Source: Candidatus Poribacteria bacterium (GTDB lineage: Bacteria > Poribacteria > WGA-4E > UBA9662). From it: a stretch of DNA of 63,264 nucleotides. The translations under genes and the position numbers were made by a program. Location: assembly GCA_036339735.1 (NCBI GenBank), contig JAYZAL010000053.1:1-63264 (forward strand). Direction: 5' to 3'. Below, piece after piece: positions 1 through 63,264 of the stretch (its first letter is position 1; every line of letters begins with the position of its first letter). Under the pieces are notes generated by a model that did no database searches, was not told the DNA's origin, and worked only from the letters and a program-made list of their open reading frames with translations.

Positions 1-672
1 CTGCCACTTCCTATCCCCGTCCCAGTCGCGAAGGGCGCACCCGCCGAGGGCTACCCGAGTCAGTGGTCTGTCTGCCGCTGGCTGCCTGGTGAGAACGCGA
101 CATTGGACTGCCTGACTGATCTGTCTCAAGCCGCGAAGGACCTCGCGAAGTTCATCCACGCTTTGCAGCAGATCGATTCTGTGGATGGCCCTGTTCCCGG
201 AGAGCACAACTTCTTTCGTGGTATTCCACTGGCAGATCGGGACGGCTACACGCGTGCGGCCATCGCCGAATCCGCTGGATTGGTCGATTCCGATGCTGTA
301 ACCGCCGCATGGGAACGCGACCTCCAAGCACCGGTGTGGAGAGGACCACCAGTCTGGATCCACGGTGACCTCGCGTCTGGCAATCTGCTGGCACTGAGCG
401 GCCGGATCAGCGGGGTCATAGACTGGGGCGGCCTAGCTGTTGGCGATCCTGCTACTGAGTTGCTCCCTGCCTGGAACTTGTTTCAACGTGAGAGTCGCGG
501 CGCGTTCCGCGCGGCGATCGACGTCGACGACGCGACCTGGGCACGAGGGCGTGGCTTGGCCCTCTCAGTTGCATTGGTAGCTCTCCCCTATTATCTGGAG
601 ACTAATCCCGTCATAGCCCACTGGGCCCGGTACATGATCGACGAAGTTCTGGAAGATCACGAACGCAGCTAG
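1..672 (+). CDS. Aminoglycoside phosphotransferase (APH/choline kinase) family protein, 5'-partial
   Basis: Frame is open from base 1 (LPLPIPVPVAKGAPAEGYPSQWSVCRWLPGE...). It carries the catalytic motif WIHGDLASGNLL and the metal-binding motif GVIDWG, followed by GDPA. GC is markedly higher than the rest of the window. Confidence 0.88.
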   Translation: MPLPIPVPVAKGAPAEGYPSQWSVCRWLPGENATLDCLTDLSQAAKDLAKFIHALQQIDSVDGPVPGEHNFFRGIPLADRDGYTRAAIAESAGLVDSDAVTAAWERDLQAPVWRGPPVWIHGDLASGNLLALSGRISGVIDWGGLAVGDPATELLPAWNLFQRESRGAFRAAIDVDDATWARGRGLALSVALVALPYYLETNPVIAHWARYMIDEVLEDHERS

Positions 673-968
673 TTCCCCGCGCACGAAGAGGTCCGTATCT
701 CCGGTGTGCTATTTATGAGCTTGAGTAGTGGTATGTCCCAGAGGCTAATATACCCTGAAATCTAGTCGGCTATAACTGCAAGGTGAGGCGTTGGGAACTC
801 AGAAACAGGTGAGGTGAGTGGCAATAGTTGGGGCTGCTACCACTCTTAATCTGTTTGGGTGAGAGATGGATATTGTCTGATTATCGTATCAGAGACAAAA
901 CGTTCTGCGATAGGATGTTGGCTTGAGCTAACATGGCTGTGCCCGCTTGGGTTAAGATTTGGTTTTAA

Positions 969-1340
969 TCAAAAACTCGTGTCTGAAAGATCAACGTATT
1001 CTGATACCGTGTCTTCATACGCAAGATAATATCCGTCATCTTTGTAGCAATCCACCAGTTCAAATGGATGGTCAGTCTGAGATATTTTAAGTTTTTTCTT
1101 GGTATATTTACTTGTGCATTTTGCCTTCTGAAGACCTTCAGCCTCATGGTGGTGAATGTATCCACAAAATGGACAGTGATGAGTAATTCCCTCCCTATTC
1201 ATAAATAGAACCACATAGTCTTTACCATCAACTGTTGTGAGATTAAAGCTCGTTGGATTCTGTCTGATTGAATTTTTTCGCCGGCGTTTTTTCTTTTTCA
1301 TGTTATTACTGTATTCAGAAGGAATCTTTCCTAAATTCAC
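969..1340 (-). CDS. Hypothetical protein with basic stretch and CPFC/His-rich putative zinc-binding motif
   Basis: 123-aa ORF with KKKKRRRK and HHCPFCGYIHHH...KAKC; no family recognised. Confidence 0.5.
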   Translation of the reverse strand: MNLGKIPSEYSNNMKKKKRRRKNSIRQNPTSFNLTTVDGKDYVVLFMNREGITHHCPFCGYIHHHEAEGLQKAKCTSKYTKKKLKISQTDHPFELVDCYKDDGYYLAYEDTVSEYVDLSDTSF

Positions 1341-1473
1341 TAATTTAAACGGAACACGAGAAAGTACAATTGTTTCAGCTACTTGTTTTCAGCTTCAATT
1401 TTGAAGTCATCGAACGTTTGTACCACTTACTATCTAAATTGCTGTATTCATACTTTATAATACTAGATTTTAA

Positions 1474-2730
1474 TCACATACCCAGTAAGCGAATTATAGC
1501 GTTTGTTGTCAAGGACCCAGCTGTTCTACTGATAGACATTGAGCTTTCATATTCGTAAGGATATCGGCCGAAATCTTGGTCATCCAAAATATAACCCAAT
1601 TCATCATCGGCTAGACCAAAAATAAAACGATATTTGGTGTCCATTCTATCTTTGATCTGATAGCCGAGTTTTGGCAGAACTTCTCCAGGATAAGTTGCGA
1701 TTTGCGCATCGCCTATTTCTATGAAACGAACAACTGTCGGAATTATCAATCTACTTTCATTGGATGGCATCTTCGGATCACGAATAGCCATTTGTTTTGG
1801 TAAAAGCCCTATTTCAATGGCCGACAAAAATTGCAAGTTCTCGAGTGGTATATTTATTTTAGCTGAACGGTGGCTGAGCTTAATATTTTCTTGTAAAACC
1901 GCAGACTTTGCAGCCTCTAATATTTTTTCCGCGATAAAACTACCTATCCGTTCTACTTCTTGAAAATTACCTTCTGTTCTATCAGGTGAAATCATTCCAC
2001 CTAGAGCACCATTGACAAATAGAGTAATTCCCCCCAATTTATTATCGCATTCACGATAAATCACAGATGGAAAATCAGCAGTTATGAGCCGACTATCAGA
2101 CTTCATTACTTCTGGGTGCATAGCAAAATTGACTAACATCGCAATGTTGGTATCGTTAAGTCGGTCAATCTTAATTAGACCTAAATCACGGTCAATTAAA
2201 TCTGGGTCTCTATGGTTGATAGAAATACGATCGGCTTCATCAATTGTTGTCATTGCTAAAGAGATCTTAGCAGGTTCAATGCTGTCTTTTGCCTCTGCTA
2301 TGCATTCGGCAGCTTGTTGACAGACCCAATCTATATATCTGGAATCAACACCAGTGGTTGTTTCATCCGGCCCCCATAGACCGATCGTATCAGGACCAGA
2401 ATGTTGATGTGTCGCCATAATGACGAGATGGTCTGGCAGAGTACTTTGTTTTCGACAGAGGCGCTGAATTTCCAGATTTTGTAAACGAGTTACTCCCAAA
2501 AGATCAAGGCACAAAAACCCGATTTGTATTTGTCCATCATCAATTAGTATACATCTGGCAAAAAGCTCATCATGGACTCCTTCACTTTTTCGATTGTTGG
2601 ACCATCCTGCTAGATAAACTGAGTCTTTCGGTGTAATAATACGCTTCGCAGCTCCCGCTTGAAATTTTGTAGGCATACTATCAGATATAATTGATACCAA
2701 AAGCATCAGTAACATGTTGGGAAAAATCAT
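1474..2730 (-). CDS. Neutral/alkaline ceramidase-like hydrolase (N-terminal domain family)
   Basis: Motifs GVHDELFARC, ATHQHSGPD, NFAMHPE, ITADFP, NGALGG, PGEV, GLADDELGYI. Start placed at ATG 2730 because a GGAGG RBS precedes it; hydrophobic N-terminus. Confidence 0.75.
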   Translation of the reverse strand: MIFPNMLLMLLVSIISDSMPTKFQAGAAKRIITPKDSVYLAGWSNNRKSEGVHDELFARCILIDDGQIQIGFLCLDLLGVTRLQNLEIQRLCRKQSTLPDHLVIMATHQHSGPDTIGLWGPDETTTGVDSRYIDWVCQQAAECIAEAKDSIEPAKISLAMTTIDEADRISINHRDPDLIDRDLGLIKIDRLNDTNIAMLVNFAMHPEVMKSDSRLITADFPSVIYRECDNKLGGITLFVNGALGGMISPDRTEGNFQEVERIGSFIAEKILEAAKSAVLQENIKLSHRSAKINIPLENLQFLSAIEIGLLPKQMAIRDPKMPSNESRLIIPTVVRFIEIGDAQIATYPGEVLPKLGYQIKDRMDTKYRFIFGLADDELGYILDDQDFGRYPYEYESSMSISRTAGSLTTNAIIRLLGM

Positions 2731-2937
2731 AAAAACCTCCATTTGTTGAACAAAAAAGCCCAAATTCGTATATAAAATAAAGCTTTCGTTTTATCTATAA
2801 ATGTGAGCGAGCAAATTACAATGAAAACTACCTTCACCTTGAAATAGCAGAATAAATAATTTTTAACACTCCTAAATTGTTTTCCACATTTTTCAGGGAC
2901 TATTACCAGCGCAAATTAATCAAATTGGAATTGAACT

Positions 2938-4932
2938 ATGATCCAGAAATTAGCAGTAGGGCTAACAACTCGCTCTACGCTTTTATCGATACTAATCGTT
3001 TGGATTAGTAATATTTGGGTTGCTCATAGTGGTCTTATAGTACACGCCACCCAAATTGGAGAGTCCGTGCCTCCAATTCCTGCAGTTGCAACGATTATAA
3101 TAATCGTTGCGATCAACCCTTTTCTTAGATTGTTAAATCCATCATTTGCGTTATCTAGACCTGAGATCATCGTTATTTATACGGTTGTTGCTATTTCAAT
3201 TTCTATGTCTTCCGTCGGTATGGTCCGATACTTTTTGCCCGTTTTGACAGCACCATTCTACTATGCTACTTCCGAAAACGAATTTAGTTTTTTTTCTCAG
3301 TATCTGCCTTCTTGGATGGTTGTAGATGATCAGAAAGCAATTATTGGTGCTTATGAAGGTATTGGGAACAATGCTTCCGTTCCTTGGTTCGCTTGGATAA
3401 CTCCACTCACGTTTTGGACATTTCTGTTTGTTTCGATTTTTTGGACTATGCTGTGTATTGTGGTTATTTTTCGCAAGCAATGGATTGACCAAGAACGTCT
3501 GGTATTTCCAGTAGCTAGATTTGGAATTGAAATTATCGGCAATGACTACACACCAAACGAAGGCTTAGCTAGCTCTAGCCTAACAAACAGAAGATCTTTT
3601 TTTGGCAATCCTTACATGTGGATTGGTTTCAGTTTGGCATTCTTATATAATTTCATGAATATTATACACGCATTTTATCCTTCTATCCCTGGACCGGGAA
3701 CCAGAATTGACTTAAGTCATCATTTTACAGATAGGCCTTGGAGTGCTATACGACCAATCACTTTCCAATTTCGGCCTGCAGTTTTTGGCTTGGCGTATCT
3801 AATGCCTTTAGATATTAACTTCTCAGTTTGGTTTCTATATTTTTTGTTGAAAATAGAGTCAATTCTAGCTTCAGCGTCTGGCTATAATCTACCAAGTTTC
3901 CCATACGTTCACGATCAGAGTAGCGGATCTTTTTTAGCTCTTGTTGTTGCGTTTTGTTGGGTATCTAAAAAGCATCTGCGAAACGTAATTATCAACGCAT
4001 TCAGCAAGAAAGTCATTGAAGACAAAGAAGAGCCATTATCTTTCCGCTTCGCATTTTGGGGCTTTATTGGTGGTGTCACCTTTATCTGTGTTTGGTGCAC
4101 TCTCGCAGGAATGACTCTCACAACAACGCTAATATATTTCGGGCTTATCTTCAGTTTTGCAATTGTTTACACAAAAATCCGTGCAGAAGCCGGTGCTCCC
4201 ATGATATGGCTTTTCCCTTATGGCGAACATAAGCATATTATGATAAATGCCTTTGGCTCCGCAGCTTTTACTCCGAACGGAAGTTATCAAAATCTATCTG
4301 TTTGGGCGAGTTTAACATTTTTATCTAGGGGTTATTTCCCTTCATTCATGGCTTATCAACTCGAATCTCTTAAGCATAGTGATGATGTGAAAATTAATCG
4401 GCGGATTATTCCTTTTGTAATTATGCTAGCTTTGATAATTGGGTTAGTAGGTGCTTACTGGATGCATTTGACTACCTATTACGAGTATGGTGCCAATATT
4501 CTAGAAGGAGGTCAAGGACTAAAAGGTGGCACACGTGGTGCCGCACTTATTCGTCATGAATACAATTTGATGAAAGGTTATCAATTGTCTAAAAGTGAAC
4601 CAAATTTGATAAGAACAAGTGCAGTCGGATTTGGTTTCATTTTCACTACACTCTTGGGTTTTCTACGTCGTAGTTTTTTACAATTTCCTTTGCACCCACT
4701 TGGTTTTGCTATGGTAACTGCTTATGGAGACCCTTTATGGGGGCCGTTTCTTGTTGCTTGGATTCTCAAGGTGTTTATTACTCGAATTGGGGGAATTGGG
4801 CTTTATCGTCAGTTGACACCTTGCTTTTTAGGCATTACGTTAGGGCATTTTTTTACTGCAGGAATAGTATGGGGCATACTTGCAAGTATTGGATCAGGTA
4901 TTTTTAGAGGTTACGGAGTATGGTTCGGTTAG
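2938..4932 (+). CDS. Polytopic membrane protein, DUF6785/DUF6784-like (putative peptide transporter)
   Basis: Many hydrophobic segments, plus RKQWIDQERLVFP, RAEAGAP, FPLHPLGF and the C-terminal RIGGIGLYRQLTPCFLG pattern typical of this family. Confidence 0.7.
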   Translation: MIQKLAVGLTTRSTLLSILIVWISNIWVAHSGLIVHATQIGESVPPIPAVATIIIIVAINPFLRLLNPSFALSRPEIIVIYTVVAISISMSSVGMVRYFLPVLTAPFYYATSENEFSFFSQYLPSWMVVDDQKAIIGAYEGIGNNASVPWFAWITPLTFWTFLFVSIFWTMLCIVVIFRKQWIDQERLVFPVARFGIEIIGNDYTPNEGLASSSLTNRRSFFGNPYMWIGFSLAFLYNFMNIIHAFYPSIPGPGTRIDLSHHFTDRPWSAIRPITFQFRPAVFGLAYLMPLDINFSVWFLYFLLKIESILASASGYNLPSFPYVHDQSSGSFLALVVAFCWVSKKHLRNVIINAFSKKVIEDKEEPLSFRFAFWGFIGGVTFICVWCTLAGMTLTTTLIYFGLIFSFAIVYTKIRAEAGAPMIWLFPYGEHKHIMINAFGSAAFTPNGSYQNLSVWASLTFLSRGYFPSFMAYQLESLKHSDDVKINRRIIPFVIMLALIIGLVGAYWMHLTTYYEYGANILEGGQGLKGGTRGAALIRHEYNLMKGYQLSKSEPNLIRTSAVGFGFIFTTLLGFLRRSFLQFPLHPLGFAMVTAYGDPLWGPFLVAWILKVFITRIGGIGLYRQLTPCFLGITLGHFFTAGIVWGILASIGSGIFRGYGVWFG

Positions 4933-5090
4933 AAAAACATTACTGGTAATTGACTGAGTTATCCTGCAAATACGAACCTGTATAAGACAGTAGTTTTTAT
5001 TAAAAATAAATTTGTAGGTCGGATTGAATTCTTATCTGTTTTTTTACTGAGGTTTCTGTTCGAAGTAAGACTAAGATTATTTCCCAAATA

Positions 5091-5315
5091 CTACTTACGA
5101 TCCAGACAAGTTGAATAGCTCACTGGGCCAAGCACTTCCCCGAAAGTCGCATCTGGGGAATTGATGAGGCCACGATCGTTGGGGAAGGCTTTTCCTGTAT
5201 CTTGGGTTCCACTGTTTGGCGAATTATTCATGTGATGATACATGCCAGGTACGAGTGTAAACCGATTATTCGCTAAATGCGCGTAGTACAGCAATATCTC
5301 GTCGCCAGTAAATTT
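5091..5315 (-). pseudogene. Possible gene fragment
   Basis: Short protein-like frame (FTGDEILLYYAHLANNRFTLVPGMYHHM...) with higher GC than its AT-rich flanks and no clear start or RBS. Confidence 0.25.
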
Positions 5316-5637
5316 TTAACCGGTGCTCTGCAGTTGTATAATATATGGTAACTAATATCTGAAAATAGCTAATTCCAAAATTATGAAGTTGCGTATATCG
5401 TCAGACACGTCAGATTTTTCTTGTACAGTTCTATTTATTCCTTGCCCGTGTTTGCTTGGTTAGCGAATAGGTTCTGTGAAACTAAAAGATTCTTTGTCTA
5501 TAAGGCATGATTAAGAAATACATCTATTCTAGATTTTTCCGATCTTTAAAGAAAATGAAAATACACGAGTGAGTTAATCACTGTCGACTGCATTTGATCT
5601 GAGGGTTAACCTAATAATTTTTAGAGAGATTAAAATA

Positions 5638-6063
5638 ATGTTGTACAATCTATCTAATAACGATGGGAATAGAATAGTTCAGACGAATGAATTAATTGGT
5701 AAGAAGTTTGGTTTAATTGAAAGACTGATGCTTAATGGAGTAAAGTCAAGTCGCTTGACTGTTTCAGAATCAAGTCATGGGATTCAGAAAATTATCCAAT
5801 CTGGTCAACATATTGTTTTTTCTGATATCGAAATGAGAAAAAAGGGGGTGTTAATTCGTATTATCTCCCAAATCGAAAAATGCTATTGGGCCATTCCATT
5901 TTATAAGTTAACTCTCTATAAGTCTGATAATTTCAGCATTCATGCAGATGGTGAATTTATAAAATACAACATCAATGAAATTACTAAAAAAAATGCGAGT
6001 CTTGTAAATAAAATAATTAGCCACAGAGCATCGTTTTTTGACCACAGCTATAACTTCTATTGA
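5638..6063 (+). CDS. Conserved hypothetical protein resembling a Bacteroidota/Flavobacteria family
   Basis: Pattern MLYNLS...IGKKFGLIERL...IEMRKKGVLI...WAIPFYKLTLYK recalls a small Flavobacteria protein family (recognised from memory, not searched). Low GC. Confidence 0.6.
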   Translation: MLYNLSNNDGNRIVQTNELIGKKFGLIERLMLNGVKSSRLTVSESSHGIQKIIQSGQHIVFSDIEMRKKGVLIRIISQIEKCYWAIPFYKLTLYKSDNFSIHADGEFIKYNINEITKKNASLVNKIISHRASFFDHSYNFY

Positions 6064-6411
6064 TACTTGGAAACACTTATCTTGTATAATTCAGGAAGAC
6101 TGTACAGTAATGAATTAAGAGGTGTGAAACAAAGCCCTTCCGAAGATGTGTACGGTTCTTTGTGTATACTGGTCCAAGTGATGACTGTAGAACAGCATCT
6201 CGTCAACGAACCAGTAAATTTGGCTAATCAATCATAACACTTCAAAAGTTAAGAGATAAACATTTTTCTTTAAGTAAATTAGGCAAAACCCAAAGCGTCG
6301 TGGACAATATCATCAATAAAAGAACTTCTCCTTGTGCCACATGCTACATCACGATACGAACCATGAGCATCAGATATAAATAACATGGATTAGCAAAAAT
6401 ACGAGAATAGA

Positions 6412-6861
6412 ATGAATTTCTTGACACAACTGTTTATTTGGTATCCTGTTATTACGATAATTGTATTTGTACTTTTTACCGGTTCCATAGTTATGTTGGT
6501 ACGCCAAACCAATTTTTCATCTAAGATGAGTAACAAAAATGAGAAAATAGGTATAAAATTCTTTATTTTCCCAGTTATTACGACGATAGTGTTGTCTGCG
6601 TTTTTAGGTTATCAGTTAGATCTTTATTATTCCTCTTTCGAAGGAAAGATTATTGAAAAGTATGTTAGGGAAAGAAAGGCTATCAGGGTTACATCTGCCC
6701 GCCATTATGTCAAGGTCGATACTCGCAATGAACTATATACAACAGAGGTCCCTGGCAAACAATATCAGAAAATACAAGTAGGAGATCATATTAAAAAAGA
6801 ATCCAAAACGTTTGAAATCCAGATCAACTTGATTCCTGACCACACCGAAAAAACTCAGTAA
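6412..6861 (+). CDS. Hypothetical membrane protein (two N-terminal TM helices, beta-rich C-terminus)
   Basis: 149-aa ORF with two hydrophobic segments followed by FEGKIIEKY...YQKIQVGDHIKK. Confidence 0.6.
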   Translation: MNFLTQLFIWYPVITIIVFVLFTGSIVMLVRQTNFSSKMSNKNEKIGIKFFIFPVITTIVLSAFLGYQLDLYYSSFEGKIIEKYVRERKAIRVTSARHYVKVDTRNELYTTEVPGKQYQKIQVGDHIKKESKTFEIQINLIPDHTEKTQ

Positions 6862-7017
6862 GGCTTCAACGCTCAAGCACACCAGAACATAGCTAAAAAA
6901 GCTTGGCAGATTTATCGATTTTGTATCTAGCTGACATAAGATTTTTGCCTTTTTATATCATTTCTAATATTCCCAAATTGCAGCCTAAGCTGTCATTGTC
7001 TACTATTTTTGTATAGC

Positions 7018-7977
7018 CTAATAAGGTGTACTTTTGTTCACTGTCTGAAGTCCTGCTAATTCCAATTTTCTCTTGATACTTTCCAATTCCTCAGTAGGTA
7101 ACCGTAATAGAGGTGGCCGGACGTATGCTGACGGCAAACGCCCGAGTAGTACAAGAGCTTCTTTCATCCGATTATGCATATCAAGAAGTGGATCACAATA
7201 GAAAGCTTTGGTTAAATGATACAATTGATCACTGACAGCTCGGGCAAAAGACAAATTTTCATCTTGAATTGCTTGCCAAATACTCACGTGTAGATGTGCA
7301 ATTACGCTCCCAGCACCAGACAATAAGCCGTCACAACCTAAGACTAGAGAACTAAGTAGCCATGCACTATGTGTGGACAGTACCGATACTGGCGGATTCA
7401 GAGCGTGGAGTTCTCGAATATGCTGTTCATGAAGAACCGGATTATTACACCAATCTTTGATCGCTCGAATAGTAGGAAAACGGTAACACAACTCTAGTAA
7501 AGTGGGTAGTGGGTAGGCAAGGCCACTGGAGACCGGATACTGGAACAGGATCAAAGGTAAGTTCGTTTGATGGACGATATACTCAAAATGAGCAATAGCC
7601 ATTTCCGGTCGCTGATGTCCACCCAAAGACATGCTATCCGGTGGGAAAACAAGTAACGCGTTAGCTCCTCCTTCTTCTGCAGTACGAGCCAACTGGCTCG
7701 CAACCATACTACTTGCTGTAGAAATACCGACAATCAATGGAATCTTTTGGTCAAGAGCTTCCTGAGCTAGATACAGGCTTTGTTTTTGTTCACTCAAGGT
7801 TAGGGCATGGACCTCAGCTGCATGTCCATTAATTGTTATCGCTGAAATCCCATCAACAGAGGCCAAATCTCTAAGGTGTTTTTGGTAAGCAACTGGGTCA
7901 ATGTCTAAATTCGAGTCGAATGGCATTAAAGCTGCAGGAATAACACCTTGGGGACGTTGAAAGTTGGTTTGTTTCAT
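7018..7977 (-). CDS. Dihydrodipicolinate synthase (DapA-like) family class I aldolase
   Basis: GVIPAALMPF, NGHAAE, ILFQY, Schiff-base Lys in AIKDW, and C-terminal VRPPL. Confidence 0.88.
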   Translation of the reverse strand: MKQTNFQRPQGVIPAALMPFDSNLDIDPVAYQKHLRDLASVDGISAITINGHAAEVHALTLSEQKQSLYLAQEALDQKIPLIVGISTASSMVASQLARTAEEGGANALLVFPPDSMSLGGHQRPEMAIAHFEYIVHQTNLPLILFQYPVSSGLAYPLPTLLELCYRFPTIRAIKDWCNNPVLHEQHIRELHALNPPVSVLSTHSAWLLSSLVLGCDGLLSGAGSVIAHLHVSIWQAIQDENLSFARAVSDQLYHLTKAFYCDPLLDMHNRMKEALVLLGRLPSAYVRPPLLRLPTEELESIKRKLELAGLQTVNKSTPY

Positions 7978-8031
7978 TGCAAGCTTCTTTTTTGATATTA
8001 TTCACCTATAGATAGGCGAGCTGATTTAGTG

Positions 8032-10626
8032 CTATCCCTGCTTGACGCAGTAAATTTTCCCGTTACTTGAGCCGACTAAAATTTCAAAAAAAGAGTCCCC
8101 ATCAATATCTGCAACAACAAGATGTTCTATCGGTGCAGGTAAATCAATCTGCCAGATAATTGGTGACTTTTGATTAGCACGCTTGGCAACCGCACGCAGT
8201 TGCGTTCCGTTTCCATAGATGAATTCTTCAATCCCATCACAATTAATGTCTACTGAAACACAATTGGAGACTCGGCTGTCTGAGTTATCTATAGACCATT
8301 TGGTATAACCAGTTTTTAGATCAACACACCTGAATCCATCTTGACAACCAGGTAAACCAATTTCAATATTACCGTCGCCATCGACATCTCCAATTGATGG
8401 AAAACCATTTACACCATCGTTTGGTTCTGTTCTCCACAAGATACTAGTTTGATCTGATTTGTTCTGCAAGGCAATAACCATTGAAGGGTGAGTCACAATA
8501 GTGATCTCACTATTCACTACTATTGGTGTTCCATCAATTACCCAATGGTTTGATCCTTCAACTGGACCTAAGTTGAAAGTTGTAATTTGTTTTCCAGTCC
8601 TACCATCAATAATGGAAAATTCAGCCGGATAGGCCTGAATAATATTATCCAACTGGTCTTCGCCCATACTAGCAATAGAATAACGCCCGCCACCATAACC
8701 ACGGGTGTGGTTAGGCATCTCAAGAATATCCCTATGCCAAGCTACCGTATTAGTTCTGGTATTGATAACTACTGTTTCGTCGCTATGCATAATCGAACGG
8801 CGATTGGACACCATAACATCAAGGCGGTCAGAATTAGTAAAGTGCCCGACAGCCCATCTTGTAGTTCCACATTCATTCCAAATAGGAGAACGACCATTAA
8901 AATCTATAAAGTCATAGTGCCATCGCTTTATACCATTGAGGCCAAGTGCAATTAGCCGGCTGTGTCCATCCGGCATTTCACGTACGAACAGAACCTCGTC
9001 AACACCATCTTGGTCTATGTCTCCTGAAGCTAACCCTTCCATCTGAGGGCTTTGTGTTGTCATAGCTCGCCCGGGCGTACGCCAGATTGGTCGTAGCGGT
9101 TGCGTTAAATCTGTTGTGACTTGATAGGCAGAGATGGAATTTAATGGCTCAGCCATTACTATTTGGTAGTCCCCATGTTGATCCGTCAAAACTAGAGGTT
9201 TAGGAGCTGACAAAGTTGTGTAATTTTTAGCGACAGAGCTAAGCTGTATACCGTTGGTCTTCAGTTTTACTGATTTATGATGGGTGGATAGTGTTCGAAT
9301 GAGGATGTTACCTTCGGCAACCGCGACGGCCGACAATTTAACTTGAGGACTTGCCTCAATAGTACATAAAATGGTGTGCTGTCCCTTAGCATTTATTTGT
9401 AATGCATGTAAAGATTCCTTGGACTCTTTTTCTGTGGTAAAAAATACAGTATTTTTCTTTTGACCTTTTAATACACCATTTACTGGTGATTCCATTCCTC
9501 GTAGAGCACCTGTAACCCTTTCCAATGGTAAATCAGGGAGACTTTCTATAGACCAACGAGCGTTATGATGATGCCATATTTGTTGGTCCCAGCGATAGAT
9601 CATAATCTTTCCATTGGTTGATACGCAACGATTAGAAGTATGTTGTGTCAATAGTACTGGTATGTTATTTTGCTCAATCTCGGCATGGCCATGTAGGTAA
9701 ACATCGGGTAAATCAAGCTTATGCTGTCCAGTTTCTAAGTCATAAGCCATCATATGCCAGCGACTGTCATTATTTTCGTTAAAAACATTCATTAGGATTT
9801 CTTGTGATCCGTCTCCATTGAAGTCAGAAACTGGACTAGGTCCTACCGTATTAATGGTGAACCTTCTGTCAATTCCCTGAGTCGATTCTGTATCAAAAGT
9901 CTTGTACCAAAGGTTTATTAAGGCTCCATTTTCTACTGTTAACACACCGATGTGCCCTGCAAAATCACCTATTACTACCAAATAAACTTGGCCTGAAGAA
10001 TTAATATGAGCACCAAAAAATCCATATTGTCTTCCATGTTCTGAACGATAAGTACACCTATACTTCTCAACACCACTGGTTAAGTCATAAGCAATTACTC
10101 CATTCCAAGTGGACAATACTACTTCTAAATTTTCGTCTTTATCTATGTCGGCTACTACCACTAGTGGTGAGTAAATATCTCCCGAAAATTCTATATCCCA
10201 GATCTTTTTGGGATAGTCAATACCATTTTCAAAACTATGTAACTGGAAATTTGCATCTTTCCCCCATGTTGTAGTCCAGCTTAGTCTTTGTATACCTGAC
10301 ACATCAGCTAAAAATTTCCCCCATCTTTCTCCAGGTACCGCAGGTGGATCAATCAACTGGCCATTACCAGATACATCCAATTTGGGAGAAATAATTCCCC
10401 AATATCTTTCAGATTCTCTTGAAAATAGTCTAAGATTTTCTGTCAAGGACGGACTAAACTGACCTTTTTTTAAAAAACCACTCCATAGATACTCTCGACC
10501 TCTAGGGTCAAATTCCCAAGCTATTTTCGGATTATCTATGTGACCGGTTGCTGATGAGCTGTTCTGACTAGGTTGCTTCCACTGAGTGTGCAGAGCAAAT
10601 ATACAACTAATTAATATCGTGTTCAT
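8032..10626 (-). CDS. FG-GAP/VCBS repeat beta-propeller protein
   Basis: Repeated Ca-binding DxDxDG motifs (ADIDKDENLEV, DFNGDGSQEI, GDIDQDGVDEV, GDVDGDGNIEI, ADIDGDSFFEI) and PQQ-like W motifs. Confidence 0.78.
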   Translation of the reverse strand: MNTILISCIFALHTQWKQPSQNSSSATGHIDNPKIAWEFDPRGREYLWSGFLKKGQFSPSLTENLRLFSRESERYWGIISPKLDVSGNGQLIDPPAVPGERWGKFLADVSGIQRLSWTTTWGKDANFQLHSFENGIDYPKKIWDIEFSGDIYSPLVVVADIDKDENLEVVLSTWNGVIAYDLTSGVEKYRCTYRSEHGRQYGFFGAHINSSGQVYLVVIGDFAGHIGVLTVENGALINLWYKTFDTESTQGIDRRFTINTVGPSPVSDFNGDGSQEILMNVFNENNDSRWHMMAYDLETGQHKLDLPDVYLHGHAEIEQNNIPVLLTQHTSNRCVSTNGKIMIYRWDQQIWHHHNARWSIESLPDLPLERVTGALRGMESPVNGVLKGQKKNTVFFTTEKESKESLHALQINAKGQHTILCTIEASPQVKLSAVAVAEGNILIRTLSTHHKSVKLKTNGIQLSSVAKNYTTLSAPKPLVLTDQHGDYQIVMAEPLNSISAYQVTTDLTQPLRPIWRTPGRAMTTQSPQMEGLASGDIDQDGVDEVLFVREMPDGHSRLIALGLNGIKRWHYDFIDFNGRSPIWNECGTTRWAVGHFTNSDRLDVMVSNRRSIMHSDETVVINTRTNTVAWHRDILEMPNHTRGYGGGRYSIASMGEDQLDNIIQAYPAEFSIIDGRTGKQITTFNLGPVEGSNHWVIDGTPIVVNSEITIVTHPSMVIALQNKSDQTSILWRTEPNDGVNGFPSIGDVDGDGNIEIGLPGCQDGFRCVDLKTGYTKWSIDNSDSRVSNCVSVDINCDGIEEFIYGNGTQLRAVAKRANQKSPIIWQIDLPAPIEHLVVADIDGDSFFEILVGSSNGKIYCVKQG

Positions 10627-10660
10627 ATTGGGTCTTCATTGTAACAAAGGTTAGTTTTTC

Positions 10661-11641
10661 TCAATGAGTTCTTGTGGCCCAGAAATAATCTGCGTTACTA
10701 CCCATCTGATCACGTAAGCTGAGGGTTACCTGGTCTAGTTTTTGTTCTAACTCAGGCGAGATTACATAGTTAACAGTTTTCAAATTCTCCGTTAATTCAT
10801 CAACATTTCGTGTTCCCACTAATACACAGGAGACAGCCGATTTTGCCATTACCCACGCGATTGACAGTCGGCTCATAGGTTGATTCTCATCTCTACAAAT
10901 ATGTCGGATTTGTTCTATTGTTTCCCACATTTTGGTTTCAGCACCCGATTCTCTATGTATCGACATTTCCTTATTCGAACGAAAGTGGCGAAACCGAGAC
11001 TGCTGAGGTGGAATATCTTCAATTCGTTGAAAACGATCAGCTAAAATACCTTGAAGTAGTGGCATATAAGCTAAAATACCAATTTTATTTTGCGTACATA
11101 GCGGCATTATTTCTATTTCAATTGCTCGGGACAATAAGTTGTAACAAAGCTGGTTAATCTCAATCTGATCGTTTACTACCAGACCTTCTGACAATTGTTT
11201 AACACCAAAATTACAAACTCCAATAGCCCTAACCTTTCCCGCTCTTTTGATTTGCATCAAACTTTCAAATAATTCATCAGCTGAATATTTCGGATTAGGC
11301 CAATGAACCATATAAAGATCAACATAATCTGTTTGCAATCGACGTAAGCTACTTTCAAGTTGTTGAGATAATGTTTGTGGGTTAACATCTCCTGTTTTTG
11401 TACCAATTACAGCCTCTTGTCGCCTTGATTTAAGCGCGATTCCGAGAGACTCTTCACTTCGACCTTCGTTATAACCAGCTGCTGTATCAAAAAAGTTGAT
11501 ACCATTATCTAACGCCGCCCCTACAACTTCATCAACATCTGATTGGGCTTGAAGTCCCCAATAATCACCACCCCCATAAGACCAGCAACCAATTCCCATC
11601 GCTGGGAAGGTCACTCCACTACGATTTGGTATCTTATCCAT
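10661..11641 (-). CDS. Aldo/keto reductase
   Basis: GIGCW, FFDTAAGY, SLRRLQTDYVDLYMVHWP, GKVRAIGVCNF, YMPLLQGIL. Confidence 0.95.
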   Translation of the reverse strand: MDKIPNRSGVTFPAMGIGCWSYGGGDYWGLQAQSDVDEVVGAALDNGINFFDTAAGYNEGRSEESLGIALKSRRQEAVIGTKTGDVNPQTLSQQLESSLRRLQTDYVDLYMVHWPNPKYSADELFESLMQIKRAGKVRAIGVCNFGVKQLSEGLVVNDQIEINQLCYNLLSRAIEIEIMPLCTQNKIGILAYMPLLQGILADRFQRIEDIPPQQSRFRHFRSNKEMSIHRESGAETKMWETIEQIRHICRDENQPMSRLSIAWVMAKSAVSCVLVGTRNVDELTENLKTVNYVISPELEQKLDQVTLSLRDQMGSNADYFWATRTH

Positions 11642-11665
11642 ATTTCATCTCGCCATTTTCTATAG

Positions 11666-13531
11666 CTAATAAGCACCTTCAATTACTCGACGTAGGTAGT
11701 AGTAATGCAAATCATCGTTTTTTCGTTCAACAAATCCTTCATTACCGTCAGCCATCAAAAATCTAATGCAATCACAATCTTCGATTGAAGTATGAACTAT
11801 CTCACTTAATTTGTGCTTATACTTGCTTTCAAATTCTGAAATTATGAGGGATTGAACCATCTCTATATTGTTCAAGTCAAAATTCCGAGATTGGATTGGA
11901 ATCTCTAAGACCTTAACTTTAGCCCCCTGATAGTTAAACCATCGACTGGTCCTTAATTGAGCAACAAGTGGTTGTAGAGCTTCCTGAGTACCGATTCTAC
12001 TCAAAGCTTCTGCAGAAAAAGCTCGGATATAAGGTGAGGAAGATTTGAGAGCTTTTGACAGAGCTGGAATAGCCGACTCTGCGGATTGGCCAATGCGAAC
12101 TAAAGCTTGTGCAGCGAACAAAGACAGTGGCATATCTTCAGAATCTTCCAATATACTCACTAACACTGGTACAACCTTAGAAATAGGGGTTTTAATGATG
12201 CCTAAGGCGGAAATTATATGTTGATTGACAGGGCTATTAGAATTGGATAACAAATTTAATAAATCAGGAGTAGCATTAGTTGAACGCCAGCTCATTTCAC
12301 CTAAGGCATAAGCAGCCTGGGACTGGATATGCTCTTCGGGTTCACATAGCGCTTGTTTTAGAGCTGGGACAGCTGGTTCACCAATAGCCGCTAAGCTATG
12401 AGCCGCATCAGACATATGCAGTATAGGCTCTTCATCATAATCATCTTTACTGTATCTTAACTGTTCAATTAGTGGTTCAACTGCGCTTTCACCGATCGCT
12501 GCGAGTGCGTAAGTAGCATTCAGCCGAATTGGTTCGTAATCATCTTGTAGTTGAGCAATTAAATCAGTAATAGCAATGTTAGCCGACTGCCGAAGAAACC
12601 CTAGCTCTTTGATTGATTCCAATCGTTTCTGTCGATTATCGGCTGATAGCTGACTCACCCAGTACCGAATACTTTCTTCTGTGGGTTTACGCTTGGTTTC
12701 GAACAAATCTGATTTGCCAGATAGCCAATTCCAAACATAAGTCCATACAATTTCGTAATCATTAGAAACCCAGTTATTTTTCGGTGGATACCAGTAATTT
12801 TCAGTATTATGCCACGATGGAATTGTGGGCTCTTCCGTTCTCATATAAACGAATTTCATCCCATAACGGGCTAAGTCTTGATAGTTCTGAAAAACAGAAT
12901 GAGCAATATCGAAGTGCATCACCCAAACATCTCCAAGTTCTCCTTCCAGGGTGGTTAGGTGGCGATTAGTAAAAGTGTCGGGTAGCAGAAATGTCCCATT
13001 TCCTTGCGGATCTGGAACCAAATCTCTAGTATTCAAATCCCTAGAGGAAATATCCTTTAAATATTGATTACCTGGAATTAGGCAAGTTGGGCCGAGCTCA
13101 ATCGGGCATTCTTGCGGAAAATAGAATAAGATAGCCCAACGAGGTAAATGATGCCGAGGGCGTTTACCCGTAGCATGTCCATCTTTGTGAAGAGGCATAG
13201 TTAACGCTTTCGATTCGGATGGTTCCTGAGGGAAATTGGGGTGGCAATGGCGGTGAGGATGCAGGACGCAATCATCTCCAAGAATACTGCTTAAAGCCCC
13301 TCGGACCTGTGGAGCGTCGAGAACTTCTTGTAGTTCATGCACCATCGGCAAAATATTATTAAGTGGGTTATACCGGCGTTCAAAAGACCTACAACGCTCG
13401 AATATGGCGTTGGTTTTATCGAAAATTCGTTTGTGTAATTGGGTTGGAAGGTCCGTCTGAACTTTGACATAACCATTGACGATGAAATGCCGCATTTGTT
13501 CATCATTCAACAAGTTTTGGTTGTCTATCAC
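11666..13531 (-). CDS. PhyH-like Fe(II)/2OG dioxygenase domain fused to HEAT (PBS lyase-type) repeats
   Basis: N-terminal FIVNGYVKV, HxD (LHKDG) and distal His (HFDIAH). C-terminal repeats ALAAIGESAVEPL, AAYALGEM, AQALVRIG, AEALSRIG. GTG start with GGAG RBS. Confidence 0.8.
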   Translation of the reverse strand: MIDNQNLLNDEQMRHFIVNGYVKVQTDLPTQLHKRIFDKTNAIFERCRSFERRYNPLNNILPMVHELQEVLDAPQVRGALSSILGDDCVLHPHRHCHPNFPQEPSESKALTMPLHKDGHATGKRPRHHLPRWAILFYFPQECPIELGPTCLIPGNQYLKDISSRDLNTRDLVPDPQGNGTFLLPDTFTNRHLTTLEGELGDVWVMHFDIAHSVFQNYQDLARYGMKFVYMRTEEPTIPSWHNTENYWYPPKNNWVSNDYEIVWTYVWNWLSGKSDLFETKRKPTEESIRYWVSQLSADNRQKRLESIKELGFLRQSANIAITDLIAQLQDDYEPIRLNATYALAAIGESAVEPLIEQLRYSKDDYDEEPILHMSDAAHSLAAIGEPAVPALKQALCEPEEHIQSQAAYALGEMSWRSTNATPDLLNLLSNSNSPVNQHIISALGIIKTPISKVVPVLVSILEDSEDMPLSLFAAQALVRIGQSAESAIPALSKALKSSSPYIRAFSAEALSRIGTQEALQPLVAQLRTSRWFNYQGAKVKVLEIPIQSRNFDLNNIEMVQSLIISEFESKYKHKLSEIVHTSIEDCDCIRFLMADGNEGFVERKNDDLHYYYLRRVIEGAY

Positions 13532-13594
13532 AAAAACTCCTAAATACTAAATAATGGAGGTTAATCATAATTAACTTTCTAAGTATCAATCTGG

Positions 13595-13623
13595 ATTATC
13601 AACGACGTTTATGCCAAAGTCAA
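13595..13623 (-). promoter_or_regulatory. Sigma70-type promoter for the PhyH-HEAT operon
   Basis: Minus strand reads TTGACT-N17-GATAAT, about 65 nt upstream of the GTG at 13531. Confidence 0.5.
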
Positions 13624-13696
13624 ACTAAAAATCTATACGATCTAATCTTAATCAGACGGACTTATAGATCCTTACCTGTTCAATCATTATTTTTCG

Positions 13697-13705
13697 TGTT
13701 ATAAT
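13697..13705 (+). promoter_or_regulatory. Extended -10 promoter element upstream of recN
   Basis: TGTTATAAT matches TGnTATAAT. Confidence 0.55.
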
Positions 13706-13831
13706 CACGGCGTTAAGTGCGTGCGATTTGGCTGAATCCGGCTTGTCATCTGTTGACTACAGTAAGGCGTTCAAATTGCCTCGGGTACACTCCTTCCCTA
13801 CTGCTTCTATCATTTCGACGAAAAATTTGGC

Positions 13832-15496
13832 ATGATTACGGAACTTTATATTGAAAATATTGCCCTGATTGATCAAGTCCAATTGACTTTTTCACCTCGA
13901 TTTAACATTCTAACTGGCGAGACTGGCGCTGGTAAGTCAGTGATTCTTCACTCTCTTGGCTTAGTTTTGGGCGAGCGAATACGAGGTAATATCGTTCGCA
14001 AAGGCCAGGAACAAGCGACAATACAAATTGTTGCAGACCCTGTTGCACCAGTTTTTCAACAAATACAGAAGAGCTTACAAACAATTGAAATTGATGATGA
14101 AGAACTATTAACTCTTCATCGTCAAATAACTCAAAGTGGTAGAAGCCGTAGTAATATAAATGGACACGTTATTAACCTCAAACAGTTAAAGACTCTTGGT
14201 CATTTGTTAGTTGATATTCACGGTCAACACCAACATCAATCTCTTTTTCAACAAGGAATGCATAGTCAAATTCTGGACGATTATGGTGGCTTAATATCCT
14301 TGAGGCAAGAAGTGGCCTCAAAATACGAGTCGGCACAATCGCTTACACACCAGATTACCAAATTAAATCACGACTATCAACAGCTGAAAGCGGAAAAGGA
14401 TCTCCTCAGTTTTCAGGTCAAAGAAATTGCTGAAGCTGATTTACAAGTCGGCGAAGAAGAAGAACTTAACAAGGAACGTCAACGCTTATCGAATGCCCAG
14501 CAACTTTTTGAATTAGCCGATCAGATTTATCAGGGGTTACTTGGCGGGCAAATGAAACCGTCGTTGCTGGATACCTTGAGAGCATTAAACAAATCGTCAA
14601 CTAAGTTAGCTGATTTAGATGAACAAATTGAATCTACTAACCAAAGGTTAGAGTCAACGCTCTATGAAATCGAAGATTTGGCTCAAGATATGCGGGACTA
14701 TCGCGATCAAATCGAGTTTTTACCAAGGCGATTGAATGAAATCGAAGATAGGCTTTCAATTTTCAGTCGGATGAAGCAAAAATATGGTGCTACAACAGAA
14801 CAAGTCATTGGTCATTATCAAAAAGCAGTTGAAAAATTAGAAACCATTGAATTATCTTCTGAAAAAATTAAAATAGTGCAAGAAAAGCTACAAAAAGTCG
14901 AAAAGTCGGCCCAAGCGAAAGCGGAGTTGCTTTCAGTTAAGCGAAAATCCATTGCAAGAAAGCTAGAAACACTGATACAAAAAGAACTACGTACTTTGAG
15001 CATGGAGAAGGCACAGTTTTATATCTCGCAAGAACAAACCGATTTGACCGCTACCGGTATTGATTCTATTGAATTTTTAGTTTCTACTAATATCGGATCC
15101 GAACTCAAGCCACTAGTAGAAATTGCTTCAGGTGGAGAAATTTCTCGTCTCATGTTGGCGTTGAAAAGTATCCTTGCCCAAACTGATCCAATCCCAACCT
15201 TAATTTTCGATGAAATTGATGTGGGCATCGGTGGGCACACTGCCAATGTAGTAGGGCATAAATTGAAACAGTTGTCACAATTTCGTCAGTTAATCTGTAT
15301 TTCCCACCTACCACAGATCGCCAGTCTAGCAGATAAACACTTTCGCATAAACAAGAAAGTTATTGGAAAAAATACTTTTATTACTGCTAAAGAATTAACA
15401 ATGGAAGAACGTATCGAGGAGATTGCGAGAATGCAGGGTGGACAAGATACAGATACAGCAATTGCTCATGCTAAAGAGCTACTGAATCTCTCTTAG
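13832..15496 (+). CDS. recN: DNA repair protein RecN
   Basis: Walker A LTGETGAGKS, DIHGQHQHQ, long coiled coil, signature ASGGEISR, Walker B IFDEIDVGIGG, ISHLPQIA. Confidence 0.97.
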   Translation: MITELYIENIALIDQVQLTFSPRFNILTGETGAGKSVILHSLGLVLGERIRGNIVRKGQEQATIQIVADPVAPVFQQIQKSLQTIEIDDEELLTLHRQITQSGRSRSNINGHVINLKQLKTLGHLLVDIHGQHQHQSLFQQGMHSQILDDYGGLISLRQEVASKYESAQSLTHQITKLNHDYQQLKAEKDLLSFQVKEIAEADLQVGEEEELNKERQRLSNAQQLFELADQIYQGLLGGQMKPSLLDTLRALNKSSTKLADLDEQIESTNQRLESTLYEIEDLAQDMRDYRDQIEFLPRRLNEIEDRLSIFSRMKQKYGATTEQVIGHYQKAVEKLETIELSSEKIKIVQEKLQKVEKSAQAKAELLSVKRKSIARKLETLIQKELRTLSMEKAQFYISQEQTDLTATGIDSIEFLVSTNIGSELKPLVEIASGGEISRLMLALKSILAQTDPIPTLIFDEIDVGIGGHTANVVGHKLKQLSQFRQLICISHLPQIASLADKHFRINKKVIGKNTFITAKELTMEERIEEIARMQGGQDTDTAIAHAKELLNLS

Positions 15497-15508
15497 ATGA
15501 TTGTTTGA

Positions 15509-15561
15509 CGTCAGCAGTATTAGCCCTTGAATAAGAATTGACTTTAGGGGATGTGCTGATG
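15509..15561. terminator. Imperfect hairpin between convergent genes (possible bidirectional terminator)
   Basis: CGTCAGCA...CCCTTGA / TTAGGGG...TGCTGATG pairing between the recN and epimerase stop codons. Confidence 0.35.
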
Positions 15562-15624
15562 CTCCAAATAGCACTTCAATTTAACAATAATGTAGTAAAA
15601 CTTACACGGAAAAGGTTCGTGCAT

Positions 15625-16584
15625 TTAGGTTGGCACTTCGATATAGTCAAGGCCGTTAAGTTCACGAAATAGATTGATTGTTCTGACGATGCCTTGTTCC
15701 ATGTTGTAGCTGGGAACGAAACCAATCTCTTCTTCTATCGGAGTTGCGTCATAATCCCAAGAGATACCAAATAAGCCGGGTTCCAACGTTAGATCCGCAG
15801 AGGGTACTAATTTTTTGACGTATTCAAACCCTTCTTTTACTGGCCAAAGCCCACCTTTAACATTAAAGACACGAGTTTGAGTAGTTGGGCAATCACAAGA
15901 CATGACGATAGAATGAGACACATCCTCAACGTACTGCCAATCAACTTTATCGTCCCCAAATGGAACAATATAAGGTTTGCCTAAGGCAGCAGATTCAATC
16001 ATCTGCGTCGTGAAAGAGCTCATACCTCTTGTTCGCCCCACACCATAAACAGCAGTAAATCTAAGACCAATAGTATCCAGCCCATATTCATCGAAGTAAT
16101 GTTGAGCATATCTTTCATTAAGGGATTTGCATGCTCCATAGATAAATTTTGGAAAGTGAGGAGCATCATTACCGATACGCTGATAACCATAGTCCTCTGG
16201 TAGACCAAAGACAGCCACACTGCTAGCCCAGACGACCCTCTGAATATCAAAAAGGCGTGCTGCCTCGAATACGTTGATGGTAGCCTCTGACACTACTCTA
16301 AGAGCCTGTGGTGGATTAGACTGACAAGCCGGAACTTGCCAAGAAGCTAGGTGAATGATACGGTCGACTTGATGCTTCTTAAGTGCTCTCATCAAACTGG
16401 AGGCATCGGTAATATCACCAGGTACGAATTCAATCTTATCAAGTTGCTTATCAGTTAGTACCATCTTTGGTATAGTCAAATCGTAAGTAAGATCGTAGAC
16501 GACGATTTCGGCTGCTTGTTTCAGCAAATCCCGAATAACGTAAGACCCAATACAACCAAAACCGCCTGTGATCAGATATTTCAC
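15625..16584 (-). CDS. NAD-dependent epimerase/dehydratase (extended SDR)
   Basis: LITGGFGCIG, IIHLAS, WASSVAVFG, YxxxK (YGACK), LRFTAVYG. Confidence 0.92.
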   Translation of the reverse strand: MKYLITGGFGCIGSYVIRDLLKQAAEIVVYDLTYDLTIPKMVLTDKQLDKIEFVPGDITDASSLMRALKKHQVDRIIHLASWQVPACQSNPPQALRVVSEATINVFEAARLFDIQRVVWASSVAVFGLPEDYGYQRIGNDAPHFPKFIYGACKSLNERYAQHYFDEYGLDTIGLRFTAVYGVGRTRGMSSFTTQMIESAALGKPYIVPFGDDKVDWQYVEDVSHSIVMSCDCPTTQTRVFNVKGGLWPVKEGFEYVKKLVPSADLTLEPGLFGISWDYDATPIEEEIGFVPSYNMEQGIVRTINLFRELNGLDYIEVPT

Positions 16585-16913
16585 ACGTCAACTCCATCCT
16601 TGTTTTTTGGAGAATCGACATCCACCAAAATATCTTCTCCTTCAATTTTTACCGGATAAGAAATTAAATCTGCGTCGCCAGGCCAAACAGAGGTGCCAGT
16701 TTTTACATCGAACTCCCACATATGCAAAGGGCAAGATACTACACACCCATCTAACCAACCATGGTGTAAGCTAGCTCCCATATGAGGACAGACATCATCG
16801 ATGGCAAAGTACTCGCCATCAACATTATAAATTCCTACGAACAACTGGTCCAGCCGAACACCAAAACCACGACCGGGTTTCACTTGATCAACAGTCGCTG
16901 CTTTTACATACAT
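16581..16913 (-). CDS. Rieske [2Fe-2S] ferredoxin
   Basis: CPHMG and CPLHMWEFDVKTG Rieske motifs; 4-nt overlap with the downstream gene. Confidence 0.92.
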   Translation of the reverse strand: MYVKAATVDQVKPGRGFGVRLDQLFVGIYNVDGEYFAIDDVCPHMGASLHHGWLDGCVVSCPLHMWEFDVKTGTSVWPGDADLISYPVKIEGEDILVDVDSPKNKDGVDV

Positions 16914-16972
16914 ATCGTATTTCCCTCCAAAAAATATCGATTGAGTACTTTAGCTACTCGATAAGTATAGAT

Positions 16973-18106
16973 TTATCCTAAAAAGGTTTGTTGAGCCGCT
17001 GTTATCGATGAACCAAGGCTAATAGAGTAACCTGTTTCTATAAGACCACGTTCCAATGCGGCAAGAGCTATAACTACATCTTGTTCTGTTACCCATCCCA
17101 AATGCGCAATTCGGATAATTTTTCCACTGAGTTGTGCTTGTCCTCCTGCATAGGTTACTCCGTGACGCTTTCGCATTGTTTTGACAAAAGTCTCACCATC
17201 AATTTCATCAGGTAACCGAATTGAGGTAACTGTGTTTGCAGGGGTCTGTGCAAAACAATCAAAACCTAGTGCCCGAATACCATTTCTGGTGGCCTTTGCT
17301 AGACGAGAGTGTCGAGCAAGTACGTTTTTAATCTGTTCTTGACAAATCAAAGTAAGCGATTGATTTAAGGCAGAAATGAAAGTAACGGCCGGTGTGTAAG
17401 GAGTCGAGCCACTTTGCGCTGACTGACGAGATTTCTGCAGGTCAAAGTAAAACTTGGGTAAGTTAGACTGTGTCGTAACTTGCCAAGCCTTATCACTAAG
17501 AGCAATCAACCCAATACCAGGAGGTGTCATTAAACCTTTATGAGAAGCTGAAACAACAACGTCAACCCCCCAATTATCCATCTCCAAATTATCGGCAGCT
17601 AAAGCGCTAACAGCATCTACTACAAGTAGTGTGTCGAATTTATCTAATACTTGTCCTAGTCCTTGAATATCATGAAGCGCACCAGTTGAGGTTTCACATA
17701 AAGTAGAGAAGACGACCTTGCAGTTCGGCATTTTATGCAACATACTTTCAATTTGTTCAGGATCAATTGAGTGCCCCCATTCAATATCAATTGGCTGAAA
17801 GCTAACACCATATGCAGAGCAAATTTCACCCCATCGTTCACCAAACTTACCGCTACGAATTACTATAACTTGGTCGTCAGGGGACAACAAGTTTGCCACG
17901 GTGGCCTCTAGAGCACCAGTCCCTGAACAGGTTAGCATTAGTACTTGGTTCTGTGTTTGGAAAACATGCTGTAACTGTTCCGAAACAGATTGAATCAGCT
18001 GCGCGGATTCGGTAGTCCGGTGGTAGTCTATCGGCTTTGCCATTTCAAGCAAAGCCTGAGGTGGAATTGGTGTAGGGCCAGGAGCAAACAGATAAGATTT
18101 TTTCAT
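16973..18106 (-). CDS. Alanine-glyoxylate/serine-pyruvate aminotransferase (class V PLP)
   Basis: APGPTP, SGTGALEA, ETSTG, VDAVSAL, PLP-Lys in SASHKGLMTPPG, RIAHLG. Confidence 0.92.
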   Translation of the reverse strand: MKKSYLFAPGPTPIPPQALLEMAKPIDYHRTTESAQLIQSVSEQLQHVFQTQNQVLMLTCSGTGALEATVANLLSPDDQVIVIRSGKFGERWGEICSAYGVSFQPIDIEWGHSIDPEQIESMLHKMPNCKVVFSTLCETSTGALHDIQGLGQVLDKFDTLLVVDAVSALAADNLEMDNWGVDVVVSASHKGLMTPPGIGLIALSDKAWQVTTQSNLPKFYFDLQKSRQSAQSGSTPYTPAVTFISALNQSLTLICQEQIKNVLARHSRLAKATRNGIRALGFDCFAQTPANTVTSIRLPDEIDGETFVKTMRKRHGVTYAGGQAQLSGKIIRIAHLGWVTEQDVVIALAALERGLIETGYSISLGSSITAAQQTFLG

Positions 18107-18152
18107 CTATAAATTCTTATGTTGTGATAGCTCAATACTTCAGGGTGAATAC

Positions 18153-18398
18153 TTAGACTAGTTCCCCTGTTCCTTGCTGTGCATTTACTTGGTTGTTAGC
18201 TGAAATCGGTTTGTCGCTGACTTGAACACGCACCCATTCATGCCCTAGATAGTCGAGTATTTTCATTAAGTTGTCTCTTTGACGAGGAGTGTCGACAGGT
18301 GCTTCAAAGGTTAAAGTGGCAAATTCCTCTTTCTGGATAGCACCATCTTTATCGTATTTAGTAGGGGTTATTTGAATTTTTTTTAATTTGGCATCCAT
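18153..18398 (-). CDS. Small hypothetical protein
   Basis: 81-aa ORF filling the gap in a co-directional run; no family recognised. Confidence 0.6.
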   Translation of the reverse strand: MDAKLKKIQITPTKYDKDGAIQKEEFATLTFEAPVDTPRQRDNLMKILDYLGHEWVRVQVSDKPISANNQVNAQQGTGELV

Positions 18399-18439
18399 AT
18401 ACTTAAACGCTCTATTCTAATGTTGATGGTTCTTATTGG

Positions 18440-19258
18440 CTAAATTTGAGAGACTACACAGTTTGTGACTAAACGAGTAAACTTTTCTAATTGTTGAGGT
18501 TCTAGGTCTAGTGGAAAGGTTGATTCCGCACCAGTTTTCCCGATACGGGTTGGTAATCTAAGGAATATATGGTGAGTCGTGTGTGTCGAAGATGCGACTG
18601 TCACCAAACGTTTCTTATCCTGAATAATTGCATCGACGACTTGAGCTAAGGAGACTTTTATTAGGTCGATTGAAATAGGAATTCGCCTCAGCGAGATGAT
18701 TTCGTTGATTTGGCTATTTGACAAAAAGTGCTGAATGGGAATACCGTTTACTCGACAGTACTGAGGGATAATCTGAACTTCTTCATCATTACCAATAGTA
18801 AAAGTAGTTACGTCCTCAGTCGCTACTCCAATCTGATTAGCAATATGACGTCGCAGGTAAGATGAGCCAGTAGAAGGAATGCCAAGTACACGGCAAGCCG
18901 CCCCACCGATCATCCTAGCAATATCAGCCGATAATCGACAGACAGAACGTCCAACAACTAAAATCTTGGCATTTGAATTTATACGATTAATAAATGGGTC
19001 AAGAGGGAACGACAGACTTATTTTATGCAAACTGGAACAGATAATGATGATATCTGAACAGTTTAGGCTTGCTCCGCTTTGGCACTGGTCCAAATTTGTA
19101 TAGGAGCCTGAATTAGCAAGACAATCTTGTGCAGTACTCAAGTTCTGTGGAGAAATAGAACCAATAATGCGTACATTGGTATACCGATTTTCTTGGCCTA
19201 AAAAGATAGCCAAAGGCAGAGCTACTTGGCTATCACCTAGTAAGCTAATTGTGGACAT
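18440..19258 (-). CDS. Degenerate malate/lactate dehydrogenase-fold protein (catalytic residues absent)
   Basis: MDH-like segments (SDIIII, NAKILVV, RVLGI, RRHIANQIGVATEDV, CRVNGIPI, VDAIIQDKKRL, LPTRIGKTG) are present, but GxGxxG, the RKPG loop, LDSAR and GxHGD are missing. Confidence 0.7.
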   Translation of the reverse strand: MSTISLLGDSQVALPLAIFLGQENRYTNVRIIGSISPQNLSTAQDCLANSGSYTNLDQCQSGASLNCSDIIIICSSLHKISLSFPLDPFINRINSNAKILVVGRSVCRLSADIARMIGGAACRVLGIPSTGSSYLRRHIANQIGVATEDVTTFTIGNDEEVQIIPQYCRVNGIPIQHFLSNSQINEIISLRRIPISIDLIKVSLAQVVDAIIQDKKRLVTVASSTHTTHHIFLRLPTRIGKTGAESTFPLDLEPQQLEKFTRLVTNCVVSQI

Positions 19259-19362
19259 GTATTAAAGTATTTTTGATTTGTCAATTTTGAAATAGTTAAT
19301 AAAAACGTGATTCGATCAGAAAACAAAAAACAGATCATCTGACGATCACCCAAAATAAGAGG

Positions 19363-20841
19363 TTAGGTTAAGACGCTATAGTTCGGCGCCTCCTCAGTTA
19401 TTACGACATCATGTGGGTGGCTTTCCCTTCGGCCACTAGTAGTAACTCGGACAAATTGGCTATTAATTCGAAGAGAATCGATGTCTGGTGCCCCACAATA
19501 CCCCATAGCAGACTTGAGCCCTCCTACAAATTGATAAATAAACTCACTAAGCTGTCCTTTGTAAGGAATACGCCCCTCAATACCTTCTGGAACGAGCTTA
19601 GAGTTTTCCTGATCTTCTTGTCCATATCGTTCCCGTGCGCCCCGCTCTTTCATGGCACTTAGGGAACCCATACCCCGGTACACCTTAAACTTTCTTCCTT
19701 GATAAATAACTGTTTCACCGGGGCTTTCATCGGTTCCAGCAAATAGACTCCCGATCATAACCGAACTTGCACCAGCTGCGATGGCCTTGGCTACATCCCC
19801 AGAATATCGGACACCACCATCAGCGATAATCGGTATATCACATCGATCAGCGATTTGCGCACAGTCGTAGATTGCTGTAATCTGTGGCACACCAATACCC
19901 GCAATAACACGAGTTGTACATATGGAGCCAGGTCCAACCCCAACTTTAATCCCGTCAGCACCGGCCTCAATCAGCTTTCGAGTAGCTTCTTCAGTAACTA
20001 CATTACCTACAATCAGGTCTACCGAGGGAAATTCCCCCTTAACTCTTTCGGTTGCTTTAATCACATTTTTGGCATGACCATGTGCGGTATCAATTACGAG
20101 CGCGTCAACTTTAGCTTCAACTAGCTTGGAAACATCTGATAAAGATGAATTAGGACTAATCGCAGCCCCAACACGCAAACGGCCTTGTTCATCCTTACAA
20201 GCCAATGGATAATCACGAACTTTATCGATATCTTTTATGGTAATGAGGCCACAGAGATTAAAGTCTTCATCTACAATTGGGAGCTTCTCTTTTCGGATTC
20301 GTTTCAGAATGTTTTTGGCTTCTTCTAAATTTATACCCGGAGGCGCAGTCACTAAATCACTACTGGGAGTCATCAACTCAGTAACCGGCAAACTGAAGTC
20401 ATCTTGGTATTTGAGGTCTCGATTTGTAATCAGGCCTATTAATTTTCCTGTTCCAGTTACTATTGGTACACCACCGATACGAAATTTGGCTGCTATTTTG
20501 TGTGCATCTCCTACATTCTTATCAGGATCTAGCGTAATTGGGTTGGTGATCATACCACTTTCCGAACGCTTAACTTTATCGACTTCTTGTACTTGATCTT
20601 CAACACTACAATTGCGATGAATGATACCGATACCCCCTTCGCGAGCAAGGCCTATTGCTAAGCGAGCTTCTGTCACAGTATCCATAGCTGAGCTGCAGAT
20701 GGGAACATTCAAATAAATATTGCGAGTTAAACGGGTTTGCGTTGAAACACTCTGGGGAGAAATATCTGATTCAGCTGGAATGATTAATACATCATCGAAG
20801 GTTAGCCCTTCTTTCCTGAATTTTCTTTTACTCATTGACAT
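19363..20841 (-). CDS. guaB: Inosine-5'-monophosphate dehydrogenase with CBS pair
   Basis: [24 protein letters not shown], catalytic [22 protein letters not shown]. Start chosen at ATG 20841 (AAAGGA RBS). Confidence 0.98.
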
Positions 20842-20962
20842 CCGAATCACATCCTTTGATTACAACCAACTTCGAGCCAAGCAGACCTAACCATCAAAGA
20901 CATAAGGAGACCCAACTGATAATAACACGTCTTGCGAATCAGTTCAAAATGAAATCCGAATG

Positions 20963-21871
20963 TTACTCTATTCCTGACATTTGTTCTAAAGCTAAGGTTA
21001 GAGCTTGTGTTCCCAAACGGCCATTTCCCTGTGCTTCTACGGCCAAATAAAGCTGATGAACTAAGGCTAGGCCAGGAAGGCTTAGCTTCATTTGTTTAGC
21101 CTCTACCAATGCAATCCCCATATCTTTGATAAAATGCTCAACGAAAAAACCTGGGTTGAAATCTCGTTTTAAGACACGAGGCGCCAAATTATCCAAGGAC
21201 CAGCAGCCAGCAGCCCCCTTACTGATAGTAGAAAGCATAGTCTCCAAATCGAGTCCAGCCTTGGCTCCATAAACTAGGGCTTCGCACACACCGATCATTG
21301 TACCAGCAATAGTGATTTGATTACACATCTTGGTATGTTGGCCTGCGCCTGCAGCACCTTGATAAACAATATTTTTACCCATGGCGGCAAATAGAGGTTG
21401 AACTGATTGAACGGCCGACTCATCCCCACCAATCATAATAGCAAGCCGGGCTTCCTTTGCTCCAACATCTCCGCCAGAAACAGGTGCATCGATAGCAAAA
21501 ACACCTTTCGTTTTTGCCTGTTCGTAGATATCCAACGCCAAAGATGGCTCTGTAGTGGTCATATCAACGACGATACTACCATTTCTTGCACCCGTTAAAA
21601 TTCCATTTTCTCCGAAGTAAACTTGCCGTACGTCATCGGGGAAACCAACAATGGTAAATATAACATCTGATTTCTCGGCGATCATTCGGGGCGAATCACC
21701 CCAGATGGCGCCATTACTGATTAACGAATCAGCTTTGGCCGGAGTTCTATTATAGACATTAGTCTGATAACCAAGATCCATAATATGCTGACACATCCAG
21801 CGCCCCATCACTCCCGTACCAACCCAGCCAATTGTGGTATGTTCGGCTGAAATCGAAGTCGGTTGCATCAT
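20963..21871 (-). CDS. 3-hydroxyisobutyrate dehydrogenase / tartronate semialdehyde reductase family
   Basis: GWVGTGVMG, DAPVSGGDVGA, GAGQHTKMCNQ, FIKDMGIAL. Confidence 0.93.
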   Translation of the reverse strand: MMQPTSISAEHTTIGWVGTGVMGRWMCQHIMDLGYQTNVYNRTPAKADSLISNGAIWGDSPRMIAEKSDVIFTIVGFPDDVRQVYFGENGILTGARNGSIVVDMTTTEPSLALDIYEQAKTKGVFAIDAPVSGGDVGAKEARLAIMIGGDESAVQSVQPLFAAMGKNIVYQGAAGAGQHTKMCNQITIAGTMIGVCEALVYGAKAGLDLETMLSTISKGAAGCWSLDNLAPRVLKRDFNPGFFVEHFIKDMGIALVEAKQMKLSLPGLALVHQLYLAVEAQGNGRLGTQALTLALEQMSGIE

Positions 21872-21907
21872 TTTGTCTCCCTGTTTATAAAATAGTAATT
21901 GATTTGC

Positions 21908-22777
21908 TCAGTTTAGTTCTAAATCCAAACTAATATCAAGAGGTAAAGATGAATGAGTTAGAGCACCAACAGAAATTAAGTCGACCCCCGTTTGAGCGAC
22001 GCCAACTACCCTCTCTAAAGTAATACCACCAGAGGCTTCAGTTAATGCTTTACCTTTGACCATATTCACCGCAGTCGTCATATCATCGTTACTCATATTG
22101 TCCAAGAGAATTATGTCAGCACCAGCATCAAGGCACTCAGGAATCTGAGATAAAGACTTGACCTCAACCTCAATTTTAAGCGTATGAGAGCCAACAGTTT
22201 TTGCTCTCGCGATTGCTGAACGAATCCCACCTGCGGCTACAATGTGGTTATCTTTAATTAGAATTCCGTCAAATAGACCCATGCGATGATTTTGACCACC
22301 ACCGATACGAACCGCATACTTCTGTAATGAACGCCAACCAGCGGTAGTTTTTCGAGTATCAATGATTTGGGCTGACGTATGTGAAACCGCTTCCACCAAC
22401 TGAGCGGTCAATGTTGCAACACCAGACAATCTTTGCAAAAAATTGAGTGCTGTTCGTTCACCCATGAGAATTGGTGGAATATAACCACTAACCTCAGCAA
22501 TAACAGTGTTAGCTGTAACAGACTCCCCATCTAAAACAGAAGGGGTGAAAGCTAATCTCGAATTCATATCAGTCAATGAAGTATGGGTTCTGGGTAAAGT
22601 TTGAAAAACGTATTCGGCAACTGGCAACCCAGCGATTCGCCCTGGACTTTTAGCTAAAATTACCCCTCGCCCCTTGAGATCAGAAGGTACTGTCGCTAAT
22701 GTAGTCACATCACCGGAACCAATGTCCTCCGCCCAAGCTAGATCTACCAAGGTTGATAATGACTTCCAATCCAGCAT
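21908..22777 (-). CDS. nadC: Nicotinate-nucleotide pyrophosphorylase (quinolinate phosphoribosyltransferase)
   Basis: EDIGSGDVTT, ERTALNFLQRLSGVAT, DTRKT, HRMGLFDGILIKDNH, LLDNM, EASGGIT, ISVGALTHS. Confidence 0.97.
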   Translation of the reverse strand: MLDWKSLSTLVDLAWAEDIGSGDVTTLATVPSDLKGRGVILAKSPGRIAGLPVAEYVFQTLPRTHTSLTDMNSRLAFTPSVLDGESVTANTVIAEVSGYIPPILMGERTALNFLQRLSGVATLTAQLVEAVSHTSAQIIDTRKTTAGWRSLQKYAVRIGGGQNHRMGLFDGILIKDNHIVAAGGIRSAIARAKTVGSHTLKIEVEVKSLSQIPECLDAGADIILLDNMSNDDMTTAVNMVKGKALTEASGGITLERVVGVAQTGVDLISVGALTHSSLPLDISLDLELN

Positions 22778-22784
22778 GGATATC

Positions 22785-24623
22785 TTATTCTACCCCCTTA
22801 GGTTCGATTGTTATGAGATTTTTTATTTCATCGAATCGAACACGACCAATTCCTTTAACTTTCATCAGTTCGTCAAGGTTCGTATACGGACGTGCTTCAA
22901 CTATCCGATTAGCCATCTCTACACCTATTCCTGGTAACATTACTAATTCCTCCACAGTCGCAGTATTCAGGTTAATACCGTGTAAGACTGAGCTTACTAA
23001 GTAATCCGCGATCTTATCGCTCAAAATAGGTATATCATCGTTTCCTATCAATGGTTGACTTTCTTCCATCGCAGCTTTCAGGCTTTGATCTATCATTGCA
23101 GATACAAATGGGTGCCTATCCAAAGTATTCGAATCGATGGTCAAGGCAGCGGCAAGTGCTGATTTGCCGGCCGTTCTAGTTCCCCCTTGCTGTGCTAATA
23201 AATCAGCAACCAAAAACAAATTTTGCTGGATAATTTTTTGTAAAGGTTCTATGACTTCGACTGCATAAGATTTGTATATTTGGCGTTTTTCTAACTCTAG
23301 CCGTTTACCAACTGTTTTTTTTGAATTACGACTCAATCTTAGCCCATACCGGCGGGTCTTGTTCGATCGATCAGGCCAATGCAGGAAGGCTTCTGAAGTT
23401 ATCAGATGGGCTGAAGTCTCAACTAGTTTCTTATCTTTAGCTATTGCTTCAACGTCCCAACCATATTCAGACCATTTTGGTAGATGTGGAGTTGGAGAAA
23501 GGTCTTGATCACCAAAAAAGTATTTTAGTAAGAAAAAGTTAGCTGGCACCGCGTTTTTGGTTATCTGATTATTGAATAGTGCATCACGTATCATGGTCAT
23601 AGCATAATCAAAGCTAACCTCAACATATCCAACCTCCTGAACAATTGATTTCATCAAATCATCAAATTCAGTCTCTGTTTGTTGGTCAACACCAAAGCAA
23701 TCAACTATACCAGAGGTTGTCTTCACCATTAAGTTAACAGTGTCAATCCGTTCAGTTTCCTCTGAACGGCGGGAGAACAGAATAATGCGACTTCCCATAT
23801 TATCAAAATGAGTAATCAGGACTTTGAAAATTGCCCCCAAGCTAACTCTAGAATGAGGAGATTTCTGTTTCGGTTGGATCTCCATCATAGACAGGAATTG
23901 AATCGCCTTGCTAATTTCGTGTTGTAAGTAGGTCGATTGTATTTCTTCTTTTAATCTGATCAAAGCTGAAAGTGCGACTGGACTTTTAACTTTTCCCAAA
24001 TAATAGACTGCTAATTCAGCTGTTCCATCTTGTTCTTGAAGAACAATGATATTTAGAAAATCAACTACCCTCGGATCTTTAGTCCTACCAAAATGCTTAA
24101 TGAACGACAACTGGGCTTCAAGCGGGAAAGCTGAGTAACTATCGGTCAAAAACGCAAGAGTTTCTGCTTTTTTTGCTCCACCTAAAGAATCTAGAATATC
24201 CTCAGTACTCTGATGAATCACGTTTGCAATGTCACCAAAAGCGGACTCGAAAATATGAGCAAAATCAGGATCATTCGGTTGAATATCATAACTAACGAAG
24301 GTCGGAATTAAAGCATATTTGACAGCCGGCTGGACCTGTGGATCCGTCAGAATATTGACCAAATAAAGCAGAATACTATCGTCCTGCAGAAAGGATAAGG
24401 CATAGGCAATTAACTGAATTTCCCTATCACTAGTGGTTTTGACTAATCGGTCCACTAAAATTGGGCAAATATCGTAGTCTAAGCGCATCATTTCTTCCAA
24501 AATTTGATCAACCTCCCAGTTTTTTATCTCAGGGTCAGCTAATATACGGTTAATCAGACTTAGGACTTGACGCCGATGGAATAATGTATAGTCAATTTCA
24601 GGCAAAGTGTGGGGTGTACTCAT
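22785..24623 (-). CDS. HEAT-like alpha-helical protein with C-terminal ComEA-type helix-hairpin-helix domain
   Basis: C-terminus INLNTATVEELVMLPGIGVEMANRIVEARPYTNLDELMKVKGIG; HEAT-like ELAVYYLGKVKSPVALSALIRL; no signal peptide. Confidence 0.75.
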   Translation of the reverse strand: MSTPHTLPEIDYTLFHRRQVLSLINRILADPEIKNWEVDQILEEMMRLDYDICPILVDRLVKTTSDREIQLIAYALSFLQDDSILLYLVNILTDPQVQPAVKYALIPTFVSYDIQPNDPDFAHIFESAFGDIANVIHQSTEDILDSLGGAKKAETLAFLTDSYSAFPLEAQLSFIKHFGRTKDPRVVDFLNIIVLQEQDGTAELAVYYLGKVKSPVALSALIRLKEEIQSTYLQHEISKAIQFLSMMEIQPKQKSPHSRVSLGAIFKVLITHFDNMGSRIILFSRRSEETERIDTVNLMVKTTSGIVDCFGVDQQTETEFDDLMKSIVQEVGYVEVSFDYAMTMIRDALFNNQITKNAVPANFFLLKYFFGDQDLSPTPHLPKWSEYGWDVEAIAKDKKLVETSAHLITSEAFLHWPDRSNKTRRYGLRLSRNSKKTVGKRLELEKRQIYKSYAVEVIEPLQKIIQQNLFLVADLLAQQGGTRTAGKSALAAALTIDSNTLDRHPFVSAMIDQSLKAAMEESQPLIGNDDIPILSDKIADYLVSSVLHGINLNTATVEELVMLPGIGVEMANRIVEARPYTNLDELMKVKGIGRVRFDEIKNLITIEPKGVE

Positions 24624-24652
24624 CAGATGGTTTTGTGGGGATCAGAGGAGCC

Positions 24653-24681
24653 AAAATACCATTTTCAACTTCTCTTGTCAA
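24653..24681 (-). promoter_or_regulatory. Sigma70-type promoter
   Basis: Minus strand reads TTGACA-N17-TATTTT, with TG before the -10, about 30 nt upstream of the ATG at 24623. Confidence 0.5.
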
Positions 24682-24738
24682 GATAGGATTGCTTGTTTGT
24701 TAAATACAAATGAGCCCAAGAGAGGAAGCTTGCAAGGT

Positions 24739-25317
24739 TCAAGGTGTGTACCGCAAGAAACAATCAAATTGTTTTCTTTTGGGTTCAGGTGTAACTTGAG
24801 GGTAACCCATATAAAGAAAACCCACCATATACTCGTTGTCAAAATCTATTCCTAACAGTTGATAAGTATTTGGCTCTAGAGTGATAGGGCCTGTACTCCA
24901 TTGTATTCCAACGCCAATCGACCAAGCAGCTAGTTGAATATTTTGAATGGCACAACAAACAGCAGCATAATCCTCCCGCTGGCGTTGCGAGTCCCCTTCT
25001 TGCAGAGAAGAAATAGCCACAATTGTTGGTTTTGAAATGAATTTGCGATAACCAGCATCAGCAATTAGTTGCTTCTGCTCCTCCGTTAATTCGTTATTTT
25101 TCAGTATAGCTTTATCAACCTGAATTTGGCGATATCTTTGAGCCAAAGTCTCTTTAGTATTTTGCCCCAAAACTATGAAACGCCATGGTTCCGTGAGGTG
25201 ATGGTTTGGAGCCCAGATTCCGTAAGATAAAATCTGTTCTAGATTATCATCTGAAATGGAATCTGGCTTAAAGCGAAAAATAGTTCGACGAGATCTAATT
25301 GCTTCCGTTACAATCAT
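24739..25317 (-). CDS. Nitroreductase family protein
   Basis: IRSRRTIFRF, WAPNHHLTEPWRF, AIQNIQLAAW, GFLYMGYP. Confidence 0.92.
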   Translation of the reverse strand: MIVTEAIRSRRTIFRFKPDSISDDNLEQILSYGIWAPNHHLTEPWRFIVLGQNTKETLAQRYRQIQVDKAILKNNELTEEQKQLIADAGYRKFISKPTIVAISSLQEGDSQRQREDYAAVCCAIQNIQLAAWSIGVGIQWSTGPITLEPNTYQLLGIDFDNEYMVGFLYMGYPQVTPEPKRKQFDCFLRYTP

Positions 25318-25344
25318 TTTTTATCCTTACATTTTTGGCCAAGA

Positions 25345-26169
25345 CTAAAAATCAATTAACATTTTTTGTTTCTTTTCTTGGGTAAGCGGACTTCCGTATT
25401 CACAAGCTTCAAATGCCTCAGCATATCGAATCTGAGAGCCTTTTTTCTCACCATAAGTAGAAACTAATATCTCCCTGTATTGCTCTGCAATTCGTTCAAA
25501 ACCTTTTAAACGTTGATTAGCCAACCATTGTCGTCGATCGGCTTCTAAGGCCGGCACTTGTTCTATTATACCTGCATTGTAAGGTAACCATTCGTAGAAT
25601 TGAGATTGGTGGCAATGCATCATATCGAGCTTTTGGCCGATGACATCATCAATACCAATTACTACATCAGCTTGAAACGGATTAGGTTTAGTAAATGCAT
25701 CACTCAGATAAAGAATAGTCGGGTTATAGTCTAGGCTTGGCACAAGTCGACAAATATTGGGAACCGTAACCATATAAGCGGCATCCTGAACTAAGATCGA
25801 TGTATATCTGTGGTCAGGGTGATAGTCGTTGGGCCGATGAGTCAGGATTAAATCTGGCTGAAATTGACGAATTAGCTTAATGATCTGAAGACGATTTTCT
25901 AGTTTTGGTTCTAAAAAGCCATCTTGGTTATCTAATAGTTCGTATTCAATACCAATTATATTAGCTGCCGCTTGAGCTTCAGCTTGTCGTCGAATTGCTA
26001 GAGGTGCTCCACCCATTTGGTGATGACCAGCGTCTCCATTCGTTACAGAAACAAATTTGACTTGGTGCCCCTTTTGAGCGTACAAAGTAGCTAATCCACC
26101 CGCTTTGATATCGCAGTCGTCAGGATGTGCACCAAAAACTAACAGTTTGTATTTTTCTTTGTGTGTCAT
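25345..26169 (-). CDS. PIG-L/LmbE family deacetylase
   Basis: GAHPDD, VTNGDAG, THRPNDYHPDH, HQSQF, AEAF. Confidence 0.93.
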   Translation of the reverse strand: MTHKEKYKLLVFGAHPDDCDIKAGGLATLYAQKGHQVKFVSVTNGDAGHHQMGGAPLAIRRQAEAQAAANIIGIEYELLDNQDGFLEPKLENRLQIIKLIRQFQPDLILTHRPNDYHPDHRYTSILVQDAAYMVTVPNICRLVPSLDYNPTILYLSDAFTKPNPFQADVVIGIDDVIGQKLDMMHCHQSQFYEWLPYNAGIIEQVPALEADRRQWLANQRLKGFERIAEQYREILVSTYGEKKGSQIRYAEAFEACEYGSPLTQEKKQKMLIDF

Positions 26170-26230
26170 CAGTAGTCCACTAACTCTTTAGGAATTACTA
26201 GGTAAAAAGGAACTAACAGAAGTTACCAAA

Positions 26231-26286
26231 ATTGGCGTCAAGCTCGACTTTGCCTGAAAAATAACTTCAATCAGCTTGACGCCAAT
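26231..26286 (-). terminator. 14-bp perfect inverted repeat, probable terminator or stabilising stem after the Gfo/Idh/MocA gene
   Basis: ATTGGCGTCAAGCT (26231-26244) and AGCTTGACGCCAAT (26273-26286) with a 28-nt spacer; short T-run follows on the minus strand. Confidence 0.55.
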
Positions 26287-26312
26287 CAAAAACGAATTAC
26301 TCCTATAATTGG

Positions 26313-27272
26313 TTATATATCAATTGCCTTGCCAGTTTCAAACGATTTACTGGCTGCCAGCATAATTTTTTGAGTTTCAAGGGCATCGCTATAAGGGGAC
26401 AAGATTTGTGATCGGTCACCAGTTTTCACAGCATCAATAAACACTCGATCTCGGTCTTGTCCTTCTTCACCTGATAATTTTTCAGTTTCACCTTCACGAT
26501 TGATCTCATTAGATCCACCAACAGTTATGACCAAGCCGCGACAAAAAACCTCTAGGTGTACACGTCCCCATCCTTGCATAGCACAACAAGAAACAATATT
26601 AGCAATCGATCCATTTTCAAACTCGATATTAACCATACTGAGATCGTCAACATCGTAGTTAGGGATATCCAGCATACTACCGCTGGTAGCAACACCGTGA
26701 ACTGTTTTACCATTACCTAGGAGGAAACGAGCTAAATCGAAAATGTGTGTTGTTTGTTCTACGTGTTGACCTCCAGACTCAGCACGAACACGCCACCAAG
26801 GTGTTCCAGGCAGGCCTCCCATCCAATAGCCGAGAGCTCCCAAAACTTGAGGTTCGTCTGCTAGAATTTTCTTTGCCTGTTGCGCATTACCTCCGTACCG
26901 CCAGTGGTATCCTACACTTGTAGTTATATCATACCGATCAATGTATTCATTGATTATGATAGCTTGTTCCATGTCAATAGCAATCGGCTTTTCAATGAAC
27001 ATGGGTACTCCACTTTCACACGCAATTTGTTCTTGCTCACCATGGGCGAAAGGAGGAGTACAAATGTAAACAGCATCTAAATTTTCTTTATCAAACATTT
27101 GTCGATAATCAGTATACGGTGTACCACCATACTCTTCGGAGCGAGCTTTAGAGCGATCTTCAGACACATCGCACATGGCAGCAAACTCCACATCGTCAAA
27201 TTTGGCAATATTGCTCATATGTGCTCCGGCAATTCCGCCTGTTCCAATAAAACCAACCTTTACTTTTTCCAT
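26313..27272 (-). CDS. Gfo/Idh/MocA family oxidoreductase
   Basis: VGFIGTGGIA, DAVYICTPPFAH, FIEKPIA, VGYHWRY, GGQHVEQTTHIFD. Confidence 0.95.
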   Translation of the reverse strand: MEKVKVGFIGTGGIAGAHMSNIAKFDDVEFAAMCDVSEDRSKARSEEYGGTPYTDYRQMFDKENLDAVYICTPPFAHGEQEQIACESGVPMFIEKPIAIDMEQAIIINEYIDRYDITTSVGYHWRYGGNAQQAKKILADEPQVLGALGYWMGGLPGTPWWRVRAESGGQHVEQTTHIFDLARFLLGNGKTVHGVATSGSMLDIPNYDVDDLSMVNIEFENGSIANIVSCCAMQGWGRVHLEVFCRGLVITVGGSNEINREGETEKLSGEEGQDRDRVFIDAVKTGDRSQILSPYSDALETQKIMLAASKSFETGKAIDI

Positions 27273-27285
27273 TTTTGATGACTCC

Positions 27286-27327
27286 TTATGCGTTCAAATG
27301 AGAATGTTATGCGTTCAAATGAGAATG
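27286..27327. repeat. Perfect 21-bp tandem duplication (2 copies)
   Basis: TTATGCGTTCAAATGAGAATG at 27286-27306 and 27307-27327. Confidence 0.95.
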
Positions 27328-27331
27328 GTGC

Positions 27332-27360
27332 ATCTTACACCAATCTATTACCAAAATCAA
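27332..27360 (-). promoter_or_regulatory. Sigma70-type promoter for the Gfo/Idh/MocA gene
   Basis: Minus strand reads TTGATT-N17-TAAGAT. Confidence 0.4.
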
Positions 27361-27413
27361 AGTAAAATCACCAGAATTGACCACGACAATGATATGCATA
27401 TTTTCAGGTCAGG

Positions 27414-27422
27414 TGTTATAAT
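27414..27422 (+). promoter_or_regulatory. Extended -10 element for the PhyH-SDR-sulfatase operon
   Basis: TGTTATAAT about 60 nt upstream of the ATG at 27483. Confidence 0.5.
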
Positions 27423-27482
27423 GCCAGTAGACTTTAGGAAGGAGGCAATCGTTTAAAAACGATTAATTTTAGTTCATAGCTT

Positions 27483-28346
27483 ATGGTAGATAAATCTCAA
27501 GTTTCTTTTTTTCAGGAAAACGGCTATTTGTCGTATGGATCAGTTTTACAGATGAGTGAAGTCGAAGAATTGCGGAGAGATTTAGACAAGGTAATCCAGA
27601 TAGAACTTGACGGTGGCGACGATACTGAGCCGGAGTTCCGATATGGTCATCGGCGGAATAATGAAGATGAAGTGGGTGCAATTACTCAGTTTGTAAACAT
27701 GTGGAAGCGTCAACCAAGCTACGAGCGACTATTGCACCACCCAATCATTTCTGAAGCAGCCCGTGCTTTGTTAGGTGTGAAACGAGTGCGATTGTGGCAC
27801 GATCAAATCATCTCTAAACCACCAAAAGACAACGGAAAATTCAGTTTCCATCAAGATTTTTACTTCTGGCCTTTGGATCACCCCCGAATTGTGACTTGTT
27901 GGTTAGCCCTAGACGATGCGAATATCGACAGTGGTTGCATGCATGTTATACCGCGTAGTCACATTGATGAAAAGTTCGGTCCTGTAGCTAGAGCTGAAGG
28001 GACTTACAAAACAGAAAGGGAACTTATTAGTCAGAAAGACATCGATTTTGGTACACCAGTTGAACTGATGGCCGGAGAATGTATGTTTCATCATTGCCTC
28101 AATTTTCACGCTACACCACCAAATGTTACTAATCAACAAAGAAGAGCACATATTATGATTTTTATGGCTGAGGGGACTAAAGTTAACTTGTCCCAATCAG
28201 CTAATCACGTTCTCGTGCCTCGATTTGAAGTTGACGATGGCCAAGAGTTAATTGGTAGTGGCTTTCCACTTTCAGAACCAGAAACATGGAGTAACTGGAG
28301 AGTTGAGAAAGCCTTTGCTAACAAAAACGAAATTCGCCAAAATTAG
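27483..28346 (+). CDS. Phytanoyl-CoA dioxygenase (PhyH) family protein
   Basis: FFQENGY, HDQIISKPP, FHQDFYFW, WLALDDA, GCMHVIPRSH, FHHCLNFHAT, RRA. Confidence 0.93.
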   Translation: MVDKSQVSFFQENGYLSYGSVLQMSEVEELRRDLDKVIQIELDGGDDTEPEFRYGHRRNNEDEVGAITQFVNMWKRQPSYERLLHHPIISEAARALLGVKRVRLWHDQIISKPPKDNGKFSFHQDFYFWPLDHPRIVTCWLALDDANIDSGCMHVIPRSHIDEKFGPVARAEGTYKTERELISQKDIDFGTPVELMAGECMFHHCLNFHATPPNVTNQQRRAHIMIFMAEGTKVNLSQSANHVLVPRFEVDDGQELIGSGFPLSEPETWSNWRVEKAFANKNEIRQN

Positions 28347-28355
28347 AGGTTTGAG

Positions 28356-29066
28356 ATGGCAAGTAAAATAGCGATTGTAACCGGTGCTTCCCGTGGTGTA
28401 GGACGAGCAACAGCAACTAAATTAGCTAGGGCCGGAATCTTTGTTTTCTTGGCTGCTCGTAATGTAGATGATTTGAATCAGGTTGCTAAGGAAATTAATA
28501 ATGACACGGGAAATGCTTTAGCAATTCCAACAGATGTAACTCAAGCTCAGTCGGTGCAGAATTTAGTGGATCAAGTTGTCAAGGAAACTGGACAAATCGA
28601 TTTACTTATCAATAATGCGGGAGTAGGGATTTTTGAATCGGTAGTTGACTCTGATCCTGACAAATGGCAATCAGTTATTCAATCCAATTTGACTAGTATT
28701 TATCTGTGTTCTAAAGCTGTCTTACCAACTATGCTAGATCAAAAATCAGGCCAAATTATTAACATTTTATCGGTAGCAGCTCAAATTCCTTTTCCATTCG
28801 CTAGTGCTTACTGTGCAGCCAAGGCTGGAGCCTTAGCTTTGAGTAACGTATTGCGAGAAGAAGTGAGATCGGAAGGTGTTCGAGTAACTGCAGTTCTACC
28901 AGGTTCTATTAACTCTAGCTTTTGGGATAAAATGGAACAACACCCGGATCTTGACTTAATGCTAAAACCACATCATTTGGCTGATACAATTTTGCAACTG
29001 GCAATGTCGCCAGTTGACATGACAGTAGAATCTGTTACCGTCACCCCACCGCTTGGTATATTGTAA
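28356..29066 (+). CDS. Short-chain dehydrogenase/reductase
   Basis: TGASRGVG, NNAGVG, YxxxK (YCAAK). Confidence 0.95.
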   Translation: MASKIAIVTGASRGVGRATATKLARAGIFVFLAARNVDDLNQVAKEINNDTGNALAIPTDVTQAQSVQNLVDQVVKETGQIDLLINNAGVGIFESVVDSDPDKWQSVIQSNLTSIYLCSKAVLPTMLDQKSGQIINILSVAAQIPFPFASAYCAAKAGALALSNVLREEVRSEGVRVTAVLPGSINSSFWDKMEQHPDLDLMLKPHHLADTILQLAMSPVDMTVESVTVTPPLGIL

Positions 29067-29099
29067 ATTTGAGGCTCTAAATCCTACGAATTCAGAGTT

Positions 29100-30494
29100 A
29101 TGAAAAAACCGAATGTGATCTTCTTTTTTACCGATGATCAGCGTTTTGATACTATCAGAGGATTGAATAACCCACACATCAAAACACCTAATCTTGACGG
29201 GTTAATCCGTCGGGGAACAGCATTCACGAATGCGTATATTATGGGTGGCTCATCGGGGGCTGTCTGTATGCCAAGCCGTAGCATGTTGCATACAGGTCGG
29301 TCATTATATCGTATTCGAGGTCAGGGAGAAGACATAGATCCTGAGCACATTACCCTTGGACAAGTTCTACAAGAATCTGGCTATACTTGTTTTGGTACAG
29401 GTAAATGGCACAATGGTTCGGCGTCTTTTTCTCGTAGCTTCAACACGGGTGCTGAAATCTTCTTTGGTGGTATGAGCGACCACTGGAATGTGCCAGCCTG
29501 TGATTTTGATCCTAGTGGAGAATACCCCAAAAGCCCCAAAATCAGTAATCCATACGTCGACAATATAGTGAGTTGGCATCATTGTGATCACGTCACGGCA
29601 GGCAAACACTCGACTGATTTGTTTGCCGATGTAACCTGCGAATTTCTTCGACGGCACAATAGCAAACAAAATCCATTTTTTGCCTATGTTTCTTTTATGG
29701 CTCCGCATGACCCCCGTAGTATGCCTTCAGAATTCCGAGAACTGTACGATCCTGATTTGGTTGAATTGCCCGAAAATTTCACATCGCAACACCCATTTGA
29801 TAATGGTTGGATGACTGGTAGAGATGAGCAACTAGCTAACTTCCCTCGGACGAGAACCGAGGTACAAAGGCATCTTTCTGAATATTATGCCATGATTACT
29901 CACTTAGATACCGGCATTGGTCGAATTATTGATACACTAGTTGAGCAAAAAGTTTTGGACGAAACAATCATAATTTTTACTAGTGATAATGGCTTAGCTG
30001 TTGGACAACATGGTCTGATGGGAAAACAAAATTTGTATGATCACAGTATTCACGTTCCACTAATCATGGCTGGTCCTGGTATTCCATCAGGACAAAAGCG
30101 AGATAGCCTGGTCTACCTGATCGATATTTTCCCCACGTTGTGTGATTTGCTTGAATTGTCAATTCCACAAACAGTAGAGGGCTGTAGCCTGTATCCTACA
30201 TTTAATGATTCAGAAAAACGAATCCGAAATTATCTGCATTTCGCCTTTCAAAATGTACAAAGAGGTATACGAGACGAACGGTACAAACTAATCGAGTATG
30301 TAGTCAATGGCTCTCACCGTAAAACACAACTGTTTGATATGATCAGGGACCCAAAAGAGCTTCATAATCTGGCTAGTGATACAAATCGTAGTGAAGTTTT
30401 ACATAACCTGAGAAATCAGCTCAAAAAATGGAAAACGACCTACGACGATACACGCGAACAGGGCCAGTCTTTCTGGTCATCATACCCTTACTAG
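29100..30494 (+). CDS. Formylglycine-dependent sulfatase (choline-sulfatase-like)
   Basis: KPNVIFFFTDDQ, CxPxR (CMPSR), GKWH, APHDP, SDNG, GKQNLY. Confidence 0.95.
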   Translation: MKKPNVIFFFTDDQRFDTIRGLNNPHIKTPNLDGLIRRGTAFTNAYIMGGSSGAVCMPSRSMLHTGRSLYRIRGQGEDIDPEHITLGQVLQESGYTCFGTGKWHNGSASFSRSFNTGAEIFFGGMSDHWNVPACDFDPSGEYPKSPKISNPYVDNIVSWHHCDHVTAGKHSTDLFADVTCEFLRRHNSKQNPFFAYVSFMAPHDPRSMPSEFRELYDPDLVELPENFTSQHPFDNGWMTGRDEQLANFPRTRTEVQRHLSEYYAMITHLDTGIGRIIDTLVEQKVLDETIIIFTSDNGLAVGQHGLMGKQNLYDHSIHVPLIMAGPGIPSGQKRDSLVYLIDIFPTLCDLLELSIPQTVEGCSLYPTFNDSEKRIRNYLHFAFQNVQRGIRDERYKLIEYVVNGSHRKTQLFDMIRDPKELHNLASDTNRSEVLHNLRNQLKKWKTTYDDTREQGQSFWSSYPY

Positions 30495-31059
30495 TCAAGT
30501 ATGAATTAATCTTAGTAGCTTGAAAACAAAAGATTCATTGATTAGCAGAAGAGTAACTCACCCTGCATTCTCTGGAAGAAGATGAGTAGTTTATTCAAAA
30601 AATTGGAGTGCTTCAACCCAATTCTTATCGATTACTTATCGTAATTTTTTTGGCCTACTGCCTGTCGACCTCATATTTCCCAGAGTTTTTAAACTGAGGG
30701 ATACTGAGAACATATTTACCTACCTCAGTTTTTAAATTTATGAATACTAGATTTTTGTTTATGAATGTAAACTAATTAATTTATTGTTACTTTAATTACT
30801 TTTACAAACTGATACTCTATATTTCATATGCCGATGTACAATGCACTTTCACTTTCTGAAAAATGTCATTAACAATATACGCCTCGTACTGGGTCAACCC
30901 TTCAGTTTGATCTTTTTTTGAAATTGGCTTAACTTCTAAGAGAAGATAACAAAATTACATGACTGCTAGCGCCAATAGAAAAAAATCGCACGGAAAACTA
31001 AGGTACGTGTTAAGAGAAGAATATCGAACTACCAATTATTTACTCATAGGAGAACTATC

Positions 31060-32385
31060 ATGCACCAATATCAATACGTCGAACGGCTCGTAGACCTAAT
31101 GGATCCAAGTAAAAACGTGTTACTAAATATGTCCTATGAGGCTGCAGCTATGAGAGTTTCTTCGGGAGATCCGAGAAGAATAAGTGAAATTGACGGACAA
31201 TTTGGCATTGTACAAAAGCAAGGGAATATTGTACGGATGGCTCGCTCTATTGGTCGCCCCATGCGATACTTCCTAGCAAAGCGTGCTGAAGGACCATGTC
31301 TAATTGTTGCAGAACGTATGGAGGAGTTACTTAATGTGTTAATCGATGAGGGGCTTGAAGATCAATTTCACCCATCTTACACAAGGATGGTACCTGCTCA
31401 TTACGTTGTTGAGATTGCTTTAGTTGGATGTCCTGATCCGAATCCAATAAATACCCGATTCTTCACACCCAAGCGTAATGCTCTAAGTCCAGATCTAGAC
31501 GCAATTGGACATCATTACATTGGAAAGGTCGCAGAAGTCATAGATAAATGGCTGAATACTATTGATGATTCTGAACCTCTAGGTGTGTTATTTTCTGGAG
31601 GGATCGATAGTGGCGCCATATTACTCTTATTACAACATTTGCTACTAAAAAGAGGTCAACCTGCTAACCGGCTTAAAGCATTTACTCTTAACGTTGATGA
31701 AACATCGCAGGATACGAATCAGGCTAAGCGCTTCGTTGATGAGGTCGGCATGAGTATGTTTTTAGAAGTAATCAATGTTAACCAAGAGGATATCGATTTC
31801 AAAACAACAATCAAATTGATTGAGGACTACAAACCATTAGATGTTCAATCTGCAACAATGGCTTACGCATTGTTAAATAAAATTCGTAAACTATACCCTG
31901 ATTGGCTTCACATAATTGATGGAGATGGTGGAGATGAAAATTTGAAAGACTATCCGATTGAAGACAATCCAGAATTAACTATCGCTAGTGTGCTTAATAA
32001 CTTGATGCTTTATCAAGAAGGATGGGGAGTAGATTCGATCAAACATTCTCTAACCTATTCAGGTGGCCAAAGTCGGGGCCATGTTCGGACATATGCACCA
32101 GCAGCAATATTGGGATTTCGAGGTTTCAGTCCATTTACTGTGCCTTCGGTGATTGACATCGCTGAAGGAATACCTTTCGTTGAGCTGACTGAATGGGATC
32201 ACGAAAAGCTCTACGATTTAAAAGGACAAGTAGTCAGCAAAGGTGTTCAAGCCGTAACTGGTGTTAGAATGCCAGTTTTTACAAAACGACGTTTCCAGCA
32301 TGGAGTGTCTTCTAAGGAAATTTTTCAAGAATCCTTCCCCATATCAGATCACACCTATAGGGAAGTCTTCTCAGAAGTTTTTTAG
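31060..32385 (+). CDS. Asparagine-synthetase-related ATP-dependent amide ligase lacking the N-terminal glutaminase Cys
   Basis: PP-loop LFSGGIDSG, DGDGGDENL (GEGADE-like), IDGQFG, KRRFQHG; no Cys at position 2; AGGAG RBS. Confidence 0.8.
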   Translation: MHQYQYVERLVDLMDPSKNVLLNMSYEAAAMRVSSGDPRRISEIDGQFGIVQKQGNIVRMARSIGRPMRYFLAKRAEGPCLIVAERMEELLNVLIDEGLEDQFHPSYTRMVPAHYVVEIALVGCPDPNPINTRFFTPKRNALSPDLDAIGHHYIGKVAEVIDKWLNTIDDSEPLGVLFSGGIDSGAILLLLQHLLLKRGQPANRLKAFTLNVDETSQDTNQAKRFVDEVGMSMFLEVINVNQEDIDFKTTIKLIEDYKPLDVQSATMAYALLNKIRKLYPDWLHIIDGDGGDENLKDYPIEDNPELTIASVLNNLMLYQEGWGVDSIKHSLTYSGGQSRGHVRTYAPAAILGFRGFSPFTVPSVIDIAEGIPFVELTEWDHEKLYDLKGQVVSKGVQAVTGVRMPVFTKRRFQHGVSSKEIFQESFPISDHTYREVFSEVF

Positions 32386-32389
32386 TGAA

Positions 32390-33361
32390 ATGGTTACGAA
32401 CCTGCCGAATATTAGTACTCAGCAAGTTATTACACAACGATCATCGAAAAACATAGTCAACGCCAATAAACCATACGACTGCATGATAGAAGTAGAATGC
32501 GGATCGGATTTGGTTTTACACCGAATTGCTACTTTGTTCTTGACTGGAAGTGAGTGCCCATTTCACTGTGTAATGTGTGACTTGTGGAAGAATACACTTG
32601 ATTATGCAACTCCTGTTGGGTCGGTACCTCTTCAGATTTTATGGGCTCTCAAAAACCTGCAAATCGACTGGTACGACCCTGCGGCAAAAGGTATTAGCAC
32701 TATCAAGCTGTATAACAGTAGTAATTTCTTTGATAAGAGAGCCATACCCATTAAAGACTGGCCAGAAATTGCAAAATTGGTGAATGCCTTTGAAACCATT
32801 ATTGTGGAAAATCATCCAGTGTTGTGCAGCGAACGGATCTTAAAATTCCGCGACCTGATCGCTGGTCGACTAGAAATTGCTATGGGGCTGGAGACGACAC
32901 ACCCGAGACTACTAAAATGGCTAAATAAGCAAATGACACTGAAACAATATCAAAATTCAGTTGATTATTTGATCACCAATAATATTCAAGTACGGTCATT
33001 TATTTTGATAAAATTACCATCACTCACGGAAGAAGAAGGAATTGAGTGGGCCGTAAAGTCGATGGAATTTGCTTTCGATTGTGGCGTAGAGTGTTGTTCG
33101 CTTGTACCAGTTCGAGCTGGAAACGGTTTCATGGACCAACTGGAGAAAGACGGTTTTTTTAAAGCACCTGATATAACCAGCCTCGAGTGTGTACTCGAAT
33201 CAGGTTTAAGTATGGAACGCGGCCGTGTCTTTGTCGATCTATGGGATAGTAAGTTAATTGAAGGCTGTTCAGCATGCAAAAAATTACGCCTACAACGCAT
33301 TATGAAAATGAATGAATCCCAGTCTTTCCAACCAGAGGTCCAATGTCATGAATGCTGCTAG
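32390..33361 (+). CDS. Radical SAM protein (TIGR01210/RaSEA-like)
   Basis: CxxxCxxC (CPFHCVMC), IKLYNSSNFFD, VENHP, LEIAMGLET, LNKQMT, RSFILIK, and C-terminal CSAC...CHECC. Start at ATG 32390, 4 nt after the previous stop. Confidence 0.85.
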   Translation: MVTNLPNISTQQVITQRSSKNIVNANKPYDCMIEVECGSDLVLHRIATLFLTGSECPFHCVMCDLWKNTLDYATPVGSVPLQILWALKNLQIDWYDPAAKGISTIKLYNSSNFFDKRAIPIKDWPEIAKLVNAFETIIVENHPVLCSERILKFRDLIAGRLEIAMGLETTHPRLLKWLNKQMTLKQYQNSVDYLITNNIQVRSFILIKLPSLTEEEGIEWAVKSMEFAFDCGVECCSLVPVRAGNGFMDQLEKDGFFKAPDITSLECVLESGLSMERGRVFVDLWDSKLIEGCSACKKLRLQRIMKMNESQSFQPEVQCHECC

Positions 33362-34838
33362 TAGTAAACAAATAATGATTATAGGAAGTGGTTTCGGTGG
33401 GTCTATTTTGGCGGCCATCCTCGCCAAGGCGGGGATCTCAGTTATGTTAGTTGACCATCAATCCCACCCTCGATTTGCTATTGGCGAATCTTCTACACCA
33501 ACTGCTACGTTTATTTTGAAATCGCTAGTGAAACATTACCAGCTAACAGAGCTAGAGGCATTGACTAGTTATGGCCTTTGGAAACAGAAACTCTTTCAAG
33601 TAGGTTGTGGAGTAAAAAGAGGGTTCAGTTATTTTTTTCATTCTCCAGGATCACCAGTTCAAACTACAGATTTACATCAAAAAGAATTATTAGTTGCCGC
33701 AAGTTCGTCTCATTCAACAGCAGACACGCAATGGTATCGTCAGGACGTAGACGCATACTTGCTCGACTATGCAAAACGTTGTGGTGCAACCTGCATACTA
33801 AATAGTAAAGTTGTAGAGGCTAAATTCGATGAACAACACTTTTCTTGGACGGTCCAATTGGATACAAACTCACAAAACCAACAGTTTGATTGGATTATTG
33901 ATGCCTCTGGGTCAAGCCAAGTTATGTGTGAGCTGACTGACGTTACCCCGAATAGTAAATTTGAGTTGGAAACCAATACTGCTGCTATTTATGGGCATTT
34001 TGAAAAAGTACGTCGTTACGATACGCTTCTCGAAGAAGCTAGTATGGATGTGTCCGATTTCCCATTTTCATCAGATGATGCAGCTCAGCACCATATGATG
34101 CAACATCAATGGCTCTGGAGTTTAAGATTCGATAATGGTATTACTAGTCTGGGGTTAGTAATAGACCTAAACCATTATAAATTTGACTATAAATTGTGGG
34201 AATCCATGTTAAATACTTATCCCGCAATATCCCAGATGCTCTTTGGTGCTATACCACATAAGGCAACACCGATTTTACGTTATTCAGATCGATTGCAACG
34301 TTTAGCACCTTTTGGATACGGGCCAGGATGGGTTGCATTACCTCATACAATTGGGTTTGTGGATCCATTGCATAGTACGGGAATTGCTCATACGTTAAGT
34401 GGAGTCGACCGATTAGCAAGAATTTTGACAAAACCTAGAATTAGTCGAGATGAAGTACGAGATTACTCGTTAGCCATTTACCGAGAATTACGTTTGATTG
34501 ACCGATTGGTGGCAGGTTGTTACAAACTGATGCCTAGCAAGGCTCATTTTGAAGCGTATTGTATGCTTTATTTTGCCGCAGCTCACAATTATGAAACTCG
34601 TTGTTTAAATTTAGGGTCATCTGAATTGCCTGCTGGAATTTTTTTATCTGACGATGTGGACATGACGAAGGCTATTAACTTCGCTTTTGATCTGGCGAGT
34701 GAAACTGCGGCATGTGAAGGATGGGAAAATATAAAAGGGTTTGAGCAACAAATCAGAAATCTGATTGCACCCTTCAACCAAATTGGCTTATGTGATCCTG
34801 ATCAATATTCTATGTATTCTCACACTTCCGTTCTTTAA
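33348..34838 (+). CDS. Flavin-dependent halogenase-like protein (tryptophan halogenase superfamily)
   Basis: GSGFGG, HPRFAIGESSTP, Lys in GVKRGF, IDASG, WLWSLRF (WxWxIP variant), GFVDPLHSTG. ATG 33348 with AGAGGT RBS overlaps the radical SAM stop. Confidence 0.85.
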   Translation: MNAASSKQIMIIGSGFGGSILAAILAKAGISVMLVDHQSHPRFAIGESSTPTATFILKSLVKHYQLTELEALTSYGLWKQKLFQVGCGVKRGFSYFFHSPGSPVQTTDLHQKELLVAASSSHSTADTQWYRQDVDAYLLDYAKRCGATCILNSKVVEAKFDEQHFSWTVQLDTNSQNQQFDWIIDASGSSQVMCELTDVTPNSKFELETNTAAIYGHFEKVRRYDTLLEEASMDVSDFPFSSDDAAQHHMMQHQWLWSLRFDNGITSLGLVIDLNHYKFDYKLWESMLNTYPAISQMLFGAIPHKATPILRYSDRLQRLAPFGYGPGWVALPHTIGFVDPLHSTGIAHTLSGVDRLARILTKPRISRDEVRDYSLAIYRELRLIDRLVAGCYKLMPSKAHFEAYCMLYFAAAHNYETRCLNLGSSELPAGIFLSDDVDMTKAINFAFDLASETAACEGWENIKGFEQQIRNLIAPFNQIGLCDPDQYSMYSHTSVL

Positions 34839-35251
34839 GAAGAACTATTCAAAGTCTTATGTGAAAACTTTGAGTAGTTGACTCATTTACACAGATATGC
34901 TCAATTAAACAAGTACTTATAGCATTTATACGGAAATACAGTAATCAAAGCCAGCTAATGACGATTAGTAAACCCTGCTTTGTTGGAGATTCAAAACCTG
35001 ATTAATATAATCAAGAAGGTTTTCAGTCAAAACGGGTTTGAGGAATTTTGCTTTGATTGAATTTGATACAGACTGTTTGTGAAAAAACTCGTAGACTAAT
35101 GATCTATTTCCACTTTCTCAGGCCCATTAAATTGCGTTGTATAAAAGTTACTAAACTAGCACTTCTGACTAACCTCAATTTGGCTTGAATTACATTCAAA
35201 ACAAGTGCTTTGGTAGATCAAAAACCAAAATTCCAATTACTGTGAGTAAAA

Positions 35252-38200
35252 TTGCATAACAAAACTAGATTACTTCTCATTCTCAATCTTTGTTACTTTT
35301 ATATTCTGCTTTGGCTCTCGATGAATCTTGAATTGGCAGTGGCACAGAATTTGTCAACAGTAACTGGTTCATCGGGGCTGGCAAAAGCAATCGATAATGA
35401 GGGTGATTTGATATATGTTGGTGCAGGTTCACAACTGTTTATTCTCGATGCAGAAGATGTATTAGACGAGCAAGCGGAAAGACCAATCTGGCAAGCTGCG
35501 TTGACGGTTCCTGGATCAATTGACCAAATTGCTATTCATAAAGTTACATCCAATAAAATATTCGCATATTTATCCCTCGGCGCGAATGGCTTCGGAATTG
35601 CTGATGTCAGTCAACCAAATGCACCCAAGTATGTATCGACTTTAGCTCAGATTGGACCATCAAATCGCTTTTTTTTCGATAAAAATGAAGATGAAGATCA
35701 TGTTTATATAGCTGGTGCACAAGGTGGATGGCATATAATCAATATTGAAAACGAAAGTTCACCAATTGTCTTATCAAGCCAATTAGTTAACTTTCCAGTT
35801 GCTTGTGTTTACGTTCATAGAAAGAAAGCTTACGTTGTTACCAAACCTGACGGTTTAGGACAAACAAGTGAACTGTTTATTTACGATGTGACACAAAAAA
35901 CTAGCCCCACGCTTCAGTCTGTAAAAGTAGATATCGAAGAATCTGTTCAGGATAGTGTTAAATTAAATGGACTTGCACAACGGATTGTTGTACGCCGATT
36001 AGACAATCAAAAAACCTTAGCCTATGTTGCTCTAGGGAAAAGAGGTCTCCATATTTTAAATGTTACAGACATAAAAAATATTATAGTTAATCAAAATCTG
36101 ACAGGTATAACGGAAGCGATCGACATCGCTCTGGACGAAAACAATTGGCTTTATGTATCTGACGAATATATTGGTCTCCATGTTTTTGAAGATGCTAAAA
36201 ATTTAGATACAATCGGCAATTATTCGCCATCCAATTTCATTTCCCGCCCAACTGTTGCTTTCTCGGTCTCATCGACGAGTAAAAGAGCCGATTTGTACGT
36301 TGTTGATGGTCTCAACCACGCAATGGTCCTCAAGCAAGACCTAGAATCTAAAACGCCTTGGCAGCTAATAGGTAACTGGCGAACAGTTGGTGTTGTAGAA
36401 TCAGCCATTTTTTTTAGGACTGATAGTAAAGGAACAATTGCGACAGCCAATGGTCAGAATGGGGTTTCGCTGTTCACCGTAGAATCAAATAATATTAAAT
36501 CTGGAGATGTAAAATCTAGTAATCAGTTTCGAACTTTCGTGGACGTGGGAAGTTCCGTTTCAAGCCTGACTTATAACCAGATGAATGGCCTACTTTATAT
36601 TCTTTCTTCTAATTTGACATTGATCGATCCCAAACAAAATAACAAAATTTTGCACCAACTTCCATTAGCAAAATCAGCCAAAAGTTTGATATTCGTGCCT
36701 TCTTCACTGGTAACTACATCATCAACCCTGACTTATCTTTCTACTGATTTACTTGAAGTTTACGATTTCGACACACCAACTACTCCACAACTAATAACTA
36801 CGGTTCCTATTTCGAATATTGAAGATCAATTCTTATTTCAGTTAGAAGATAAAACCCTAATTTGTTTGGCTTGTGGTGCTGATGGTCTGAAGGTTTTGGA
36901 TGTTACTCAACCAACGCAACCCAACGTCATCAGTACTTATCAAACGGTAGCTGATGGTTTTAGTAGAACGGTTGAGGTCGTAGATCAAATAGCATTTGTT
37001 TCCGACAGCTATGGTGGTCTATGGATCGTCGATTTAGCAGAGCCAGCACAACCCACAGAAATCACTCGACTTCGAACTGACAGCGTTGTTCAAGACCTAA
37101 CGATAAACGGAGAATTTGTATTCTTGGCCACTGCAACAAGAGGGATACAGGTCGTGGATGCGAGTATTCTACATAGTCCAAAAATAGTTAAAAACTATTT
37201 AACACTAGGCTCAGCTTTATCCATATTTGAAATCCCACGGATCAGTAATTCTGACATACAGCAAATTCTGGTTGGTGATGCCAGTAATGGTGCACAAATA
37301 TTGTCTGTTGACCTGCTAGTTCCAAGATCCCCTATCATTACTGGCTTATCGCCCCGGGCCGCCTTACCTGAAAAACGTGTTACCATTAGTGGTAGAAATT
37401 TTAACGTTGATGCAACAGTTTTATTTGGTAATTTGGAAGTGCCCCTTGTTGAGTGGATATCAGAAGATTCAATTCAAGCATTTATTCCGAAGGATCTAAA
37501 AGAAGGACTATATGATCTGGCTGTTGTTAACCCTGATCAGGCAAGTAGTGAACTACCATCCCGTCTGAAAATTGTAGGGAAACAAGCGGAAATCTTTATT
37601 TCTGCTCTTACGGACCCTGACCAGTCTTTGGCCCGGATTGACTTCAATTCTATCCCCCTAGGCTCCAAAACCCCCCCTATTTTCCCTTTGCAGATAAAAA
37701 ATAATGGTACTGCTTCTCTAGAAATTAAAAGAATCGACTTACCAAGCCGAAAATTCACGATCCAGTCTAGTGAAGTTCTGCCATTGACAATAAATCCTGA
37801 CAAAACGGAGCTAATTACACTTCGCTTTGAACCAACAACTATCCTGAAGTTGGAGGATATGGTCACTTTTCACTGGAAAACCAGTGGACAAGAAACCGTT
37901 AGTCAATACACTCTACCCGTTGGCCTAACGGTGACTGGTAAAACTGAGTCCTTTACTATTTTAGGGGTTGGTCGTCATTTGACAATCGATGGTGAAAGTA
38001 TAGTTGAGACGGCTTATGTGGATCAGAATTATACTGTTGAGGTCAAAATCCTTTCAGATGACGGTTCAACGGTTATTTCATCGACGGTTAGTCCCGTCCG
38101 ATCCATTACCAATGGAAGCGCCTATACATACATTACATCTATTGATCCTAGACCGGAAACTGGTTATGCCCCTATTGAGATTGGGCAACAAATTGAGCTT

Positions 38201-41200
38201 AGTATTTTCTATCATGACCCGACTATTCTATCCAATCAGTTTGGTACGCCTACTGGGTTACTCAATTTGAAGGTTGATGGGCAAGAGTATAGCGGTGAAA
38301 CTAAGATTGAAATCAAGGAAAAGCACCTCGCTAATAGAGAAATTTCTATTGATTTTGGCATTCTATTTCCCAAGCCGAAAGTTACTGATATTACTCGGCT
38401 AGACCCAATTAATCCTAATTTAGCGGATCCAAGTGGTGGTGGAGGAACGCCCCTTCGCTTACATGGACTCAATTTTCGGCCGGGACTCGAGTTGAGGATA
38501 CAAACCGGATTGACAACAGACCAATTAACATTAGCAACTGAAGTTGAACGTGTGTCTGATAATGAGTTACGGGCATTGACACCAATTGGCTTACCTGGTA
38601 CGGATCGGAGCGTTGTGATCATCAATGTTGATGGGCAAGAGTCAAGCCTGACTAACTCACCAACTTATACTTACAACTCTGTCGATCGTATATCTATTCT
38701 CGACCCAGACGCAACAGTCGATTCCGAACGAGATCGACTTTTATTTGCTCCCATTTTAACTGAAGGGGTACCTTTCACCTTACCGATCTCCACAACTAAA
38801 ACATTACAAGCTATTGGATTCGACAAAAACGGTTACCGCTTAGCGTTACAAGATACCACTTGGGAAATTGTTGGTAATGCTCGGGGCGGAGGGATTGCAC
38901 CTAATGATGGAAAGTTAACGACGGGTCCTAAAAAAGGAGACTTTAGGATTAGAGTTACATATACAACTGGTGGTATCAACTTGACGGCAACCCAACCAAT
39001 TACAGTAACGGCTGGTGCACCCACCAAAATCATTGGTGTCTCAGCCAATCCTACTCAGTTAACAGCGTCAACAGAAAACAAGTTAACTCATTGCCAGATT
39101 ACTGTTCACGTCACGGATCAGCAAGGAAATCCAGTATCAGATCTGAAAATGTCATCTCAGGGGTTTTCAAGTAGCAAATCTCTCAACTTCAAGGCTAAAT
39201 ACAGTGAAATCGAGAGTGATCTTCCACAACTCGGTCAATTCAGCAACTTTATCTCTAATGGGGACGGTAACTACCAAATCACGTATACTACCCCAAACCA
39301 CCTAGAGTTATTCAAACCAGGAATTTCAGGGCAGTACCCAAAACGACCAGTTAGGCTATCAATCGTTGTTAATGACCAAATTGCGACAAAACCTCCATTG
39401 AATTTATACCCTCCAGTAGCCTTTCTGACTATCACGCCAAAGCGAACAATAATCTTAGATCTTTCTTCCATTAGTCTAGAACTACTTTCAAGTCTGGACA
39501 ATTTTCGAGCCAAAATTCAGCAGGCGACCCAATTAGCCGAGCTGAACAAAGAATTGAAAAGCAACGGTCTTCCTATCTTTCAACCATTGCTAATGGTAAC
39601 TGAAAACCGATCTGGTGATTTTTTAGAGTCAGTTCCAGTTACATATATGGGCAATGACCGCTATGAAGTACTGGATAGCAGCAAAATACAACCAGCACCA
39701 TCGCGATCAAATTCATCTGTTTTTATTACCGGATTATCAGCGTATAAAGATTTTAGTAAAGATGTCAAATGGCAAGTTGTTCCAGACGTTATTTCAGAAC
39801 AGTTATTTCGCCTACCAGCCGATGGAACCACTAACAAAAAATTTATCGTTCATGGAATCGATAATCTAGGCTCATTTGTAACACACAAGACCCCGATTTT
39901 GATAGACGGTTTTACTCAACAACAAGTCTCTCAAGAAGAATTGCAGATTTCAACTACTGTTGGTCGTTTGGTTGATGAAAATGTAACTGATACCGGGTAT
40001 GAGTTTGTGTACTTAGCATCGACAACACAACAGCGTAAAGTTCGCATAAAAGCCTTGAGTAGTAATGCTAACGGTCAAATTGATCTTCAGCTGGTGAGTG
40101 GAGAAACAGCTAATATCACGCTTCAGTTTGCTAACAACAATTTTTTGGGTGGTGTCCCGCAACTACCTGCCGATGGGAAGTCCAAGATTGCCTTCCAAGT
40201 GACAATGACTGATCGGTATCGTAACCCAGTTATTTTGTCAGAGCCCTATAACAACCCGGTTTCACGATCTTCACAGATTGAAGTTACACTACAAATGAAT
40301 GAAGAGGAGGCGCAGTTTTACTTCCCACGATCTGGTGAATCAACAGAGAATGCCAGCAATTTAGGAACGATTCAGAATTTTGTCGACCTCCAAAATGGCT
40401 CCTATACAGCTGAGTATGTAGCCGGCAGCAGAATGGGGACCATGAGGTTACAAGTAAAAAATGGGGACGCAATAGCTCAAGCTTCATTATCTATTTTACT
40501 TGGGGAGAAAGCCGAGCTGCAACTGATCAACGTGGCTCCCTATCGAATGAATTACCAGCTTGAACAGAACAGACTCTTTCCTAAAGGGTATACCCCAGTC
40601 GCTGGTGGGGATATTATTCCTTTATGGCTCGTGGTCAGAGATGCTAATGGTAACTCAGTTAGTGGATTAAGATTGACCGTCGATGTTGATAAAGGTCAAA
40701 CGGATGAAGTCGCTAGTGAAAAGAAAACGGCTGCTGCTGATTTCACATCATTTCAAAACGATGACTGGAAATATCCACCCATTAAAGATTTATACCGGGT
40801 TAACTACAATCCACCCAAAACAGCTGAAAAAGTAAAAGTCAATGTTATTGCAGAAGACCCAAAAAGTGTAGTTACTCCTCCGCTTCGGATCAGCAAAATC
40901 TTCGAATTACCTGTTGTACCTAATCGCCCAGATTCAAATGAATCCACGATCGAAATTGGTCGAGGGCAGCAAATGAAGCAACCACCATCTGATGGTACCG
41001 AGTCAACGCTGGCCACGGTGATCGTTCGGGATAAACACCGGAACGTAGTTCCTAACCAGAAGTTACAATTAGTCATAGTTGATCAGCCTACAGAATCCAC
41101 ACCGACTATAATTCCCCTACCAAAAAGTTCGCAACAGTCTACTGCATCGACAAATGAAGATGGACAAGCATCTTTTGAATTGAAGATGAAGTATGACGTT

Positions 41201-44200
41201 GAAACAGCTAGTGATAACGTGTTGAAGGTTAAAGCCGAGCTAGTTGATGGGGATTCAGCTTTTCAACCATTGACCACTTTAGTGCCGTTCAGTTCGCCCA
41301 AAATAGCTGAGATTGAGTTCACTCAATTACCTCTTGAACTTCGTGGTAATGGTATTTCGGAGGGGGAAATTCTACTTAAGGTGAAAAATGAAGTCGGCAT
41401 ACCTCTTTCAAACGCAGATATTTGGGTGAATCCATCTGAAGGCGAAATAGTGGGTAGTCAGGTTATATCTATTGGAAATGGTATTTATCGTTGTATGTAC
41501 CGATCGACCGACCGCATGACTACTATAGTCTTGGAGGCAGGATCGAAAAGTGATATATATCGATCAAATTCACAGCCTAAATTATTGAATAACGAATTTG
41601 ATTTGTTAGCAGGAGATGTCTCTCCGAGTAATTCTACGGTGGAAATTTCGGATAGCACCATTTTAGCTAACTCAAAGTCGAGGACGGCCGTCGATATCAC
41701 ATTACTAGATGGTTCTAAAGAGGAAAACCCAATTCAGGGGCAGTCAATTGTGTTATCCGTACCCGACCATTCCGATAAAGTAATTATTGAGCAACCCTTA
41801 CCCACTAACAGTAAAGGTCAAACGACAGGCTATATCCAATCAGCTGTCGTTCATCGATTAGGCCAAGACGTACCACTCCAAATCGAGGTGAAAGTTCTTG
41901 TTCAACCAATCAATGATCAAGGTCAAACTGTTGTACTATCTGGAAATCGTGACCAACCACTGACATTTTACCTTGTTCCTCCTTCTCCAAAACGTATTGA
42001 TTTCACTTCTATCAAATATCAAAATGGGACAGAGGCCGAATGGTTAAATGCAAAAGGGCCATACGATGAGGATAAAAGCCAAGTCATTCTGGAAATTCAG
42101 GTGTTAGATAAAGCTGGTGACCCCGTTGAGCCACTGGAACCAACGATGTATTTGATGGCTTCCGCTGGCCAAATACCCGATCAGGCTGAATATTTGGGTA
42201 GTGGTATTTATCAAGCTATATTTACATCACCCAGTTATCCAGATGATCGACTAGAGATTAGAGCCAAAATCGCGGATTTAGCCAATCAAGAAAAGGCATG
42301 GTTGGAATTTACTCAAATCTTAACCGTACGAAAGACAGACATTATTCCACCTACTATTGAGAAGGCTGAAACTATCAATAGCAAAGAAATATTATTGAGA
42401 TTCAATGAGCCAGTGTTTGGGTTATTGGTCGATAATTGGTCAGTTGACGAAAACCGTATCGATCAAATTATCCCTCAATTTCAGTTCACTCAAAAAGGAG
42501 GTAGCCAAGAATTTCGTCTGATTTTGGTTGCTCCGATTTCACCTCAGTCTGAGCCAATGGTAGCATATCAAACCTTGGTGCTACCTGTTAACACAGATAA
42601 TGAAATTGATGATACCTATTCAGAGAATCTACCTATGGCTCAAGATCTAATTGGTGCGGTGCAAGATCTGTCTGGCAATTTTCTGTCGACGGTTAGCATC
42701 AAAGCTCAGGATAAAATACTACCCGACTTTCAGGCCCAAATTACCGGAGCAAACCAGATTTTACTGACTTTTAATGAACCGGTGATAGGATTTCGGCCAG
42801 ATGTCTACCTTTCTAATCCTGACAACGGAAATCATATCGGTTGGAAAATTCAAAGTGGTGAGTTCAAAAAAGAAATGGCAAACTTCGTTACCAATTTTGA
42901 GCCTCTTGATTCTACTGCAAGCGAAGGCTATCGTCTTTGGCAAGTTGACTTTAGACCCGAATACGATCCGTCCATACCTTGGTTCCTTCCTCTGAAACCT
43001 AATCAAATCCCTAATCAAATCCGATTTGAATATCAGCCTGATCCAACTTCCGCGCAGTTTCAGCCTCAGACTGACCTCAGTGGTAATCCAATTAGTGGCG
43101 AACCCGTAATTGCTACATTCAAAGAGTTACCTGCTATTATTGTGCTGGATACTAAAGGTAACCAATTGGAAAAGACATTATCGGTTTCTGAAGGACAAAC
43201 TATAGACTTAGAAATTATCGTTACAAATGAACGATTCTTAACTGATGAAATTTCATTTGAATCATCCAATGAGCTATTTATAGTAAATATGCCGATAGAT
43301 AATGAAATCACTATTGAGTCGGCAGCACCTATTTATACCTCTCTCTCCGATTATAAAAGTAGTTTAAGTGAAACAGGTAAGTTAGATTGGGTGGATCGAC
43401 TCATCGACGTTCTGGGTGGTAGTGGAAAGAACTTTTGGGCCCGAAACTATAGCGTGACCTTTGGGCATAATATTGCGACTGCTAGCGCACCCAAGGAAGT
43501 TTATCCATTTGTTCTTTCGGTAGAAGACAAAAATTTTCCTAACCAATCTGTCAGAAAAGAACTTCAGTTTGAAGTTAACAATCGAAGTTTGGCTGCTATG
43601 GTAGAAATAGTCAGTGAAAGAAAACAATTGGTTGCAGACGGAATAGATAAAACACCAATTACCGTCACAATAACTGACTCAATTGGTGCCCCCGTAGAGG
43701 ACGAGCAAGTCACATTAGTCACCGATGATGGCAGAGAGTTCAAAACTTATTACCCTTCTCCTTATGTTAGAGGTCATTACCAGGGAGTATATATCACTAA
43801 AAATGACCAAATTGGTGATGTCATTATTACCGCAAGAACTTCGGTAGATGGTGTTTCGGCTCAAATCAAGCTTGATCATTTGCCTGAGCAACCGGACAGC
43901 GTTCATTTAACGATTACTGACTCTGAACTGCCGGCGGATGGTAATTCTACTACTCGGTTGATAGTCACATTGCGTGACAAGAAAAAACGCCCGATTGATA
44001 GCCATTTTGCTTACTTGGATTCTACAAAAAACCCACAATCTCCGACACTTGAAATACAAGAAGTAGAAGTTCGTTTTGATCCACCTCCAAAATATGGTCG
44101 CATTTGGAGTCAAACTCAAAACTTAATAGACAATATGCCGGAAGTTACAGATGATGACGAAATTGACAACATGAATAGTGCTAGATTTGTCGGTGGGCTA

Positions 44201-47200
44201 ACGGGTAAACATCTAGCCTTCTATCAGGCACCAAACGAGTTCTTACCTGATCGAGAGGCTGTTAAAATTGTGGCTAAAGTAACTGTTTTTGACCCGAAGA
44301 AGGGAAGTAATATTACTATGAGTGGCGCGGCATCTGTTATTTTGTATAAACCAAATCGGTTACCAAAGCTAACGATCAAAGGTCCGTTGAGTGAAATTTC
44401 AGGTGAAACATTACCAACACCCCTTTATGAAAACGACGAATTAAAACTGGAATTGATAGTTGAAGACCCAGACCAAGACCCAGTTAACTTGTACGCCGAA
44501 AATCTGCCTTCGGGAGCGACTCTAACCCTTCCAACCGAAGATAACCAAAATGCCAAATTTGAATGGAAACCTACGAGCCAATTAGTCAAGGCAGAAGAAA
44601 AAGAGAAGCCTTTCACAATTACTTTTCATGCATCAGACGGTCGTGGTGGAAGTGTTAGTAGAAAATTGAATGTCGTAGTTAAGCATCTCAGTTCTGCTAA
44701 ACAGATCAGTCTATTTGCTACACCTAATAGGCTGGTTGTTGGGCAATTAGAAGATATTTCGTCTGCTACCATTCGTGCCATTGTGAGCGATAGAGACGGG
44801 ATTCGACAACCTTTCGAAAACTTAAGAATGATGTCCACATTCACACCTGACCCACCTGCCCTAAAAATCACAAATACTGATAAAGAAGTATCGTTATCAT
44901 TGAATACAGAATCCCAGATAATAACAACTGACCTTACTGTTATCGAAGAAGAAGTTGGTGTTTATCGAGCAGTTTTTTCGGCTGGGACTAGTTCTGGCCA
45001 AGTCTCTGTAACAGCTCAAATTGAAGGAACTAATACCAAGTCCAAACCAGTTATACTTGAAGTTTTGCCAGATTCTTTATCAACTTTGTTGGTGTCTGGA
45101 CCGCTGGTCAAAAAGCCGAACCCCATACAATTGGAGGCTGGAGAGAGTGAATTTTTTACGATTTGGGGACAGGATAAATATTACAATCCAGTCCCAATTC
45201 CTCAGGATGAAAAATCTAGTTTACAATGGGCAATAGTGGGAAATATTGGCCAAGTTATGCCGGAGGAACCAATGGCTTCTGAATTTCCTTACCGGCGTTT
45301 CCAATTTATAGCAGAATCAGTAGGACAAGGTGAGATTACTTGGTCAATTTCAGTAAACAATACGAAAATTGAGCAAAAAACTGACAAAATCAAAGTATCT
45401 CCTGGCCAATTGGACCGAGTCATAGTGGAAATGACTCAGCCAGAAAATCTTTCTGCTAGTATACCTATCGGTCAAGAATTGACATTTGAGGCCAAAGCTA
45501 CTGATGCTTTTGGCAATACTATATCACTAGTAAAAGATGAAGTCAGTTGGTATGTGCTCAATGATATTGGAGACCTCGATACTGACTCACAACCGACAAG
45601 CCAGCCGATAGCTGTATTTAGCCCACGCCGAATTGGAAAAGGTCTTATTTCAGCTAACGTAGGAAAATTGCAAGGCCAATCGGCTCCAATCTCAGTGGTA
45701 GCTGGTTCTTTAGATCGGATTGAAATAAAACCTATAGAAGTAGAATATCAGTCACAAGATCCGATTGAAACATTGGCTGGAGACCAAATTCAGTTTTCAG
45801 TTCGTGGTTTCGACAGCACAGGAAATTCAGTCCCAATACCCAACGCGTTTGCTAATTGGCAAATCGTACGAATTGACGATAACAACGAAATGTCTGTTGG
45901 AATTGGTACGTATGAGACGTTGAAAAATGGAATTGGAGAGACAATGGATCCATCTGGTATTTATAACTTTCGGGCGACTACTGTTGGTCTTGGCCGGATT
46001 GATCTAACTTTTAAACCACCAATGGGCAATACTGTTAAATCCCAATCATCCGAAATCAATGTTTCATCTGGCCCGGTTCATAGCTTGAGTATAGAACCCA
46101 AAAATCCTACGGTTATTGCTGGAGAAGAAATCAAGTTTCGTATTATTCCACAAGACAGTTATGGTAACTCTATTTCATTTCATTCTAACATTGCTGCTGA
46201 TAGTGAGGACGACCAGCCGAAATCAAAAGAAAAAATTGAAATTAGCCTAGAATTGGTCATTCCGAGTAATAACCTTGAGCCTATTGCTGAAATTTTGGAA
46301 GGATATAGGTTGAAAGCAAAAAAGACTGGAATTGGACAAGTGAAAGCAAGATTAATTCGCTCAGAAACAGAATCTCTGCCTCTGCATAAACGAACGTCCC
46401 CAATTGAATCATACGCTCCGATCACAGTGGTAGCAGGTCCAGTGGTGAAGGTTGAAGTTCATCCCAAAGAAGATTTTAGCGTTGAAGTTGGCAAAATAGT
46501 AAACTTCCAAGCAATTGGTTTGGATGCACTTAATAACCCAGTACCATTGAATACTGGCCTAAAGTGGACATTGGATCACTTGGAAGGAAGGCTGGGTGAG
46601 ATAGATCAAGAAGGAAAAGTCGAAGTGAACAGTATTGGAAAATCTAAGATCACTGTGAATTTTACTGATCTAGAAAGTGATGAAGAAGACCCTAAGATAC
46701 TAACTGGAGCTTCTGGTGAATTATCTAGTGGTATGCCCATTCCACTGCAATTTACCAAAACTCAACGGCCTAAAACCATAGTCGGTGCAGGACTTGGCAA
46801 AAAATTGACCTTACCTATATCAGCCCAAAATGTGCCGCTCCCCTTCCAACTCTTGAAGGGTTCAATGGTTTTATCTTACCCGTTGGACCTACTTCAGTTT
46901 GACAAAGTGAAAGTCGTTGGTGATTTTACCGTTCAAAATCAGTTAATTCAGCCCGGTCAATTGTCTTTAATGTGGGACTTAAAACTATCACCTGCAACGA
47001 GGCAAGAAGGTGCACCTGTTCATTTTGTTGATTTAGTTTTTACAGTATTACCAACAGCCAAAATAGGAGCTATATCTACAATCGAATCAATCTCTCTACA
47101 ACTACAAGGAAGCAAAGGCTTAATTCCAAGCAATCGACCAAGAGTCGAGTTTCATCTTCTTCCAGATGTAGTTGTCGATCTAGTAATGGTTGAAACGAAA

Positions 47201-49462
47201 AACACAAATCCACTCAACCCAATACCAATTAATACTGATTCGTCAAAGGATAATAAAGTTGCTGACAACTCAACGTTAGAAAATTATGCAGCTACTGTTG
47301 AACCAAATGAAGTAATTGTTTTCGACCTGCGGGTTGATAAGCCTAATCCTTCACCCATTAATTTAGCTAGTGGACAAATTAATATCAAGTCAGTAACCGA
47401 GATCGCTAGTTTCGATTTGATGATAGATCCGTTATATCAACCATCTAATAATGAAATAGCTGAAGATGGACAAGTACTTGAGCAAAAACCGATGATTCGG
47501 ATAAAACCCATTTCTAAAGGTCAAGCTCTAGTCATTGAGGATTGGGATATTGCCTTCGGTAATTCTACGTATCAAGCAATAGTAGCTCAACTCAAGCTAA
47601 CTATTAGTCCAGATGCTGCCGCAAGATCGTTCCCGCTACCTATTACGTCGAATTTTGCGTCTAAGCAAGGCGACATTTTCGGATTGAAAATGTCTAGCTC
47701 TGAGCTATTAGTATTAGACAACAGACCTCCTACGGGTGAAATTATTATCAATAATGGGCGAACACACACTAACCAGCTAACCGTAGAGTTAACTCTGTCT
47801 GTAACTGATTCTGATGGTGAGGTCACAGAAATGTTGATTGTGAATACCTGGCAAGATCCCATTCCTGAAAATGGACAGATTGAAAATAAAGAAAGTAAGG
47901 ATGCTCAACTAGAAACGTGGATACCATTTGCGAATAAAAGAGAATGGAAGTTGACCGAAGAAGATGAGGAAGGAGAAAAATTTGTATATGGTCAATTCAA
48001 AGACCAACTGGAGAATCTAACAAAACCACCTTTGATAGGAAAAATAATTTATGATACTACTCCCCCAATTCCTGCTATTCAAATACCTAGTTTGGACTTA
48101 AAAAAACAAATCGTTACCATTGAAATGCAGCCGGAAGATAATCTTTCTAATATGCTAATTGTGGGTAAAGTGCGGTTGAGTAATGTGTATTTTGACGGAA
48201 AACAAGACAAAGATAGTCAAGGTGAACCGTTAGAATGGTTACCAGTAAAAAAAGAAATGGAGTGGAAACTTTCAACTGGTAGCGGGACGAAAACTGTATA
48301 TGTCCAGTTTCGCGATCCAGCCGGTAATCTGTCTAAAGTAATTTCAGAAGAGGCAGATGTTGATGTCACACCACCAGAGATTGTTGAATTTTCCCCTAAT
48401 GACGAAAAAAACTTTGTTCCTGTTAACGCTTTAGTTACCATCACTTTCAATGAAATTATTGATGAAGAAAGTTTAACAAATAGCAAAATGGAAGTTATTG
48501 GGTTGTCCACAACCGGTAGCAACGAAACTGTTTATAAAGGTAGTTTAGGAACAGTCGGATCAACCATCCAATTCCTTCCGGACAATACTTTTAGTAATTT
48601 AACTGAAATTTCAGTTCGGTTCAAAGCTACTGTTATTGACCAATACCAAAACCCAATCGTCCAAGAAAAGGAATGGGCATTTTCTACTGGCTTAGGTGTC
48701 TGGCCAGGAGATACCAATAACGATGGTGTAGTAGATATATTAGATATCATTCCAATTGGTCTTTATTGGAAAAAACAAACGATTGTACGTGAATCGCGTT
48801 CGTTGATGTGGTTAGTTCAACCTGCACGACCAGCCGTTTCAATTGATGCACTAACTGAAGAAAAGATAGCCACCACCTTTGCTGATGCTGATGGCGATGG
48901 ATTGATCTCAGCAAGCGATATTGTACCAATTGCACAAAATTGGGCAAAAACTCACCAAATACAAAATCAGCCTAGTGATGTTGTTGAAACAGCACCAGCA
49001 AGTTGGCCTAAAAATCAACAGCAATTAGCGGAGCAATTTAACATTTATGAGCAGATGCTCCACCGATTAGAAAAGTTGCCTGATTCGGAAGGGATATTAC
49101 AACTTCGTCAATTTCTTGGTAAGCAGATATCATGGATAAACCAACAGTTAATACCCCATCAGACACAACTTTTGGCCAACTATCCAAACCCATTTAACCC
49201 AGAAACTTGGATGCCTTATCAATTAGCTAAAGATGGAGTGGTTGTTCTGATTATCTACAATACTTTAGGAGAAGTCGTACGTTCGTTTAACCTAGGTTAT
49301 CAAACGGCCGGTTATTATCTTGACCAAACACGAGCTGTGCATTGGAATGGTAAAAATCGAACTGGAGAATCAGTAACCAGTGGTTTATATTTTTACCAAA
49401 TCCAAGTTGAATCTGGTAAATGGAAATACACCGACGCACGAAAACTTGTCTTAGTGAAATAG
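35252..49462 (+). CDS. Giant (4736 aa) secreted multidomain surface protein: LVIVD propeller repeats, IPT/TIG, invasin-type Ig (Big_1), cohesin-like, Big_5, dockerin-like, C-terminal sorting (T9SS/FlgD-like) domain
   Basis: Hydrophobic N-terminus. LVIVD repeats (LACGADGLKVLDVTQPTQP, FVSDSYGGLWIVDLAEPAQP). TIG (PIITGLSP...VTISGRNF). Big_1 (LPADGKSK, LVADGIDKTPITVTITD, LPADGNSTT). Big_5 (DVTPPEIVEFSP...ITFNEIID). Paired EF-hand-like motifs GDTNNDGVVDILD and ADADGDGLISASD. C-terminal LLANYPNPFNPETW...WNGKNRTGESVTSGLYFYQI. Exact start uncertain. Confidence 0.88.
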   Translation: MHNKTRLLLILNLCYFYILLWLSMNLELAVAQNLSTVTGSSGLAKAIDNEGDLIYVGAGSQLFILDAEDVLDEQAERPIWQAALTVPGSIDQIAIHKVTSNKIFAYLSLGANGFGIADVSQPNAPKYVSTLAQIGPSNRFFFDKNEDEDHVYIAGAQGGWHIINIENESSPIVLSSQLVNFPVACVYVHRKKAYVVTKPDGLGQTSELFIYDVTQKTSPTLQSVKVDIEESVQDSVKLNGLAQRIVVRRLDNQKTLAYVALGKRGLHILNVTDIKNIIVNQNLTGITEAIDIALDENNWLYVSDEYIGLHVFEDAKNLDTIGNYSPSNFISRPTVAFSVSSTSKRADLYVVDGLNHAMVLKQDLESKTPWQLIGNWRTVGVVESAIFFRTDSKGTIATANGQNGVSLFTVESNNIKSGDVKSSNQFRTFVDVGSSVSSLTYNQMNGLLYILSSNLTLIDPKQNNKILHQLPLAKSAKSLIFVPSSLVTTSSTLTYLSTDLLEVYDFDTPTTPQLITTVPISNIEDQFLFQLEDKTLICLACGADGLKVLDVTQPTQPNVISTYQTVADGFSRTVEVVDQIAFVSDSYGGLWIVDLAEPAQPTEITRLRTDSVVQDLTINGEFVFLATATRGIQVVDASILHSPKIVKNYLTLGSALSIFEIPRISNSDIQQILVGDASNGAQILSVDLLVPRSPIITGLSPRAALPEKRVTISGRNFNVDATVLFGNLEVPLVEWISEDSIQAFIPKDLKEGLYDLAVVNPDQASSELPSRLKIVGKQAEIFISALTDPDQSLARIDFNSIPLGSKTPPIFPLQIKNNGTASLEIKRIDLPSRKFTIQSSEVLPLTINPDKTELITLRFEPTTILKLEDMVTFHWKTSGQETVSQYTLPVGLTVTGKTESFTILGVGRHLTIDGESIVETAYVDQNYTVEVKILSDDGSTVISSTVSPVRSITNGSAYTYITSIDPRPETGYAPIEIGQQIELSIFYHDPTILSNQFGTPTGLLNLKVDGQEYSGETKIEIKEKHLANREISIDFGILFPKPKVTDITRLDPINPNLADPSGGGGTPLRLHGLNFRPGLELRIQTGLTTDQLTLATEVERVSDNELRALTPIGLPGTDRSVVIINVDGQESSLTNSPTYTYNSVDRISILDPDATVDSERDRLLFAPILTEGVPFTLPISTTKTLQAIGFDKNGYRLALQDTTWEIVGNARGGGIAPNDGKLTTGPKKGDFRIRVTYTTGGINLTATQPITVTAGAPTKIIGVSANPTQLTASTENKLTHCQITVHVTDQQGNPVSDLKMSSQGFSSSKSLNFKAKYSEIESDLPQLGQFSNFISNGDGNYQITYTTPNHLELFKPGISGQYPKRPVRLSIVVNDQIATKPPLNLYPPVAFLTITPKRTIILDLSSISLELLSSLDNFRAKIQQATQLAELNKELKSNGLPIFQPLLMVTENRSGDFLESVPVTYMGNDRYEVLDSSKIQPAPSRSNSSVFITGLSAYKDFSKDVKWQVVPDVISEQLFRLPADGTTNKKFIVHGIDNLGSFVTHKTPILIDGFTQQQVSQEELQISTTVGRLVDENVTDTGYEFVYLASTTQQRKVRIKALSSNANGQIDLQLVSGETANITLQFANNNFLGGVPQLPADGKSKIAFQVTMTDRYRNPVILSEPYNNPVSRSSQIEVTLQMNEEEAQFYFPRSGESTENASNLGTIQNFVDLQNGSYTAEYVAGSRMGTMRLQVKNGDAIAQASLSILLGEKAELQLINVAPYRMNYQLEQNRLFPKGYTPVAGGDIIPLWLVVRDANGNSVSGLRLTVDVDKGQTDEVASEKKTAAADFTSFQNDDWKYPPIKDLYRVNYNPPKTAEKVKVNVIAEDPKSVVTPPLRISKIFELPVVPNRPDSNESTIEIGRGQQMKQPPSDGTESTLATVIVRDKHRNVVPNQKLQLVIVDQPTESTPTIIPLPKSSQQSTASTNEDGQASFELKMKYDVETASDNVLKVKAELVDGDSAFQPLTTLVPFSSPKIAEIEFTQLPLELRGNGISEGEILLKVKNEVGIPLSNADIWVNPSEGEIVGSQVISIGNGIYRCMYRSTDRMTTIVLEAGSKSDIYRSNSQPKLLNNEFDLLAGDVSPSNSTVEISDSTILANSKSRTAVDITLLDGSKEENPIQGQSIVLSVPDHSDKVIIEQPLPTNSKGQTTGYIQSAVVHRLGQDVPLQIEVKVLVQPINDQGQTVVLSGNRDQPLTFYLVPPSPKRIDFTSIKYQNGTEAEWLNAKGPYDEDKSQVILEIQVLDKAGDPVEPLEPTMYLMASAGQIPDQAEYLGSGIYQAIFTSPSYPDDRLEIRAKIADLANQEKAWLEFTQILTVRKTDIIPPTIEKAETINSKEILLRFNEPVFGLLVDNWSVDENRIDQIIPQFQFTQKGGSQEFRLILVAPISPQSEPMVAYQTLVLPVNTDNEIDDTYSENLPMAQDLIGAVQDLSGNFLSTVSIKAQDKILPDFQAQITGANQILLTFNEPVIGFRPDVYLSNPDNGNHIGWKIQSGEFKKEMANFVTNFEPLDSTASEGYRLWQVDFRPEYDPSIPWFLPLKPNQIPNQIRFEYQPDPTSAQFQPQTDLSGNPISGEPVIATFKELPAIIVLDTKGNQLEKTLSVSEGQTIDLEIIVTNERFLTDEISFESSNELFIVNMPIDNEITIESAAPIYTSLSDYKSSLSETGKLDWVDRLIDVLGGSGKNFWARNYSVTFGHNIATASAPKEVYPFVLSVEDKNFPNQSVRKELQFEVNNRSLAAMVEIVSERKQLVADGIDKTPITVTITDSIGAPVEDEQVTLVTDDGREFKTYYPSPYVRGHYQGVYITKNDQIGDVIITARTSVDGVSAQIKLDHLPEQPDSVHLTITDSELPADGNSTTRLIVTLRDKKKRPIDSHFAYLDSTKNPQSPTLEIQEVEVRFDPPPKYGRIWSQTQNLIDNMPEVTDDDEIDNMNSARFVGGLTGKHLAFYQAPNEFLPDREAVKIVAKVTVFDPKKGSNITMSGAASVILYKPNRLPKLTIKGPLSEISGETLPTPLYENDELKLELIVEDPDQDPVNLYAENLPSGATLTLPTEDNQNAKFEWKPTSQLVKAEEKEKPFTITFHASDGRGGSVSRKLNVVVKHLSSAKQISLFATPNRLVVGQLEDISSATIRAIVSDRDGIRQPFENLRMMSTFTPDPPALKITNTDKEVSLSLNTESQIITTDLTVIEEEVGVYRAVFSAGTSSGQVSVTAQIEGTNTKSKPVILEVLPDSLSTLLVSGPLVKKPNPIQLEAGESEFFTIWGQDKYYNPVPIPQDEKSSLQWAIVGNIGQVMPEEPMASEFPYRRFQFIAESVGQGEITWSISVNNTKIEQKTDKIKVSPGQLDRVIVEMTQPENLSASIPIGQELTFEAKATDAFGNTISLVKDEVSWYVLNDIGDLDTDSQPTSQPIAVFSPRRIGKGLISANVGKLQGQSAPISVVAGSLDRIEIKPIEVEYQSQDPIETLAGDQIQFSVRGFDSTGNSVPIPNAFANWQIVRIDDNNEMSVGIGTYETLKNGIGETMDPSGIYNFRATTVGLGRIDLTFKPPMGNTVKSQSSEINVSSGPVHSLSIEPKNPTVIAGEEIKFRIIPQDSYGNSISFHSNIAADSEDDQPKSKEKIEISLELVIPSNNLEPIAEILEGYRLKAKKTGIGQVKARLIRSETESLPLHKRTSPIESYAPITVVAGPVVKVEVHPKEDFSVEVGKIVNFQAIGLDALNNPVPLNTGLKWTLDHLEGRLGEIDQEGKVEVNSIGKSKITVNFTDLESDEEDPKILTGASGELSSGMPIPLQFTKTQRPKTIVGAGLGKKLTLPISAQNVPLPFQLLKGSMVLSYPLDLLQFDKVKVVGDFTVQNQLIQPGQLSLMWDLKLSPATRQEGAPVHFVDLVFTVLPTAKIGAISTIESISLQLQGSKGLIPSNRPRVEFHLLPDVVVDLVMVETKNTNPLNPIPINTDSSKDNKVADNSTLENYAATVEPNEVIVFDLRVDKPNPSPINLASGQINIKSVTEIASFDLMIDPLYQPSNNEIAEDGQVLEQKPMIRIKPISKGQALVIEDWDIAFGNSTYQAIVAQLKLTISPDAAARSFPLPITSNFASKQGDIFGLKMSSSELLVLDNRPPTGEIIINNGRTHTNQLTVELTLSVTDSDGEVTEMLIVNTWQDPIPENGQIENKESKDAQLETWIPFANKREWKLTEEDEEGEKFVYGQFKDQLENLTKPPLIGKIIYDTTPPIPAIQIPSLDLKKQIVTIEMQPEDNLSNMLIVGKVRLSNVYFDGKQDKDSQGEPLEWLPVKKEMEWKLSTGSGTKTVYVQFRDPAGNLSKVISEEADVDVTPPEIVEFSPNDEKNFVPVNALVTITFNEIIDEESLTNSKMEVIGLSTTGSNETVYKGSLGTVGSTIQFLPDNTFSNLTEISVRFKATVIDQYQNPIVQEKEWAFSTGLGVWPGDTNNDGVVDILDIIPIGLYWKKQTIVRESRSLMWLVQPARPAVSIDALTEEKIATTFADADGDGLISASDIVPIAQNWAKTHQIQNQPSDVVETAPASWPKNQQQLAEQFNIYEQMLHRLEKLPDSEGILQLRQFLGKQISWINQQLIPHQTQLLANYPNPFNPETWMPYQLAKDGVVVLIIYNTLGEVVRSFNLGYQTAGYYLDQTRAVHWNGKNRTGESVTSGLYFYQIQVESGKWKYTDARKLVLVK

Positions 49463-49502
49463 ATTCAGGAATAATAGCTGCCTGTCATTTCAGAATTCGT
49501 TT

Positions 49503-49511
49503 TGATATAAT
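49503..49511 (+). promoter_or_regulatory. Extended -10 element
   Basis: TGATATAAT upstream of the AAGGAG RBS and ATG 49544. Confidence 0.45.
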
Positions 49512-49543
49512 TGGGGGGTAGTTAGATAAGGAGTTGAAAACAG

Positions 49544-49936
49544 ATGCTGAAATTTATCACTCGGTTGTTTGAAGGCTCAATGGATATTGAACGGACTTAT
49601 GGGCACTGCGACCAGGCAATCGGTCTACTACAAAGCTATAACGAAAACCCAGATGAATTTTCGGAAAAGAAAAAAACTAATATGGATGAAACCGTCGAAG
49701 TAGCAATTCGAGAAGCAACTAATCTTATCAGTCTGGAAGGCGAAAAAAACTGGATCGGCGTTTTTAGGGAAATGCATTCAAATCTAGCGTCAATTCACTT
49801 GGAACTTGGCGATCGAGACAAAGTAGATTATCATTGCAAGAAACTAGCTGAATATGGAGAGCCTGGCCGTCTAGATGCTGAAGAAATTTTGGAAAAGCTC
49901 GATCAGGCTCAACCCGACACACCATCTACGAACTAG
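49544..49936 (+). CDS. Hypothetical helical protein (TPR-like)
   Basis: 130 aa, strong AAGGAG RBS, TPR-like MHSNLASIHLELGDRDK. Confidence 0.7.
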   Translation: MLKFITRLFEGSMDIERTYGHCDQAIGLLQSYNENPDEFSEKKKTNMDETVEVAIREATNLISLEGEKNWIGVFREMHSNLASIHLELGDRDKVDYHCKKLAEYGEPGRLDAEEILEKLDQAQPDTPSTN

Positions 49937-49968
49937 CTCTGAAGGTTTAGCTTTTACCACTGTTAGCC

Positions 49969-51873
49969 ATGCATTTCTTCGAACCAGCGATGTTGACATT
50001 GTTGGTTTTGATACCATTGCTGATACTATTGTACTGGTTGCGACTCAAACGTTCTCGCTACAACGTGACAGCTTTGTTTTTATGGCCAGAACCTAGTCAA
50101 GTCACAAACGCTCGGTTTTCCTTTCAGCGATTCAAATCGTCTCCAACCTTAACGGTACAATTGCTTGTTTTAGCGTTACTGATTGCTAGTTTAGCTCGTC
50201 CTGCGTTTCGCCAATCTCGACTATTTTCGAAAGGTCAAGTGGCTATCATCGTTGACAACTCAGCTAGTATGGCAGGTTTAGTCGAGGTTGGTCGTGCCCA
50301 GACCCGCTTCGATTTAGCAAAAACTGTAGCACATCAGCTTGTTGACGAACTTGGTACAGAAAGCCAAATGGCAATCCTACAGCTTTCTAATACTAATCTG
50401 TTTTTTGACAGAAATGTCACATTTACTAACATGAAACAGCAACTTCGTCAAAATATTGGTCAATTAACTATTAAGCCCACCGAAATTGCCCCGCTATCGC
50501 TCCACCCTGATTTCTCACTAAACCAAGTTGTTTTCATTACGGATTACCATGACCCAGATCATGATTCTAACCCTTCGGTGCATAGAATCTATATCGGGCA
50601 AAGTATCGAAAATTTAGCAATCACTAAGATTGAATTAACCTCGGATCTACAGCGGAAGCCAACTGTCAGGGTTGAAGTAACCTGGTTCAATGATTTGCCC
50701 GATTTTAGCCGTGAACCGACGGTTGAACTCCAATTGCTGCTTAATGATGTTTGGTTTACTAGCCGCTTTCTCGATCGACTAGGGGGGCAAATCCAGAACA
50801 TTTTTTTCGATTTGTCGTCTATTCCCCCACAATCGCAGATCCTAACAGCAAAACTAAAAATTGAAGACGGCCTTTCTCTTGATAATTCAGCGAGCTTAAT
50901 CTTTCGCCCCCAAAATAGGCCAGAACTGGTATTAGTGAATAACCGATGGTCTTCTCCATTGAATGCCTTTTTAGCTACTCATCCAGAAATTAATTTAACA
51001 TTAGTGACTACAGATACTTACAACCCAAATTTTGGTGACATTATTGTTTTTGACCAGATTGTGCCCAAAGGGATTGAGATCGGTAACCCAACAAAACAAA
51101 ACTTGCTGTTCATTAACCCGAACAAAGATTTACCTTTTGCCAAAGTTTTAAGAAACAACGATTTAACTGTAATCGCAGATCAACAACAAAACCATCCTGT
51201 CATGAGTAAGGTACCGATTCTGGACCTGAAGATCCGCAATTCTACTCACTATCAGTTACCGGATTGGGCCACTATACTAGTTTCTGCAGTTTCCTCTAAT
51301 CAAGTTGCGATACCAGTCATTTGGGTAGGGGAGCAGCCAAATGGGCAGCGGGTTGGCCTAATCAGTTTTGATGCGTTTAACTTGCGTCAGAGCCGATTTC
51401 CATTGATGATCCCGGAGATGCCTTTAATGGTATCTCAACTGATAGAATGGTTGACTCCACCTCTTCACTTAGTTGAAGAAGCTAGTATTCAGACAGGAAA
51501 TAATATTCGACTGAATCAATACCTAACTAGTGGAAAAGTCAGCGTTCGTCAACCCAATGGAGTCATTGTGGATGTAACAAAACCAATTTTCAATCAAACT
51601 GACCAGATCGGTATTTACACTGTTTTATCTGATGGTCAGCTGATAGATAAGTTCACGGCCAATTTGCTTAGCCCAAACGAATCGAATTTATCTACGGGAA
51701 GAGAAATAAGTGATTATGAGATTCCACCGAAAAATACTAAAGCTACATTGGCTCAACTTTGGTCAGCAAAACCTACTTATGATTGGAATGAAATTTGGTC
51801 CTACCTTGTTGTACTAGCTACGATAGGACTATTAGTTGAATGGGTCATATCTCGCCATCGTGTCCAAATGTAA
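49969..51873 (+). CDS. BatA/vWA domain membrane-anchored protein
   Basis: BatA-like N-terminus (LIPLLILLYWLR...LALLIASLARP), MIDAS DNSASM, TRFDLAK, FITD, and a C-terminal TM ending in LLVEW. Confidence 0.85.
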   Translation: MHFFEPAMLTLLVLIPLLILLYWLRLKRSRYNVTALFLWPEPSQVTNARFSFQRFKSSPTLTVQLLVLALLIASLARPAFRQSRLFSKGQVAIIVDNSASMAGLVEVGRAQTRFDLAKTVAHQLVDELGTESQMAILQLSNTNLFFDRNVTFTNMKQQLRQNIGQLTIKPTEIAPLSLHPDFSLNQVVFITDYHDPDHDSNPSVHRIYIGQSIENLAITKIELTSDLQRKPTVRVEVTWFNDLPDFSREPTVELQLLLNDVWFTSRFLDRLGGQIQNIFFDLSSIPPQSQILTAKLKIEDGLSLDNSASLIFRPQNRPELVLVNNRWSSPLNAFLATHPEINLTLVTTDTYNPNFGDIIVFDQIVPKGIEIGNPTKQNLLFINPNKDLPFAKVLRNNDLTVIADQQQNHPVMSKVPILDLKIRNSTHYQLPDWATILVSAVSSNQVAIPVIWVGEQPNGQRVGLISFDAFNLRQSRFPLMIPEMPLMVSQLIEWLTPPLHLVEEASIQTGNNIRLNQYLTSGKVSVRQPNGVIVDVTKPIFNQTDQIGIYTVLSDGQLIDKFTANLLSPNESNLSTGREISDYEIPPKNTKATLAQLWSAKPTYDWNEIWSYLVVLATIGLLVEWVISRHRVQM

Positions 51874-51917
51874 AGTTATAAACTTGGGAAACGGCCAAAA
51901 AACACTATGGATGACTT

Positions 51918-52562
51918 ATGAAGCAGCTTGACCCCTTAAATGGATTAATCATTGGTCTGACTGGTGGTATTGCATGCGGGAAATCGACGGTAACCCAACT
52001 ATTGCAGAGAAGAGGGGCTGATATAATTGACTTGGATCAAATTGGGCACGAGTTGTTGAAGGCTAACAGCCCGGTAATGAAACAATTACTCAAGACTTTT
52101 GGCCCCGAGGTCTTAGATTTATCCGGCGATGTGAATAGAACTAAGTTAGGAAAGATTGTATTTGCTGACCCATTGGCTCGCCAGCAATTGAACGATATAG
52201 TTCATCCCGAAATCCACCGGATTTCACGTCAATTAGCTCAATCGAAAGTCAAAAATCAAGCTGATAGCATAGTAGTGATCGAGTCTCCGTTATTAATTGA
52301 ATCAGGAGGGTATCGTAGTGTTGATTATGTTGTGCTGGTGTCTGCTACTCCCGATCAGCAAATAGTGCGGTTGATGAAACGTAGTCTGGAACAAAATAAA
52401 ACAATGACCCAGTTGGATGCTGAAAAACGACTAGCTGCCCAAATGTCTCTAAAGGAGAAAATGGCTTACGCCGATTATATAGTCGATAATCAAGGTGATC
52501 TGACTGAGCTTGGGAAACAAGTTGATCAACTTTGGTTGATATTGACTAATTTGAATTCTTAA
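51918..52562 (+). CDS. coaE: Dephospho-CoA kinase
   Basis: IGLTGGIACGKSTV, LGKIVFAD, LNDIVHPEI, PLLIES, RLAAQM, ADYIVDN. Confidence 0.96.
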   Translation: MKQLDPLNGLIIGLTGGIACGKSTVTQLLQRRGADIIDLDQIGHELLKANSPVMKQLLKTFGPEVLDLSGDVNRTKLGKIVFADPLARQQLNDIVHPEIHRISRQLAQSKVKNQADSIVVIESPLLIESGGYRSVDYVVLVSATPDQQIVRLMKRSLEQNKTMTQLDAEKRLAAQMSLKEKMAYADYIVDNQGDLTELGKQVDQLWLILTNLNS

Positions 52563-52664
52563 GTTTCTATCATATAGTTTTTCTTGAGCTTTTTAGCTAA
52601 AAATAGACAGCTAATAATCTGATTTCTCATTCTTTGCTTCTATATAAATACTTTTTATTAATCA

Positions 52665-52680
52665 TGGCATATAGTTTGCA
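52665..52680 (+). promoter_or_regulatory. Putative sigma54 (-24/-12) promoter
   Basis: TGGCAT-ATAGT-TTGCA matches TGGCAC-N5-TTGCW with exact GG-N10-GC spacing and an AT-rich upstream region. Confidence 0.55.
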
Positions 52681-52717
52681 AAGTGTGTTCTAAGGCTAGA
52701 ATACACTTTGCAAGCTA
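52672..52717. repeat. 21-bp near-perfect inverted repeat (operator/cruciform/hairpin)
   Basis: TAGTTTGCAAAGTGTGTTCTA-AGGC-TAGAATACACTTTGCAAGCTA; only two G.T mismatches. Confidence 0.9.
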
Positions 52718-52835
52718 AGACGTTTGTGCTAAACTGGGGGAGTTTCCAATATGGATTTAACTGCTGTTAGTTATACGACAAGGTTAAGCATAATATTGGA
52801 ACACGAACCGATTTTAATCACAAGGAGATAAATCC

Positions 52836-53162
52836 ATGAGACCAGTTAGTCTGTGCCTTCTGCTAATTGTTAGCCTAGTTATATTTGGGTGTGCTGCCAA
52901 AAATACAGCAACAGTTTCTGAGGCGGATAAAACTCCCGTCGCCCAGACGGTAACTTTGAAGGTTGATGGCATTAAGTGTGGGAGCTGTACTACAGCCATT
53001 CAAACCGAACTAGCTAGTGTTGACGGCGTTTCTGAAGCTACTTTGGCTGACAGTACCGCAACCGTTGTAGGTACTGCGAACTCTGCGGATCTGATTAAAG
53101 CCGTAGGAAGTGCGAAAAGCTGTTGTCCTGCAGAATTTTCCGCCGAAGTTGTATCAAAATAG
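52836..53162 (+). CDS. Heavy-metal-associated (HMA, CopZ/MerP-like) lipoprotein
   Basis: Lipobox IFGC after a hydrophobic signal; LKVDGIKCGSC metal motif; AAGGAG RBS. Confidence 0.88.
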   Translation: MRPVSLCLLLIVSLVIFGCAAKNTATVSEADKTPVAQTVTLKVDGIKCGSCTTAIQTELASVDGVSEATLADSTATVVGTANSADLIKAVGSAKSCCPAEFSAEVVSK

Positions 53163-53168
53163 TTAAAT

Positions 53169-53214
53169 AGGTCTGATTGGTCATATTAATCTGATCAGGC
53201 CTCCTTTCTTTGTT
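53169..53214 (+). terminator. Putative intrinsic terminator
   Basis: AGGTCTGATTGG-N10-CTGATCAGGCCT stem followed by a T-rich tail, right after the HMA stop. Confidence 0.55.
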
Positions 53215-53290
53215 CCCAATTCCTACATTCTTGTTTAAAAATAGCTTGATATTTTCGGTTCTTTCTAAAGTATTCCTCCACACCTCATAC

Positions 53291-53319
53291 TTGACTAGCG
53301 TAAGTTCCAACCTTATAAT
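53291..53319 (+). promoter_or_regulatory. Sigma70 promoter for the PhyH-pyrD-pyrB-PhyH operon
   Basis: TTGACT-N17-TATAAT, followed by a GAGGA RBS and ATG 53353. Confidence 0.7.
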
Positions 53320-53352
53320 TGGCGAGATCTAACTTGGTGAGGAATTCGGCAG

Positions 53353-54156
53353 ATGCAAAATCAGAACCTAAGCCTTTCATCTTCGCTTGCTGGCCAATAC
53401 AAAGCTGACGGTTTTGTAGTTTGCCAAGACCCAATTATACCGACTGAAGTTGTGCGCAAAGCCAGTTGGGGTATGGATGAAATACGAGCTGGTCGTTATG
53501 AAACGGGGCACCCACCCCAACCATCCCCTTGGCAACCAGGCGACAGCCATGAGAAGTTATGCAAAATTGAGATGCCTCAAATTGCTAACACCGCCATCAT
53601 GAATTTAATAACTTATCCTACTATCGGCCAGATTGCCGCCGAAATTACGGGAGCAGAAATGGTTCAAGTTTGGTGGGTACAGCTATTAGGCAAGCCACCT
53701 GTTTCAAAAAAGGAAAAGACAAATATAGGATGGCATCAAGACCGTACTTACTGGCAGGTTTGGGAGGAAGGTAGCCCATTGCTAACAGCTTGGGTAGCAG
53801 TCAGCGATGTAACTGAGAAAGACGGTCCGATGCGTTTTGTTAAAGGTTCTCATCATTGGGGCTTTTTGGAAAATCAAGGTGATTTCTATGGCCAAGATCA
53901 CCAGCAACAACAATCTGAGATCAAACAGCGACAAAAGAGTGAGTGGGAAGAAATATCGGTGACTATTCCCGCAGGTGGTGTGAGTTTTCACAATTGCCTG
54001 ACCTATCACGCTAGCGGATCTAACCTATCATCAAATCTCAGACGCAGCTTCGCCATTCATCTTCGAACTGAAAAAGCTAAACCCGTAGATAATCGGCGTA
54101 TTGGCCTGACTCAGTTCATCGACAACCTTGACTATTGCCCAATTATTTACGGATAA
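53353..54156 (+). CDS. PhyH family dioxygenase
   Basis: YKADGFVV, LLGKPP, WHQDRTYW, WVAVSD, GPMRFVKGSH, FHNCLTYHAS, RRS. Confidence 0.93.
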   Translation: MQNQNLSLSSSLAGQYKADGFVVCQDPIIPTEVVRKASWGMDEIRAGRYETGHPPQPSPWQPGDSHEKLCKIEMPQIANTAIMNLITYPTIGQIAAEITGAEMVQVWWVQLLGKPPVSKKEKTNIGWHQDRTYWQVWEEGSPLLTAWVAVSDVTEKDGPMRFVKGSHHWGFLENQGDFYGQDHQQQQSEIKQRQKSEWEEISVTIPAGGVSFHNCLTYHASGSNLSSNLRRSFAIHLRTEKAKPVDNRRIGLTQFIDNLDYCPIIYG

Positions 54157-54176
54157 ATTCAGAGTAGCTGACCCGA

Positions 54177-55124
54177 ATGAATAATCTTTCCAACACTTCA
54201 GATTCACATCCAGTAGATCGGCTACAGGTTAATTTAGCCGGTATTCGAATGCGAAATCCAGTAATGACGGCTTCAGGAACATTTGGCTATGGAAGCGAGT
54301 ATGAAGATTTTGTTGATCTAAATAAGTTGGGGGCAATAGTAGTAAAAGGCATAACGAGTGAACCCTGGCCAGGCAACCCGATGGAGCGTATTGCTGAAAC
54401 ACCTTCTGGAATGTTAAATGCCATAGGTTTGCAAAACGTTGGCGTAGATGATTTCATTCAGCAGAAGCTTCCCTATCTGAAAGACTACGATGTACCAGTA
54501 ATTGCAAATGTATGTGGAAGATATGATTCTGAGTATATGGAAGTCGTTGACAAGCTATCTGCTACCAACCAAATCGCTGGTATTGAACTTAATATTTCTT
54601 GTCCTAATCTCAAATGTGGCGGCTTAAGTTTTGGGTTAGAACCAACACTTACAGCCAAACTTGTTAATCAAGTACGTCAGATAACCAAACTACCACTTCT
54701 TGTTAAGTTGTCTCCGAATGTAACAGACATTAGTAAGATTGCTATAGCCGCTAGTGATAACGGAGCCGATGGATTATCAGCTATTAATACCTTGCTGGGT
54801 ATGGGTATTGATATAAAAACTCGTCGTCCGCTTTTAGCCAATATCACTGGTGGTCTATCCGGTCCTGCTATCAAGCCTGTAGCGTTACGCTTAGTGTGGC
54901 AAGTTTACAATTCAGTACAAATTCCTATTATTGGTATGGGTGGGATCACAAATGGAAATGACGCTCTTGAGTTCATAATTGCTGGTGCTAGTGCTGTCGC
55001 TATTGGCACAGCTAATTTTGTGAACCCCCGCGCAAGTATGGAAATTATTGATCAACTAAGCACGTATTTAATGCAACAAGATATAGGTTCTATTAATGAC
55101 CTAGTTGGCGTGTTGGAGACATAA
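54177..55124 (+). CDS. pyrD: Dihydroorotate dehydrogenase, class 1B catalytic subunit
   Basis: NPVMTASGTFG, GMLNAIGLQN, ELNISCPN, KLSPNV, GGLSGPAIKP, IIGMGGI. Confidence 0.96.
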   Translation: MNNLSNTSDSHPVDRLQVNLAGIRMRNPVMTASGTFGYGSEYEDFVDLNKLGAIVVKGITSEPWPGNPMERIAETPSGMLNAIGLQNVGVDDFIQQKLPYLKDYDVPVIANVCGRYDSEYMEVVDKLSATNQIAGIELNISCPNLKCGGLSFGLEPTLTAKLVNQVRQITKLPLLVKLSPNVTDISKIAIAASDNGADGLSAINTLLGMGIDIKTRRPLLANITGGLSGPAIKPVALRLVWQVYNSVQIPIIGMGGITNGNDALEFIIAGASAVAIGTANFVNPRASMEIIDQLSTYLMQQDIGSINDLVGVLET

Positions 55125-55130
55125 AATATA

Positions 55131-56201
55131 TTGAGACATTTTGTATCTACTGACGATTTTTCAAACTTTGAGATTCAACAACTCTTTCGTTTATCCGACC
55201 AGATGAAATCTAATTTAGCTACTTGGTCGGGTTTTTGCGCAGGAAAAGTACTAGCCACTTTGTTCTTTGAACCCAGTACTCGAACGCGTCTTTCTTTTGA
55301 AAGTGCCATGGCTCGATTGGATGGTAGGACTTTGGGATTCACCGACCCTTCAGCTTCCTCTGTAGCTAAAGGGGAAACCTTAGCTGATACGACAAGAATG
55401 GTTTCGAATTACGCCGACTTGATTGTTGTTAGGCATCATTTAGCTGGAGCTGCACAAGTTATGGCTGATTACGCCAGCGTACCAGTCATTAATGGTGGAG
55501 ATGGAGCGCATTCACATCCAACTCAAGCGTTAATAGATCTTTACACAATTCAAAACCGAAAAGGTAATGTGGCCGATTTAACCATTGGTATTTGTGGTGA
55601 TTTACGATATTCTCGATCCGCACATTCATTGTCAAAATTGATAGCGCGATTCGGTGGCCGACAAATTCATGTCGCACCTGATGGTTTCCATATGCCTAAT
55701 TGGATTTTGAACCGGATCCAAAAACAACACAGTCAAAAACCAGTTATTGTCGAACACTTACCGGAAATCATTAATCAGTTAGATGTAATTTATGTAAATC
55801 GATTACAAGAAGAGCGACTTCCATCTGAAATAGATCCAATTAAAGCTAGAACAAGCTACCAGCTCAATGCAGAAATTATGAAAGCAGCTAAAGATTCAGC
55901 GATCATAATGCATCCACTACCTCGAGTCAATGAGCTTGCACTAGAACTGGATGAGGATCCTAGAGCCGCTTACTTTGAGCAATCTTCGAATGGTGTACCA
56001 CTTAGAATGGCTTTGATCGCTAGCCTACAAGGATTAGAGCACTTAGTTTTGACTGACCCTCCATTGCTTCGTATGAGCAAAAAGCAAACTGACCTTGTAT
56101 GTAAAAACGATAACTGTATTATCTCCGCTGAAAACTACATTGTAAATGAGATTAAACAAAATGATGCGTGTATTTACTGTGAAACAATAATAAAAACATA
56201 G
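55131..56201 (+). CDS. pyrB: Aspartate carbamoyltransferase catalytic subunit with C-terminal PyrI-like zinc-binding extension
   Basis: FFEPSTRTRLSFE, KGETLADT, HPTQAL, GDLRYSR, RLQEER, MHPLPR; tail CKNDNC...CIYCE. Confidence 0.95.
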   Translation: MRHFVSTDDFSNFEIQQLFRLSDQMKSNLATWSGFCAGKVLATLFFEPSTRTRLSFESAMARLDGRTLGFTDPSASSVAKGETLADTTRMVSNYADLIVVRHHLAGAAQVMADYASVPVINGGDGAHSHPTQALIDLYTIQNRKGNVADLTIGICGDLRYSRSAHSLSKLIARFGGRQIHVAPDGFHMPNWILNRIQKQHSQKPVIVEHLPEIINQLDVIYVNRLQEERLPSEIDPIKARTSYQLNAEIMKAAKDSAIIMHPLPRVNELALELDEDPRAAYFEQSSNGVPLRMALIASLQGLEHLVLTDPPLLRMSKKQTDLVCKNDNCIISAENYIVNEIKQNDACIYCETIIKT

Positions 56202-56230
56202 ATGCAAAAATCAAATAACTAGAGGAACCA

Positions 56231-57031
56231 ATGATCACTTCAGAACAAGCTAACTTTTTTTGGCAACACGGATACTTACACATAACAAAAGTTTTCACTG
56301 ATGATGAGATCGATCAAATGGCAAATGATCTAGATTGGTTAATTGAAACCTGGGCACATAAGACGCCAGGCTGGTCTGGTCCTTGGCGAAAGGATTATAT
56401 GGACGAGGAAACAGAAAAGCAATCTAAACTGATAGCCATGCACGATCTGTACTTTTATTCCGAGTCATGGATGAAGGCGGTAACCAATTCAGGACTATGT
56501 GATGCCATGTCATCCCTTTTGGGGCCCAGAGTTGAGCTTCATCACAGTACCATGCACGTCAAGCCACCAGAGACTGGCCACCCCTTTCCTATGCACCAAG
56601 ACTGGGCTTTTTACAAGCATCAAGACAATAGGTATATAGATGTACTGGTACACCTTGATGATACTTGTCATCAAAACGGAGAGATTCGTTTTCTAGACGC
56701 TTCTCACAAAAATGGGGCATTACCCCATATCACAAATAACCCTGACGGTAGCGCATGCACGCCACACTTACCGACTGATCAGTATAAGTTGGAGAATACG
56801 GTGCCTGTGCCTGCAAAAAGGGGTGATGTAGTTTGTTTCAGCTTGCATACCATTCATGGTTCATACATTAACCAAACTGAAGTTAATCGACGAATTGTGC
56901 GGTTTGGTTACCGACATCCTGAGAACCAACAAACCGGTGGACAAAGCCTTGGTCGTCCTGGCTTAATGGTAAGAGGTAATCGACAGCGTCAGGGGGGACA
57001 AGAACTGTTTTCTAATTCTGGCCCTAAGTAA
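56231..57031 (+). CDS. PhyH family dioxygenase
   Basis: FWQHGYL, HVKPP, MHQDWAFY, VHLDD, NGEIRF, HTIHGS, RR. Confidence 0.92.
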   Translation: MITSEQANFFWQHGYLHITKVFTDDEIDQMANDLDWLIETWAHKTPGWSGPWRKDYMDEETEKQSKLIAMHDLYFYSESWMKAVTNSGLCDAMSSLLGPRVELHHSTMHVKPPETGHPFPMHQDWAFYKHQDNRYIDVLVHLDDTCHQNGEIRFLDASHKNGALPHITNNPDGSACTPHLPTDQYKLENTVPVPAKRGDVVCFSLHTIHGSYINQTEVNRRIVRFGYRHPENQQTGGQSLGRPGLMVRGNRQRQGGQELFSNSGPK

Positions 57032-57173
57032 TTACTCCTTCCGAAAGCAACAAATTACCCAGACGTGGTTTTCCGATAAGGATAGGGTAAACACAATAAT
57101 AAATCCCCAACTAAGACCGAGAAATTATTGTAGAGCTGGAATAAAATACTAATCATTCACAACGGGTATGTTT

Positions 57174-57956
57174 TTACATTTCGACAATTTGGCGCATCCG
57201 TTTAGCTATGTCAATTTGGGTTGGAATATCACCATCAACTTCGTGGATGACGGAATCTTGGTAGCCAATTCGGCGAAGCTCCTCCATGACGATGGACCAA
57301 TTCGTGTCTCCATCTAGTAAGTTAACAAAACGATGCTCTCTTCTATTAAAGTCTTTGAAGTGAACTCGTTTAATACGAGAACCAAGCTCACGGATCCAAT
57401 GTTCCGGATAACCATAAGCCATCATATTAGCCGTATCCAAATATGCGCCAACCCAAGGAGAAGATATTTCATCGATGATTTCTCGCATCTCTTTGGGGCT
57501 TAGTAGAAACTTATTCCATACATTTTCCAGACTAATTGCGACGTTCTTACTTTTGGCTAAATAGACTAAATCTTTCAAAGCGACGACTAAATTATTCCAT
57601 ACCTGTTGATAGGTTCCTTCAACGGCTAGTTGTCCTGGATGAACCAATATTGCGCCAACCTCCATTATTCCTGCGATTTCTATATTACTCACAAGGGATT
57701 CTTTGGCGGATTGGCGTTCGTTGTCATCGAGCGATAACAAATTTCCTTTTAAACCTGCTAAACTACTAATTTCAATATTAGCGGTGGAAAATTTTCTTGC
57801 GATTGTTTTAAACTCATCTTCACTCAATTCTGGATGACAGTCAGTTCCATCTCTTAGGGTTAGTTCGACAGCCTCGTAACCAGCATTCTTGCATAATTCG
57901 ATTGTGTCATTAACGGAAATATTGCCCAGAATAATTTGTGTAATACCAATTTTCAT
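57174..57956 (-). CDS. Sugar phosphate isomerase/epimerase (xylose isomerase-like TIM barrel)
   Basis: AGYEAVEL, LENVWNKFL, YLDTAN, VHFKDF, GDTNW, IHE. Confidence 0.9.
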   Translation of the reverse strand: MKIGITQIILGNISVNDTIELCKNAGYEAVELTLRDGTDCHPELSEDEFKTIARKFSTANIEISSLAGLKGNLLSLDDNERQSAKESLVSNIEIAGIMEVGAILVHPGQLAVEGTYQQVWNNLVVALKDLVYLAKSKNVAISLENVWNKFLLSPKEMREIIDEISSPWVGAYLDTANMMAYGYPEHWIRELGSRIKRVHFKDFNRREHRFVNLLDGDTNWSIVMEELRRIGYQDSVIHEVDGDIPTQIDIAKRMRQIVEM

Positions 57957-57994
57957 AATTACTGTTTTAACTACCTCATCTGTAATTTAATTTA

Positions 57995-58600
57995 TCAACC
58001 AAAATTTTCCATTTCTTTTAAATAAGACTGGATAACCAACGGATCCCCCATCATTCCCGACATAACTGCAACACCAAATGCCCCAACTCGTTGGCAACGT
58101 ACAATATTTCTGGGCTTAATACCACCAAGAGCAAAAACTGGAATATCAATCATTTCTGACACACGAGCTAAGTCATAAAGACCAACAGTATGACCAGGTT
58201 TACTTAATGTCGGAAATATAGGACTGTAAGTTATAAAATCAGCTCCCTCAGCAGCTTGTTGTTGAGCTTCAGCTAAATTATGCGCTGAGCTACCTACCAG
58301 CAATCCAGTAGATTTTGCTCTTCGAATCTGGTTTGTCAGTTGTGCCGGCAGATGCACACCATCAACTCGCATTTTAGCCGCTAATTGCCAGCGAGAATTG
58401 ATAAATAAATGAGTTTGGTAATCGACCATCATTCGTTGAGTTAAATCAGCTAGCTGCTTAAAGTCCTCATCGGATAATGATTTCTCTCGGAGTTGAATTG
58501 CTGGCACACCTAGACCTAGCAGATACCGAATTTGCTCCAACAATGGTGTTGGGTAGCAGCTAGATTGATCTGTGATCGCATACAACCGAAAATTGATCAG
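57995..58600 (-). CDS. Thiamine-phosphate synthase/TenI family protein
   Basis: LYAITD, QLREK, DGVHL, GSSAHN, SPIFPTLSK, PVFALGGI. It has NS instead of ND and HLPA instead of HLGQ, so it may be TenI-like. Start is either CTG 58600 or GTG 58624. Confidence 0.85.
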   Translation of the reverse strand: MINFRLYAITDQSSCYPTPLLEQIRYLLGLGVPAIQLREKSLSDEDFKQLADLTQRMMVDYQTHLFINSRWQLAAKMRVDGVHLPAQLTNQIRRAKSTGLLVGSSAHNLAEAQQQAAEGADFITYSPIFPTLSKPGHTVGLYDLARVSEMIDIPVFALGGIKPRNIVRCQRVGAFGVAVMSGMMGDPLVIQSYLKEMENFG

Positions 58601-59349
58601 TCGAGTCCCTCCCAGTATTTCCACATATTTTCAGAGAAATCGTATCGGATTTCGTTGAAGTTTTTCCTTCTTAGTCGAGCAATGCAAGCAATCCGAATAT
58701 TACGACTCACATTATGGCCTGCGGTATGAGTCATTAAACCATGCCAAAGGCAAACATCTCCCGCTTGCCCAGTAAACTCGTACCCACTTCCCATATCAAA
58801 TGGAGCCACTCCTCCAGGCAAGCAATCTACATCGTGATAGCGAAAGAACTCAGCCCAGACTCGGTGGCTACCAGGCCACACAGTAAAACCACCTCCCATC
58901 TTTTCTACATCATCCAAATATACAGTAGCTCCAAGCGTAAAATGACCCACTGTTCCTTTTGGTACACCATTATGAGGTGTGTGATATCCATCTAAATGAC
59001 CATTTGGGGGTGGGTTCCATTTTCCTTCTCTAGGGAAATTGACGTGTGGACCGGCACCACCGTCAGGATGAAGTTGATCTTTACCTACTAGCTCCTCTGC
59101 CATGGCGAAAATAGGATCTTGGTAAATTAGGCCCTTAATTTCAGATTCATTTCCACATTGTACTGTTCGATATCCATTTCCCATCCATGTCTCCGGTTGC
59201 CCTCGCTGAATTTCTGGGTTCATCTGATTCATATGCTCCCAGAATACATTCTGCGCACTTGCCACAATTTTTGGATCGATCGCTTGCCTAATCTCCAAAA
59301 AGCCATTTTCCTTAAAAAATGCTTTGTCCTCACTTGTCAAGTAAGGCAT
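58597..59349 (-). CDS. PhyH family dioxygenase
   Basis: FFKENGF, GHLDGYH, GGFTVWPGSH, AGDVCLWHGLMTH. Start placed at ATG 59349 (MPYLT). Confidence 0.88.
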   Translation of the reverse strand: MPYLTSEDKAFFKENGFLEIRQAIDPKIVASAQNVFWEHMNQMNPEIQRGQPETWMGNGYRTVQCGNESEIKGLIYQDPIFAMAEELVGKDQLHPDGGAGPHVNFPREGKWNPPPNGHLDGYHTPHNGVPKGTVGHFTLGATVYLDDVEKMGGGFTVWPGSHRVWAEFFRYHDVDCLPGGVAPFDMGSGYEFTGQAGDVCLWHGLMTHTAGHNVSRNIRIACIARLRRKNFNEIRYDFSENMWKYWEGLD

Positions 59350-59481
59350 GTTTTTACCTATCCTTATACAAAGAACTAGCTTCATTTTAATTCTTTTGTT
59401 TTTTTGGGTCAATCTTTTCTACGGTTTTAAAGAAATAAAATTGCTTTTCTATCACTAGAAGTTAGAAAGGTAGCTTTTTTT

Positions 59482-59510
59482 TTGACAGTCCAAAATGATA
59501 ATGCTATACT
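59482..59510 (+). promoter_or_regulatory. Consensus sigma70 promoter for FNR
   Basis: TTGACA-N17-TATACT with extended TG. Confidence 0.75.
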
Positions 59511-59543
59511 CAGCACTTGTCGAATTTTATCTTGGAGCTACAG

Positions 59544-60554
59544 TTGTCCAATTCCGTTGTTACTAGACCAGAAAATATCTCACTGTTTTCCATTCCAGAG
59601 ACCACAGTCAACCTGTACGGTAAAAAGACCCCTTTTTCGGCAAAAGTTTTGGATAAATACCGGATTTCGGGATCATCTAGTCCTAATTATTGTTGGCACG
59701 TTGTACTTGACATCTCTGGTAGTCAGATGGCACAGAATTATCGATCCGGACAAAGTATCGGAGTAATACCCAGTGGTCGTTTCAACGACGCCAAATTCAA
59801 TCAAGCACACAATCAAGTTCGAAATGGGAAATTGGCTGAGAAGATTCGCTTATATTCGATCGCTTCTTCTTGTTGGGGAGATGATTGGTGCGGTAATACT
59901 GTATCACTCTGTGTAAAGAGGGAGATTGGCGAGGATGCCGATAGTGGACAACTAGTTATGGGTTCGGCGTCGAATTACATTTGCGACGCAGCCATTGGTG
60001 ACGAGATCACTATTACTGGCCCAGTTGGTAAGAGCTTTTTGCTTCCAGACAACCCTTTAAATTATAGTTATGTATTTGCAGCGACTGGTACTGGTATAGC
60101 GCCCTATAGAAGTATGCTAATAGAATTGTTCAATCAGGGTTTTCAAAAGGAGGTCTGGCTGTTCTTCGGTGCCCCTTATTCAACGGATGTGATGTATGAC
60201 GATGAATTCCGATATTTAGCCGATCTTCATCCCAACTTTAATTATGTCACTGCTATTAGCCGAGAACAAAAGAATAAATTAGGTGGACGTATGTACGTCC
60301 AAGACAGGCTAATCGAACATTCTGATCAGCTTTTGCCTTTGCTAAGCCAACAAACAACACTGATGTATCTGTGTGGCCTCAAAGGAATGGAGTTCGGAAT
60401 TTACCCTTGGTTATACCGTATTAATTCTAACCTAGTAAATCTACCGGAAGGAATGTCTGACCAAGACATTCAGAGCCTTCCTGCATCAGCGAAAGAGTGG
60501 GCTCAGGTCGAAAGGGCCAGAGATAAAGATCGTTTGTTCAAAGAGACTTACTAA
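59544..60554 (+). CDS. Ferredoxin-NADP+ reductase, plant/plastidic type (PetH-like)
   Basis: GQSIGVIP, RLYSIASS, SLCVKR, ITGPVGK, ATGTGIAPYR, AISRE, YVQDR, YLCGLKGM, C-terminal ETY. Start probably TTG 59544 (GGAG RBS 6 nt upstream); alternative TTG 59517. Confidence 0.92.
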   Translation: MSNSVVTRPENISLFSIPETTVNLYGKKTPFSAKVLDKYRISGSSSPNYCWHVVLDISGSQMAQNYRSGQSIGVIPSGRFNDAKFNQAHNQVRNGKLAEKIRLYSIASSCWGDDWCGNTVSLCVKREIGEDADSGQLVMGSASNYICDAAIGDEITITGPVGKSFLLPDNPLNYSYVFAATGTGIAPYRSMLIELFNQGFQKEVWLFFGAPYSTDVMYDDEFRYLADLHPNFNYVTAISREQKNKLGGRMYVQDRLIEHSDQLLPLLSQQTTLMYLCGLKGMEFGIYPWLYRINSNLVNLPEGMSDQDIQSLPASAKEWAQVERARDKDRLFKETY

Positions 60555-60583
60555 ACAAATCCCTCTTTTAATTTTCTTCTTCT

Positions 60584-62518
60584 TCACCCTTCGAACCGGA
60601 CTTCAACTTCAGCTAGGCTGTCGGGTGAGCCGACGACTGCCACGTGATCACCTAACTCCAGTCGGGTATAGCCATGAGAATCCAGTCGGTTGCCTTGTCG
60701 ATAAATAGATAATATTAACACATCTGATGGAAAATGGATGTGGCGAATAGCAACTCTGTTTAGATCCGGGTTTTTCACTTCGATCTCCATGAATTCTTCA
60801 GTTGGATCCATGCCTAACAGCAAAGTAGCTGCAAAAGGAAATCTAACGAATTGATCCAGCAAATTCACCATCGCAGTTGAAGGTTCAATAGCCAATGCAC
60901 CAAGCTGATGGAACTCCTCGAAATTAGCCCGATCGTGTAATCTAACAATCACGTTTTCAATACCGAATTTCTCGTAGATTAGCTCACAAAGAACCAAATT
61001 TTCTTCATCTGATAACATCAACAAAATGCTGTCAGCCGCACGTAGATTCAAATCTTGCAGAGCGGATTCTGACATTTCGGGTAGACGTACGATATTAATT
61101 GGTTCGTCTTTCATTTGTTCAATTACCTGTTGATTACGGCCAGCCAGAACAACGTTCCAGTTGTGGCTTTCTAGTTGTTTGGCTAGTGCTACTGATTGGC
61201 TTTCTACACCAAAAATAATCACATCCCTAATACCATCGAAGTCAGGGCTATCAGCTCGAGTGTGGGATTCACCTACGTGGTGGATCACCCATTTTAGTAA
61301 AGGTGGACCTATAAGCTGATTAAGAACTACCACTCCGATCGACAGTGAAGCCAGGTCTGGCCCCCAGGCGTCAAATTCGATTCCTATTTCCTTAGCCAGA
61401 CCAATACTAATTCCTGCTTGTGTAATGAAACCCAGAGTAAGTAAAGAGTTACCAGATGTTCGATCCTGAACTATTATGTCACCTATTAGACAACCAATAA
61501 AGATTGCTACTGTACGAACACAAACTAAGACCAATATGATCTGCCAAGCTTCTAGAACCACGAAAAGCTGTAACTCAAGACCAACCAAGGTGAAAAATAG
61601 TAGGAATATAGTAGGCGACATCCGTTCTATAATATGATGGAATTCGGCGGCTCTTGAAGTGAAGTTAGTCATATAAAAGCCAGCTATTAAACAGATGAGT
61701 AACGGTTCAGAAAATAAACTGATGGGCAACGACAACAAATGAAGATGATGTAATTGTTTAGAAAGCCAGAATACGCCTAAGCCAATTAGGAGAATAAAAG
61801 CCTCTTTTAGCAACTGTGTAGGTAGTAAAAGAATAGTTCGGAGTAGTAAGCCAATCAAAATACCGACTCCAGCATCGAGAATAATCTCGATGGAGACAAA
61901 AGCTAGGAGAAAAACGTTGAAATGTTCTCCTTTAACCAAGACTTCTGCTAGAGAAACTGAGATCGCAAATACTATGATGACAACAGCATCAGTCAAAACT
62001 GTAATTCCTAGTACCTTATGAGTAAATGGACCTTTAGCTCTTAGCTCTTTGATAATTCCTAACGCGGATGAAGGTGAACGAGCAACCATAATGGTTGAGC
62101 CTAGTAATGCGACTGCGAATAATTCACCTTGTGAAAGAGTAGACATAAAAGGTACGTGCTCCTTTATCAAGAAAAAAGCAGCTGAACCAATTCCTAGGAT
62201 CGCTATTGTTTGCCCACCAATTGACGATATGATACTTCTGAAATAGCCACGTACTACCTGTAGTTCTAGTTCAGCACCTGCAGCAAAAGCAATAAAAGCT
62301 AAAGTTGACTTATCTAGAAAACGTAGCTGATTGACACTTTCAGCAGAAATGAAATTGAGGACAAAAGGGCCACTAATGATCCCCATACAGAGAAATCCAC
62401 TGATTAAAGGTAGTTGAATCCGAGAAAATAGTTTACCCATCACTTGTGAAGCTAACACAACAACAAACAGGGCACTGAATATGGGTATTAGTGAATTGAA
62501 AATTGAAAAGCTAAACAT
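60584..62518 (-). CDS. Cation:proton antiporter (CPA2) with TrkA-N and TrkA-C domains
   Basis: About 13 hydrophobic segments (FAAGAEL, SPSSAL...IKELRAKG, FFTLVG, QAGISIGLA); cytoplasmic RCK tail (LNLRAADSI, LILSIYR, LELGDHVAVVG). Confidence 0.9.
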   Translation of the reverse strand: MFSFSIFNSLIPIFSALFVVVLASQVMGKLFSRIQLPLISGFLCMGIISGPFVLNFISAESVNQLRFLDKSTLAFIAFAAGAELELQVVRGYFRSIISSIGGQTIAILGIGSAAFFLIKEHVPFMSTLSQGELFAVALLGSTIMVARSPSSALGIIKELRAKGPFTHKVLGITVLTDAVVIIVFAISVSLAEVLVKGEHFNVFLLAFVSIEIILDAGVGILIGLLLRTILLLPTQLLKEAFILLIGLGVFWLSKQLHHLHLLSLPISLFSEPLLICLIAGFYMTNFTSRAAEFHHIIERMSPTIFLLFFTLVGLELQLFVVLEAWQIILVLVCVRTVAIFIGCLIGDIIVQDRTSGNSLLTLGFITQAGISIGLAKEIGIEFDAWGPDLASLSIGVVVLNQLIGPPLLKWVIHHVGESHTRADSPDFDGIRDVIIFGVESQSVALAKQLESHNWNVVLAGRNQQVIEQMKDEPINIVRLPEMSESALQDLNLRAADSILLMLSDEENLVLCELIYEKFGIENVIVRLHDRANFEEFHQLGALAIEPSTAMVNLLDQFVRFPFAATLLLGMDPTEEFMEIEVKNPDLNRVAIRHIHFPSDVLILSIYRQGNRLDSHGYTRLELGDHVAVVGSPDSLAEVEVRFEG

Positions 62519-62571
62519 AAAATATGAATTAAGGATAAGTAAAGAAAGATAAATTGATAAAAAATTCGCTA

Positions 62572-63264
62572 TTACGAATAGTGAACAATAGTATTCAAAG
62601 GACCGTCTGCCAGATCGCCAGTTTGCTTACCACCCAGAAAGTGTTTGGCATCATTAACACGACTCGGATTGCTCAGTTGATCAACTCTTGTACCATCGGG
62701 ATAATAAGTAACAATCATGGCCGATCGTACTTTATCTGTTTGGTTCGCTGATGCACCATGAATAGTCCAACCATTGTGGATGGTGGCATCACCAGCCTTC
62801 ATTTCTTGATGCCAAATTGGATATTGTTTTTCGTCAATAAATTGCTGAAAAAAGTCCTGAGACTGCTCCGAAATAGCCACTTGCTTGACGAATCCATTTC
62901 TGTGAGAGCCTGTTGCAAAACGAATCGGCCCCATATTCAAAGGAACATCAACCAAAGGCATCCATAACCCAACGGCTTGGTCCGTAGCCAAGGGCCAATA
63001 GTATTGATCTTGGTGCCAAGGAGTTAGAGAACCCTTGGGTTCTTTAAATAGCGCCTGTTCGTGGAAAATGCGAATGCTAAGTGATTTTTTGTCTGGATCA
63101 GAGCTAATCGGCTTGCTAACTAGATCTGAGACAATTTTTCCCAGTCGAGCGGACATAACAAACTGCATCACCTTACTACAATGATAGCGAAGATTTAGAG
63201 TTTGTAAAAAAGGCCGTTCGTCGTTTTTTCCCTGAGGGAAATTTTGCCATGCTATTCTAGAAAT
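62572..63264 (-). CDS. PhyH family dioxygenase, 5'-partial
   Basis: Frame stays open to the window end (ISRIAWQNFPQ...). Motifs ALFKEP, WHQDQYYWP, WMPLVDV, GSH, HNGWTIHGA. Confidence 0.92.
   Translation of the reverse strand: MSRIAWQNFPQGKNDERPFLQTLNLRYHCSKVMQFVMSARLGKIVSDLVSKPISSDPDKKSLSIRIFHEQALFKEPKGSLTPWHQDQYYWPLATDQAVGLWMPLVDVPLNMGPIRFATGSHRNGFVKQVAISEQSQDFFQQFIDEKQYPIWHQEMKAGDATIHNGWTIHGASANQTDKVRSAMIVTYYPDGTRVDQLSNPSRVNDAKHFLGGKQTGDLADGPLNTIVHYS

Follow-up and report, generated by a model that had tools for sequence, protein, structure and literature searches.

Several described enzymes and enzyme pairs resemble parts of the locus analysed here. The beta-lactam synthetase and CarA illustrate that the asparagine-synthetase fold can close a lactam without an external amine. 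In the part of PMC11298593 available, RaSEA is described as an N-dealkylating enzyme that forms a complex with ArcS, the installer of a lysine adduct, and strips the lysine carbon skeleton such that the nitrogen stays behind. MnmL (YhcC) cleaves an N–C bond to leave an amine, converting cmnm5(s2)U to nm5(s2)U (preprint 10.64898/2026.05.18.725915, available portion), and the halogenase-fold protein QhpG is reported in the accessible part of PMC7876137 to work as a monooxygenase with a peptide as its substrate. An AsnB-like enzyme, a radical SAM enzyme and a halogenase-type flavoprotein are encoded together in the locus, a combination for which a preliminary description of the sequence knew of no characterized pathway; our literature search likewise found no paper on this trio, and no characterized pathway or biosynthetic gene cluster that contains it.

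Organization of the locus

The window, i.e. the whole 63,264-nt stretch of Candidatus Poribacteria DNA analysed, contains three coupled genes on the same strand between 31060 and 34838, and the coupling that had been proposed is confirmed by a 4-nt gap at the first junction and a 14-nt overlap at the second (Table 1). The open reading frames, all on the + strand, run from 31060 to 32385 (441 aa), 32261 to 33361 and 33312 to 34838. We place the start of the radical SAM gene at an internal ATG at 32390, giving 323 aa and a junction with the AsnB-like gene that reads TAG, TGAA, ATG. For the flavoprotein gene, the ATG at 33348 (496 aa), which has AGAGG ~10 nt upstream, is favoured over the start of the longest reading frame at 33312, with its overlap of 50 nt, on the strength of matches to orthologues and of the GxGxxG at flavoprotein residues 13–18.

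Table 1. Features of the three-gene locus and its flanking spacers.
Feature	Position	Strand	Basis
Terminator-like hairpin followed by U-run	30691..30731	+	~200 nt past sulfatase stop
AT-rich upstream spacer, presumed promoter and 5' UTR of trio	30732..31059	+	GC 0.30-0.37
AsnB/beta-lactam-synthetase-fold ATP-dependent (PP-loop) enzyme, 441 aa	31060..32385	+	PF00733, motifs, AF2 fold
Radical SAM enzyme, 323 aa, Elp3/RaSEA/MnmL-like group	32390..33361	+	TIGR01210, TIGR01212, Cys motifs, AF2
Flavin-halogenase-type flavoprotein, 496 aa	33348..34838	+	PF04820, PltM/CtcP alignments, orthologue motifs
AT-rich downstream spacer, ahead of giant surface-protein gene	34839..35251	+	GC 0.33

The flanking AT-rich spacers, previously put at ~565 and ~410 bp, measure 565 bp (30495–31059) and 413 bp (34839–35251), with a GC content of 0.30–0.37 compared with 0.40–0.44 in the genes. 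Beyond them lie a sulfatase gene (29100–30494) upstream and the gene for a 4736-aa Ig-like/LVIVD/dockerin surface protein (35252–49462) downstream; no NRPS, PKS, transporter or flavin reductase gene is adjacent, in agreement with the earlier view that the unit stands alone. The hairpin in the upstream spacer has a 9-bp stem and a folding energy of -15.6 kcal/mol (z -3.7; none of 200 shuffled sequences folds equally well), and it probably ends the transcription unit upstream of the trio; a consensus scan missed it because its loop is long. Rfam searches gave no match in the downstream spacer, and none between the hairpin and the first gene either at gathering score or at E<=1, with no riboswitch in the latter, where promoter-like sites are no commoner than in shuffled sequence. 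Small reading frames in the upstream spacer are common only to a near-identical relative (L010), and RNA-library contigs cover 30820–31033.

Properties of the three proteins

The first protein had been described as an AsnB-like enzyme without a glutaminase, and the family assignment is confirmed by a match to PF00733 (Asn_synthase; 54.4 bits, cut-off 21) restricted to residues 170–304, and by a His, not a Cys, at residue 2. It scores below the cut-offs of both TIGR01536 (42.4 bits; 267.1) and NF006949 (27 bits; 499). The motifs SGGIDS and DGDGGDEN are conserved in the family; among 38 sequences, G181 and D183 of SGGIDS (residues 179–184) are invariant and S179, G180 and S184 nearly so. The N-terminus reads MHQYQY and thus lacks the nucleophilic Cys of an Ntn-type glutaminase, and there is no Cys near the start of the family consensus. 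We predict from these features that the enzyme cannot take ammonia from glutamine. The N-terminal Ntn-type domain is truncated and is conserved as strongly as the catalytic domain.

The AF2 model of the AsnB-like protein (pLDDT 89) matches beta-lactam synthetase (1mbz_A; VIA-align Z 25.0, rmsd 3.7, 374 residues aligned), AsnB (1ct9_A; Z 24.6) and carbapenam synthetase (1q19_A; Z 21.1). Residues 4–441 of the model align from about residue 37/40 to the end of the AsnB, ASNS and BLS chains, and Foldseek concurs on the AsnB/BLS fold. Because the Z scores are tied, the fold does not separate beta-lactam synthetase from asparagine synthetase; a profile search of solved structures returns asparagine synthetases only (four hits, E 1e-4 to 8e-4). 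The AsnB-like proteins are 59–78% identical across phyla and evolve much more slowly than their partners (mean pairwise distance 0.38 vs 0.53 and 0.60). Secondary metabolism seldom shows such a pattern, which suits a substrate that is macromolecular or under tight constraint.

The description of the second protein as RaSEA-like is borne out to the extent that TIGR01210 (RaSEA) is its best NCBIfam match, although at 70.7 bits (E 1.2e-19; 70.4 bits in the genome-wide profile search) it falls far below the family cut-off of 212.15. A weaker, partial match to TIGR01212 (MnmL/YhcC; E 3.2e-5) covers residues 161–225. Across 39 sequences, the cysteines of the CX3CX2C motif (C56, C60 and C63) never vary, and those of a C-terminal CxxC...CxxC are invariant or nearly so. 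The best solved folds for the protein, whose AF2 model has a pLDDT of 94, are Elp3 radical SAM domains (E 4e-8); these structural neighbours are generic, which, like the low RaSEA score, counts against the reaction sequence proposed below.

The third protein belongs, as had been claimed, to the flavin halogenase family (PF04820 Trp_halogenase, 58.5 bits, cut-off 21). Its best solved relatives over residues 8–373 are PltM (6bzt, E 6.5e-36) and CtcP (7xgb, E 1e-30), and it is closest to these phenolic halogenases; NCBIfam QhpG is the second-best match (E 1e-13) at 51 bits vs a cut-off of 240. The flavin-site GxGxxG is retained, with G13 and G15 present in 56/56 orthologues and G18 in 55/56. K90, in the motif CG(I/V)K(L/R)GF, is present in 56/56 and aligns with the Lys in CGIKLGF of PltM, which we take to be its catalytic Lys. 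The halogenase WxWxIP is replaced by WxWxLR (W-L-W-S-L-R at 255–260); W255 is kept in 56/56 orthologues, W257 in 50/56, L259 in 53/56 and R260 in 46/56, and only two of the 56 have Pro at the last position. Because this motif is altered, we name the protein halogenase-type and treat halogenation as a prediction.

Co-occurrence and co-evolution of the three genes

Whether the genes form a unit had been made to depend on their synteny in other genomes; the trio is syntenic, or co-occurs genome-wide, in many genomes, and its members form a genuine functional unit. The AsnB-like gene is present in five of 176 genomes of the window's phylum, and in all five (the window's genome and four others) the radical SAM and flavoprotein genes adjoin it; a same-genus relative has the same trio at 95, 90 and 88% identity. 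Our species-locus survey covered the best 80 of at least 564 loci matching the AsnB-like gene, and in 46 of these 80 a radical SAM gene lies beside it. In the 39 of these best-80 genome loci that have the radical SAM gene and at least 1600 nt beyond it, the flavoprotein gene is next in 29, elsewhere in the locus in four, and not nearby in six. Metagenome loci include the radical SAM gene in 73/79 cases, with none of the 66 that have room lacking it, and no flavoprotein gene is nearby in 27 of the 50 with room. Given these 27 metagenome and six genome loci without a nearby flavoprotein gene, the core pair does not depend on halogenation. We conclude that the core is the AsnB-like/radical SAM pair, with the halogenase-type flavoprotein a frequent third member.

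The association extends beyond adjacency. Five genomes were checked for dispersed genes, four with no close radical SAM gene beside the AsnB-like gene and one with the full trio (L050), and a radical SAM match was found in all five; in three of the four it lies at a separate site, with the flavoprotein gene adjoining it in two. A sample of 151 genomes from the planctomycete order of G180 contains the AsnB-like gene in 16, the radical SAM gene in 14, the flavoprotein gene in 15 and all three in 13. Every carrier of a radical SAM or flavoprotein gene is among the same 16, and the other 135 genomes have neither. The distance matrices of the three proteins over 45 loci are correlated (Mantel r 0.79, 0.78 and 0.87, each P 0.001). 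No further cluster of reading frames is common to trio loci across lineages, and there is no conserved small reading frame or precursor peptide within 600 bp of 29 trio loci.

Distribution and horizontal transfer

In a phylogenetic tree, the window's genus nests inside a clade of marine Pirellulaceae (Planctomycetota; SH-aLRT 100), and we therefore regard the window's copy as horizontally acquired. The other two trio genomes of the phylum are placed elsewhere, such that its copies occupy three separate positions. The preliminary description had given weight to the Poribacteria host, and this does not stand: presence in five of 176 genomes, the three tree placements and the nesting within Planctomycetota together indicate a horizontally acquired accessory cassette, not a phylum trait. 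Bacteria of several phyla gain and lose the module as one unit; cultured carriers include Novipirellula rosea JCM 17759 (locus L021) and Maioricimonas sp. JC845 (locus L018). In a minority of loci the module lies beside exported FG-GAP/ASPIC, multihaem, MauG-like or hydrazine-synthase-like proteins.

A proposed reaction sequence and its alternatives

We put forward, tentatively and as somewhat short of probable, that this self-contained, horizontally mobile cassette carries out ATP-dependent amide ligation followed by radical N–C cleavage, together with halogenation, of a small aromatic acid. The AsnB-like enzyme would adenylate the carboxylate of a small, probably aromatic, substrate derived from primary metabolism and ligate it to an amine, which may be an amino acid. 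Next, the radical SAM enzyme would cut the new N–C bond on its alkyl side, leaving a primary amide or amine, or would otherwise remodel the adduct, and the flavoprotein would halogenate an electron-rich ring of that molecule, with a general reductase supplying the reduced flavin. The altered WxWxIP motif, and the precedent of QhpG as a monooxygenase on the halogenase fold, weigh against this last step. N–C cleavage is proposed because the only characterized relatives of the radical SAM enzyme, RaSEA and MnmL/YhcC, catalyse it, and the ligate-then-radical-cleave logic suggested in the preliminary description is consistent with these nearest families; it is by analogy that we infer the substrate, step order, nitrogen donor and halogenation. 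It is a more doubtful proposition that the AsnB-like/radical SAM pair represents a new glutamine-independent nitrogen installation, in which an ATP-dependent ligase would attach a carboxylate to an amino acid whose carbon skeleton a RaSEA/MnmL-type radical enzyme would then remove. If true, the pair would be the bacterial equivalent of ArcS-RaSEA with a ligase of a different fold, and with the flavoprotein it could make a new class of halogenated metabolite or protein-derived cofactor in hundreds of marine and soil species.

The structural matches raise a different use of the AsnB-like enzyme, namely closure of a lactam or other intramolecular amide with no nitrogen donor, the flavoprotein then halogenating the product and the radical SAM enzyme performing an unrelated step (e.g. 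C–C or C–S bond formation, methylation or epimerization). Beta-lactam synthetase (Z 25.0) and carbapenam synthetase (Z 21.1), each with a dead N-terminal domain, head the structural matches in a tie with asparagine synthetases, and the module is patchy and mobile, as specialized-metabolism cassettes are. Nonetheless, we think this unlikely. The sequence search of solved structures yields asparagine synthetases only (E 1e-4), no lactam-precursor biosynthesis gene is among the constant neighbours, and the nearest radical SAM families are, in the available parts of their descriptions, N-dealkylases. Modification of a 7-deazapurine or other base in tRNA, DNA or a free nucleoside is far less probable still. 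The AsnB-like enzyme would here act on a carboxylate, e.g. that of 7-carboxy-7-deazaguanine, to give an adduct for the RaSEA-like enzyme to process. RaSEA and MnmL both work on modified tRNA bases, according to the portions of those reports at hand, the PP-loop fold is common to QueC-type and tRNA-modifying enzymes, and the window's genome has a normal QueC (254 bits). Yet the module has no linked gene for a TGT-like protein or any other partner that binds nucleic acid, and its occurrence in ~3% of the window's phylum and 11% of the planctomycete order suits a housekeeping RNA modification poorly. We know of no precedent for halogenated nucleic-acid bases. TGT (PF01702) has no match in the window's genome (92% complete) but each of the two same-genus genomes has a single canonical copy away from the trio, and the queuosine pathway accordingly looks ordinary.

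The genes beside some loci bear on whether the trio modifies a ribosomal peptide, or builds a cofactor from a protein, in the cytoplasm ahead of export, in the manner of QhpD/QhpG, with the AsnB-like enzyme forming an isopeptide or lactam, or amidating a carboxylate, on the peptide. QhpG modifies a peptidyl Trp once the radical SAM enzyme has introduced the cross-links (PMC7876137, available part) and is the second-ranking NCBIfam match of the flavoprotein (E 1e-13), and the AsnB-like protein is very strongly conserved. FG-GAP/ASPIC proteins adjoin the module in six of the best 80 of at least 564 genome loci and in 11/79 metagenome loci; one locus (L140) also has a c554-type multihaem protein and a MauG-type di-haem peroxidase, and another (L036) an HZS_alpha-domain protein. 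UnbV_ASPIC is nevertheless non-discriminating because it is present in 174/176 genomes of the phylum, and with many copies per genome (19 in the window's genome, none on the window's contig) some chance adjacency is expected. HZS_alpha occurs in 2/176 phylum genomes and in none of the five trio carriers, and the part of a paper on hydrazine-synthase homologues that is available (PMC12758564) makes no mention of radical SAM enzymes or asparagine synthetases. The 29 trio loci have no conserved adjoining small reading frame, and the halogenase Lys is kept in 56/56 flavoprotein orthologues; we hold peptide maturation to be rather improbable.

Comparison with known systems

Like beta-lactam synthetase (clavulanate) and CarA, the AsnB-like enzyme folds as a two-domain asparagine synthetase in which the N-terminal domain is non-catalytic and ATP is bound at a PP-loop site, and the structural match spans ~370 residues (Z 25.0 and 21.1). 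It differs in being only 10–16% identical to them, in that sequence searches do not detect them, in the conservation of its N-terminal domain, which equals that of the catalytic domain, and in having no clavam or carbapenem genes nearby. The flavoprotein shares HPRF-x-GE-x-TP and the Lys in CG-x-K-x-GF with PltM (a phloroglucinol halogenase) and CtcP (a tetracycline 7-halogenase), but has WxWxLR for WxWxIP, a C-terminal 120 residues that do not align, and no polyketide or pyoluteorin genes beside it.

The qhp system of quinohaemoprotein amine dehydrogenase also combines a radical SAM enzyme (QhpD) with a halogenase-fold flavoprotein (QhpG), and exported haem or propeller proteins are near some trio loci. 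QhpD is, however, a SPASM-type enzyme, whereas that of the trio is Elp3/RaSEA-like; the flavoprotein is far below the QhpG cut-off (51 bits vs 240), and no small-subunit, protease or exporter gene is linked. To our knowledge the qhp system has no AsnB-like enzyme; none is described for it in the available part of PMC7876137. MnmL/YhcC is the second-nearest characterized family of the radical SAM enzyme (E 3.2e-5), but the match is weak and partial, and MnmL binds tRNA and pairs with a methylase, MnmM, not a ligase.

Compared with ArcS-RaSEA of Euryarchaeota, the trio has bacterial hosts, no tRNA link and an added halogenase-type flavoprotein; the score of its radical SAM enzyme is a third of the TIGR01210 cut-off, and the partner is an ATP-dependent AsnB-fold enzyme and not the TGT/PUA-type ArcS, a TGT paralogue. 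What the two have in common is a radical SAM enzyme, close in sequence to its counterpart, whose gene lies beside that of a putative nitrogen-group-attaching enzyme, its probable co-worker.

Organization of the locus

The AsnB-like (gene 1), radical SAM (gene 2) and flavoprotein (gene 3) ORFs of the window encode products of 441, 323 and 496 aa respectively when the internal starts ATG 32390 and ATG 33348 are taken. Genes 1 and 2 are separated by a 4-nt gap (TAG tgaa ATG), genes 2 and 3 overlap by 14 nt with AGAGG about 10 nt 5' of the third start, and the trio lies between spacers of 565 bp and 413 bp with a GC content of 0.30–0.37, compared with 0.40–0.44 in the genes themselves. The upstream unit encoding a dioxygenase, an SDR and a sulfatase probably ends at a hairpin; the sulfatase gene stays 5' of the trio in the same genus only, and we rejected sulfatases as module partners because they are found in only 5 loci, at scattered positions. 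Rfam searches at gathering score gave nothing in the window, no riboswitch or other RNA matched in 30400–35300 at E ≤ 1, and a promoter and terminator scan returned no more sites than in shuffled sequences.

The long ORF downstream of the trio is most likely a giant surface adhesin; it encodes a surface protein with Ig-like, LVIVD and dockerin domains and no NRPS or PKS. The preliminary description of the ORFs, junctions, spacers and base composition, and of a locus with no adjoining NRPS or PKS, is borne out. Both same-genus genomes keep the giant gene directly 3' of the trio, with its first 666 aa 90% and 67% identical, and a same-family genome has an orthologue, 46% identical, without the trio; gene order around the giant gene was not conserved in an empty-site comparison with a same-family genome. 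The BatA/VWA and dephospho-CoA kinase genes further downstream are ordinary and unlinked to the trio.

Coordinates of features in the window and at related loci of other lineages
Feature	Coordinates	Strand	Remarks
PhyH-family dioxygenase, SDR, sulfatase unit	27483-30494	+	Co-directional; upstream of trio, ends at hairpin
Hairpin then U-run	30691-30731		z -3.7
Gene 1 ORF	31060-32385	+	ORF listing of window
Gene 2 ORF	32261-33361	+	ORF listing of window
Gene 3 ORF	33312-34838	+	ORF listing of window
Giant ORF	35252-49462	+	4736 aa; Invasin_D3, Big_1, Big_5, LVIVD, ASH, dockerin, FlgD-Ig domains
BatA/VWA-domain protein	49969-51873	+	
Dephospho-CoA kinase	51918-52562	+	After BatA/VWA gene
FG-GAP/ASPIC (CRTAC1-like), directly before AsnB-like/radical SAM pair	L140:92-5820		Other lineage
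As above	L129:701-5957		Other lineage
As above	L036:10266-13319		Other lineage
As above	L083:1619-5215		Other lineage

Properties of the three proteins

Gene 1 matches Asn_synthase over residues 170–304 only (54.4 bits) and falls below the cut-offs of the asparagine synthetase equivalogs. Its confidently predicted model (pLDDT 89) aligns over its full length to AsnB-fold structures, with Z scores of 25.0 to beta-lactam synthetase, 24.6–24.9 to the human and E. coli asparagine synthetases, 21.1 to carbapenam synthetase and 20.3 to TsnB9, yet the alignment begins only at residue 37–40 of the reference chains, and the protein itself starts with MHQYQY; the predicted fold is therefore a two-domain AsnB fold whose N-terminal domain lacks the nucleophile segment. 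This domain is conserved to the same degree as the PP-loop domain, and R62 and R69 are invariant even among relatives of 27–45% identity. Gene 1 is shown to encode an ATP-dependent PP-loop enzyme of the amide- and lactam-forming fold that is unable to use glutamine.

The product of gene 2 is a radical SAM enzyme, which carries the CX3CX2C motif and, in its C-terminal part, a conserved CxxC...CxxC. The family that fits best is RaSEA (TIGR01210), with 70.7 bits where the cut-off is 212, and MnmL/YtqA (TIGR01212, E 3.2e-5) comes second; the nearest structures to its predicted model (pLDDT 94) are Elp3 radical SAM domains, closely trailed by numerous generic folds of the superfamily. Gene 3 encodes a flavoprotein of the Trp_halogenase family (58.5 bits) with a halogenase-type active-site lysine, its best solved relatives being PltM (E 6.5e-36) and CtcP (E 1e-30). 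The lysine aligned with that of PltM in CGIKLGF is invariant among 56 orthologues, as are the glycines of GxGxxG, and the orthologues have WxWxLR in place of WxWxIP. Read by eye, the N-termini of the three proteins show no obvious hydrophobic signal sequence. No PADLOC defence-system family matched genes 1 and 2, and gene 3 gave Rossmann-type matches only, so we rejected a defence system.

The three genes are inherited jointly

Within the window's phylum the AsnB-like gene is present in 5 of 176 genomes, that of the window (G000) included, and in each of the other four it is adjoined by both the radical SAM and flavoprotein genes, one having a gap of about 1.65 kb ahead of the latter. A wider scan of species genomes found at least 564 AsnB-like loci. 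Among the best 80 of these, the radical SAM gene is present at 46 and lacking at 29 that have at least 1 kb downstream; where at least 1.6 kb extends past the radical SAM gene (39 loci), the flavoprotein gene is directly next in 29, elsewhere in 4 and absent in 6. In an independent set of 79 metagenome loci, the AsnB-like gene is directly followed by the radical SAM gene in 73. The latter is missing from none of the 66 with room for it, and 23 of 50 with room have the flavoprotein gene next.

We searched five genomes for separated partners, four having the AsnB-like gene without a close radical SAM neighbour and the fifth (G180, titled Pirellulaceae bacterium) carrying a full trio at locus L050. 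All five have a radical SAM match; three of the four have it at a separate site, where the flavoprotein gene adjoins it in two genomes. In a sample of 151 genomes drawn evenly from the order of G180, the AsnB-like, radical SAM and flavoprotein genes are found in 16, 14 and 15 genomes respectively, all inside the same 16, of which 13 have all three; neither partner was detected in the remaining 135 at the thresholds used. Several carriers have the genes on different contigs. Because related genomes are not independent, we attach no statistic to this sample. Pairwise distance matrices from 45 loci with full-length trios co-vary (Mantel r 0.79, 0.78 and 0.87, each P 0.001), the AsnB-like protein evolving slowest (mean distance 0.38, compared with 0.53 and 0.60 for its partners). 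The trio had been seen as a unit in a single contig; the neighbours in the phylum, the species and metagenome loci and the order sample extend its synteny and co-occurrence to other genomes, and joint inheritance is shown.

Several unusual forms were also seen. A distant paralogue, L108, which is 53% identical to P0290, lacks a radical SAM neighbour (n=1). Two apparent fusions, P0264 and P0315, were rejected because they resemble translations of high-GC sequence with a shifted frame. A 924-aa metagenome protein, P0394, has radical SAM (39% identity, residues 23–377) and flavoprotein (33%, 413–892) parts; it may be a true fusion or a sequencing frameshift at the overlapping junction. It lies on a single 4.3-kb contig, and we give it no weight.

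Distribution and horizontal transfer

The module is found in at least 564 species genomes, with carriers in the Planctomycetota, Bacteroidota, Rhodothermota, Acidobacteriota, Fidelibacterota and Poribacteria, and the same DNA is found in seawater or marine metagenomes of six studies other than the possible source. Cultured carriers are Novipirellula rosea, Maioricimonas sp. JC845, Aporhodopirellula aestuarii and Stieleria marina.

We placed 78 AsnB-like proteins in a quick maximum-likelihood tree, where the window and its same-genus relatives (the near-identical locus L010 and genome G060) group within a clade of six marine Pirellulaceae/Planctomycetaceae MAGs (SH-aLRT 100). The remaining two carriers of the phylum are placed elsewhere, one beside a sequence from Acidobacteria and one from Planctomycetota, the other among sequences from Cyclobacteriaceae and Neomarinimicrobiota. 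For genes 1, 2 and 3 respectively, the window proteins are 76–78, 55–59 and 57–59% identical to those of the Pirellulaceae clade, and 63, 48 and 38% or 56, 46 and 32% identical to those of same-order genomes. The tree position and the identities of all three proteins show that the cassette came in whole by horizontal transfer and is no trait of Poribacteria. The extra interest that had been placed on the poribacterial host is not sustained, as this copy nests in the Pirellulaceae clade and the copies of the phylum are scattered in the tree.

Neighbouring genes and expression

Clustering of ORFs in both locus sets found no constant neighbour beyond the trio, but only lineage-specific ones such as DUF1501/PSCyt pairs, LpxK, lipid A acyltransferase and phosphoglucosamine mutase. 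Fourteen loci of one marine lineage (L143, L175, L182 and 11 similar metagenome loci) have the AsnB-like/radical SAM pair without the flavoprotein, followed by genes for a hexapeptide transferase, a DCC1-like thiol-disulfide oxidoreductase, LpxK and lipid A acyltransferase, which is probably lineage-specific synteny. As to a RiPP precursor, flanks of up to 600 bp at 29 trio loci hold no conserved small ORF (15–110 aa), small ORFs being common only to near-identical relatives, and this candidate was rejected.

Proteins of FG-GAP/UnbV_ASPIC type adjoin the module in 6 of 80 genome loci and 11 of 79 metagenome loci, a minority association that is real but weak. One such locus (L140) also encodes a multihaem protein of c554 type together with a di-haem peroxidase of MauG type, and at another (L036) the pair adjoins an HZS_alpha-domain protein. 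This link does not apply to the window locus, because HZS_alpha is found in 2 of 176 genomes of the phylum and in none of its 5 trio carriers, and UnbV_ASPIC is near-universal (174 of 176), G000 having 19 copies, all of them off the window's contig. RNA-library contigs from four runs (three studies) overlap portions of each of the three genes and bridge neither junction; since such libraries can hold DNA, expression of the trio is only hinted at. A protein atlas look-up returned the same families and nothing further.

Possible functions and comparison with known systems

Enzymes of the two characterised families nearest gene 2 detach a carbon group from a nitrogen atom. In the accessible text of PMC11298593, RaSEA converts preQ0-lysine to archaeosine in a complex with ArcS, the enzyme that attaches the lysine, and the available part of a preprint (10.64898/2026.05.18.725915) describes conversion of cmnm5(s2)U to nm5(s2)U by MnmL/YhcC. 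Because a glutaminase-less ligase is coupled here to an enzyme near these N-dealkylating ones, a ligate-then-cleave sequence suggests itself, in which gene 1 would join a carboxylate to an amine donor and gene 2 would then cleave an N–C bond by radical chemistry. Such a scheme, acting on a small molecule and including halogenation, was put forward in the preliminary description, and we tentatively regard it as the single most likely reading, at somewhat short of even chances.

Gene 1 might instead form a lactam, with the radical step unrelated, which we think unlikely. We give a similarly low chance to a role like that of QhpD/QhpG, in which the module would mature a peptide or a cofactor derived from a protein; QhpG is a halogenase-fold monooxygenase, as described in excerpts of PMC7876137. 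Modification of a nucleic-acid base is very improbable. QueC is present in G000, and TGT (tRNA-guanine transglycosylase, PF01702) was not found in this 92% complete genome; as both same-genus genomes have one copy, its absence is probably an assembly gap.

A literature search whose reach stopped short of subscription-only papers and supplements found no paper on the trio or the pair; a sponge halogenase-cluster preprint, in its accessible part, pairs AMP-binding enzymes with halogenases, a system other than the trio. The trio is a real, widespread, orphan three-enzyme cassette that combines known superfamilies in an undescribed way, and its cultured carriers make the question of function testable. 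If the flavoprotein halogenates, the module would point to a widespread, unrecognised organohalogen. If the ligate-then-cleave reading is true, the cassette would provide a new route to amides and would carry the N-dealkylating radical SAM chemistry of two tRNA pathways to a new class of substrate.
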